This document shows positions 1 through 32,000 of a stretch of 32,000 nucleotides of DNA, in pieces (the stretch's first letter is position 1; every line of letters begins with the position of its first letter). The stretch covers positions 1 through 32,000 of the forward strand of contig JAEXAH010000019.1 of assembly GCA_023458315.1 (NCBI GenBank), given 5' to 3'. Origin of the DNA: Pseudomonadota bacterium. Its GTDB lineage: Bacteria; Pseudomonadota; Alphaproteobacteria; Rhodospirillales; Magnetospirillaceae. The notes under the pieces were generated by a model. It ran no database searches and had not been told where the DNA came from. It saw only the letters and a list, made by a program, of their open reading frames with translations. The translations under genes were made by a program, and so were the position numbers.

Positions 1-100
1 CGTTTTCTTCCTGAGAACCATCACACCAGTAAATCTGGTCTGGTTGACACATGTCGGCAATTTCTTTAACCCAAGCTTCTAATTTCTTGTTTGTAGTCAT
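1..100 (-). CDS. pckA: GTP-dependent phosphoenolpyruvate carboxykinase, first 33 codons only (gene runs off the left edge)
   Basis: Reverse translation of 100..1 gives MTTNKKLEAWVKEIADMCQPDQIYWCDGSQEEN. The CQPD..I.WCDGS.EEN block is the conserved N-terminal signature of GTP-type PEPCK. AAGGGAG Shine-Dalgarno on the minus strand at 108-114. Absent from the ORF track because it is truncated. Confidence 0.7.
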   Translation of the reverse strand, partial: MTTNKKLEAWVKEIADMCQPDQIYWCDGSQEEN

Positions 101-561
101 TATAATTCTCCCTTCAATTTATAAAAATATACTGCTATCAATGAGTAGTATTTGTGATTAACACGGTACTATTCAGTATTTAAGGTAAGCAAATTATTTG
201 ATAATTTTTTCACTAACCATCTTAACATACAGTTGTATAAATTTCAACACATGTTTTTGTCACATTTTTATTTTTTTAATGAAATATGCAACTTTTAAAT
301 TCAAATAATTCATGTATATATATTCATACAAAAGTATAATTATATATTTTTTTGTTTTAATTTCAGATAGTTCAAGGCATACAGCTAATGTTTATATGTT
401 TTTAATTACATACAATGTAATTAATTGGTTTAGAAAACGAAGTGTTTTAACTGTACATATTGCATGACACACCTGGCTAAAGTGGTTATTTTTAGTTAGC
501 AGGTTTAGCAATATTACTAGTATTCGCATATTCTGAAATATAATACCTAAGTTATTGAAAG

Positions 562-1674
562 GTGGAGTGTTTTTTGTGTGCAAAAATTATTAACTATTAT
601 GCCTGCGCAAACTCATCGAAGGGATTTGTAAATTACTTGGACGACAATATTAATTATCTGGACAGACTTTTTATTCTTAAAGGTGGTCCTGCTACCGGGA
701 AATCTACCCTCATGAAAAGATTCGGCAAGGAGTGGTACAATAGAGGTTTTGACGTAGAGTACATTCATTCCCCTTGTGACAATAGCTCAGTGGATGGTAT
801 TATTCTCCCTTCCTTGGGAATAGGCGTTGTTGACGGAACATACCCTCACGTGGTAGAACCCAGAGCCCCCGGAGCAATTGAAGAGTACATAAACCTTGGA
901 ACTGCCTGGGACAGCAAAAAGCTGATTCCCCTAAAAGACGAGATTCTGAAGATCAATAAACAAATTGCTTTGTGTTATGAAAGTGCCTATAAGCTCTTCT
1001 CACAGGCCTTGAAAGTTCACGATGAGTGGGAAAAGATATACATTTCAAATATCGACTTTAACAAAATGAACGAACTTACAGAAGAGACTATAAACACTAT
1101 AATCGGTAGTAACTTTCAAGATAAACAGGCAAGTGTTAAGAACAGATTTTTTGGGGGTGCTACTCCAAAAGGGTCTGTTGATTTCGTCATGGACCTTACC
1201 TCCGATATGTCAAACAGGTATTTTATTAAGGGAAGGCCCGGCTCGGGAAAATCCACCATGCTGAAAAGGATTACCCAATCAGCTCAGGACAAAGGATTTG
1301 ATGTAGAGATATATCACTGTGGCTTTGATCCTGACAGTCTTGATATGGTTATTATCAGAGAATTGTCTGTCGCTGTATTTGACAGTACCGCGCCTCATGA
1401 GTATTTCCCTTCCAAGGATACTGATAGAATTATAGATGTATACTCCTATGCCATTAAACCCGGTACCGATGAGGAGTTTAAGTCAGAGCTGGAGGATATC
1501 GTCTCAAGGTACAAAGGGTTAATCCACGAAGGTACACACTATCTTTCCAAAGCTAAAGATCTTAACGACGACCTTGAAAATATATACATAGATGCAATTG
1601 ATTATGACATAGTTGATAAAATAAATCACGATTTAAGGCTTAAAATAGACGATTACTTTTTCAGTATGGCGTAA
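562..1674 (+). CDS. Conserved uncharacterised ATPase with two P-loop NTPase modules (PRK06851-like)
   Basis: 370-aa ORF with two Walker-A motifs (GGPATGKST and GRPGSGKST), one in each half, so it looks internally duplicated. GGTGGAG SD at 561-567 overlaps the track's GTG start, so TTG at 574 is the more likely true start. Confidence 0.6.
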   Translation: MECFLCAKIINYYACANSSKGFVNYLDDNINYLDRLFILKGGPATGKSTLMKRFGKEWYNRGFDVEYIHSPCDNSSVDGIILPSLGIGVVDGTYPHVVEPRAPGAIEEYINLGTAWDSKKLIPLKDEILKINKQIALCYESAYKLFSQALKVHDEWEKIYISNIDFNKMNELTEETINTIIGSNFQDKQASVKNRFFGGATPKGSVDFVMDLTSDMSNRYFIKGRPGSGKSTMLKRITQSAQDKGFDVEIYHCGFDPDSLDMVIIRELSVAVFDSTAPHEYFPSKDTDRIIDVYSYAIKPGTDEEFKSELEDIVSRYKGLIHEGTHYLSKAKDLNDDLENIYIDAIDYDIVDKINHDLRLKIDDYFFSMA

Positions 1675-1686
1675 GATAATAGATAA

Positions 1687-1735
1687 GGCACCCGACTGAT
1701 ATTTCACACTAAATCAATCCGGGTGCCTCTATTTT
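1687..1735. terminator. Possible bidirectional stem-loop between convergent genes
   Basis: GGCACCCG (1687-1694) pairs with CGGGTGCC (1720-1727), followed by TCTATTTT. The 25-nt loop is long for an intrinsic terminator. Confidence 0.3.
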
Positions 1736-2693
1736 AAAGATCTAACATAAACTGGTAGATTTTATCCAAAACTGTAGGAATATTTTCATGACCGTAATCT
1801 GGATAAATAAGCATTTGCTTTTTGGAAGTTATTTTATTATAAGCGGAGAACTGTGTTGAAGGCGGACATATATTATCCATCAGGCCCACGCCCATCAGTA
1901 CCTCCCCCTTTATATGTTTGACAAGGTATTGTAAATCTATATACCCAAGCTTCTGGAACACTTCCTCTTCCCTCTCATGAAGTGGGTCAAAGAACCTGAA
2001 GTAATCCCTGATATCGTTGTAGGCATCCTTTGCCAGATCCATTTCCCAAACCCTTTTGTAGTCGCACAGGAACGGATAAACAGGTGCAAGCTTCTTAATT
2101 CGGGGTTCTAATGATGCACATGCAAGTGTCAAAGCTCCTCCCTGAGAAAATCCCATAGCTCCCACTCTGTTCTCATCAACCTCCGGCATTGACATTACAA
2201 CTTTAGCCAGTTGGGCAGTATCCAGAAATACATGTCTGAAAAGCATATTTTCGGGCTTATCATCCAGTCCCCTCATTATATGGCCGTGGACAGTGTCCCC
2301 TTTTACACATCCAGAATCCTCCGAGTAACCTCCCTGACCACGGACGTCAAGTGCTGCAACAGAGTACCCCAAAGCAACAAAATTCAGTTTGTCATTCCAG
2401 TCACCACTGTTACTTGTGTACCCATGGAATTGCAGTATTGCAGGATGAGGTTTATTTCCACCTTTGGGACGTAAATATTTAGCATGTACCCTTGCTCCTC
2501 TTACTCCTGTAAAGTACAGGTCGAAGCATTCTGCAAAAGGTACCTGAAATTCGGATGGAACAAGTTCAATCTTTGGATCGACTAAATCCAGTTCTTCTTT
2601 TGCTTTAGCCCAGTATTCATCAAAATCCGGTGGGCATGGATTAATTCCATTATACTTTTTCAATTCTGCCAATGGCATATCAATTAACGGCAT
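1734..2693 (-). CDS. Acetyl xylan esterase / cephalosporin-C deacetylase, carbohydrate esterase family 7
   Basis: Has the N-terminal MPLIDMPLAELKKY, the GFSQGG nucleophile elbow (GxSQGG is CE7-typical) and GLMDNICPPST. A C-terminal His follows in YPDYGHE. Start moved to the internal ATG at 2693 (MPLID...), which has an AAAGGAAA SD; the track's 2729 start has none. Confidence 0.85.
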   Translation of the reverse strand: MPLIDMPLAELKKYNGINPCPPDFDEYWAKAKEELDLVDPKIELVPSEFQVPFAECFDLYFTGVRGARVHAKYLRPKGGNKPHPAILQFHGYTSNSGDWNDKLNFVALGYSVAALDVRGQGGYSEDSGCVKGDTVHGHIMRGLDDKPENMLFRHVFLDTAQLAKVVMSMPEVDENRVGAMGFSQGGALTLACASLEPRIKKLAPVYPFLCDYKRVWEMDLAKDAYNDIRDYFRFFDPLHEREEEVFQKLGYIDLQYLVKHIKGEVLMGVGLMDNICPPSTQFSAYNKITSKKQMLIYPDYGHENIPTVLDKIYQFMLDL

Positions 2694-2834
2694 ATGCAAG
2701 TTTCCTTTCCATTTTCCATATATGTTCAACTTTTTTATTTTATAATATTGCTTACAAAAAAACTACCCTTGTATGAACGGTCTTATTATACAACCGTCCA
2801 TACAAAGGAAGTAAAAGTGGGGGAATATATATAA

Positions 2835-4265
2835 TTAAAGTTTAAGCAACGCAGTTATTATATAATTTAGTACAAAGAGTCCCGTTACAATGTACATGAC
2901 AGGGTGCACCGACTTTGCTTTTCCTTTGAATATCTTTACAATCACATACATAATAAATCCGGAAGCGATACCACTTGATATACTGTATGCAAAGGGCATT
3001 ATTGCAGCTGTAAAGAATGCCGGCAACGCTTCATCAAAATCATCCCATTTAATTTTTGCAAAGCTTCCCATCATCAGTACACCTACTATTATTAAAGCAG
3101 GTGCAGTGGCAGCTGCCGGAATTACTCCTGCAATAGGTGCAAACAACAGACACAAAGCAAACAGTATAGCTGTAAATATCGATGTAAGACCGGTTCTTCC
3201 TCCTACACCTATACCGGCTGCACTTTCAACATAAGTTGTTGTATTTGATGTACCGAATACCGCACCAATAGATGTAGCAATAGCATCTGCAAAAAGTGCC
3301 TTGTCCATTTTAGACTTGAAGCCTTTTCCCGCGAACAGCTCTGCTTCATCCTTATCATCGAATATACCGCTCTTACGGCCTGTCCCGATGAAAGTTCCTA
3401 TTGTATCAAAGGTATCCGATAAACTGAATGCAAGAATTGTTACCAAAACAAGAGCCAATTTACCCGGATCACTGAACAAACCTGCAAAGTCCATCTTAAA
3501 TGCTGTTTGAGCAACGTCAGCTACCTTGTATGTTGTAGACATGGAAATATCAGTTACATGTAACGGAATACCGATTATTGTAGATGCAACTATACCTACA
3601 AGTATGGCACTCTTTAATTTAAGAATCATTAAAATAGCTGTTATTACAAGACCAATCAATGCTACCTGTGCAACAGGGTTTGTAAAGTTTACAAAAGCCG
3701 GAACTACATTTGCTCCGTCTGCCACAACAGTAGCGGATTTGGGATCATTCCCTAATATTTTCAGAGGTTCCCAAGCCTTACCTTCAGATGTAAATTTCAA
3801 AAATCCAGCACTTTTGAAACCTATATAAGCGATAAATAATCCGATACCACCGCCGATGGCTAACTGAAGAGATTCAGGAATCGCCTTAATTATCAGCTTT
3901 CTTATCTGAGTTACCGTAATAATTATATTTATGACACCGCAGATAAACACCATTGCCATGGCTTGCTGCCAAGTGTACCCCAGTCCGAATACAACCGTAA
4001 AAGTAAAAAATGCGTTCAATCCCATACCAGGGGCCTGTGCATATGGAACATTGGCGAATAACCCCATAATAAGTGTTCCTACAACTGCCGCTAGTATTGT
4101 TGCAACATAAACACCACCTTTAGGAATACCTGTTTGCCCTAAAATAGTAGGGTTTACAAAAATGACATAGGCCATTGTAAAAAAGGTAGTGAATCCAGCC
4201 ATTGCTTCAGTTGCAACACTAGTTCCGCTCTCCTTTAGTTTGAATTGCCTTTCAAAAAAACTCAT
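2835..4265 (-). CDS. NCS2/AzgA-family purine (adenine/guanine/hypoxanthine) permease
   Basis: Polytopic membrane protein. The N-terminus MSFFERQFKLKESGTSVATEAMAGFTTFFTMAYVIFVNP matches the PbuG/PbuO/AzgA-type signature. Start set at 4265 (MSFFER) behind a GGGAGGGGAAG SD. Confidence 0.8.
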   Translation of the reverse strand: MSFFERQFKLKESGTSVATEAMAGFTTFFTMAYVIFVNPTILGQTGIPKGGVYVATILAAVVGTLIMGLFANVPYAQAPGMGLNAFFTFTVVFGLGYTWQQAMAMVFICGVINIIITVTQIRKLIIKAIPESLQLAIGGGIGLFIAYIGFKSAGFLKFTSEGKAWEPLKILGNDPKSATVVADGANVVPAFVNFTNPVAQVALIGLVITAILMILKLKSAILVGIVASTIIGIPLHVTDISMSTTYKVADVAQTAFKMDFAGLFSDPGKLALVLVTILAFSLSDTFDTIGTFIGTGRKSGIFDDKDEAELFAGKGFKSKMDKALFADAIATSIGAVFGTSNTTTYVESAAGIGVGGRTGLTSIFTAILFALCLLFAPIAGVIPAAATAPALIIVGVLMMGSFAKIKWDDFDEALPAFFTAAIMPFAYSISSGIASGFIMYVIVKIFKGKAKSVHPVMYIVTGLFVLNYIITALLKL

Positions 4266-4494
4266 TACTTCCCCTCCCGAAATCATGTCGCCATAAGTTT
4301 ATTACCATTATTCTGAAAAACAGAGTAATTTTATGACGGATTTTGAATAATATTGTCAAAAATACAGGAATATTGTATCATAATTTTTACTATTATCAAG
4401 CTTATTTACAGTATTCTTTAAAATAAACTTTTTTATGTTTAAATATGGATTTAAACATGAAAATGTTCGTGGTAATTATTTCAGCTTGTGGGGG

Positions 4495-4533
4495 AAATAA
4501 AAAAGGCAAAACCAGCGGTTAGCTGGTTTTGCC
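4495..4533 (-). terminator. Rho-independent terminator ending the metG / small-ORF transcript
   Basis: Perfect 12-bp stem GGCAAAACCAGC / GCTGGTTTTGCC (4505-4533) with a 5-nt loop. On the minus strand it is followed by TTTTTTATTT. Confidence 0.8.
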
Positions 4534-4548
4534 TTTTAAAATCTAAAT

Positions 4549-4659
4549 TTACTTTGGAGTTGTTACTTCTGTGTTGGCCTTCTGACCGGGATTTGGAACC
4601 TGTCCGGCACTTGTCTTAACTCTTGCCTTTCTTTGATCAGGCTGTTGTTTTTTTGACAT
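4549..4659 (-). CDS. Small basic hydrophilic protein, 36 aa (below the ORF-track cutoff)
   Basis: ATG at 4659 sits 7 nt behind a GGAGG SD (TTGGAGGCAAAACATAATG). Translation is MSKKQQPDQRKARVKTSAGQVPNPGQKANTEVTTPK, with TAA at 4551-4549. A strong terminator lies 15 nt downstream. Confidence 0.5.
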   Translation of the reverse strand: MSKKQQPDQRKARVKTSAGQVPNPGQKANTEVTTPK

Positions 4660-4737
4660 TATGTTTTGCCTCCAAATAATTAAATTGCATTTCAGTTTTT
4701 ATTCTGACAGGTTCCAGAAAATTTTATGCGTTTTAAG

Positions 4738-6774
4738 TTAATTTTTTTCTTGTAACTGGCTTGGATGCTTTTCAAAAAAGTCTACTCTTGGTTCCAGGAA
4801 CTTGAGTTTATGATTTTCGGGGTCTTCCATAAAATCATAAATGGTATCAAATATACGATCCCAATTCCAGAATTCTTCGCCAAGATTGAGATACTCTAGT
4901 ATCATCTCTGTTCCCTTAGGTGCAATAGGATGCATTAGAACAGTTGCTGTTCTCACCATATGCAAAGAATCAACCAATACCTTTGTTCTAAGTTCATCAT
5001 CATTATCCTGCTCTGCCTGCTTAATATACTTTGACCAGTATTTATTAATATTTCTGATATAGCTGTCCATGAGGCTCATAACCAAATGAAAATCTGTTTT
5101 GTACATCAGTCTTTCATATTCAATTATGGTCTTTTTGGATTCCTCAAGAACCTCACTGCTTACTTCAGCAACAGGCACTTTCCCGTCATAATACTTTTGA
5201 GCGGTATAGAAACATGACCTTATTGCTCTGTTAAATACATTTGACAGCAGGTTTCCTTCTTTAAGAACAGGGTCACTGTCCTTTTCAGTGGCATTAGGAT
5301 TGAAGGGTTTAGGCTGGAAACCTACACTTTTTATTCCTAATCCAAGACTAAGGAAATGAGCTCTTAATTGCTCAAATGTATAGTGATTGAGTAGTTCATC
5401 AGCCTTCGGCGGCTTAATTTCACTACTGCTGCTGGCTTTTTTATTTAAGAACAATACATGGTTATTACATATCAGTTTTGGCAGTTGCAGTTCGCCTTCT
5501 GGCGGATTAGCAGACACTTCTTTGCCCTGGCTTCCCATAAACATAGCCATTTCTACAGGCCCGTAGAAATAGATATTATCTTCACCTATAAACTGATATA
5601 CCTGAGCCTCTTTAGAGCACCACCAGTCCTTCCATGCATTTGTGTCTGCCTTCTGTTGCTCAAGATAAGTCATTGTAAACGATATAGGAGCCCAAAGAGA
5701 TTCCGGCCAAACCCATATGGTTAAGTCCTTCATATCCTCTAATACAGGCGAAGGAACTCCCCATGAAACATTACCTGTCAATCTGAAAGGTACAAGGGTC
5801 TTTCCAGTACGGTAACGAATACCGTTTTCAGCAAGTATGAGGCAAGCTGCTTCTCTCTCTGAAAGATTCTTAAATACCATAAGTACTGATGATTTGTTTT
5901 TTTCGTCACTCAATTCATACTCAGGAAGCTTATCCTTTATAGACTCTAGCACTTCAATCTGATCCCTTTTTACATATATCGCAGGTGGCTCCAGAAATTC
6001 TCCTATGCTTTTGATTACAAATTTTCTGGAACTCTTATCTTGCTCTAACTGACTTACCCACTGGGTGAGAAAATCGTGGAATTCATCCAGTTCAAAGTAC
6101 CAGTTGGTTACGTCCCTCATTTCAGGTTTTTTGCCCGAAAGAGTACTCTTAGGATTAATTAAATCTATAGGCATATACTGATGTCCCAGTGAACATTCAT
6201 CCGCATAGCCTCTTTCTGATGAACATCCCGCAATCGGGCATTGTCCCACAACCTGACGGCCATTAAGAAAAACATCAAGCTCTGTATCGTAGAACTGGGA
6301 TGTTGTAATCTTTTTAAGATGTCCGTTTGAATACAACTTATTTATAAAATCAGAAGAAACTTTTTGATGAATTTCCGCCGCACGTCCCAATGCCGATGCT
6401 GCAAACATACTAATGTCGATTTGATATGAATCAAGTACTTCTCTTTGTTTTTTATGATTATACGTAACAAATTCATCTATAGTACCATCAAAAGACCCGC
6501 TATCAACCAATTTACGATAGTATTCCAATATAGGAGAGCCATAGCAATCAGTACCCGACACAAAGATTACATTTTCTTTTCCGATGCGGTCTTTAAGAAA
6601 ACGTGCATACGTGTCAGCATGTATAAAAACCCCACCGATATGTCCCAGGTGAAGCTCTTTATTTCCATATGGCATACCAGCGGTTACGATAGCACGTTTA
6701 GGGAACTTGGGCCTCGAATTTGTTATGTCAAATTCATCTATTGAATTAGTACTTTTTCCTTTCTGATCGTTCAT
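4738..6774 (-). CDS. metG: Methionine--tRNA ligase
   Basis: Class I aaRS HIGH motif (ELHLGHIGG) sits near the N-terminus. A Cys-rich zinc knuckle (CPIAGCSSERGYADECSLGH) lies in the connective peptide. A degenerate KMSKS-like stretch (NKKASSS) and a helical anticodon-binding C-terminus follow. Confidence 0.75.
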   Translation of the reverse strand: MNDQKGKSTNSIDEFDITNSRPKFPKRAIVTAGMPYGNKELHLGHIGGVFIHADTYARFLKDRIGKENVIFVSGTDCYGSPILEYYRKLVDSGSFDGTIDEFVTYNHKKQREVLDSYQIDISMFAASALGRAAEIHQKVSSDFINKLYSNGHLKKITTSQFYDTELDVFLNGRQVVGQCPIAGCSSERGYADECSLGHQYMPIDLINPKSTLSGKKPEMRDVTNWYFELDEFHDFLTQWVSQLEQDKSSRKFVIKSIGEFLEPPAIYVKRDQIEVLESIKDKLPEYELSDEKNKSSVLMVFKNLSEREAACLILAENGIRYRTGKTLVPFRLTGNVSWGVPSPVLEDMKDLTIWVWPESLWAPISFTMTYLEQQKADTNAWKDWWCSKEAQVYQFIGEDNIYFYGPVEMAMFMGSQGKEVSANPPEGELQLPKLICNNHVLFLNKKASSSSEIKPPKADELLNHYTFEQLRAHFLSLGLGIKSVGFQPKPFNPNATEKDSDPVLKEGNLLSNVFNRAIRSCFYTAQKYYDGKVPVAEVSSEVLEESKKTIIEYERLMYKTDFHLVMSLMDSYIRNINKYWSKYIKQAEQDNDDELRTKVLVDSLHMVRTATVLMHPIAPKGTEMILEYLNLGEEFWNWDRIFDTIYDFMEDPENHKLKFLEPRVDFFEKHPSQLQEKN

Positions 6775-6839
6775 ACAATAGAAATCTCCTTAATACCATA
6801 ATTTGTGACAGATTACATTTATCTGTTTATTTTTAGCTA

Positions 6840-6868
6840 ATTGTATCACTATTTATCTGCCCTGTAAA
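6840..6868 (-). promoter_or_regulatory. Sigma-A-like promoter for metG
   Basis: The minus strand reads TTTACA, then 17 nt, then TACAAT (-35 at 6868-6863, -10 at 6845-6840), about 65 nt upstream of the metG ATG. Confidence 0.45.
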
Positions 6869-6981
6869 CTAATAATGTCGTTCAAACTCATGGTTATAAG
6901 CATCTACGGGTTACCAACATATATTGATACACTTTATTATTACCAAAAATCTGCCATGTATAATGATAGTAAACATAAAAA

Positions 6982-7506
6982 CTATTGTATCTTTTCTACG
7001 ATTTCCAGTGCCACGTTTACAATTCTTTTGTCTCCCATAATGTCCATCTCTATCATAGCTTGCTTTTTATGTCTGTTAATTTTTCTTATAATGCTTTCCC
7101 GCCCCTTGAGAGGGCCGTTTATTACATGTATTCTGTCTCCTTTTATAACTCCCCTTGATGATTCAATGCAATGTCGGTTATTACATAAGTCAAGCAGCAT
7201 CTGTTTTTCAGATTCCCTGACTTCTATTTCCGTATCGGAATATTTTAATATTTTGACTACGTCACTTGATGAATGTATTGGTCTGTTCAACTTTTTTAGG
7301 AATTCATCTCCAGGCATCACTGACTCAACAAAAACATACCCCGGGAATAACGGTTTTAGTTCTCTTTTCACAACACCTGAAATTTTAAAAAGAAATTCAT
7401 GTAATGGAATAAATGGATTAGCTATTTCAGTATCAGCTATTTTATTCATGTATTGCTGCACTCGATGTTCTCTGCCAGATTTAACAAAAAGTATGTACCA
7501 GTACAT
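6982..7506 (-). CDS. Specialised NusG-family paralog (NGN + KOW), LoaP-like antiterminator candidate
   Basis: N-terminus MYWYILFVKSGREHRV plus FPGYVFVE is the NGN domain signature. C-terminus GDRIHVINGPLKGRESIIRKI is a KOW motif. At 174 aa it has the size of LoaP/RfaH-type paralogs rather than housekeeping NusG, which sits with secE and rplK. Confidence 0.6.
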   Translation of the reverse strand: MYWYILFVKSGREHRVQQYMNKIADTEIANPFIPLHEFLFKISGVVKRELKPLFPGYVFVESVMPGDEFLKKLNRPIHSSSDVVKILKYSDTEIEVRESEKQMLLDLCNNRHCIESSRGVIKGDRIHVINGPLKGRESIIRKINRHKKQAMIEMDIMGDKRIVNVALEIVEKIQ

Positions 7507-7752
7507 CCCAATTTACCGTCCTTTTACACAGCCTCGCCCTATCACTTGACATGCCGGAAAGCTACACTGTAATCAGATTATACTGCCGTTAAAGCATTTA
7601 ACGTGACCCGGCAACGATTAAAGGCTCTATTGAGGTTAGTAAATCCAATTATATACTTTTTCTCCATCTAGATAAATTATCTAAATTAAAGAAAATTATA
7701 CCAAAAATTTATGAAAAATAATAATAACAATAACTTTTTTATGTAATCTACC

Positions 7753-7784
7753 AAAAAAGGCCGTGAAATTAAATTTTCACGACC
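7753..7784 (-). terminator. Rho-independent terminator after the GH3 gene
   Basis: Minus strand: GGTCGTGAAA / TTTCACGGCC stem (one mismatch) followed by TTTTTT, about 30 nt past the GH3 stop. Confidence 0.7.
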
Positions 7785-7813
7785 TTTAAATATATATAAA
7801 CTTGTATTAACTA

Positions 7814-9952
7814 CTACTTAACATTAAATGTTACTTCCAATGGCTTCTTGCCTGATAATTTTTCACTTGTCTTGTCAGGTTGTGACCCTCCGACATATAA
7901 AGTGAAATCACCATTTTCAATATAACGTTTTCCTGCTTCGTCAACAATGGTCATTGAATTTGAGGCTATTTCAAAAGTCACGGTCTTCTTTTCGCCGCTC
8001 TTTAAGTATATTCTCTTAAAGCCGCACAGGCTGTGTTTAGGAACCCTTACTGAAGCTTCCATATCCTTTATATATACCTGTACAACTTCCTCAGAGTCAA
8101 TACTTCCCGTATTCTGAACATCTACTGATACAGACAGGTTCTCTCCATTATTTATATTCTGAGGACATACTATATTGGAGTATTCAAATTTCGTGTAGGA
8201 TAAGCCGAATCCGAAAGGATACAATGCTTCTCCCTTCATGAACTTGTATGTTCTGTTTTCCATTGAGTAGTCTGTAAATGGAGGGAGCTCTTCTGTTGAC
8301 TTGTAGAAGGTAACAGGAAGTCTTCCCGCAGGAGAGTAATCTCCAAATATCATTTCTGCAAATGCAAGACCGCCTCTTGAACCCGGATACCAGCACTGAA
8401 CTATAGCCGCTGCCTTGTCAGCTGCATCTCCAATTGACAATGCACTTCCTGAGAGTAATGCTACAATTGTAGGCTTACCTGTTGCGAGAACAGCGTTAAG
8501 CAGGTTTCTCTGGGATTGTGGAAGATTTAGATCAGCCTTGTCGCCTCCTGCATCCAGTATTACTGTACCCTGATCGTTCTGTTCACCTTCAACTGAAGAG
8601 TCAAGGCCAAGGCACAGAACAACTACATCACTTCTCTCCGCTGCGGAAACAGCCTCTTTTAGTCTGTCATCAGGCTGTGCAAGGTCTTCATCTCTGTTCA
8701 TGAAAAGGTGACTTCCCATTGAATACCATACTCTTGTATCCTCGGAAACCCTTCTGCGGATTCCGTCCAGGATAGTGATATTCTGAGATGGGGTTCCGCT
8801 GTAGTTAGCCCTTAGTGCTAAACTGCTGTCTGCGTTTGGTCCAATAACAGCTATATTTTTGATCTTTTTGCTGTCCAATGGCAGTAATCCGTCATTTTTA
8901 AGTAATACCATTGATTTTTTTGCAGCTTCAAGTGAAAGTTTGTTGTGTTCTACAGAGTCGTTCAACTCATAAGGAATCTTATCGAACTCACAATCATCAT
9001 CAAACATACCAAGCTTCATTCTGGTTGTCATAAGCCTGATAGCTGCACGGTCAATATCCTCTTCTGTGATTCTACCTTCTTTAAGTGCAAGAAGAATAAG
9101 AAGATACATATTTCCGCAGTTAAGGTCACAACCATTCTTTAATGCAAGTGCCACAGATTCAGTTGGTGTTTTGGTAACTCCGTGTCCTTCATGAAAATCC
9201 TTTATTGCCCAGCAATCTGAAACAACATGTCCTTCAAAGCCCCATCCGTCTCTTAAAATATCCTTCAAGAGGGTTTTACTTCCGTTGCAGGGTTCTCCGT
9301 TAGTTCTGTTGTAAGCTCCCATTACTGATTCTACTTTTGCTTCTTTAACAAGTGCTTCAAAAGCAGGTAAGTATGTTTCATACAAATCCTGTTGTGAAAC
9401 AACCGCATCAAAGTGATGTCTGTCATCCTCCGGTCCGCTGTGAACTGCAAAGTGCTTTGCACAGGCAGCCGTTTTAAGGTGCTTTCCAGCCCCCTGTAAG
9501 CCTTTTACAAATGCAACTCCAAGTCTGGAAGTCAGATATGGATCTTCTCCGTATGTCTCATGTCCACGTCCCCACCTGGGGTCCCTGAATATATTGACAT
9601 TAGGCGACCAGAAGGTTATACCTTTGTATATATCCCTGTCGCCTTTTTTTGCGCTCTCATTGTATTTAGCTCTTCCTTCTGTTGCAATTACATCTGCAAT
9701 TTTCTCAAGAAATTCATCATCAAATATTGCAGCCATTCCTATTGCTTGCGGAAATACTGTTGCAACACCTGCTCTTGCAACTCCGTGCAAAGCTTCGTTC
9801 CACCAGTTATATCTGGGAATTCCCAGTCTTTCTACAGGTTGTGCGTCGTACCTAAGTTGTGAAGCTTTTTCTTCCAAAGTCATTCTTGATACTAGATCGG
9901 CAGCTCTTTCTTTAAATGAAAGGCTTTTGTCCAAATATTTCGGCTTTTCCAT
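7814..9952 (-). CDS. Glycoside hydrolase family 3 beta-glucosidase/beta-xylosidase with C-terminal Fn3-like domain
   Basis: GH3 motifs are present: KHFAVHSGPE, and GHVVSDCWAI carrying the nucleophile Asp in the SDC context seen in xylosidase-like GH3s. It has GH3 C-terminal and Fn3-like regions and no signal peptide. Start set at 9952 (MEKPKYL) behind a GGAGG SD. Confidence 0.8.
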   Translation of the reverse strand: MEKPKYLDKSLSFKERAADLVSRMTLEEKASQLRYDAQPVERLGIPRYNWWNEALHGVARAGVATVFPQAIGMAAIFDDEFLEKIADVIATEGRAKYNESAKKGDRDIYKGITFWSPNVNIFRDPRWGRGHETYGEDPYLTSRLGVAFVKGLQGAGKHLKTAACAKHFAVHSGPEDDRHHFDAVVSQQDLYETYLPAFEALVKEAKVESVMGAYNRTNGEPCNGSKTLLKDILRDGWGFEGHVVSDCWAIKDFHEGHGVTKTPTESVALALKNGCDLNCGNMYLLILLALKEGRITEEDIDRAAIRLMTTRMKLGMFDDDCEFDKIPYELNDSVEHNKLSLEAAKKSMVLLKNDGLLPLDSKKIKNIAVIGPNADSSLALRANYSGTPSQNITILDGIRRRVSEDTRVWYSMGSHLFMNRDEDLAQPDDRLKEAVSAAERSDVVVLCLGLDSSVEGEQNDQGTVILDAGGDKADLNLPQSQRNLLNAVLATGKPTIVALLSGSALSIGDAADKAAAIVQCWYPGSRGGLAFAEMIFGDYSPAGRLPVTFYKSTEELPPFTDYSMENRTYKFMKGEALYPFGFGLSYTKFEYSNIVCPQNINNGENLSVSVDVQNTGSIDSEEVVQVYIKDMEASVRVPKHSLCGFKRIYLKSGEKKTVTFEIASNSMTIVDEAGKRYIENGDFTLYVGGSQPDKTSEKLSGKKPLEVTFNVK

Positions 9953-10045
9953 TGTTAACCTCCACAATCCGCAAATATGCGATTAATAAATAATATCACT
10001 CAATATCCCATTATACAGGATACTAAGCGACATTATAATATCTTT

Positions 10046-10900
10046 TTAGCCTTTTACTGCACCAACGACAAGACTATCCTGAACTTTTTTACTCATTAAC
10101 GCATATATAATAAGAGTTGGGATAGTGGCCACCATCAAGCCTGCACCTATTGGTCCCCATTCTGTTGTATATTGTCCTGCCAGAGACTGGATACCGACTG
10201 TTAGTGTCTTGTATTTTGCATCGCTAATGAACACAACAGCATACATCAGCTCATTCCATGCCTGAAGGAATGTAAAAATTGTAACTGTGGCAATTGCAGG
10301 CGTCATAAGCGGAAGTATAATTGAGAAAAATATTTTATAAATGCTGGATCCGTCAATACAGGCAGCCTCTTCCATTTCTCTTGGAATAGAACTCATAAAT
10401 CCTGAGAAAATCAATAAAGCCATAGGTATTGCAAATGCAGTATACGGAACTATCAGCGCCCAGTAGGAGTTAACCATCTTTAAGTTTCTCAGCATTATAA
10501 ATATAGGAAGAAGTGCTGAATGAAGAGGAACCGTCAATCCAAGTACAAAGAATGAATTTAAGGGCTTTCTCAGTTTAAACACCATCCTGGTCAAAGCATA
10601 TGAAGCCATAACTGCTATTATACTTGTAAGTACAATGGTTGCTGCCGTTACAATTATACTATTCATGAAATACCTTCCTACATTACCCTGTAACAAAGCA
10701 TTGCTATAGTTTGACCACAGCCATTTTGCCGGAAGCCCTATAGGGTTTCCTCCGAAAATTTCAGAATTATCCTTTAATGAGAAAGAGAACATCCAATACA
10801 GAGGAAACAACTGAATGACTGCTACTATGAAAAGTGCTACGTACATAAGGATTTTTGATATGGAAAATCTTGAAGTTCTACCCTGAACTATGTCACTCAT
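10046..10900 (-). CDS. Carbohydrate ABC transporter permease (MalG-like)
   Basis: Six-TM binding-protein-dependent transport permease with an EAA-like loop (EEAACIDGSSIYKIFFSIILP). Start at 10900 (MSDIVQ) behind AAGGAGG; its ATG overlaps the upstream TGA (ATGA). Confidence 0.85.
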   Translation of the reverse strand: MSDIVQGRTSRFSISKILMYVALFIVAVIQLFPLYWMFSFSLKDNSEIFGGNPIGLPAKWLWSNYSNALLQGNVGRYFMNSIIVTAATIVLTSIIAVMASYALTRMVFKLRKPLNSFFVLGLTVPLHSALLPIFIMLRNLKMVNSYWALIVPYTAFAIPMALLIFSGFMSSIPREMEEAACIDGSSIYKIFFSIILPLMTPAIATVTIFTFLQAWNELMYAVVFISDAKYKTLTVGIQSLAGQYTTEWGPIGAGLMVATIPTLIIYALMSKKVQDSLVVGAVKG

Positions 10901-11787
10901 TTTGCTTCCTCCTTTTCTCTGAACAATAGACTTACAAGGATGGATAAGGCAAAACATTCAAGGATTACAAATACAGCCATTGCACTACCGTACCCGTACT
11001 GGTTACCTTTAAATATTGTACTTACCATATATGTGCCTATTACTTCACTTGCGTGTGCAGGCCCTCCGCCTGTCAAAACATATACAAGATCAAATACTTT
11101 CAGTGCGCCTGTAACAGCGAATATAACTGACACATTCAATACAGGCTTCAACATCGGTATTGTTATTTTCATAGATGTATTCCACCAAGAAGATCCATCA
11201 ATTACTGCCGCTTCGAAAACATCGGTGGAAATAGATTTTATACCTGCATACATTAAGAGCATATGATATCCGATATACTGCCATATTATAGGAATAAATG
11301 TAGCAGCTAATGCCCTACTGGGGTCACCCAGCCATTCTGATGCAAAAGACCCTAAACCAATTGCCTTCAATAATAAGTTAAGAATTCCATAATCAGGGTT
11401 ATATATTTTCATCCATAGCTGTCCTATAACAACTGTAGAAATAATAACCGGTATAAAGTAGATAGTTACTAAGCTCTTTTCAAACTTAACACCTTTTGCA
11501 AGTACCAGAGCTAAAAGCAACGAAATGGGAAGCTGAATAAATACTGATGCAATTGCCAAAATTAATGAATTTACTGCTGCTTTGACGAATATTGGATCAG
11601 AAAGAAGTCCTTTATAGTTTTGCAGACCTATAAAAGTACCTTTGCCAAATCCCGACCAATCCTGCAAGCTGTAGTACGTTGACATTACGATAGGTATTAT
11701 TATTAATCCGATAAATACAACCAGAGCCGGAAACAGGAAAAATACTATTGCCTTCTTATTGCCTAAAACTCTATCCACCAAACTCAC
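10897..11787 (-). CDS. Carbohydrate ABC transporter permease (MalF-like)
   Basis: Multi-TM permease with an EAA loop (FEAAVIDGSSWWNTSMKITIP). The start is ambiguous among GTG 11787, TTG 11781 and GTG 11778, all next to a GAAGGAAG SD. Confidence 0.85.
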   Translation of the reverse strand: MSLVDRVLGNKKAIVFFLFPALVVFIGLIIIPIVMSTYYSLQDWSGFGKGTFIGLQNYKGLLSDPIFVKAAVNSLILAIASVFIQLPISLLLALVLAKGVKFEKSLVTIYFIPVIISTVVIGQLWMKIYNPDYGILNLLLKAIGLGSFASEWLGDPSRALAATFIPIIWQYIGYHMLLMYAGIKSISTDVFEAAVIDGSSWWNTSMKITIPMLKPVLNVSVIFAVTGALKVFDLVYVLTGGGPAHASEVIGTYMVSTIFKGNQYGYGSAMAVFVILECFALSILVSLLFREKEEAK

Positions 11788-11826
11788 TTCCTTCTATAAA
11801 GTATATTTAATATGTTCATATAGTTT

Positions 11827-11878
11827 GGCGTCCATTTTTCTGCCATGTGTTGTTGACTCAAGCAAACAAATGGACGCC
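11827..11878 (-). other. Intercistronic stem-loop between binding-protein and permease genes
   Basis: 11-bp arms GGCGTCCATTT (11827-11837) and AAATGGACGCC (11868-11878) with a 30-nt loop. There is no U-tract on the minus strand, so it is more likely an mRNA-stability or partial-attenuation element, as is common after SBP genes. Confidence 0.4.
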
Positions 11879-11893
11879 TTTTATTATCTTTGA

Positions 11894-13213
11894 TTATTTA
11901 TTGTAAATTGTCTGTAAACTATCAACAAACTGTTGAGGAGTTTTTGAACCCATAAACAATTCCTGTAATGAATTCAGGTAGGTTTCTGTATCTTTACCGG
12001 CAAGAAGTGTATCCCACCAGATTGTAAATGATTCAGCATCTTTGGTAAGATTAACAACATCAACAAGTGAAGGATTCAGCTTGCTTGTGTCAACATCTGT
12101 TTTCCATGCTGGCATTGACGCACCTGAAAGATATGATTCCTTAGACATATTTTCAGCAAAGTACTTCTGGAACTTAAGTGCTTCTTCTTTGTTCTTTGAA
12201 TTTGCACTTACCATTACAGCGTCAACAGCTCCACCTGTAAATTGCTTAGGATTTCCAAGTCCGCCCGGTATTGACGGGAAGGATATTGCCTTGATCTTTC
12301 CTGCAACCTTTGAATCCTTTGATCCTGCTTTTCCTGCAGTCCAGCTACCTTTGAACATCATTGGTATCTTTCCTTCAAAGAATGGTACTTCAGCTTCATC
12401 GTTTGATACTCCGGCAGCACCCTTTGAGAATGCTCCTGCATCAATCAATTCTTTAAATCTGTTAGCTGCATTCAGGAATTCAGGATCCTTGAATGAACCT
12501 TTCTTTGTAAGAGTTTTTGTTACCTTTTCAGGTCCCGCAGCTCTTAATGCCATTACATCAAAGTACATTGCTATTGTCCATTTGTCCTTACCTGAAACAG
12601 CCATAGGGGTTATTCCTTTTGATTTAAAGGTCTTTACGGCTGTAAGAAGTTCTTCCCAGGTAGTAGGAGCTTTTACACCATTCTTGTCAAAAAGTTCCGT
12701 ATTTATAAACAATGCTCCACAGGAAAGGAAGAATGGTAATCCATAAACCTTTCCATCGTAAGTTACATTAGTTAATGCACCGTTAACAAGCTTATTTTTC
12801 ATATCTTCGGGCACATCAAGGGCTACTACTGAATTTGACTTAACAAATGGCTCTGAGAAACCGCCGCCCCATGTAGAAAAAATATCAGGAAGCTCATTTG
12901 CTGCTGCCATTGCTTTAATCTTTGTTTTATATGCTTCATTTTCATTAGTATCAACCTTGATCTTCACATTTGGGTTTGCAGTCTGATAATCATCCACAAC
13001 TTTCTTAGCTGCAGGTGTAAATGGGTCTGCTGCTGATCCCCAAATATGGCTGAATTTCAGTTCAACATTTTTAGCACTACTTCCACTTGCATTATTAGTT
13101 GTACCTGTGGCATTGTTACCTGTCGTATTCTTGCCGCATGCCACCATTCCAACTGTTAATGCTCCCGCCAGTATAAATGCCGTTCCTCTTTTTGCCACTG
13201 ACATTTTGTTCAT
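11894..13213 (-). CDS. Sugar ABC transporter substrate-binding lipoprotein (solute-binding family 1)
   Basis: Signal peptide with lipobox (LTVGMVAC|GKN), an Asn/Thr/Ser-rich linker, then a family-1 SBP body. Start at 13213 (MNKMSVAK) behind AAGGAGGAA. Confidence 0.85.
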   Translation of the reverse strand: MNKMSVAKRGTAFILAGALTVGMVACGKNTTGNNATGTTNNASGSSAKNVELKFSHIWGSAADPFTPAAKKVVDDYQTANPNVKIKVDTNENEAYKTKIKAMAAANELPDIFSTWGGGFSEPFVKSNSVVALDVPEDMKNKLVNGALTNVTYDGKVYGLPFFLSCGALFINTELFDKNGVKAPTTWEELLTAVKTFKSKGITPMAVSGKDKWTIAMYFDVMALRAAGPEKVTKTLTKKGSFKDPEFLNAANRFKELIDAGAFSKGAAGVSNDEAEVPFFEGKIPMMFKGSWTAGKAGSKDSKVAGKIKAISFPSIPGGLGNPKQFTGGAVDAVMVSANSKNKEEALKFQKYFAENMSKESYLSGASMPAWKTDVDTSKLNPSLVDVVNLTKDAESFTIWWDTLLAGKDTETYLNSLQELFMGSKTPQQFVDSLQTIYNK

Positions 13214-13463
13214 CCTTATTCCTCCTTGAAATAATGTGATATGGTAATAATATAGGTAATGTTGCATAAAGTAAACGTAAAATGGTTACCTATAATTGTG
13301 CATTATTTTTACTTATAGAATTGCCACAACCCGCCTCCAATCCCATTTCTGAAATATTTGCACAATATGCATAATAACGTTATGTCAATCTCTAATTCAC
13401 GTATGGTATAATGACTTCACACGCTCATTTGAAACTATTATCTGCATTTTTACGGAGTTATAT

Positions 13464-15232
13464 ATGAAATCTTTTAAGCATTTTATGGAAACAGCAAAGA
13501 CTATGTTTTTAAATACCTCTATAAGAAGCAAAATGCTTGTTATTTTCATGGTATTTATGCTTTTTTATGTAATAATTAGTGCCGTTATTTATGTCAATGT
13601 AATAAAAACCGAAACTTTAAGTCAGGTTCGTCAGCGCTCACATGAGACAACTGAGCTTATACGTACAAATATAGACACTATGATTGCTAATGCAAATAAT
13701 GTTTCCAAAATGATGACTACCAATTCTCTTATACGGTCATATCTTAAGTCAGATAATCAGTCTCGTAGTTTGTCTAAAAGTGCCAACGAGGTTATGTTCA
13801 ATATTCACATAACCTTTACGAATATTGATTCAATTTACCTTTACGATTTACATGGTTCGGTGCTGCGAACCAATAAATTCCTTACAAGTTCAAGCGTGGA
13901 GGATGTAAAAGATGCACCCTGGTTTGATGAGCTTGTCAATCTCAACGGAGGCTATAAAATAGCTATAAATGCACAGGATACCCTTAGAACATATTCAGGC
14001 AAAAATCTTGTGTCCGTTATGAGAGTTTTGAACGACCTTGACAGCCTTAAGCCCATTGGAGTTATAGTATTGAACATTTCGCAAGACAACATAGCGGATG
14101 TTGTCAATGAAACCAGTGCAAACGGAGGATCTTCCTTTATAATTCTTGATGCAGATAATAATCCCGTTATTAAAAATGATGCTGCCTACGAGACGTATAA
14201 CACGTATCTTGCAAGAATATCCGGTGACGAGGATATAATAACCATCAACAACAAAAGATTACTTGTATTCAAATCTGATATGCCGGATACAGGCTGGAAA
14301 ATAATAAGCTGCACAAGTCTTTCCTCTAAGTCACCTGCAATTCGTACCTTGAATGTACTGTATGTGCTGTTTATAGGAATTACTATCTTTTTATTTATAG
14401 TCGCTTCACTTTTCACTGCAAGCCTGATAACCTCACCTATCAAGAAGCTTATAAATTCAATGCAAGGTGTCGCAAATGGGGTTTTCAAGCGAGTAAGCTA
14501 TAACACGGGGAACGATGAAATAGGTGAACTTAAAAACAATTACAACCTTATGATTATGGAAATAAACAACCTAATAATAAAGCTTTTAGACGAAGAAAAG
14601 AAAAAGCGCAAATTCGAGCTGGATGTTTTAAATGAACAAATAAAACCCCACTTTTTATACAATACTCTTGATAATATTGCCTACTTGGCATTATCCGGCA
14701 ACAATAAAACTGTATATGAAGCAGTAAATGCACTGGGTAGCTTTTGCAGAATCAGCTCAGCAAAGGTTCGGAAGTTATAAGCTTAGAGAACGAAGTACGT
14801 CAGATACAAAACTATCTGTTGCTCCAAAAGCTACGTTATGGTGAGATGATTAGCGCCAAGTACGATATAGACCCGGATACAAACCAAATTAAAATACTCA
14901 AGAATATTCTTCAGCCCTTAGTAGAAAACAGTATATATCACGGTATCAGGCCCAGCGGTGAACCCGGTTTTATTAAAACCTCAGCACATATTAAGGGTGA
15001 TTGTCTTATATTGTCCGTTGAAGATGACGGTATTGGAATGGATGAGCAGGAAATTAAAAGTATATCAGATGAAAATCTTGCAGGAAATCAAGCCAGTTTT
15101 GGACTTAGAGGCACGATACAGCGACTAAAGATACATTATGGCACTAATGATATATATTTGGTAGAAAGCAGCAAGTATTCAGGTACTAAAATAACACTGA
15201 AAATTCCGTTAGAGGGGGATAAAGATGACTGA
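13464..15232 (+). pseudogene. YesM-type sensor histidine kinase split by a single-base frameshift
   Basis: ORF 13464-14780 carries the TM, sensor, HAMP and H-box (KPHFLYNTLDNI). ORF 14744-15232 carries the N-box (LVENSIYHG) and G-box (DDGIGMD). The two frames join into the family-typical ..FCRIS/LSKGSEVISLENE.. if one base is added at about 14756 (AGC-CTC read as AGCTC). Confidence 0.75.
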
Positions 15233-16829
15233 TAAACCTTTGAATGTTCTGATAGTAGATGATGAAAGCAACACAAGGGATCTTTTAAAATTATCCATTG
15301 ACTGGAAAGGGCTGAGGATGGAGGCTGTGGGAGATGCCACCAGCGGGCTTGAAGCTCTTGACATGCTGGACGAGTTGAACCCCGATATTGTAATCACTGA
15401 TATACAGATGCCGTATATGGACGGATTAACCCTGAGTAAAAAAATCAAGGAGACACATCCGGATATATCTATCATTATTCTCACGGCACACGATGAGTTT
15501 TCTTATGCACAGAATGCCGTTTCCATAGGTGTGTCCGATTTTATACTGAAACCGATTAACAAGGATACTATTTACGAAATTCTTTCAAAGGTTGGCAACA
15601 GCATACGAGCGACAAGAGAACGTCTTGGGAAGTTGGAGATGTCTCACCAGTATATGCAGAGTAATATAATGATTTTCCAGAACAAAGTTCTTAATGACCT
15701 TATTTTAAACAGAAATTTAACCTTTCAAGCCGGTGAACTGGAAATGATGAATATAAATTTTGATACTGATTACGATTTGTATCAGATTTCATTAATTAAT
15801 ATAGGAATGGAAATAAACAAATTTAACAATCTTGAGAGGCAGATGCTTCTGGAAAACTGTTGCAGCTATATTAAGGATTTTTATTTCAAAAATATCCATG
15901 CCTATGTTTTTACAGATATTCAAAGTAATATAGTATTGCTGAATAATGACAAGTCAATTTCTTTAAGCGGTATTTCAGAACATGTCGCTCTTTATTTCAG
16001 GGAGCACTTTTCATCCTCTGTATCCTGTGGTATAGGCCTGGAGGTGCATTCCCTTGACAATATGTACAAATCCTACCGTCAAGCATTGAATGCATTAAAC
16101 CTGTGTTATATTACAGGAGAAGAAATAATTTATGCCGACTCCCAAATGAGTGAATTTGAAATCGATACGGGGTTTGACCGCAACTTGCTAACTGATAATA
16201 TGAAACTTGCAATAAAATCAGGAGCAACAGAACAGGCTTTGGAGATTACCAAAAAAGTGCTATACAATTATACCCGTGAAAATATAAACAATCTGGATGC
16301 AGTAAAGATATTTTCAATAAACATGTGCAATTATATAAAGGAGCTCCTTTCTGAATTGAAAATTCCTTATGCCGGAACCCTTTCTCTATCAGGTGATTTT
16401 CTGTTGGACATATTCAAAATGGAAAAGTATTCAGATTTGGAAAATACTATCCTGGGAGTTATTGAAATAGCTGCCAATCTTATTACTGAAACTTTGAACA
16501 GTAAAAGCAAGTCTATTGTGGATGAAATTAAAAAATATATAGATGAAAACTATAGTGACAACAACCTTACTCTAAAGGTAGTTGCAGATAAATTTTATAT
16601 TAATTCAAGCTATTTAAGCCGTATATTCAAAAAAGGCACCGGAATTACCTTCTCAGAATACCTTACAAAAGTACGGATAGATAATGCCAAATCAATACTT
16701 AAAGAACAGGACTGCAAGGCCTATCAATTGGCACAAATGATAGGAATCCCTGACCCCAACTACTTTGTAAAGTGCTTTAAAAAAGTTGTAGGTATATCCT
16801 TTGCCGAATATAAGCTCCAAAAGGCGTAG
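15225..16829 (+). CDS. YesN-type response regulator (CheY receiver + AraC-family HTH)
   Basis: Receiver motifs VLIVDDE and DIVITDIQMPYMDG are present, with a C-terminal AraC HTH (YLSRIFKKGTGITFSEYLTKVRIDNAKSIL). It overlaps the kinase stop by 8 nt. Confidence 0.9.
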   Translation: MTDKPLNVLIVDDESNTRDLLKLSIDWKGLRMEAVGDATSGLEALDMLDELNPDIVITDIQMPYMDGLTLSKKIKETHPDISIIILTAHDEFSYAQNAVSIGVSDFILKPINKDTIYEILSKVGNSIRATRERLGKLEMSHQYMQSNIMIFQNKVLNDLILNRNLTFQAGELEMMNINFDTDYDLYQISLINIGMEINKFNNLERQMLLENCCSYIKDFYFKNIHAYVFTDIQSNIVLLNNDKSISLSGISEHVALYFREHFSSSVSCGIGLEVHSLDNMYKSYRQALNALNLCYITGEEIIYADSQMSEFEIDTGFDRNLLTDNMKLAIKSGATEQALEITKKVLYNYTRENINNLDAVKIFSINMCNYIKELLSELKIPYAGTLSLSGDFLLDIFKMEKYSDLENTILGVIEIAANLITETLNSKSKSIVDEIKKYIDENYSDNNLTLKVVADKFYINSSYLSRIFKKGTGITFSEYLTKVRIDNAKSILKEQDCKAYQLAQMIGIPDPNYFVKCFKKVVGISFAEYKLQKA

Positions 16830-16873
16830 GGGCTGTTGCAAAACAGAAAGTTTTTTTGTTTTGCAACAGTCCC
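16829..16873 (+). terminator. Stem-loop terminator between convergent genes
   Basis: 16-bp stem GGGGCTGTTGCAAAAC / GTTTTGCAACAGTCCC (one G-U pair) starts at the regulator stop codon. Only a short TTT follows. Confidence 0.5.
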
Positions 16874-16941
16874 TTTGGCCTCTCCTCTTAATTGCCCTAA
16901 CTTATCCTTAAGATGGTTATGCTCAATGAATTAACAGTTCC

Positions 16942-18546
16942 TTATAATTCCTTAAACTTTCTAACGCCTATTGTACTTAGCGCTTTTATAAGTATATATG
17001 CCAATATAGCCAAAGCAACACAAACCAGTTCCATAAACAGGTTAGTGTTGGAAGGCTTTATAAGGATAAACAGTACAGCCGGAACTCCCATGATTATAAC
17101 GCTGGTAATCATAGCTACGAAAATACTCGCACTTTGCTTTACTACCGAAACCTGTGTGGTCCATTCTAGTTTTGGGAAGTATAGGTTTACCAGAATACCG
17201 ATAACGGGAGAAACTATACACAATAGCAACGAGAGCAAAAACAGGACTATTACCGTTTCAGCACTCATTTTGAAGGCAATTGCCACAATCACCACATTTA
17301 TAATAACTGCCGGAATAGTCAGCGTCATATTCAGGAGTATTTTACTCCAAAGTATATTCTCTATTTTTAAAGGAAGAGATTTGATAATCCAAAGGCTTTT
17401 TCCTTCAAGAGAGATTGATGCCGCTGTTACAAAGGTAAAACTTATACAAAATGCAAATACCAGAGCAACTACCGGCGTTATATATGAACCTGCCATTGGG
17501 AGTTCTAACATCACCGAAACCTTATCCTTACCAAATACTGCAACTGCCAAGGAAAAAATAAACATCATTATTACGCCCACTGCGGTATTGGTTACATATA
17601 TATACGAAGATAGATAGAATCTCAATTCTTTCATATACAGCGCTTTCATAACCCCTGAAGCTTTTAGCGTTGTAACCTTGTAGTTAGATGCCTTGTATCT
17701 TTCGGACATTCTGGAATTAATAGTTTTAAACCCTCTTGAGAATATGAAAAGGAATGCACCGAAAACTACTGCACTCACCAAAATAAATGCTGCAAGGTAC
17801 AAGATATTTGTGTTGCTTAAAGCCCTGATATACAGGTTCGTCCAGAAAAGAACCTTTGTCACACCAGTTATTGCCGGAATAGCACTCTGAACCTGCTGCT
17901 GATTAATCCCGGAAATCATATTGGGCACAACCATAAATGCAATAATAATTACAAAGGTACCAATTAGCATTAAAACATTAGTTGATCTGAACTTCGAGGA
18001 TATACGTCCAAGTATATAAGCTAAAACGGCACCTATGGATATTGGAATAAGGGGTACAAACAAGGTTGCCACCGCAACAAAAAGATAGTACATAACCCCT
18101 GCACGAGTGTTTATCCCGTAAATGACCAGAGAGGGAATTCCAGCAAGTACACTTATGGCAAGGTTCGAAAGATAAACAAAAATCATCTTACTTGCCAGAA
18201 CTGCCGAAGGTTTTACAGGCAGGGACATCAGTAAATCAAAATCCCTGAAAGAAAACAGATATCCCGGTATTTTGTATATACTCATAAAAAGTGAGAATAG
18301 AGTAGTAGACAAAATAGAGCTTCCTATAAGCAGCTCCAGTGAATTTAATTCTTTAAGAATCTTACCAAGGGGAAAGTATAACATAAACATAGTGAAGGCC
18401 AGCATACAAAAAGCGTATACAATAAGTAAGCCCAGCAGTGCAGTCTTTACCTTATCCGAAGTGGATTTTGATTTTAGTGCCTTGTTTATTCCCCAGGAAT
18501 TAATTATGTTTGCTTTAATTAAAAGAAATATACTATTCATTATCAA
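16942..18546 (-). CDS. Polytopic ABC-2-type exporter permease
   Basis: 534 aa, hydrophobic throughout (more than 10 predicted TM segments). It overlaps the upstream ATPase gene. The start is either TTG 18546 or ATG 18540. Confidence 0.7.
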   Translation of the reverse strand: MIMNSIFLLIKANIINSWGINKALKSKSTSDKVKTALLGLLIVYAFCMLAFTMFMLYFPLGKILKELNSLELLIGSSILSTTLFSLFMSIYKIPGYLFSFRDFDLLMSLPVKPSAVLASKMIFVYLSNLAISVLAGIPSLVIYGINTRAGVMYYLFVAVATLFVPLIPISIGAVLAYILGRISSKFRSTNVLMLIGTFVIIIAFMVVPNMISGINQQQVQSAIPAITGVTKVLFWTNLYIRALSNTNILYLAAFILVSAVVFGAFLFIFSRGFKTINSRMSERYKASNYKVTTLKASGVMKALYMKELRFYLSSYIYVTNTAVGVIMMFIFSLAVAVFGKDKVSVMLELPMAGSYITPVVALVFAFCISFTFVTAASISLEGKSLWIIKSLPLKIENILWSKILLNMTLTIPAVIINVVIVAIAFKMSAETVIVLFLLSLLLCIVSPVIGILVNLYFPKLEWTTQVSVVKQSASIFVAMITSVIIMGVPAVLFILIKPSNTNLFMELVCVALAILAYILIKALSTIGVRKFKEL

Positions 18547-19246
18547 TCAACTCCAAAAATAATTGCTCAAGTGAGCTGTTTCCTCTTACTGTGTCGGTTT
18601 CACCGCTGGTAATGAGCTTGCCGTCCTTTATAATTGCTATTTTGTTGCAAAGTTTCTCCGCAACCTCTAGTACATGGGTTGAAAAGAATATGGCACTTCC
18701 CTGTCTGCATTTTTCTTTCATTATCTCTTTCAGAGTATGTGCTGCTTTTGGGTCAAGTCCAACAAAAGGTTCATCCATTATATACAGACTTGGGTTATGA
18801 ACCAGTGCCGAAATAATGGCAAGCTTTTGTTTCATACCATGGGAATAGGATGATATTAAATCGCCCAGACTCTCTGTAAGTTCCAGCATATCTGCGTACT
18901 CTTTAATAGATTTTTCTCTGTCTTTTGCTGAAATTAAGAAAACATCAGCAATAAAGTTGAGATATTGAATCCCTGTCATGTTTTCATAAAGATCAGGATT
19001 ATCAGGTATATACGCAATCATTCTTTTACATTCAAGGGGGTCTGTTTTTATGGATTTACCTCCTATGCGAATATCTCCCTCAGAGAATTCAAGAATGCCG
19101 GTAACACATTTAATAGTAGTTGTTTTTCCTGCACCATTGTGTCCTATAAAGCCATATATATCACCTTTTTGAATTTCCAATGTCAAATTGTCTACTGCCT
19201 TTTTACCGCCCTTATAAGTTTTTGATAAATTACTTATTGTAAGCAT
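18533..19246 (-). CDS. ABC transporter ATP-binding protein
   Basis: Walker A GHNGAGKTT, signature-like YSHGMKQKL, Walker B LYIMDEPFVGLD. Start at 19246 (MLTISNLSK) behind AAAGGTGAA. Confidence 0.9.
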   Translation of the reverse strand: MLTISNLSKTYKGGKKAVDNLTLEIQKGDIYGFIGHNGAGKTTTIKCVTGILEFSEGDIRIGGKSIKTDPLECKRMIAYIPDNPDLYENMTGIQYLNFIADVFLISAKDREKSIKEYADMLELTESLGDLISSYSHGMKQKLAIISALVHNPSLYIMDEPFVGLDPKAAHTLKEIMKEKCRQGSAIFFSTHVLEVAEKLCNKIAIIKDGKLITSGETDTVRGNSSLEQLFLELIDNE

Positions 19247-19454
19247 AATTTCACCTTTCATATAAGTTTTTATTGTTATAAAAATTATACTATATTTTAC
19301 TTGAATTATTAACTAAATATAATTTAATTATTGCCTCCTAAAGAAATATTTTCAAAATTGTAGATTTTTTTGTTTTCTTTTGTCATATTTTGTAGTAATA
19401 TATAATCAGAACGGCAAATTGTGTCATTTTTCTACATATTTTGAGGTATAAAAA

Positions 19455-20741
19455 ATGGATCAATACATACCGATTATAGATATTGTTATAGCCCTATCGA
19501 GTGCTATAGATTTGATAAACCCAAATATTTCAAATCATCACAAGAGAGTTGCATACATCTCTTATTGTATCGCTAAAGAAATGGGTTATTCAGAAAATGA
19601 GATAAAGGATTTAGTACTGGCCGGATTACTTCATGATTGCGGCGCAGTTAATTTGTTTGAAAGGAGTTCCATATTTGAATTTGAATTTGGTAATTCCAAT
19701 TCCGACAGACACTCCCATGGATATAAAGGTTGGTTTATTCTTCGTGACGCAGTGGAATTAAGGTCTGCTGCCAACATCATAAAATATCACCATGTTTTTT
19801 GGAATGAAATATCTCATAAGCGGTTTCAATCCTGCAAGATACCAGATTTCAGTCATATCCTCCATTTGGCAGACAGAATTGATATACTGATAAACCCTAA
19901 CCAGGAAATCTTGCAGCAGAAAAAATATATAAGTAAAATGATCCTCAAAGGTAAAGGGACAATGTTTATGCCCATGGCAGTCGATGCGTTTGAGAATCTA
20001 GCTTCAAAACCTTATTTTTGGTTTGATATTACCGAAACTTATCTCGAGGATCTGATACGCAAAATAATGTCACCATACAAGGTTTATATTAATAGTGAGT
20101 TTTTAATCCAATACGCAAATATCGCGCACAGAATTATAGATTTTAGAAGTAAATTTACAGCGACCCACTCAATAGGTGTAGCAGCAAGTGCAAGTGCTTT
20201 GGCCTCCAAGCTGGGGTTTTCCGCCTGCGACAGTAGATTGATGCATTCTGCAGGTTTGATGCATGATTTGGGAAAACTGTGTATCCCGGAGAGTATTTTA
20301 GAAAAACCCGGGCCCTTAGACCATTATGAGTTCAGCCTTATGAAAGCACATACATATCATACATACCGGATACTGGATTCAATTCCCGGTTTGGGAAAAG
20401 TACGTGATTGGGCTGCTTTCCACCATGAAAAGCTTGATGGTATGGGTTATCCCTTTGGTCTGGATACAAGAAGTCTTGACCTGGGTTCCAGAATATTGGC
20501 AGTAAGTGACATGTTTACAGCTCTTACTGAAGAAAGACCTTACAGACGTGCCATGTCCCTTAAAGACACGGTTAAGATTATTAATGAAGTAATTTCTCTT
20601 GATTATGATGTAAAGTATTGCTTAAACCAAAATATTGAGGAAATAAATGAGCTAAGACGTACCTCTCAGGAGATTGTTTTCAAAAGCTGTAATGAAATCT
20701 TTCCAGAGTTTGATGAAGAACCTAATCTTCATGCCTTGTAA
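19455..20741 (+). CDS. Tandem HD-domain protein; C-terminal half is a canonical HD-GYP (c-di-GMP phosphodiesterase family)
   Basis: First half has H..LLHDCG and YHHVFW but no GYP. Second half has HSIGV, GLMHDLGK and HHEKLDGMGYP. Confidence 0.8.
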   Translation: MDQYIPIIDIVIALSSAIDLINPNISNHHKRVAYISYCIAKEMGYSENEIKDLVLAGLLHDCGAVNLFERSSIFEFEFGNSNSDRHSHGYKGWFILRDAVELRSAANIIKYHHVFWNEISHKRFQSCKIPDFSHILHLADRIDILINPNQEILQQKKYISKMILKGKGTMFMPMAVDAFENLASKPYFWFDITETYLEDLIRKIMSPYKVYINSEFLIQYANIAHRIIDFRSKFTATHSIGVAASASALASKLGFSACDSRLMHSAGLMHDLGKLCIPESILEKPGPLDHYEFSLMKAHTYHTYRILDSIPGLGKVRDWAAFHHEKLDGMGYPFGLDTRSLDLGSRILAVSDMFTALTEERPYRRAMSLKDTVKIINEVISLDYDVKYCLNQNIEEINELRRTSQEIVFKSCNEIFPEFDEEPNLHAL

Positions 20742-20785
20742 TTTTATATTTGCAGATAATTAAAAATATCTATACATACTCCTTA

Positions 20786-20815
20786 GGACTTGTTAATAGC
20801 AAGTCCATTTTTTTT
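20786..20815 (+). terminator. Rho-independent terminator after the HD-GYP gene
   Basis: GGACTTG (20786-20792) pairs with CAAGTCC (20800-20806), followed by ATTTTTTTT. Confidence 0.7.
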
Positions 20816-20861
20816 GAAAAATACTGTTAACATATTACAAGTAATACGGTGTACTTTTTTG

Positions 20862-20890
20862 TTGACATTGGGCATGACCTATTGTAAAAT
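20862..20890 (+). promoter_or_regulatory. Sigma-A promoter for tRNA-Ser
   Basis: TTGACA (20862-20867), a 17-nt spacer, then TAAAAT (20885-20890), 37 nt upstream of the tRNA 5' end. Confidence 0.6.
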
Positions 20891-20927
20891 AATAAGGCAG
20901 CTTAAAAGCTGAACTGAATATTTTTAT

Positions 20928-21018
20928 GGAGAGATGGCTGAGCTGGTCTAAGGCGCACGACTGGAAATCGTGTGTGGGGTAAAACTCACCGTGGGTTCGA
21001 ATCCCACTCTCTCCGCCA
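20928..21018 (+). tRNA. tRNA-Ser, anticodon GGA, with encoded CCA
   Basis: 7-bp acceptor stem GGAGAGA/TCTCTCC. Anticodon stem CACGA/TCGTG with loop CTGGAAA. Long variable arm (class II tRNA), T-arm GGGTTCGAATCCC, discriminator G plus CCA. Total 91 nt. Confidence 0.9.
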
Positions 21019-21022
21019 AAAT

Positions 21023-21063
21023 AAAGGACTTTGCCGATTAAGGTAAAGTCCTTTTGCTTTTTT
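21023..21063 (+). terminator. Rho-independent terminator after tRNA-Ser
   Basis: 13-bp stem AAAGGACTTTGCC / GGTAAAGTCCTTT (one G-U pair) with a 6-nt loop, running into TTTTGCTTTTTT. Confidence 0.65.
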
Positions 21064-21071
21064 AGCGTATT

Positions 21072-21104
21072 TTATTGTGACATTATTGTGACATTTGTAA
21101 ATTA
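21072..21104. repeat. Exact tandem 11-mer (TTATTGTGACA x2) plus a degenerate third unit
   Basis: TTATTGTGACA occurs at 21072-21082 and 21083-21093, followed by TTTGTAAATTA. It lies directly after the tRNA terminator and overlaps the 3' end of the 61-aa ORF. Confidence 0.8.
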
Positions 21105-21268
21105 TCCATTATTGCTATACAAATACGCTTAAATTTAGGGTTAGTATCAGAGCTGTTTATCAATGATAAAATGCTATTTTTAATGTCGGCATCCTTCCTT
21201 ATCATTTTTTTGTCAAGAATTCCTAAAAGTGCCTTGATGTGTACTTCTAATTCTTCTAGATTACTCAT
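21083..21268 (-). CDS. Hypothetical small protein, 61 aa
   Basis: ATG at 21268 (MSNLEELEVH...) sits behind a GGAGGG SD. The protein looks helical and I recognise no motif. Confidence 0.45.
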   Translation of the reverse strand: MSNLEELEVHIKALLGILDKKMIRKDADIKNSILSLINSSDTNPKFKRICIAIMDNLQMSQ

Positions 21269-21644
21269 TACTATTCCCTCCAAATTTTACCGAACACATG
21301 TTCTTGACCTAAATTATAATATCATTCTGCATTTGTTTCAATACCCCCTTTAGAAATTTTAATGATTTAATTGATTAATTTAATAATATTACTCTCGAAA
21401 ATAAATTTCAATTAACACCATTTGCAACTGGAAGTTGAATTTTGATACTTTAGGACATTAGTACTATAAACTAATTTACATAAATTTAAAAACAATACGT
21501 TTTTTGTCTAAATCTTATCTGTTTTGTAATATAAATGTAATATTTGCTGGAAATTACGATAAGAGTAATTTTATTCATACCAAAGTAGTTAAACCCATAT
21601 AAGCGGTTATGTAGTGCTACAATATTCCATACGGGGGAACATAT

Positions 21645-21863
21645 ATGATCAAAATTTACTTATCCAGAATTCTTGGTGAAAAAAGAATAACCCAAAAGAA
21701 ACTCAGTAAATTAACTGATATACGCCCCGGTACAATAAACGCTTATTATCATGAATATATTCAAAGAATAAATGTTGCAGATCTAAATAAAATATGTAAG
21801 GCTCTTAATTGTAAGTTGTCTGATTTAATAGAATACATGCCTGATGACGATGGTGATAAATAA
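21645..21863 (+). CDS. XRE/Cro-C1-family helix-turn-helix regulator
   Basis: 72 aa. The HTH core ITQKKLSKLTDIRPGTINAYY followed by LNKICKALNCKLSDLIEY is typical of short Cro/CI-type proteins. GGGGGA SD upstream. Confidence 0.8.
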   Translation: MIKIYLSRILGEKRITQKKLSKLTDIRPGTINAYYHEYIQRINVADLNKICKALNCKLSDLIEYMPDDDGDK

Positions 21864-21917
21864 AACATTAATTTAAAAATATTGCATATGGTAAATTAAG
21901 TAATAAAATGTATTTCC

Positions 21918-22910
21918 TTAAGATACAAATTTTCTATGACTTATTTGAACTTCATCCACATTTAGGTCTGCGTATATCTGCGTAGTAGCAGGTGTAGTGT
22001 GTCCTAACATTTTCTGTACAGCTTGAATACTTGCTCCCGCGTTTACTGCTGTTGTAGCTGTTGTGTGTCTTAGCAGGTGCGGATGTACCGATTTAATTAT
22101 GCCTGCCATTGCTCCTAATTGATTAAATACTTTTTGATATCCCCTATGGCTTAAACGATTCATTGGTAATCGCAACCCAACAAAAAGTGCATTATTATTG
22201 TCTTTACGCAAGTCTAAATATCTCCACAAATGTACTTTTGCCCTGGCATTTAAAAAAACCGTTCTTTCTTTATTCCCTTTTCCTATTACATTAACAGAAC
22301 TCCTATTCCAATCGATATCATTTTTATTTAATTTGTACACTTCATCTAGTCGACAACCCGTTGAGTAAAAAAATTCAATCATTGCTTTTTCTCGTTGATT
22401 TCTGCAAGCCAACCTTAACATTTCAAGTTCTTCCTGAGACAGTGCCTTTCTAATTCGCTTTTCTTTTTTAGCCGGCTTTATCTTTCTCATAGGGCTTTTC
22501 ACAATGTAATCTTCCATTTCTAACCACGAGAAAAAGCTTTTCAATATGCTGATTTCTGTATCTAAAGTCGAATTTTTTATACCTGTAGAAGCATATTGAG
22601 CCAGGTATCTTCTTATGTCCATTACAGTAATATCTTCTATTCTTTTTTGTACTATTTTTGAAAATCTAGCTAAATGATGAGAATAGCTTTTTAATGTTTT
22701 TTGAGAAAGACCTTCAAGTTTTTTAGTTGAAATAAATAAAACAATTTTTTCCGGAATCCCTTCAAATGGTATAATAGCATTTTCAACTGGCTGCAGGTCA
22801 TAGTTATAGAGTTCTTCTTCTAAAATTACTTTAAGCTGAACGGCAACTTCCTGAGTAAGGAGATCAACTGCCTTACTCAGGATACGTATAATTACATCTT
22901 CTTTTACCAT
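21918..22910 (-). CDS. int: Tyrosine site-specific recombinase/integrase, XerC/D-like architecture
   Basis: N-terminal SAM-like domain (LSQKTLKSYSHHLARF...DIRRYL). Catalytic residues sit in TGCRLDEV (Arg I), HLLRHTTAT (His-x-x-Arg), LGHTT and TQIYA (Tyr). AGGAGGAG SD upstream. Confidence 0.9.
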   Translation of the reverse strand: MVKEDVIIRILSKAVDLLTQEVAVQLKVILEEELYNYDLQPVENAIIPFEGIPEKIVLFISTKKLEGLSQKTLKSYSHHLARFSKIVQKRIEDITVMDIRRYLAQYASTGIKNSTLDTEISILKSFFSWLEMEDYIVKSPMRKIKPAKKEKRIRKALSQEELEMLRLACRNQREKAMIEFFYSTGCRLDEVYKLNKNDIDWNRSSVNVIGKGNKERTVFLNARAKVHLWRYLDLRKDNNNALFVGLRLPMNRLSHRGYQKVFNQLGAMAGIIKSVHPHLLRHTTATTAVNAGASIQAVQKMLGHTTPATTQIYADLNVDEVQISHRKFVS

Positions 22911-22933
22911 TTATTTACTCCTCCTATTGCACG

Positions 22934-22964
22934 AAGATAAAAGACAAGATATAATTATCTTGTC
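22934..22964 (-). terminator. Terminator-like hairpin inside the recombinase leader
   Basis: Minus strand: GACAAGATA-ATTA-TATCTTGTC (perfect 9-bp stem) followed by TTTTATCTT, ending 24 nt before the int ATG. Confidence 0.5.
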
Positions 22965-23058
22965 CCACTCGTGGGACGCTGTAGGGGGTTGGTGTCTTAT
23001 CTTGCCGGATGTGCACCCATCCCCTTTTTATATGTCCTATATTTTATTTTCAAAATCA

Positions 23059-23087
23059 ATTATATAAGGATAAGCCAAAAAATTCAA
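23059..23087 (-). promoter_or_regulatory. Near-consensus sigma-A promoter upstream of the recombinase leader
   Basis: The minus strand reads TTGAAT (23087-23082), a 17-nt spacer, then TATAAT (23064-23059). Confidence 0.55.
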
Positions 23088-23130
23088 CAATATTTTCATA
23101 TTTTGGATAATAAAACAAGGAACCCCGATG

Positions 23131-23159
23131 AACAAAAATAAAAGCCCCTATTTAGGAGC
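23131..23159 (-). terminator. Terminator ending the FtsK / replication-relaxation operon
   Basis: Minus strand: AGCTCCTA..TAGGGGCT stem followed by TTTTATTTTTG, 40 nt past the stop of the 90-aa ORF. Confidence 0.5.
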
Positions 23160-23199
23160 TATAATGAAATGAATAAAATTAAATTAAAGGGCAATAATA

Positions 23200-23472
23200 T
23201 TATCTGAAACTAGATAAATATAAAACTTTGCATGAAGGTTGCGGAATTGATGGTTCTGCAACCTTCTTTTCATTATAAAAGCCACTATTGCAGCTATACC
23301 AAACCCAACTACCAAACAAGTAACCTAGATAATACCTACCCTTTCCAAATATGTTAATAATAAATGTCTTTTTCTTTTGCTTTTCTTGTCTACGTTTGAG
23401 CCTACGTTTTTGAATCTGTTCACGGTTTTTGATCTCGTTTCCTAATTGTTTTAATAATAAGTTCATTAACAT
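23200..23472 (-). CDS. Hypothetical protein, 90 aa: Lys/Arg-rich N-terminal half, aromatic-hydrophobic segment
   Basis: Strong GGGGAGGAAA SD precedes the ATG at 23472. It is the last gene of the operon and has no recognisable motif. Confidence 0.45.
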   Translation of the reverse strand: MLMNLLLKQLGNEIKNREQIQKRRLKRRQEKQKKKTFIINIFGKGRYYLGYLFGSWVWYSCNSGFYNEKKVAEPSIPQPSCKVLYLSSFR

Positions 23473-23505
23473 AAAAGTTTCCTCCCCTTCGTTATATATT
23501 TGCTT

Positions 23506-23691
23506 TTAAAAAAGCCGAGAGAAAAAATTTAAAATATTACTTATACTTTTGTTTACTGCATCGTCTTTAAATATTGCAGATATATCCATGTTCTTTATAT
23601 AAAACATCAAGGAAACTCCACCAATAGTAAGTAACCATGCAATTTTATTATTCATCTGTTTAGTAGCAGTTGATTCTATTTTATTAGCCAT
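23506..23691 (-). CDS. Small single-pass membrane protein, 61 aa
   Basis: One hydrophobic helix (IAWLLTIGGVSLMFYI). GGGGGA SD upstream; the start is 2 nt after the upstream stop. Confidence 0.45.
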   Translation of the reverse strand: MANKIESTATKQMNNKIAWLLTIGGVSLMFYIKNMDISAIFKDDAVNKSISNILNFFSRLF

Positions 23692-23693
23692 AC

Positions 23694-24266
23694 CTATATC
23701 CCCCTAAACAAGTTTCCAATACCGGATGTAGATTCAATGTTAACCGTCCTGAATTTAATGCCCGTTTTTGTAGGAACTACAACGTTCCTGTCGGTAACTA
23801 TAACTACACGCGGCATTAATTTAAACATGGCTTTTAGATCTGTATTTTTTACAAGGTCCTGGTATTTGTCAAAGTTGAATTTGTTATTTAAGTGGATTTC
23901 TAAAAAACACGGGAAAATAATACCATGATCATTTATATAAGCTAGTGCATCCGGCCGGATACTTTCGATGGGACATTCATTTTCCCATGATTCTACCGTG
24001 TAATATCGGGTTAATAGTACATATATCTGACTACGTATTAAGTCATGGTGTATCTGCACAGGCTTTTTATTGATGTAATAAGCAAAACTACTATCTATAG
24101 TGCTTCTGGTACGCTTAATAAAGCCTTGATTAAATAGATACAATAACCTATTATTGCAATACCTATATGATGCTTTATTGAAAAATATTTGATATATTTG
24201 TTTTGCAGTAGCAATATGGAAGTCTTCAAGAAAATTTAATATAGACTGGTCACGCTTAGTAATCAT
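23694..24266 (-). CDS. Replication-relaxation family protein (Pfam Replic_Relax-like winged helix)
   Basis: N-terminus ITKRDQSILNFLEDFHIATAKQIYQIFF...NNRLLYLFNQGFIKR follows the family pattern (R-D..IL.FL......T..QI..LFF....RRL..L...GLI.R). Its ATG overlaps the FtsK-like stop by 4 nt. Confidence 0.6.
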   Translation of the reverse strand: MITKRDQSILNFLEDFHIATAKQIYQIFFNKASYRYCNNRLLYLFNQGFIKRTRSTIDSSFAYYINKKPVQIHHDLIRSQIYVLLTRYYTVESWENECPIESIRPDALAYINDHGIIFPCFLEIHLNNKFNFDKYQDLVKNTDLKAMFKLMPRVVIVTDRNVVVPTKTGIKFRTVNIESTSGIGNLFRGI

Positions 24267-25546
24267 AGCAGACTCCTTTGATAAGGATTTTTATTATTAA
24301 GCCTAAATTGCTTTATTTTCTCCTGTCGTTCATTTCGCATATCCTCCTTGGTCTTATATGCCTTATGCTCTTTTAGCACCTTCTTGACGTCCTCAGGCTC
24401 GATATAAAGGCACTGTACTTCTTTAAACTCGCCAAGGTATTTCATGAGGCACCTACCTTGGTTTCTAATTTTTTCAGCACCATCAACGTCCAAAATTACC
24501 TCACTGTCTGTAGAAGTAACGGTTTTAAAAGCAATTCTGGTTGGCATGCTGCCTTTAATGGATCCGGATATAATTTTTACGTCAGGACGTTGCATGCTGG
24601 CAACATATAAAATACCAACCTTTCTATCCATTGCCACCCTTGTTCTGAATTTTTCCAATAAAGGCTTATATTCATCTTCTGCCAACCTTGCAAATTCATC
24701 TACTACAATAATTTTGTAGGGTAATGCTCGTTCAGGGTAATATTTATTCCAGACACTTAATTTTTGTATGTAGTGCTTATTTCTAACGCTTGCAAATAGT
24801 TTTAATCGCCTTTCTGATTCTTCTGCCATTTCATCAATCAGTTTTTCAAAGTCTAAAGGTTTTTCACCGTAAGACTTCACCTTTTTGCAGTCCTGGAATA
24901 TACCTAGTTCTACTGCCTGAAAATCAATTAAATGTATATCAATGTTGTGTTGGCTTATTAATAGTGATAAAAGTATTGTCCTCAATAAGCTTGATTTCCC
25001 ACTGTTTGGCTCTCCTGCTACTATTATTTGTGTCGCCTTGTCTATGTCAAAATAAAATTTTCCGTCATTTGTATAACCTATAAATACTTCAGTCGGTTCT
25101 CCACAGTCTTCATATTCATAGTCATATTTAGTTGATAGCTTCAAATGAATACACTTCATGATAAGATTCTTATTAAAACCAAATTCAATCTTGCAATTTA
25201 AGGCTTGTTCTAAGGCGGTTTGTTTGCGCTCAAAATCCTCTTGTGATAGTCCGTTTGGAAGTGATAAAACCAGAGTGGTATAATCATCAGATTTTTGTTC
25301 CTTGATTATTATAGGAGCTTTGTTCTCTTTATTTACTAAACCGCAATTCCGGAATAGATTATCATACACATTAGGTTTAAGTACTTTGTCTAATATTATT
25401 CCACCGCCTACCGTGCAAGCAGAAAAAAGTGCAAATTTACCGTCTGGTATATGCAAATGTCCAAGAGTTAAAGCCTGATTACATATGTACACGCCAAAAG
25501 TAAGTATTGCACTCTGATAAGTGAAATGATATTTATTTAATTCCAT
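24263..25546 (-). CDS. FtsK/SpoIIIE-family DNA translocase with N-terminal membrane anchor
   Basis: Two N-terminal hydrophobic segments, Walker A GEPNSGKSS, Walker B KIIVVDEFARL, downstream QRP motif (ASMQRPD). Start set at 25546 (MELNKY) behind AGGTGGTGGA. Confidence 0.8.
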   Translation of the reverse strand: MELNKYHFTYQSAILTFGVYICNQALTLGHLHIPDGKFALFSACTVGGGIILDKVLKPNVYDNLFRNCGLVNKENKAPIIIKEQKSDDYTTLVLSLPNGLSQEDFERKQTALEQALNCKIEFGFNKNLIMKCIHLKLSTKYDYEYEDCGEPTEVFIGYTNDGKFYFDIDKATQIIVAGEPNSGKSSLLRTILLSLLISQHNIDIHLIDFQAVELGIFQDCKKVKSYGEKPLDFEKLIDEMAEESERRLKLFASVRNKHYIQKLSVWNKYYPERALPYKIIVVDEFARLAEDEYKPLLEKFRTRVAMDRKVGILYVASMQRPDVKIISGSIKGSMPTRIAFKTVTSTDSEVILDVDGAEKIRNQGRCLMKYLGEFKEVQCLYIEPEDVKKVLKEHKAYKTKEDMRNERQEKIKQFRLNNKNPYQRSLL

Positions 25547-25653
25547 ATAATATTCCACCACCTATTCCAAATATAGTTCCTTAGTGTATCCTATAATAGA
25601 TTGTCTTAGGTGGCTTAAACACTCATAAAATCGGCATTTTTAAAAAAGCAAGT

Positions 25654-25707
25654 GGAGCGAGCGACCGAAGGGAGAGAGGGAACGAGGGACCGCCCGACCC
25701 GGGGCCG
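25654..25707. repeat. T-free GC-rich island with three 8-nt-phased AGGGA units
   Basis: 54 nt with no T on the plus strand and 41/54 G+C, inside AT-rich DNA. AGGGA occurs at 25669-73, 25677-81 and 25685-89 (8-mers CGAAGGGA, GAGAGGGA, ACGAGGGA). It is bracketed by an 8-bp inverted repeat: AAATCGGC at 25628-35 and GCCGATTT at 25704-11. Confidence 0.85.
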
Positions 25708-25709
25708 AT

Positions 25710-25892
25710 TTAGAAGGAAAATAGACTGGGATTATTATCATTTGCACTTTTACCAATGCTTTCCTGTTTTTGATTTCTTTTCATATCGTCAATAATTAAC
25801 TGTTTTATATATACAGATTCGCTTAGTTGTGATTTAACATGTTCGTATAACGCCTGTTCATCTCTTTTAAAACTAACACCTATCTTTGCCAT
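25710..25892 (-). CDS. ParR-like small DNA-binding protein (ribbon-helix-helix-like N-terminus)
   Basis: 60 aa. N-terminus MAKIGVSFKRDEQALYEHV has the beta-strand then helix pattern of RHH/ParR adaptors. It overlaps the ParM-like stop by 13 nt, the classic parM-parR order. Confidence 0.45.
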   Translation of the reverse strand: MAKIGVSFKRDEQALYEHVKSQLSESVYIKQLIIDDMKRNQKQESIGKSANDNNPSLFSF

Positions 25893-26695
25893 ATCTGTTC
25901 ACCAACCTCTCTAAAAGCTTTTGCGTTCGCAAAAATGCAATCATTATGTAGTATTGCCCCTGGGATTCGTTTAAGCAGCGGCTCAGATAGTAGTTGAGAA
26001 CCTCCGCCGACCAATACAACACTTTTTGACCGCAAAGAGTATTCAATATTTAAGGTGTTTACAAGTTGCTCTACAAAGCTTTTAAACGTTTCTGCAGCAA
26101 ACCGTATATCTGTACTTACTCCGTCTATGATCAGCCCGTTTTTAATAATCTCCTGAGCATCTTCGACTTTTAAATCAAGGCAAAATCTGCTGTTTAATGC
26201 CTTTATAAATTCACTGTAGAGATTAAATGTGCCGGTCGGCAGGCTGATAGGGTTTTCAATTTTCTTTTGACAGTTAATATTCCGTATCAATGCACAGTCA
26301 GTTGTTCTGCCGCCTATGTCAATAACTATCCCGGAGTCTATTGTCCCTATTCCCTCGGGGTATACCTCTACACCAATGACGTTCTTGATTTTTAAGTTGA
26401 GTAACTTTTCACGAAAAGCAGTGCAATCCTGTTGGTATTGTAAAATCGGAAGACCTACTACAACTCTTAGCGGTTCATAAAACAGAGATGTTAAATAAGC
26501 AAATATAATTTCTGTGTTCTTTTTATTGACCTTACGATATTCAGTTTCGTAATTGCCATCACCTATGTAATAAGTTTTGTCCTGGAATATAAACCCTTTT
26601 TGGTTTAAAAGTTGCCTTTTTGACACCTTTGATTCAAATGTGAGCCCTGTTGATAATTTTGTTGTACAATTGCCTATATCTACACCAAGAACCAT
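25880..26695 (-). CDS. parM: ParM/StbA-like actin-fold plasmid segregation ATPase
   Basis: Actin-fold motifs are present: phosphate-1 GVDIGNCTTK, phosphate-2 VIDIGGRTTD, adenosine VLVGGGSQL. At 271 aa it is short for ParM. Confidence 0.7.
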   Translation of the reverse strand: MVLGVDIGNCTTKLSTGLTFESKVSKRQLLNQKGFIFQDKTYYIGDGNYETEYRKVNKKNTEIIFAYLTSLFYEPLRVVVGLPILQYQQDCTAFREKLLNLKIKNVIGVEVYPEGIGTIDSGIVIDIGGRTTDCALIRNINCQKKIENPISLPTGTFNLYSEFIKALNSRFCLDLKVEDAQEIIKNGLIIDGVSTDIRFAAETFKSFVEQLVNTLNIEYSLRSKSVVLVGGGSQLLSEPLLKRIPGAILHNDCIFANAKAFREVGEQIWQR

Positions 26696-26787
26696 AAGTC
26701 TTTTAGCTCCTTTTTTATACTCTTGATATATTTATATTCAAATTGGTATAAAAATTGCCTGTCCAGTAAAAAAAGATTTCTAAATAA

Positions 26788-26817
26788 ACAAAAAAATCCC
26801 TAGTTAATCAACTAGGG
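26788..26817 (-). terminator. Terminator overlapping the 3' end of the XRE gene
   Basis: CCCTAGTT / AACTAGGG 8-bp stem (26798-26817), followed on the minus strand by ATTTTTTTG. Confidence 0.6.
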
Positions 26818-27004
26818 AAAATATATCTTTAACATCTTTGTTAAGTTTATATGCTATTTTTAAGGCTATTTCTAGGGATGGATATCCGGTATTGTTTTCG
26901 TATCTATTATATTGGCTTATAGATATATCCAATAATTCAGAAAATTCCGTCTGGTTCATTGCGTATTCACGCATACGGATATCTTTAAGTTTGTTTTTTA
27001 TCAT
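26804..27004 (-). CDS. XRE-family helix-turn-helix regulator, 66 aa
   Basis: HTH_3-type core MNQTEFSELLDISISQYNRYENN...PSLEIALKIAYKL. Confidence 0.8.
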   Translation of the reverse strand: MIKNKLKDIRMREYAMNQTEFSELLDISISQYNRYENNTGYPSLEIALKIAYKLNKDVKDIFSLVD

Positions 27005-27073
27005 AAAATCACCTTTGATATAATATTAAACATTTCCCCTTAATGTCCTTTAAGGAAAATAAAAAAATCTTTC

Positions 27074-27113
27074 AAAGGTTTCTCCCTGAGGGCTACAGTC
27101 TACTCCTAATCCG
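27074..27113. repeat. Direct repeat copy A (degenerate copy of the holin-gene 3' end and terminator)
   Basis: CAAAGGTTTCTCCCTGAGGGCTACAGTCTACTCCTAATCC aligns with 27654-27694. The core TTTCTCC[C/T]TGAGGG[C/T]TACAGTCTA matches at 22 of 24 positions. Confidence 0.7.
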
Positions 27114-27204
27114 AAAATACAAATATAATTACCTTCCATTGATAATTGCAAAATTAAATAATATAATGTTATCAAACATATGTTCTATAACAGGAGGATT
27201 ATAT

Positions 27205-27501
27205 ATGCCATTTGGGTTTGAACCAAGGGAAATAGACAATCGTAAAGAAACTGCAATTTATGAACAATTACTTGACAACAAGACATTTCTTGAGGTTACT
27301 GCTATGATGTGTACTAACAAGGCTGTTATACCCCTATCTTTTAAATGGGATTATAGAGAAATTAAAATTGAAAGAGTTATTAATATCCAGGATGGCAAAT
27401 CCCTAAAGGATGGATTCCTGGGGAAAAGATATTTATGTCAGGCTAAAGGTAAAAGATTTTATTTGTATTTTACCGGTAAACAGTGGTATATGAATCTTTG
27501 A
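27205..27501 (+). CDS. Hypothetical protein, 98 aa (accessory, moron-like gene)
   Basis: The internal ATG at 27205 (MPFGFEPREID...) sits 7 nt behind an AGGAGG SD. The track's upstream 54 codons have no SD and cross a terminator-like repeat. It is the only plus-strand gene in this stretch and has no recognisable motif. Confidence 0.55.
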   Translation: MPFGFEPREIDNRKETAIYEQLLDNKTFLEVTAMMCTNKAVIPLSFKWDYREIKIERVINIQDGKSLKDGFLGKRYLCQAKGKRFYLYFTGKQWYMNL

Positions 27502-27509
27502 AATTGGGA

Positions 27510-27550
27510 TTGTATTATTTTGTAATATATTGTATAATTTCTGTAACATT
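27510..27550 (+). repeat. Four helically phased short repeats ([T/C]TGTA at 27510, 27520, 27530, 27541)
   Basis: Units are TTGTATTATT, TTGTAATATA, TTGTATAATT and CTGTAACATT, spaced 10, 10 and 11 nt. The array also reads as TTGTAT, 17 nt, TATAAT. Confidence 0.65.
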
Positions 27551-27595
27551 TCAATTTTCAAATCTAAATTGAAATTTCTTGACTTTACACGAAAG

Positions 27596-27616
27596 GCGGG
27601 CGAAAGCCCGTTTTTT
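27596..27616 (+). terminator. Rho-independent terminator (GNRA-loop hairpin)
   Basis: GCGGGC-GAAA-GCCCGT followed by TTTTT. Confidence 0.65.
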
Positions 27617-27640
27617 GTATGTTTTAATTATTGCAATTTA

Positions 27641-27674
27641 AAAAAATAAGCCCCCAAGGATTTCTCCTTGAGGG
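27641..27674 (-). terminator. Terminator after the lysis cassette
   Basis: Minus strand: CCCTCAAGGA-GAAA-TCCTTGGGG stem (one bulge) followed by CTTATTTTTT, starting 8 nt past the holin stop. Confidence 0.6.
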
Positions 27675-27694
27675 TTACAGTCTATTTCAAATCT
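27654..27694. repeat. Direct repeat copy B (functional holin 3' end and terminator)
   Basis: See copy A at 27074-27113. Confidence 0.7.
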
Positions 27695-28023
27695 GGAGGT
27701 TTTATTGAATTATTTACAATGCCATCGTCCAGGCTGTCCTTTATCTTGTCAAACCATTCCTGTAGTTTTTGCTCTAAAATGCTACGTGGTATAAAAAATC
27801 TTAGCCAAGCTGGTACTAGATTGTAAAGTTGTGTTAGTACAATATCGAATCTTTCCTGCCCCTTCTTCGTTCCTGTAACAGCTTTTTCAGCCTGACGAAT
27901 AAGAATATAAGCCAATTCCCGTAGCTTTGCCCAACGGCGTTTTACGATTAAATAGGATATGTAACCGGCAAAACCAATACAAAATAAAATAACAAGCCAA
28001 TTGTTTATAAAAAAGTCTTTCAT
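27682..28023 (-). CDS. Phage holin candidate, LL-H-like (single N-terminal TM)
   Basis: 113 aa. It has an N-terminal TM (WLVILFCIGFAGYISYLIV) then a charged helical tail including AEKAVTGTKKGQERF, resembling LL-H-family holins. Its ATG shares one base with the endolysin stop (TAATG). Confidence 0.5.
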   Translation of the reverse strand: MKDFFINNWLVILFCIGFAGYISYLIVKRRWAKLRELAYILIRQAEKAVTGTKKGQERFDIVLTQLYNLVPAWLRFFIPRSILEQKLQEWFDKIKDSLDDGIVNNSIKPPDLK

Positions 28024-28742
28024 TATAACCTACCTCCCATTCTGTTAACAATGTTCATGATAAATCTATCAAAGTATTTTAGTGTTTTAATCACTCCAAT
28101 CCACACACCCGGTTTGGTTTGAGTTGCTCTTATAACTTCCTCTGCAGTTTTAAAATTATTGTCTAAAATCTCCTGGCAACACTGCAGTACTTCCTTTGCC
28201 TTTTCTTTTGTTTTAGTCCCGACAACTCCATCTGGGGTTAATCCTGTCATTGCCTGAAATTCTTTTACATACATATTGTCACCAGTTCCTTTCAATAAGC
28301 TGTCCCTAATGTCGATTTTCTGTGCTTCGCTGATTCCTTGATGTTCCAACAACTGTACATGCCACGGTTCATAGTCTATTGGTTTTATTAAGCCGTACTT
28401 TTTTAATTCGGCATTTGTAAGAGCATTAAACCAAGGATCTGTTATATCCATAGCTATACAAAAACAGTGATTACTTTTACCGTATGCTCCCGCCCAACAC
28501 TTACCGTCAGGTGTATAAACAGCACCATATCTTTTATCATTTGGGTCTGTTATTTGATATGCCCCTTGGTTTTTTCTCTGTGCCAACGATTGAGCATTTA
28601 CAAGTTTTTGTTTTGCTGGGCTTCTGTATCCGGATGTACAAAGACAATCTTTTTTGTGTACCTTACATAGTGTATTTACCGCATCTATAAGTTTCTGGTA
28701 TACACAGGCTTCATCCTGATATTTAAACTTTACTTGGGACAT
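28023..28742 (-). CDS. Endolysin: M15B/VanY-type peptidase plus C-terminal peptidoglycan-binding domain
   Basis: SGYRSPAKQ, SNHCFCIAMD and EPWH are the VanY/M15 zinc-peptidase motifs. C-terminal FQAMTGLTPDGVVGTKTKEK is a PG_binding_1-type repeat. Confidence 0.85.
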   Translation of the reverse strand: MSQVKFKYQDEACVYQKLIDAVNTLCKVHKKDCLCTSGYRSPAKQKLVNAQSLAQRKNQGAYQITDPNDKRYGAVYTPDGKCWAGAYGKSNHCFCIAMDITDPWFNALTNAELKKYGLIKPIDYEPWHVQLLEHQGISEAQKIDIRDSLLKGTGDNMYVKEFQAMTGLTPDGVVGTKTKEKAKEVLQCCQEILDNNFKTAEEVIRATQTKPGVWIGVIKTLKYFDRFIMNIVNRMGGRL

Positions 28743-29031
28743 CCTTTACCATCTCCTCTCTTATTTCATTAATTCTATGGTGTGCTTGTTTTGTGGATTC
28801 CTCTACACGGGCCAGTCGGTCTGCATGATTGCTTACCGTATTATTAAGGCATCTTATTTCAAGCAACGTAGTATCACTGCTACGTTTTATATAGTCAATA
28901 TCTGCTCTTAATTGTCCGGATTCAATACCGCTTTGTTTTGATTCTCCTTTTACCCGTGACTGCATAGCCAGGTACCCAAACACAACACCACCGATTGCCG
29001 CTGCGCAAGTAATTAAAGTGTTTATTCCCAT
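28723..29031 (-). CDS. Phage membrane-anchored coiled-coil protein (BhlA/XhlA-like, lysis-associated)
   Basis: N-terminal TM (LITCAAAIGGVVFGYLAM) then a heptad-like helix (HADRLARVEESTKQAHHRINEIREE). It overlaps the endolysin start by 20 nt. Confidence 0.4.
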   Translation of the reverse strand: MGINTLITCAAAIGGVVFGYLAMQSRVKGESKQSGIESGQLRADIDYIKRSSDTTLLEIRCLNNTVSNHADRLARVEESTKQAHHRINEIREEMVKDVPSKV

Positions 29032-29051
29032 TTAGCAACCCTTCTTTCAAT

Positions 29052-29090
29052 TTAAAATAAAAAGGACTACCCATTTCTGAGTAATCCTTT
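29052..29090 (-). terminator. Hairpin plus U-tract between tail and lysis modules
   Basis: Minus strand: AAAGGATTAC / GTAGTCCTTT (9 of 10 bp) followed by TTATTTTAA. There is no room for a promoter before the next gene, so it is probably leaky. Confidence 0.45.
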
Positions 29091-29115
29091 TGGTTCGTGA
29101 TATTATCCTATTATG

Positions 29116-29286
29116 TTATGTAGGACTAGGATTCTGATCTGGTATATCAACAATCAAATCCTGTCTACCTTCTGCGATTAAAATCATATCTACATCATTT
29201 TTGTATGGTTTAAAATACGCAGACGAAAATATTGTGTAATAATCCAAAGTACCTGCCATAAGCCTTTTTGCCATATAAATAGCCAT
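29116..29286 (-). CDS. Small phage protein, 56 aa (below the ORF-track cutoff)
   Basis: ATG at 29286 overlaps the upstream TAA (TAATG) and follows a GGAGGTG SD. Translation is MAIYMAKRLMAGTLDYYTIFSSAYFKPYKNDVDMILIAEGRQDLIVDIPDQNPSPT. Its position after the tail fibre is like the small XkdX-type genes. Confidence 0.5.
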   Translation of the reverse strand: MAIYMAKRLMAGTLDYYTIFSSAYFKPYKNDVDMILIAEGRQDLIVDIPDQNPSPT

Positions 29287-29615
29287 TATATAACACCTCC
29301 TCTCAGAGCATCATTAATAGTACTAATATCTGTACCACTCTGAGCTATTATTGTTAATAACAAGTCAACTACTTGTGACATGTTCTCAATATAAGTCTGC
29401 ATTTGTATGTTTTGTTCTTGAAGCTTCTCTAATTCTGTTTTAGGTATATCTTCAAAAATGGGTAAAGGCTTAGTACCCATCATATCAAAGTTCTTAATAC
29501 GCTTTCCATCAGGTACTTGTACTAAGAGAGAACCTGCTGGTTCCTCAATATCTGAGCCAGAATTTTGAGCTAAGACATTGCCTGACCATCCAAAAGTTGC
29601 TAAAACTGTCCTCAT
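29286..29615 (-). CDS. Phage hypothetical protein, 109 aa, downstream of the tail fibre
   Basis: ORF in the co-oriented tail module with an AAAGGAG SD. It has a helical C-terminus and no motif I recognise. Confidence 0.5.
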   Translation of the reverse strand: MRTVLATFGWSGNVLAQNSGSDIEEPAGSLLVQVPDGKRIKNFDMMGTKPLPIFEDIPKTELEKLQEQNIQMQTYIENMSQVVDLLLTIIAQSGTDISTINDALRGGVI

Positions 29616-29638
29616 ATATTTATCACACTCCTTTTAAT

Positions 29639-30949
29639 TTATTCAAATGCCCAATAAGTAAACGTGGCACTAAGAAGAAAACTTTTAAATTCAAATGTTC
29701 CAAAAGCAACACCCGAAATATAATAGCTATTTTGTGCGCCCATCACTTGACCACCAAAATCTCCCCTGGTGTATATTCCGTTAGTGGCTTGTGTCCTACC
29801 CCCGCTAATGGGGTATAACATACTGTTGCTTTGATAATTCGTGTTAACAAAATATTCTACAACCCCATCCTTAGCCACCATTACTACTATAGTTTTTGGT
29901 ATAAATCCAATACCACTAACAACAGTAGCAGCATTTTGAGTTCCGGCTGTAGTCCCCGTGCCTGTTGCCCATTTTTTTTTAGTACTTGTACCTACTTTTA
30001 AACCATCTTCCGTTCCAAATATGACTCCTTTGTCTACATTGCTCTCAACAATATTTCCATAATCCCCCCCTTCACCCAAGCACTGAAAATTTTCTCCATC
30101 CCGAATAAACGAATAAGTTCCTGCTTTTGGCTTAAAATCTGACCCTCCTGGTCTAGTTAATCTTCCTGGTGTACCATCAGATGATATGGTTAATGTGGAT
30201 GTGCCTGTTGCGGCTGCGTTAAATTTAACACTAAATTTAGACCCGTCAGATATATTTTTCGAGCTTGTTATGCTATACGCATTATCCACATTACTTGTAA
30301 TTCCAAGATGGGGTACATGGTTCGTATAATCGGACTTATGAATATTTATTTGATTTAGTATATTCCCAGCCACATCACCGCTTAATATATTTTGCACCTG
30401 GCTAAACCAGCCATTAAAGGCTGCATCATATTGGTAGAAAAGGCCTGTAGTATCTATTTGTTCCACAACTCCTGACACTATGCCACACAAGGCAGCATTA
30501 TAACGTAAATCTGTTATCTGTGTCTGATTAACTCCTGTATCACCATTATTTATGAGTATGTCAGCTATCCCAAGCTCATAGTTATCAGCACTCCTTGTTA
30601 GTATGGGAGCCACCGGAGAACTTGCAGGCGTACCTTTCAAAACTGATAAAACGATTTGCCTGTTTAAGTGATCTAGTCTCAATACAATCCTGTCAATTCT
30701 CTTCAATACTCCATCAGCCTCATCTATTGAAATATTGAGCGTACCAGTATTTTCATAGTAATAGCCGTTTATCCATGCTTTTCCTGCAGCGACTGATATA
30801 TTCATTCCACCTGCAACTGTCACGGCTAAATTGTTACCCGGATTTGGATATACTCCGTTTCCGATAAAGCTCCCGAAATATGCGGCATAATCTGATGCAT
30901 TGTATTTTCTATCTCCATTTACGCTGTTGAAAAAGCTGCTTTTCTGCAT
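29639..30949 (-). CDS. Phage tail fibre / receptor-binding-type protein
   Basis: N-terminus MQKSSFFNSVNGDRKYNASDYAAYFGSFIGNGVYPNP is a conserved head seen in Firmicute prophage tail-fibre proteins. The middle is rich in Gly, Thr and Ser. It lies directly after the Gp37-like gene. Confidence 0.6.
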   Translation of the reverse strand: MQKSSFFNSVNGDRKYNASDYAAYFGSFIGNGVYPNPGNNLAVTVAGGMNISVAAGKAWINGYYYENTGTLNISIDEADGVLKRIDRIVLRLDHLNRQIVLSVLKGTPASSPVAPILTRSADNYELGIADILINNGDTGVNQTQITDLRYNAALCGIVSGVVEQIDTTGLFYQYDAAFNGWFSQVQNILSGDVAGNILNQINIHKSDYTNHVPHLGITSNVDNAYSITSSKNISDGSKFSVKFNAAATGTSTLTISSDGTPGRLTRPGGSDFKPKAGTYSFIRDGENFQCLGEGGDYGNIVESNVDKGVIFGTEDGLKVGTSTKKKWATGTGTTAGTQNAATVVSGIGFIPKTIVVMVAKDGVVEYFVNTNYQSNSMLYPISGGRTQATNGIYTRGDFGGQVMGAQNSYYISGVAFGTFEFKSFLLSATFTYWAFE

Positions 30950-30952
30950 TGT

Positions 30953-31987
30953 TTATTCCCCCTTCAAAATATCCTTCAATTCCGGAAGTGGACTCCCGAA
31001 AGTAGGTGTTAGTGTTATGATACCGTTTTCATATACTTCCTCAATTTCGGCTATTCGAACATCAATGACTTTGTTCCAATCTCGTTTTCTACAGGTAACA
31101 ATATCTCCAAGATCAAAATCATTTTTATATACCAAACTTGATTGGAGATTTACATTGCTTTCAAAAGTCTCATTTTTAACTGCCTGGGCCAAAGCTTCAT
31201 TACCCCGCTGGATTAACAATGCTTTGTATTCGTTATCCGTCAAATCACCTCTTTGTATATCTTTGGCATCAACGAATAACTCACGTCTTTTAAGACCTGT
31301 TGCATCTCCTACTGTAGCAATTATCCTCGATGTCCCTTCTCCTTCACCGCCCACTACTGCAACCGTCTTATAATTTTCAGTTTCAAGAGAATATTTACTG
31401 TCAGTTGCATTTTCAAACTCTTCAGAGAAGATCACCCTTGGATATGCGTTCTGAGCTGCACTTCGGTCAATTCCCCGATAACATTCAAACAAAAGATTTT
31501 TATTTTTTCTGTCAAATCTAACCCCGTATCCGATATTGCTTACCTGGGCGATTTTAGTTAATGTAGTACATACATTTTTATAAGTTACCTGCAAATCAAC
31601 TGGTTCTGTATAGTTCTTTACTTCTCCCAGTTCCAGAAACGGTATTGGATTCATATTACTTATAATTGTCCTCATGGCAAGTTCAGCAGTGGTATTCAAC
31701 ACGGTTTCGATCATTACAATCCGCCGTTCAGTGAGGGATGATAAAAACCGTCCTCTTACCGTAAAATCATCTTTATCTATACTGATTCCCTCAATTATCC
31801 CGGCTTCATTCGCATCCCGCCGGGCAATTATATTGTCCTCTTCAAGTAGCTTCATATTCTCAGCGGTGTACTTTAAATGAAGTTCAAATTCTCCGGGCTG
31901 AAAATACCTTCTCCTCCACCTCAGGCTGTCAAACACATCTATAAGCCCAATTAAATCAAGGCTTTTGTTATATATGTAAAGTTCCAT
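30953..31987 (-). CDS. Siphovirus Gp37-like (ReqiPepy6 Gp37 family) tail/baseplate protein
   Basis: N-terminus MELYIYNKSLDLIGLIDVFDSLRWRRRYFQPGEFELHL matches the family pattern (I.D......G.I....SL.W.RRY...G.FEL). Confidence 0.65.
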   Translation of the reverse strand: MELYIYNKSLDLIGLIDVFDSLRWRRRYFQPGEFELHLKYTAENMKLLEEDNIIARRDANEAGIIEGISIDKDDFTVRGRFLSSLTERRIVMIETVLNTTAELAMRTIISNMNPIPFLELGEVKNYTEPVDLQVTYKNVCTTLTKIAQVSNIGYGVRFDRKNKNLLFECYRGIDRSAAQNAYPRVIFSEEFENATDSKYSLETENYKTVAVVGGEGEGTSRIIATVGDATGLKRRELFVDAKDIQRGDLTDNEYKALLIQRGNEALAQAVKNETFESNVNLQSSLVYKNDFDLGDIVTCRKRDWNKVIDVRIAEIEEVYENGIITLTPTFGSPLPELKDILKGE

Positions 31988-32000
31988 ATCACACCCCCAG

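Follow-up and report, generated by a model that had tools for sequence, protein, structure and literature searches.

A probable temperate siphovirus prophage at a tRNA-Ser(GGA) hot spot in a Ruminiclostridium chromosome carries a plasmid-type ParM and FtsK-like cassette beside its recombinase gene

Positions 21019-32000 of the window, the 32,000-nt stretch of DNA analysed here, probably represent one arm, the recombinase-proximal one, of a single temperate siphovirus prophage at a tRNA-Ser(GGA) hot spot in a Ruminiclostridium chromosome. Read along the minus strand, this arm comprises a Gp37-like tail gene (preceded, outside the window, by tape measure and Dit genes), a tail fibre gene, lysis genes, one moron, a 4.4-kb plasmid-type cassette and a self-promoted Xer-like recombinase gene, followed by a small divergent regulator pair beside the tRNA junction. 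The 4.4-kb cassette consists of an XRE regulator, ParM, a ParR-like protein, a cis element, a TcpA/FtsK-like ATPase, a Replic_Relax wHTH-nuclease and two small proteins, and its proteins all fall in phage protein families (PHROGs 1358, 9996/2190, 4223, 691 and 1). Tail, lysis, ParM, FtsK-like and recombinase genes occur together in this layout repeatedly in Firmicutes phages, and the arrangement is no novel element type. The genes listed in a preliminary description of this DNA (tRNA-Ser, two XRE regulators, recombinase, Replic_Relax, FtsK-like, ParM with ParR-like, lysis, fibre and Gp37) were all recovered in place. The source contig ends 1.7 kb past the window, inside phage tail genes, and attR lies beyond the contig; we infer that the prophage is complete and that its cassette is still functional.

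On its left, the inserted DNA meets the tRNA-Ser(GGA) gene (20928..21018, plus strand; ARAGORN and Rfam tRNA), at whose 3' end similarity to related genomes stops exactly (alignment A1). The site is a hot spot; islands at the same tRNA gene in related genomes are flanked by 58-64-nt repeats of the tRNA 3' part and carry a different, 374-aa integrase. A second copy of the tRNA-Ser 3' end, for which the preliminary description had proposed a direct-repeat check, was found nowhere in the window. Because no such copy sets any "small element" apart from the phage genes, we read the inserted DNA as one prophage. A terminator-like hairpin directly after the tRNA (21023..21054, plus strand) was assigned to the inserted DNA because the hairpin at this place differs in each related genome. 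Two tandem 11-nt direct repeats, ATTGTGACATT (21074..21095, plus strand), form a candidate binding site for the recombinase or an accessory protein, and a like repeat pair occupies the equivalent position in L007 and L008. The regulator pair consists of a 66-aa ORF without homologues (21083..21283, minus strand), which begins in an AT-rich 360-bp region with two strong promoter-like sites, and, divergent from it, the gene of XRE/Cro-CI-type regulator 1 (21645..21863, plus strand; HTH_26 E 1e-18; PHROG 3 'transcriptional repressor'), which is convergent with the recombinase gene.

The inserted DNA is contiguous with the chromosome, and three assemblies agree on the junction and gene order: ERZ27269283, ERZ28596715 (on a 620-kb scaffold) and a Logan contig. 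It is therefore highly improbable that a free phage-plasmid was misjoined to the chromosome at the tRNA during assembly. The break of the source contig inside phage tail genes and that of the Logan contig 28 nt into the tRNA would fit such an artefact, but breaks at repeated or strain-variable tRNA ends are expected anyway, and the same junction recurs in long scaffolds of 351 kb and 620 kb, each from a different assembly, as well as in the Logan contig.

The Xer-like tyrosine recombinase of 330 aa (21918..22910, minus strand; Phage_integrase E 2.5e-36, and SAM_1) is a member of a family with over 1600 proteins, ~330 aa in length, and its catalytic residues are legible in the sequence (R187, H278-x-x-R281, H304 and Y313). 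A promoter-like site (TTGAAT-17-TATAAT) and a leader of ~150 nt precede the gene (22911..23090, minus strand), with a terminator-like hairpin at 22966-22941 within the leader. The leader had previously been called structured; it is conserved in relatives, but the fold predicted for it has no significant advantage over shuffles (z = -1.57). The DNA shared with three relatives consists of the promoter, the leader and int only and stops at the int stop codon, and none of the recombinase homologues at 95%, 80% and 78% identity adjoins a tRNA. Because these close homologues (78-95% identity) never adjoin a tRNA, we only infer that the enzyme acts as an integrase and made the tRNA-Ser insertion; it may not be the tRNA-Ser integrase. 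A possible, if doubtful, alternative is that the DNA is one prophage whose Xer-like enzyme serves as an episome multimer resolvase or other site-specific recombinase, the insertion at tRNA-Ser being due to another integrase near the unseen end or the 0.9 kb from tRNA to int being the remnant of an older island. Such a role is consistent with the genomic contexts of the homologues, with the score of 234.9 bits on the XerA-type NCBIfam model NF040815 (cut-off 220), with the view that Xer-type recombinases of Bacillus plasmid prophages resolve dimers (PMC8026635), and with the use of this hot spot by the 374-aa integrase in other islands. However, the 11 kb next to the junction encode no recombinase but this one, its gene lies 0.9 kb from the tRNA end in the usual integrase arrangement, and the DNA beside the tRNA holds a phage-type XRE regulator, all of which argue for an integrase.

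Upstream of the recombinase leader, a terminator-like hairpin (23143..23160, minus strand) closes the ftsK operon. The FtsK/SpoIIIE-family, TcpA-like ATPase (24263..25561, minus strand; FtsK_SpoIIIE E 2e-12; PHROG 1358 E 4e-65) has the Walker A motif GEPNSGKSS and the Walker B motif IIVVDEF; the public gene call for this protein begins at an ATG 5 codons further in and gives 427 aa. The Replic_Relax protein (23694..24266, minus strand; E 9e-7, above the Pfam cut-off) has a wHTH and a PD-(D/E)XK-like core (PMC3424549); the Pfam alignment covers the N-terminal wHTH part only, and residues H74, P105-D106 and E123 are invariant, Bacillus phage homologues included. Phage records label its homologues 'replication initiation protein', by homology alone. 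Two small ORFs of 90 aa and 61 aa (23200..23691, minus strand) accompany the pair in relatives.

The top solved-structure match of the ATPase is TcpA, the coupling protein of pCW3 (E 6e-23, versus 5e-17 for FtsK), and Replic_Relax (PF13814) belongs to the MOBC relaxase superfamily; the relaxase gene of IMEs has tcpA immediately upstream (PMC5357655). The earlier term 'conjugation-style translocase' captures this homology, which is not in itself a sign of transfer, and 'transfer module' is an interpretation of genes that are indeed there. It is unlikely that the FtsK/TcpA-like protein, Replic_Relax and the cis element form a DNA-transfer device, mobilising the phage genome after its excision by way of a co-resident conjugation pore or pumping it into the forespore, rather than a replication or maintenance unit. 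Besides the TcpA-like and MOBC-like homology, a transfer function would agree with the conserved non-coding element directly upstream of the operon, at the place expected of an oriT, with the many hosts that are spore-forming Firmicutes, and with the putative role in DNA translocation or sporulation proposed in the literature for the Bacillus phage homologues. In contrast, no T4SS genes are in evidence, the relaxase link is one of homology (as is the replication-initiation annotation), and the unit is usually coupled to ParM or ParA (10 loci), which fits episomal maintenance better. The presumptive role of the FtsK-like/Replic_Relax pair is in replication or maintenance.

The ParM/ALP actin-like partition ATPase (25880..26695, minus strand; MreB-like_C E 8e-11; ALP_N E 1e-6; PHROG 691 'partition protein' E 1e-34) has the Clostridium botulinum ParMs 7x3h and 7x54 as its nearest solved structures. 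A 60-aa ORF overlapping the parM stop (25710..25892, minus strand) is a candidate ParR on the basis of its position, its match to PHROG 4223 (E 1e-12) and an RHH-like sequence pattern, and its homologues come after parM in 6 other loci; it matched nothing in Pfam or the PDB, and the earlier label 'parR' is likewise an interpretation. A search for parC-like iterons found none. XRE regulator 2 (26804..27004, minus strand) heads the cassette and has same-position homologues in L005, L295, L302, L306 and L308. Between the ParR-like ORF and the ftsK operon lies the conserved non-coding element (25590..25709, plus strand), made up of a TTGTCT...CATAAA block, the invariant AAAAAGCAAGT and a ~60-nt purine/G-rich tract. 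The 'GC island' of the preliminary description (25645-25709) is real and is conserved in relatives as this cis element, the orientation of which varies among loci; the window and L004 alone have it inverted relative to ftsK. In L004, which encodes a 95%-identical recombinase, parR and the last parM codons are kept and parM is lost; in an integrated descendant, a partition system would be expected to decay in this way.

Beyond the cassette, a moron-like accessory gene of 152 aa lies in the opposite orientation (27043..27501, plus strand); it lacks homology in Pfam, PHROGs, NCBIfam and PADLOC, and its homologues occur in L299, close to the recombinase gene, and in L005, close to the cassette. 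Back-to-back terminator-like hairpins (27589..27674) separate it from the three-gene lysis cassette (27682..29031, minus strand), in which a VanY/PG_binding-type endolysin (28023-28742), 75% identical to its counterpart in an R. josui tail cluster, sits between proteins of 102 aa (28723-29031) and 113 aa (27682-28023), both of which have a single strong hydrophobic segment. The stretch 29116..30949 (minus strand) encodes two short phage proteins of 56 aa and 109 aa, both conserved, together with the tail fibre/receptor-binding protein of 436 aa at 29639-30949 (PHROG 1220 E 5e-85), and the Sipho_Gp37-like distal tail protein is encoded at 30953..31987 (minus strand; E 4.5e-95).

Comparison with 21 related loci showed synteny combined with modular swapping of the partition and recombinase types. 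Replic_Relax directly follows the ftsK-like gene in all 21, 16 have a recombinase gene no more than a few kb away, and just upstream of the ftsK-like gene there is ParM in nine and ParA in one. The cassette adjoins phage lysis or tail genes in seven lineages, and phage genes stand on both sides of it in L006, the L290 group, L293 and L311, with endolysin and tail genes on one flank and integrase, XRE, antirepressor or RecT-type early genes on the other. The cassette is not phage-exclusive, because in L294/L303 and L295 no virion or lysis genes are recognisable within 10 kb.

These comparisons bear on the suggestion that a small integrative, mobilisable element at tRNA-Ser, holding the recombinase, the MOBC-like Replic_Relax relaxase, the TcpA-like coupling protein and ParMR, abuts an unrelated prophage, which we consider quite unlikely. 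The contexts of L294/L303 and L295, the structural match to TcpA of pCW3 and the tcpA-relaxase gene order of IMEs are compatible with a separate element, and the back-to-back terminators could mark its boundary. Nevertheless, the window contains no att repeat, packaged Bacillus phage genomes contain the cassette, and four clostridial lineages have it flanked on both sides by phage genes; relative to L299, the difference is an extra module within one phage arm, placed after its accessory gene and before its int cassette, and not a second element with ends of its own. The preliminary description had offered two readings. An integrated phage with plasmid-type maintenance genes comes close to the best explanation, whereas a small element at 21.0-27.7 kb in tandem finds no support: the tRNA 3' end has no internal copy, and independent relatives have the cassette between phage lysis and lysogeny/early genes.

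In the proposed mechanism, once the phage genome is circular the cassette would have the lysis module on one side and the lysogeny/early module on the other, as in relatives, and the circle would persist temporarily as an episome after infection or excision. ParM filaments, coupled via the ParR-like adaptor, may then segregate copies, while the Replic_Relax protein may bind or nick DNA at the conserved cis element, on which the FtsK/TcpA-like motor would act, possibly to start replication or in resolution or translocation. Resolving multimers and/or integrating the genome would be the task of the Xer-like recombinase. In the genome analysed here, the phage is in its integrated state.

The architecture, earlier called unusual, has several precedents. 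An FtsK-like/Replic_Relax pair after lysis genes with an adjacent integrase is standard in gamma-like/Camtrevirus phages, siphoviruses of the Bacillus cereus group. This group includes BtCS33 and phiCM3 and, per the literature, W-beta, gamma and Fah. The virion-derived phages BtCS33 and phiCM3 match the order in the window: tail, holin/endolysin, HTH, small ORF, FtsK-like, Replic_Relax and integrase. Their proteins are true homologues; identity to the window is 27% for the FtsK-like protein (E 1e-33) and 20% for Replic_Relax, with the PD...E core invariant, and these phages are temperate with a known chromosomal prophage state. Unlike the window, they are without ParM/ParR, their integrase runs in the opposite direction and is of another family (24% identity), their ATPase is without the first ~68 residues of the window's protein, and their hosts are of a different class.

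ParM with a small adaptor after lysis genes is in turn standard in clostridial and Bacillus plasmid prophages (phiSM101 and vB_CpeS-1181 from Clostridium, pCD5401_3 from Clostridioides, and IEBH and B83 from Bacillus), where, as here, ParM and then a small protein lie between the lysis and lysogeny/replication modules. pCD5401_3 also has a short XRE gene upstream of parM, and B83-type phages have Xer-family recombinases; ParM, an RHH adaptor and an Xer-type recombinase form the signature of the Bacillus plasmid prophages (PMC8026635). However, these ParMs are only 24-31% identical to that of the window, and in the phiSM101, vB_CpeS-1181 and pCD5401_3 records parM has no FtsK-like/Replic_Relax pair in its vicinity. 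The element in the window is contiguous with the chromosome, whereas the phiSM101 record is circular and the plasmid prophages of Bacillus replicate as plasmids.

The full set of ParM, FtsK-like, Replic_Relax and tyrosine recombinase occurs in 7 loci besides the window, and the same cassette is carried by an uncultured clostridial phage lineage drawn from IMG/VR and metagenomes (L004, L005, L006, L290/L300, L293, L302, L305, L306, L308, L311 and L312), no description of which was found in the literature searched. Its loci share the ftsK-like gene (50-66% identity), Replic_Relax, the small ORFs and the AAAAAGCAAGT element with the window, have ParM and ParR upstream in most cases and a recombinase nearby, and adjoin lysis/tail genes wherever the flanks are long enough. 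Both the partition type (ParM, ParA or none) and the recombinase type (Xer-like, other tyrosine or large serine) are exchanged among them.

Firmicutes IMEs resemble the window in their tyrosine recombinase, in integration beside conserved genes and in having the gene of an FtsK-related TcpA-like ATPase immediately before one of the nuclease/relaxase family (PMC5357655). In that survey, however, TcpA was never paired with MOBC/PF13814 relaxases, and the unit in the window, known here from homology, sits inside a phage arm without ends of its own. Integrated phage-plasmid derivatives are also documented, in that phage-plasmids turn into integrative prophages that retain partition genes (PMC10879196). 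Such P1-like integrative prophages belong to an unrelated phage group with other hosts, another partition type and no FtsK-like/Replic_Relax pair, but, like the window, they are chromosomal phages that still encode plasmid partition (and replication) genes.

Nearly all genes to the right of tRNA-Ser(GGA), the one tRNA found by ARAGORN (20928–21018, plus strand), lie on the minus strand, and the region is most probably one prophage arm carrying a recurrent, phage-borne, plasmid-type cassette. Reading leftward from the end of the window, minus-strand genes encode a Sipho_Gp37 protein (30953–31987; E 4.5e-95), a tail fibre (29639–30949; PHROG 1220), two small phage ORFs (29116–29615) and a VanY/PG_binding-type endolysin (28023–28742) with a protein containing a single hydrophobic segment on either side. 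Tail genes and lysis cassette thus stand together in the late-gene block, with Dit and the tape-measure gene just past the window. Back-to-back terminators (27589–27674, both strands) and a plus-strand ORF without homology (27043–27501) are followed on the minus strand by an XRE regulator (26804–27004), a ParM/ALP protein (25880–26695), a 60-aa ORF that overlaps the parM stop (25710–25892), an FtsK_SpoIIIE ATPase (24263–25561), a Replic_Relax protein (23694–24266), two small ORFs (23200–23691) and a tyrosine recombinase with a SAM_1 N-domain (21918–22910), which passed the XerA-type model NF040815. Another XRE regulator (21645–21863) is on the plus strand. These domain calls agree with those of the preliminary description, so its account of the gene content stands. 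Homologues of the endolysin (57–75% identity) also occurred in compact sheath/tube/baseplate clusters without capsid genes (L297 6239–6922; L209–L211), as did the C-terminal part of the fibre, at up to 68% identity; these capsid-less loci resemble tailocins, are conserved in Ruminiclostridium and have related clusters in C. difficile.

The host chromosome is Ruminiclostridium-like. The HD-GYP protein on the chromosomal side of the tRNA (19455–20741) is shared with a Bacillota metagenome-assembled genome (MAG) at 100% identity and with R. papyrosolvens C7 at 94%; the chromosomal flank genes are 100% identical to those of a MAG without the phage. The left junction is the tRNA-Ser 3' end: six related genomes are identical through the last tRNA base, after which each continues into different DNA, and in this clade tRNA-Ser(GGA) is a hot spot for insertions. 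The islands there measure 2.4–7.2 kb and, in four related genomes, are bounded by a second, 58–76-nt copy of the 3' part of the tRNA (corresponding to 20961–21024 of the window; repeats at 11503–11566 and 18772–18835 in L007, 14792–14849 in L017, 16633–16696 in L018 and 14031–14101 in L015). Directly after the tRNA, one related genome carries a 374-aa integrase of a family other than that of the window recombinase (L008 11661–12785), which is degraded in L007. The phage–chromosome junction was identical in the 351-kb source contig, a 620-kb scaffold of a second assembly and a Logan contig. The source contig stops 1.7 kb past the window, within tail genes, and the 620-kb scaffold, which has the same region, runs on into the tape-measure gene. 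The insertion exceeds 11 kb, and its right end falls outside both the window and the source contig; any head, packaging and early/replication genes would be located past coordinate 256,777 of the 620-kb scaffold. The tRNA 3' end is so widely conserved that, as an exact pattern in IMG/VR, it matched at least 120 unrelated contigs. Megablast of 21019–32000 against phage records gave no match, and hence no close cultured relative. Just inside the junction (21083–21863), the XRE gene and an orphan ORF of 66 aa diverge from an AT-rich stretch of 360 bp that contains two 11/12 promoter-like sites, an arrangement that looks like a CI/Cro-type switch sited at the junction; in a circular form, a leftward transcript from this switch would cross the attachment site.

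One of the two readings offered in the preliminary description was a small integrative element at 21.0–27.7 kb in tandem with a prophage. The domains of an integrative mobilisable element (IME) are present, namely the Xer-like recombinase, PF13814 (MOBC superfamily) and the TcpA-like ATPase. No second copy of the tRNA 3' end was found in the window, even with mismatches allowed, so that no boundary is marked between such an element and the phage genes, nor was another convincing direct repeat found across 21.0–32.0 kb. The att boundaries of its own that would be expected of an IME were thus absent from 21.0–32.0 kb, the unit is embedded among phage genes in relatives, and the tandem arrangement was not borne out.

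The recombinase scored 234.9 bits against NF040815 (cut-off 220), with the XerC and XerD equivalog models below their cut-offs, and the SAM-like N-domain and catalytic R..H-x-x-R..H..Y residues could be read from its sequence. Its family is very large and uniform in length: at E < 1e-60 it comprises 1664 proteins, almost all 329–330 aa long. Close homologues, 95%, 80% and 78% identical, each end a tail-plus-lysis cluster, and no tRNA was found within 10 kb of any of them; copies of the tRNA-Ser end or of the 11-nt repeats beside the junction were likewise absent from L004, the R. papyrosolvens relative with the 95%-identical enzyme, and from L211. DNA homology to relatives is confined to the recombinase gene, its promoter and a conserved leader (23050 to 21908 in the window), ending no more than 10 nt from the recombinase stop codon in all three relatives, and no shared att core or motif was seen downstream of the gene across four contexts. 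Because the homologues are not beside a tRNA and homology ends at the stop codon, the case for an integrase acting at tRNA-Ser comes down to position, 0.9 kb from the junction. We consider this role the probable one; that the enzyme is a resolvase of a circular form is less likely, though a serious alternative, and it may serve both functions. The recombinase gene travels within a unit of 1.1 kb that includes a promoter and a conserved leader ending in a terminator-like hairpin (window 21908–23050; L004 12091–13663; L297 9881–10997; L299 9863–11001). In L004, just downstream of the recombinase (13770–15990), is an agr-like cassette made up of a 44-aa ORF resembling a peptide precursor, a histidine kinase of the GHKL type and a LytTR response regulator, which may be phage cargo or host DNA.

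Phage structural genes and partition genes occur on one element, ParM and the ParR-like ORF lying 1 kb from the lysis genes. ParM carries ALP_N and MreB-like_C above Pfam cut-offs, matches PHROG 691 (E 1e-34) and is related to C. botulinum ParM structures (E about 1.5e-6). The 60-aa ParR candidate matches PHROG 4223 and has homologues after parM in six other loci; it gave no Pfam or PDB match, and we infer an RHH fold from its sequence. Iteron-like parC repeats were sought in 26680–27060 and not found, and the conserved element at 25590–25709 is linked to ftsK, not to parM. Extrachromosomal lysogeny is not indicated by the three assemblies, in all of which the phage is joined to the chromosome, though a free form may exist alongside. 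In L004 (9640–9820), parR and the last ~eight codons of parM are kept and parM is deleted, an apparent case of partition decay in an integrated descendant. This agrees with reports on P1-like phage-plasmids that turned into integrative prophages (PMC10879196).

The combination had been described as an unusual architecture, a view that the comparison with known phages contradicts. BtCS33 and phiCM3, both sequenced from phage particles, share with the window the order tail, holin/endolysin, HTH, small ORF, FtsK-like, Replic_Relax and integrase, and in phiSM101, vB_CpeS-1181 and pCD5401_3, as here, ParM and a small downstream protein are placed after the lysis genes. ParM, an RHH adaptor and a Xer-type recombinase have been described as the hallmark of Bacillus plasmid prophages (PMC8026635). 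A tblastn search with the ATPase matched 287 phage records, mostly of Bacillus, and ParM, tyrosine recombinase, FtsK-like ATPase and Replic_Relax were found all together in seven loci besides the window. The architecture is therefore ordinary: one more temperate Firmicutes phage with partition genes and an FtsK-like/Replic_Relax pair in its recombinase arm.

The ATPase has 76 close homologues at 46–67% identity, many on 35–48-kb contigs, and 23 loci from IMG/VR, JGI metagenomes and other assemblies were scored locally for features of the cassette. Replic_Relax directly followed ftsK in all 21 loci having downstream sequence. ParM stood just upstream of ftsK in nine loci, its slot being taken by ParA and a 101-aa protein in one (L293 8000–9054), and 16 had a recombinase within a few kb, which was of the tyrosine type in 13 and a large serine enzyme in the L290 group. 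Flanks of sufficient length contained phage genes: in L006, L290, L293 and L311, one side of the cassette has convergent endolysin, holin and tail genes (L005 has a holin-domain ORF there), and the opposite side carried an integrase, XRE regulator, antirepressor, Mom, methylase or RecT. In L004 and the window the arrangement is co-linear. Relative to L299, a phage arm with the 80%-identical recombinase, the window has the whole cassette inserted between the accessory gene and the int unit, which is ordinary modular mosaicism inside one phage arm. Right after that recombinase, at the end of the siphophage arm, L299 carries large Tc-toxin-like genes (SpvB/TcdB/RHS and TcA-like; 12095–20993).

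Three loci representing two types of context (L294/L303 and L295) showed neither virion nor lysis genes within 10 kb of the cassette, which is therefore a module also found outside recognisable phages, and these loci may be non-phage carriers. In L294 (1–9000) and L303 (750–6900), the ParM/FtsK-like/Replic_Relax cassette is beside PhoH/PIN, a 700–890-aa protein and an IS605-family TnpB; in L295 (1–9700), it stands at one end of an element encoding an AAA_25/DnaB-like and an HTH_17 protein. L293, in which no recombinase was seen within 10 kb, may for that reason be a true phage-plasmid; ~950 bp of non-coding DNA separate its ParA and 101-aa genes from ftsK. Phage-plasmid and integrative lifestyles thus swap modules, with the partition slot holding ParM, ParA or neither and the neighbouring recombinase being Xer-like, another tyrosine enzyme or a large serine enzyme.

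Residues 69–390 of the ATPase align with the coupling protein TcpA of a conjugative plasmid, pCW3 (E 6e-23), the FtsK match being weaker (E 5e-17). The motor domain is recognised by PF01580 (E 2e-12), with Walker A (GEPNSGKSS) and Walker B (IIVVDEF) in the alignment. Chromosomal FtsK/SpoIIIE proteins have a C-terminal gamma domain that reads KOPS/SRS and a long multi-pass membrane N-terminus, whereas the window ATPase, only 432 aa long, has neither: it gave no match to Ftsk_gamma (PF09397) or FtsK_4TM, though true FtsK proteins in the same search carry both, and no segment reached a mean Kyte-Doolittle hydropathy of 1.6 over 19 residues. Membrane anchoring is accordingly unsupported at this threshold. 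PADLOC returned generic FtsK-domain matches only, and a defence function for the region was set aside.

Replic_Relax (PF13814) proteins combine a wHTH with a predicted PD-(D/E)XK nuclease (PMC3424549) and belong to the MOBC relaxase superfamily (PMC5357655). The Pfam match of the window protein was above cut-off and covered the wHTH part only; all ten homologues aligned with it match PF13814. H74, P105-D106 and E123 are invariant across this alignment, including two Bacillus phage proteins at 20% identity, and H or Q, in place of K, occupies the position after E-x. No relatives of solved structure were found. Homologues are labelled 'replication initiation protein' in phage records, by homology alone, and the family also includes relaxases. 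Calling the translocase 'conjugation-style', as had been done from the first reading, therefore has a basis in the TcpA match and the MOBC superfamily; the frequent coupling to partition genes would argue more for a role in episomal maintenance. With one member homologous to a conjugative coupling protein and the other to a relaxase family, the pair is widespread in phages of Bacillus and Clostridia and always accompanied by a conserved non-coding element; any function assigned to it is putative.

The 65-nt G+C-rich tract at 25645–25709, singled out as a 'GC island' in the preliminary description, is part of a conserved non-coding element adjoining ftsK, which consists of a block TTGTCT..17..CATWWW, an almost invariant AAAAAGCAAGT and a purine/G-rich tract of 40–60 nt. 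It lies at 25590–25709 in the window (plus strand), 9868–10003 in L293, 9806–9960 in L294, 9852–10003 in L295, 5046–5140 in L006, 9716–9860 in L005, 9936–10090 in L290 and 9806–9990 in L004 (reverse complement). We rejected the tract as a structured RNA or terminator, since it folded no better than shuffles (z = +1.43) and had no Rfam match. In 17 loci, the 250 nt upstream of ftsK contain an exact or one-off copy of the core, and the element is oriented toward ftsK in all of these except the window and L004 (15/17), where it is inverted. It appears to be the best candidate site for Replic_Relax action. A more speculative proposal, to which we give little weight, is that the TcpA/FtsK-like ATPase, the MOBC-like Replic_Relax nuclease and the AAAAAGCAAGT/purine-rich element might form a self-contained DNA-processing unit that moves or keeps the genomes of Firmicutes temperate phages without virions, for example by conjugative mobilisation through a helper pore or by forespore delivery; such phages would then be a phage/IME hybrid class and the window lineage a variant with a flipped cis element. 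For testing the role of the pair, the collected loci supply a defined cis element together with a naturally occurring inverted variant. An invertible promoter switch at 25590–25709, flipped by the recombinase, was rejected, as convincing flanking inverted repeats were found neither in the window nor in L004. Given this, and an orientation that is constant in the three assemblies of the window phage and in L004, the inverted element looks like a fixed inversion in one sub-lineage.

Follow-up and report, generated by a model that had tools for sequence, protein, structure and literature searches.

The stretch of DNA analysed here (32,000 nt, hereafter the window) carries a gene pair for an FtsK/SpoIIIE-family ATPase and a relaxase-like protein, which lies beside two partition-like genes. 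The following four genes frame the region of interest.

23694–24266, minus strand: Replic_Relax (MOB_C-type) protein, matching PF13814 (E 9e-7), with an N-terminal wHTH and a PD-(D/E)XK-like nuclease domain.
24263–25546, minus strand: FtsK/SpoIIIE-family ATPase of the TcpA (conjugative coupling protein) type, matching PF01580, with two N-terminal TM helices.
25710–25892, minus strand: 60-amino-acid protein, ParR-like by position only.
25880–26695, minus strand: ParM-like actin (ALP_N, MreB-like_C, PHROG 'partition protein').

The gene order of the window was tcpA-like, relaxase-like, small ORFs, and a tyrosine integrase beside a tRNA gene. The stop of the 60-amino-acid ORF at 25710 and the ATG of the FtsK-like ORF at 25546, both given in the original prediction, could be confirmed; the ATG is backed by an RBS. 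No PDB match was obtained for the 60-amino-acid protein. The best PDB matches of the ATPase were the TcpA structures of pCW3 (6o1z, 6o1x, 6o1w; E 6e-23), which ranked above FtsK, and PF01580 was the only domain returned by the Pfam search, with neither a gamma domain (PF09397) nor a wHTH, whereas the cellular FtsK matches do have PF09397. The Replic_Relax family is the MOB_C relaxase family (PMC5357655, PMC12857230). Comparison of 31 Replic_Relax sequences revealed invariant residues at H73, H74, D75, E97, R104, and E123-x-H125, with P105 and D106 nearly invariant. The AF2 model of the protein (pLDDT 93) matched the folds of NucS/EndoMS, FokI, R.BspD6I, and MarR-type wHTH proteins.

The intergenic region between the ATPase gene and the 60-amino-acid ORF contains a G+C-rich tract free of T, in which the features below could be distinguished.

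25654–25708, plus strand: T-free tract (75% G+C, 73% purine), the distal polar arm of an element of approximately 170 bp.
25656–25664, plus strand: two overlapping AGCGA pentamers (AGCGAGCGA), instances of the family motif AGCGR and homologous to GAGCGAAGCGAACGA in relatives.
25668–25689, plus strand: three RAGGGA units in 8-nt phase, specific to the lineage of the window.
25628–25635 and 25704–25711, no strand assigned: 8-bp inverted repeat AAATCGGC/GCCGATTT around the tract.

A T-free tract had been predicted at 25654–25707, and the composition of that segment was as described (A13 C15 G26 T0, 41 of 54 nt being G or C), while the run itself proved to be one base longer, 55 nt up to 25708. 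It was the longest T-free run of the 32-kb window (runner-up, 26 nt), and 25654–25707 gave the highest 54-nt G+C value (41; next peak, 34). The compositional anomaly of the tract is far beyond chance. The three AGGGA repeats were also present in the exact 8-nt phase claimed for them, with starts at 25669, 25677, and 25685, and the pattern RAGGGA-N2-RAGGGA-N2-RAGGGA occurred once in the window against 0.00 occurrences expected from shuffles. The 8-bp inverted repeat said to bracket the tract does exist; however, it is probably fortuitous, because the same 700 nt hold 17 inverted pairs of 8–18 nt, this pair included, and it is absent from the other three relatives with the same element orientation (L004, L066, and L071).

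On either strand, the tract of the window folded less well than every one of 200 shuffles. Selection against secondary structure was considered and set aside, as the mean z across 18 loci was only +0.1 to +0.2 and not significant; in these 18 loci no conserved fold and no family-wide structural bias could be found. A G-quadruplex was rejected as well: by eye, four G-runs were seen in the window (one loop being 12 nt) and in L063, and the L009-type tracts are without GGG. The same applies to a small ORF or leader peptide passing through the tract (GTG at 25652; ATG in L003, L007, and L064), which had no SD sequence, inconsistent lengths and frames, and unconserved peptides.

The tract was found to be not a stand-alone island, and instead constitutes the distal arm of a non-coding element of approximately 170 bp (25540–25710, read on the plus strand). 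The order of its parts is 12-bp-phased direct repeats, TTGTCT and CATAAA separated by 17 nt, an AT palindrome joined to GCAAGTG, and the purine-rich tract. The parts preceding the tract are as follows.

25540–25592, minus strand: direct-repeat array with GGAAY cores every 12 bp, in four to five copies.
25601–25631, plus strand: promoter-like boxes, TTGTCT at 25601–25606, a 17-nt spacer, and CATAAA at 25624–25629 or TAAAAT at 25626–25631.
25634–25654, plus strand: AT palindrome and conserved block GCATTTTTAAAAAAGCAAGTG; conservation within the element is highest here, and this is the candidate melting or nick region.

On the plus strand, the array reads ATTCC at 25540, 25552, and 25564, GTTCC at 25576, and a degenerate TATCC at 25587, and it overlaps the RBS and ATG (25546) of the FtsK-like gene. 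Two overlapping matches to the 12-bp-phased pattern were found in it, against 0.02 expected by chance. The weak promoter-like boxes point toward the tract and the 3' end of parR; the TTGTCT/CATAAA pair (8 of 12) did not reach the cut-off of the sigma-70 scan. When 21 loci were aligned, almost without gaps, TTTT..AAAAAGCAAGT was at least 80% conserved and TTGTC kept a fixed spacing from the AT/GCAAGTG block. A near-match at 1812–1823, considered as a second copy in the window, sits in unrelated sequence and is of a kind to be expected by chance. A dif/Xer-like site, suggested by the FtsK-like gene together with the Xer-like integrase, was discarded, as no convincing dif arms were visible by eye and the examined stretches of several loci showed no integrase.

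In 22 distinct phage or prophage loci, the FtsK-like/Replic_Relax pair has the same composite element, with fixed internal spacing, immediately upstream. The phages concerned form a family of clostridial prophages. Arrays with 12-bp phase and at least three copies were present in 18 of the 22 loci. Among the first 10 loci, the top G+C peak lay at or just upstream of the FtsK-like start in eight, and in a ninth over the first bases of the gene. The original prediction of a cis-acting site for the adjacent translocase is thereby upheld insofar as a conserved non-coding element with a polar repeated motif is coupled, both in position and in evolution, to the FtsK-like gene in these 22 loci; the AGGGA 8-mers and their phase are window-specific. 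In viral contigs, a 25-mer of the tract was absent, and the 17-base block pattern returned one family member and 38 matches without family context, which were taken as chance. A megablast search of the 2.9-kb region against phages and plasmids gave no matches. The gene pair also occurs in plasmid relatives that are more distant (C. perfringens, Thermoanaerobacterium), there without a G+C-rich tract.

The element ran forward in 18 loci and was inverted in four, the window being among the latter together with a copy in the cultured Ruminiclostridium papyrosolvens C7. All parts of the element and the polarity of the tract are kept in this inverted clade, the members of which are just 71–77% identical in Replic_Relax and 69–72% identical in the FtsK N-terminus (two members tested). 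The inversion extends over the RBS and start codon with which the FtsK-like gene begins, and only one orientation occurs within this clade, which is delimited by the Replic_Relax protein and the FtsK N-terminus. In both of two independent assemblies of the source sample the orientation was the same. A role purely as a 5' UTR or purely as a terminator would not lead one to expect an element inverted as a whole in four loci with its parts and polarity retained. An invertible promoter switch (inverton) was rejected, because the inversion carries the translation start (RBS and ATG) of the FtsK-like gene with it, orientation is constant within the clade, and flanking inverted repeats are absent.

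In the window, as in roughly half of the loci, the element comes immediately after the small ORF that follows the ParM-like gene. At least six loci (L003, L007, L019, L020, L065, and L066) have the element without parMR; it follows lysis genes in L066 and HTH or recombinase genes in the other five, and in L063 a ParA-type system takes the place of parMR. The parMR genes adjoin the element and are not required for it. The ATPase was found to be mosaic at its N-terminus, and recombination has moved its motor domain separately from the element, the motor of the window being closest to those of forward loci whose repeats and tracts differ. The repeat class tracks the Replic_Relax lineage, and the predicted recognition helix of that protein (residues 34–46) co-varies with the repeat class, a relationship confounded by shared descent. 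The Replic_Relax protein can be regarded as the candidate reader of the direct repeats.

The position and polarity of the tract were the same in all relatives. Its mean values were 61% G+C, 72% purine, a G-C skew of +0.38, and 4.3 T per 50 nt, compared with 29% G+C just upstream. The tract ranged from approximately 15 to approximately 110 nt and was variable in sequence between loci, so that the conservation in homologous elements on which the original prediction depended holds for position, polarity, and composition and not for sequence or length. Purine content (60–84%) was better kept than G+C content, as in L014, where the tract is 34% G+C but 82% purine, and 21 of 22 loci had a positive G-C skew. 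The purine-rich, G-skewed, and T-poor character was retained in 21–22 of the 22 loci, including lineages in which the tracts are unalignable. The tract can be dispensed with or replaced, because L020 and L021 are almost tract-less and the tract of L014 is AT-rich.

The 8-mers of the window were not common to the family and occurred as singletons outside the tract in the window; RAGGGA was present in 6 of 18 loci. The shared motif was AGCGR. Counted over 18 tracts, it occurred 35 times on the top strand and never on the bottom strand, in 13 of the 18 loci, against a mean of 8.2 and a maximum of 18 in shuffles. The extended form GAGCGA was present in 9 of 17 loci, against 1.15 expected.

The tract-bearing element is most likely a DNA-processing origin, for transfer or replication, rather than a terminator or a set of translocase-loading 8-mers. 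The presence of a MOB_C-type nuclease gene and a 12-bp-phased repeat array argues for a relaxase-type site (oriT/ori) and not for a TraB-clt system. An origin-type site acts in cis on DNA, and therefore either orientation relative to the neighbouring genes would be tolerated, as observed. In its specific form, which we put at somewhat below even chances, our analysis suggests that the element of approximately 170 bp may be the cis-acting site of the TcpA-like ATPase/Replic_Relax pair, not of parMR, and an oriT/ori-type processing site laid out like the MOB_C oriT of pAD1/pAM373.

The oriT of pAD1/pAM373 (Enterococcus faecalis; TraX/Orf8) shares several traits with the present locus: a wHTH and PD-(D/E)XK 'replication-relaxation' gene beside a coupling-type ATPase gene, a cis site beside these genes, approximately five short direct repeats, and a higher-G+C segment after the repeats. 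In pAD1, the five direct repeats bound by TraX lie 70–120 bp from nic (PMC12857230). The pAM373 sequence has, between its genes for the coupling protein and the relaxase, 5–6 repeats with a 12-bp period, the same period as here, and beside them a dyad region of higher G+C. The two systems also differ. The inverted repeat of approximately 140 bp known from pAD1/pAM373 was not found at the window element, the coupling protein of pAM373 is VirD4-like whereas the ATPase here is TcpA-like, pAM373 has no counterpart of the purine-skewed T-free tract, and the module here is carried by a tailed prophage that shows no T4SS genes in the DNA analysed.

Several observations count against an oriT/ori reading. 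No large inverted repeat was found at the element and the fold of 25615–25725 was no better than shuffles; T4SS genes are absent from the window; Replic_Relax of the window has no detectable BLASTP similarity to the pAM373 relaxase, and its PF13814 match covers only the N-terminal 60 residues. The tract variants of L020, L021, and L014 also count against it, and the TTGTCT/TATTTT boxes may be a plain operon promoter. A further point comes from streptococcal IMEs, in which VirD4 is the sole partner of MOB_C relaxases, and TcpA is found with rolling-circle-initiator-related relaxases and never with MOB_C (PMC5357655). These IMEs have a compact mobilisation module of tcpA, relaxase, xis, and int (PMC5357655), which the locus resembles in its TcpA-like ATPase, relaxase-like gene, small ORFs, and tyrosine integrase next to a tRNA gene; unlike them, it combines a TcpA-like with a MOB_C-type protein and lies inside a phage genome downstream of lysis genes.

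Similar gene pairs are known from Bacillus temperate phages and phage-plasmids (BtCS33, phiCM3, Wbeta/gamma-like, RBClin15), where FtsK/SpoIIIE and 'replication-relaxation' genes also follow the lysis module, but protein identity to these is just approximately 27%. In phage BtCS33, the region upstream of the genes for FtsK and the 'replication initiation protein' holds approximately 12 repeats with a 12-bp period; unlike the repeats of the window, these are palindromic (TACCAnGGTA), and BtCS33 has neither the GCAAGTG block nor a G+C-rich tract. In iteron-type plasmid origins such as those of RK2 and pPS10, the iterons are followed by an AT-rich region and this by a G+C-rich stretch. The element has the same order of parts and adjoining partition genes; however, no known theta-type Rep is encoded nearby, and its repeats are 12-bp units with 5-nt cores compared to iterons of 17–22 bp.

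By analogy with TraX of pAD1, and from the co-variation of helix and repeat class, the winged helix of Replic_Relax would bind the four to five 12-bp-phased repeats. The bound complex might then melt or nick the DNA some 60–110 bp away, at the AT palindrome/GCAAGTG block. The G+C-rich, purine-skewed, T-poor tract, which follows the block on the same strand, could serve as a polar flank confining the opening to the AT block, and it may offer a strand-asymmetric, AGCGR-rich segment as the first DNA met by a motor, helicase, or other end-processing proteins; these two roles of the tract are the least certain steps. Such a site could be an origin of transfer, an origin of nick-initiated replication for an excised or plasmid form of the phage, or both.

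Among the alternatives, the one that fared best, although unlikely, is a promoter with a transcribed purine-rich leader, in which the TTGTCT and TATTTT/CATAAA boxes would fire toward the block and the tract would be RNA. In forward loci the transcript would form the 5' UTR of the FtsK-like operon, and in the inverted clade it would be antisense or stand-alone. A variant of this explanation holds that the purine-rich, G-skewed transcript could form a stable R-loop priming replication, for which ColE1 and pAMbeta1 provide precedents. It is favoured by the conservation of the boxes at fixed spacing, by the run of the tract into the FtsK-like RBS and ATG in forward loci, where no other promoter is evident, and by the better preservation of purine content and skew than of G+C; composition conserved without sequence fits an R-loop or an unstructured leader. 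On the other hand, the boxes fail the sigma-70 scan, and a pure 5' UTR is contradicted by the long-lived inverted clade, in which the tract points away from the operon. The Rfam 15 search returned only tRNA-Ser at the gathering threshold and no match for 25450–25850 even at E≤1; the leader explanation is further opposed by the lack of a conserved fold or family-wide structure bias, and a stand-alone RNA would not be closed by any terminator found.

A function of the tract in loading or orienting the adjacent FtsK-family motor on dsDNA, through short polar G-rich motifs arrayed as in clt, KOPS, or SRS, is improbable. The likeness to Streptomyces clt/TraB and to KOPS/SRS lies in short polar G-rich repeats next to, or acted on by, an FtsK-family motor, and the tract always adjoins the FtsK-like gene, has a constant polarity relative to the rest of the element, and carries a repeated one-stranded short motif with irregular spacing (AGCGR; RAGGGA in one-third of the 18 loci). 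The resemblance to KOPS, SRS, and clt asserted in the original prediction did not extend further. No TRS, KOPS, or SRS motif was found; in the TRS check, the tract held one GACCCGGG, and the sole GACCCGGA of the window was at 14870. AGGGA occurred 16 and 35 times on the two strands of the window, approximately as expected from composition, and no motif excess, genome-wide distribution, or informative skew was evident elsewhere in the window. The 8-mers and their phase are unconserved in the family, the TcpA-like ATPase is without a gamma or wHTH reader domain in Pfam, its motor domain has been exchanged independently of the element, and the neighbouring relaxase-type nuclease sets the locus apart from TraB/clt systems.

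A neutral origin of the tract is highly doubtful. According to this explanation, slippage expanded T-less units (GAGCG, GCGAA, GGGAG) beside the block, with T-freeness as a by-product. The range of tract lengths and its near-absence in L020 and L021 would agree with it, as would the visible tandem units, GAGAGGGAGC twice at 10-nt phase in L066 and GGAGC three times at 5-nt phase in L064. Under neutrality, however, decay toward the local composition would be expected in the genomes of the family loci, which have 24–42% G+C, and instead the tract properties are kept in nearly every locus, the inverted clade included.

About as doubtful is a Chi-like cluster, in which polar AGCGR sites would protect from AddAB a DNA end made at or near the site, or a rolling-circle tail. 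The Chi sequence of Bacillus subtilis AddAB is AGCGG, read on the 3'-terminating strand (PMC4614115). The more than four-fold enrichment of AGCGR, all on one strand, and nine copies of AGCGG in five loci are in line with this, and irregular spacing and variable copy number would fit Chi. Against it, the window has two AGCGA and no AGCGG, the Chi used for comparison is that of B. subtilis and may not be that of these hosts, 5 of 18 tracts are without any AGCGR, and the 20.9 kb of host DNA that the window contains shows no excess of AGCGR (19 copies on one strand and 17 on the other, against about 16 and 24 expected from composition).

The original prediction had offered two further alternatives, both very improbable. 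ParR-type adaptors bind iteron arrays (PMC6669507); the position of the element right after the small ORF following ParM in the window and about half of the loci, with no other iterons near parM, would also suit a ParR centromere (parC) downstream of parMR. This fails because the array and the whole element persist in at least six loci without parMR; a ParA-type system is found in L063, no centromere-type iterons lie in the tract itself, and the repeat class follows the Replic_Relax lineage. As a parMR terminator, either intrinsic (a G+C-rich stem with U6) or Rho-dependent (the minus-strand RNA being C-rich and G-poor), the tract would, in the orientation of the window, give a C/U-rich RNA followed by U6, T6 coming after it on the minus strand, and the MFE fold pairs GGGUCGGGCGG with UCGCUCGCUCC; but this fails because the terminator scan found no terminator-like site in 25500–25800 or nearby, the fold is close to that of shuffles (z-score −0.32, with a 20-nt loop and a stem ending 6 nt before U6), and 18 of 22 loci are oppositely oriented, while the pyrimidine-only core is unable to self-pair and the L066 tract sits after a separate, genuine terminator-like hairpin that follows the upstream holin gene.

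Pairs of FtsK/SpoIIIE and 'replication-relaxation' genes are annotated in many Firmicutes temperate phages and phage-plasmids, for which the literature consulted offers only guesses (such as sporulation or segregation) and no cis site. A bolder and decidedly unlikely proposal is that clostridial tailed prophages and phage-plasmids carry a working conjugation-type DNA-processing module, in which a TcpA-like motor and a MOB_C-like nuclease have an origin site of their own, with the purine-skewed, AGCGR-rich, T-free arm as a KOPS/clt/Chi-like polarity, loading, or end-protection signal. If this were true, phage DNA could be transferred conjugatively or copied from a nick with no dependence on virion production, and a directional KOPS/clt/Chi-like element would exist within a relaxase-dependent system. 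The module now has a defined cis element of approximately 170 bp with separable parts, namely the repeat array, the AT/GCAAGTG block, and the polar G+C-rich arm, and the natural variants (forward, inverted, tract-less, and with an AT-rich tract) represent a ready-made mutant series. An oriT-like or nick-dependent origin in these phages, and the conjugation-type movement or persistence of prophages that it may allow, therefore become directly testable.

The window was found to be one end of a prophage, whose genes are listed below from low to high coordinates.

Genes of the prophage end
Below about 20.9 kb: host genes, at the low-coordinate end
20928–21018, plus strand: tRNA-Ser, anticodon GGA
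Between tRNA-Ser and integrase, plus strand: HTH gene
21918–22910, minus strand: tyrosine integrase
Between integrase and Replic_Relax gene, minus strand: two small ORFs (61 and 90 aa) without family match
23694–24266, minus strand: Replic_Relax protein
24263–25546, minus strand: FtsK-family ATPase
Between the FtsK-family ATPase and the 60-aa ORF: intergenic region with the tract
25710–25892, minus strand: 60-aa ORF
25880–26695, minus strand: ParM-like actin
After the ParM-like actin, minus strand: HTH gene
27043–27501, plus strand, opposite to its neighbors: 152-aa ORF without match in Pfam or PHROG, flanked by the preceding HTH gene and the candidate lysis genes
High-coordinate side, minus strand: candidate lysis genes (113-aa and 239-aa ORFs), then tail genes

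The lysis labels follow from the position of the two ORFs and from a VanY/holin match seen in relatives, there being no family match in the window. The tRNA-Ser, separated by about 0.9 kb from the integrase gene and with host genes beyond it, likely marks the prophage attachment end. At this end of a tailed phage, the minus-strand genes of 21918–25546 encode a TcpA-like ATPase, a relaxase-like protein, two small ORFs and a tyrosine integrase, the gene order of the compact mobilisation modules of streptococcal IMEs. A ParM-type partition system inside an integrated prophage is unusual.

The predicted T-free tract of 54 nt was present, although the run is 55 nt long (25654–25708); the second longest in the window measures 26 nt. 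Its G+C content (41/54 at 25654–25707) was the highest 54-nt value in the window, which averages about 36%. The phased AGGGA pattern (starts at 25669, 25677 and 25685) occurred once in the window against 0 expected, and the T6 on the minus strand was likewise confirmed. The 8-bp inverted repeat said to bracket the tract exists in the window, as one of 17 inverted pairs of 8–18 nt within 700 nt, but is missing in relatives. Significant folding of the tract could not be detected on either strand, a scan for terminator-like sites found none at the tract, and the region gave no Rfam match. As single-stranded DNA the window tract folded more poorly than all shuffles, a property of this tract and not a family-wide trait. 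Distal tract ends often carry a G/C-only cluster (CCGCCCGACCCGGGGCC, GGCGGCGCCGG, CGGCGGCGACCGCCGCCG; for example window 25690–25707, L009, L017 and L004), which forms a short perfect hairpin in L017 and no such hairpin in the window.

Comparison with relatives covered 22 distinct loci (designated by L-numbers) carrying the FtsK-like and Replic_Relax gene pair. In 8 of the first 10 loci (7 of 8 distinct), the FtsK-like start coincided with the strongest G+C peak or lay shortly downstream of it; the peak covered the first gene bases in L003 and sat astride the start in L005. Alignment of the loci was almost gapless and revealed a single composite element, conserved together with the gene pair, with the following parts.

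Parts of the composite element, in order
Direct-repeat array, 12-bp period: at least three copies in 18 of 22 loci, four to five in 12
TgaTTGTCt box: after the repeat array
tATTTt-like box: about 18 nt beyond TgaTTGTCt
TTTT..AAAAAGCAAGTga: often an AT palindrome with G/C flanks
Tract: purine mean 72%, 4.3 T per 50 nt, G-C skew +0.38, G+C 61%

The tract composition is conserved, against 29% G+C just upstream and 24–42% in the genomes concerned, while its length, shortest in L020 and L021 (about 15 nt), reaches about 110 nt elsewhere; the L014 tract is AT-rich, yet 82% purine. In the window, the minus strand carries GGAAY repeat cores spaced exactly 12 bp apart (25540–25580; chance expectation 0.02). 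In L006, L010 and L014, about 45–70 nt upstream of the GCAAGT block, the TTGTCT box is overlapped by an inverted repeat with 9-bp arms and an 8-bp spacer (GTCATATAG-N8-CTATATGAC), a possible operator or core site of recombinase type; in the window it is only vestigial (CCTAT..TTAGG, 25590–25611).

The element points in the direction of the FtsK-like gene in 18 loci and is inverted as a whole in four: the window, R. papyrosolvens C7 (L004, L008, L033), L066/L067 and L071. In these four, the tract directly adjoins the gene upstream, and the FtsK-like RBS and ATG fall within the repeat array. The inverted clade keeps every part and the tract polarity relative to the block of AT palindrome and GCAAGTG (25634–25654 in the window), with tract sequences that can hardly be aligned; therefore, a function tied to the orientation of neighboring genes fails as an explanation. 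The element cannot serve solely as 5' UTR for the FtsK-like operon or solely as terminator for the operon upstream; the retention is explained by a cis site acting at the DNA level or by a transcription unit complete in itself. A reversible switch is unlikely, since the start codon lies within the inverted segment and two source-sample assemblies show the same orientation.

Replic_Relax proteins of the inverted clade were 71–77% identical to that of the window. The first 64 residues of the window ATPase (two predicted TM helices) were 69–72% identical to those of the inverted-type L004 and L066, the two measured, and about 30% to forward loci; L071 shares the MELNKYHF start. The remainder was closest to forward-type L063, L003 and L065 (68–74%). 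The window FtsK-like protein (24263–25546, minus strand) is therefore a recombinant, whose N-terminal membrane part travels with the cis element as one module, and the resulting picture is one old inversion followed by recombination within the ATPase gene.

The element is also independent of parMR. Element and repeats were present without parMR after lysis genes in L066, and after HTH or recombinase genes in L003, L007, L019, L020 and L065; L063 has a ParA system instead. Similar repeats were looked for upstream of parM, and none were found. A ParR centromere, like a terminator or neutral repeats, is very improbable. In L063, a ParA-type ATPase and a 101-aa adaptor (1000–2054) are followed by a non-coding gap of about 950 bp before the element. 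In the forward loci L003, L019 and L020, a conserved HTH gene of the Xre type, with the start MGISYAKLRELL..., lies about 200–350 nt upstream on the opposite strand, divergent from the element, and the repeat and box region is there also a divergent control region. In L064, an IS605 OrfB/TnpB gene (2716–3834) lies just downstream of Replic_Relax.

The repeat core varies among loci and tracks the lineage of Replic_Relax rather than the motor domain of the ATPase. Replic_Relax (PF13814) is the family of MOB_C relaxases, including pAD1 TraX and CloDF13 MobC, which join a winged helix to a PD-(D/E)XK nuclease (PMC5357655, PMC3424549, PMC12857230). Among 31 homologues, H73, H74, D75, E97, R104 and E123-x-H125 showed no variation, and P105 and D106 almost none. 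The confident structure model (pLDDT 93) resembled NucS/EndoMS, FokI, R.BspD6I and MarR-type winged helices at weak E-values. By analogy with the latter, helix 34–46 is the predicted recognition helix; it co-varies with repeat class (SYRY with TTC-type, xQY with GTTT/TTG-type), a correlation confounded by shared descent.

The favored reading, held tentatively and at slightly less than even probability, is a DNA-processing site of origin type on which the Replic_Relax nuclease and the TcpA-like ATPase would act, that is, an oriT, a nick-dependent replication origin, or both. Replic_Relax would bind the repeats, DNA would be opened or nicked at the AT/GCAAGTG block, and the tract would form a polar flank; any specific role for the tract is unlikely at best. 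The main rival, a promoter with a purine-rich, possibly R-loop-forming transcript, accounts for purine content as the best-kept property, but its boxes are weak (8/12) and it too is judged unlikely.

The original prediction of a clt/KOPS-like loading site is improbable. A polar repeated motif does exist: AGCGR occurred in 35 top-strand and 0 bottom-strand copies across 13 of 18 tracts (8.2 expected; maximum 18 in 500 shuffles), two of them in the window (25656–25664), and GAGCGA in 9 of 17 loci against 1.15 expected. Some of this recurrence reflects common descent of the first 15–20 nt, GAGCGAAGCGAACGA, and the other copies, found at differing positions, resemble products of local expansion. 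However, the proposed 8-mers were essentially private (GAGAGGGA twice in the L066 tract, CGAAGGGA once in that of L063), no motif was in excess or informatively skewed in the rest of the window, and the motor domain has a history of recombination separate from that of the element. The motor also lacks a reader domain: PF01580 was the sole domain found, without gamma domain, and the closest solved structures were of TcpA, the Clostridium perfringens pCW3 coupling protein (E 6e-23), above FtsK. A Chi-like cluster is a tentative lead, B. subtilis Chi being AGCGG (PMC4614115).

About 76 close relatives of the FtsK-like protein were found (46–67% identity), and the gene pair is a widespread annotation, without tested function, in phages and phage-plasmids of Bacillus and Clostridium. 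No prior description of the cis element was found in the searchable literature. The pAD1 TraX protein binds five direct repeats 70–120 bp from nic (PMC12857230). In pAM373, the coupling-protein gene is directly followed by 5–6 repeats of GTATGCCTAAAG at a 12-bp period, and these by a dyad region of about 140 bp. Its layout makes the element a variant of the MOB_C-type oriT or of the iteron origin, set apart by its pairing with a TcpA-type ATPase, its location inside tailed phages, the lack of a large inverted repeat and its distinctive purine-skewed, G+C-rich arm. In the distant Bacillus phage BtCS33 (L072, NC_018085), ORF21, the FtsK-like gene and a 'replication initiation protein' gene have about 12 TACCAnGGTA copies, mostly in 12-bp phase (1740–1900), in the sequence upstream of them. 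This array precedes the gene pair as here, though without a G+C-rich tract, and indicates that iterons before the gene pair extend to distantly related Bacillus phages.
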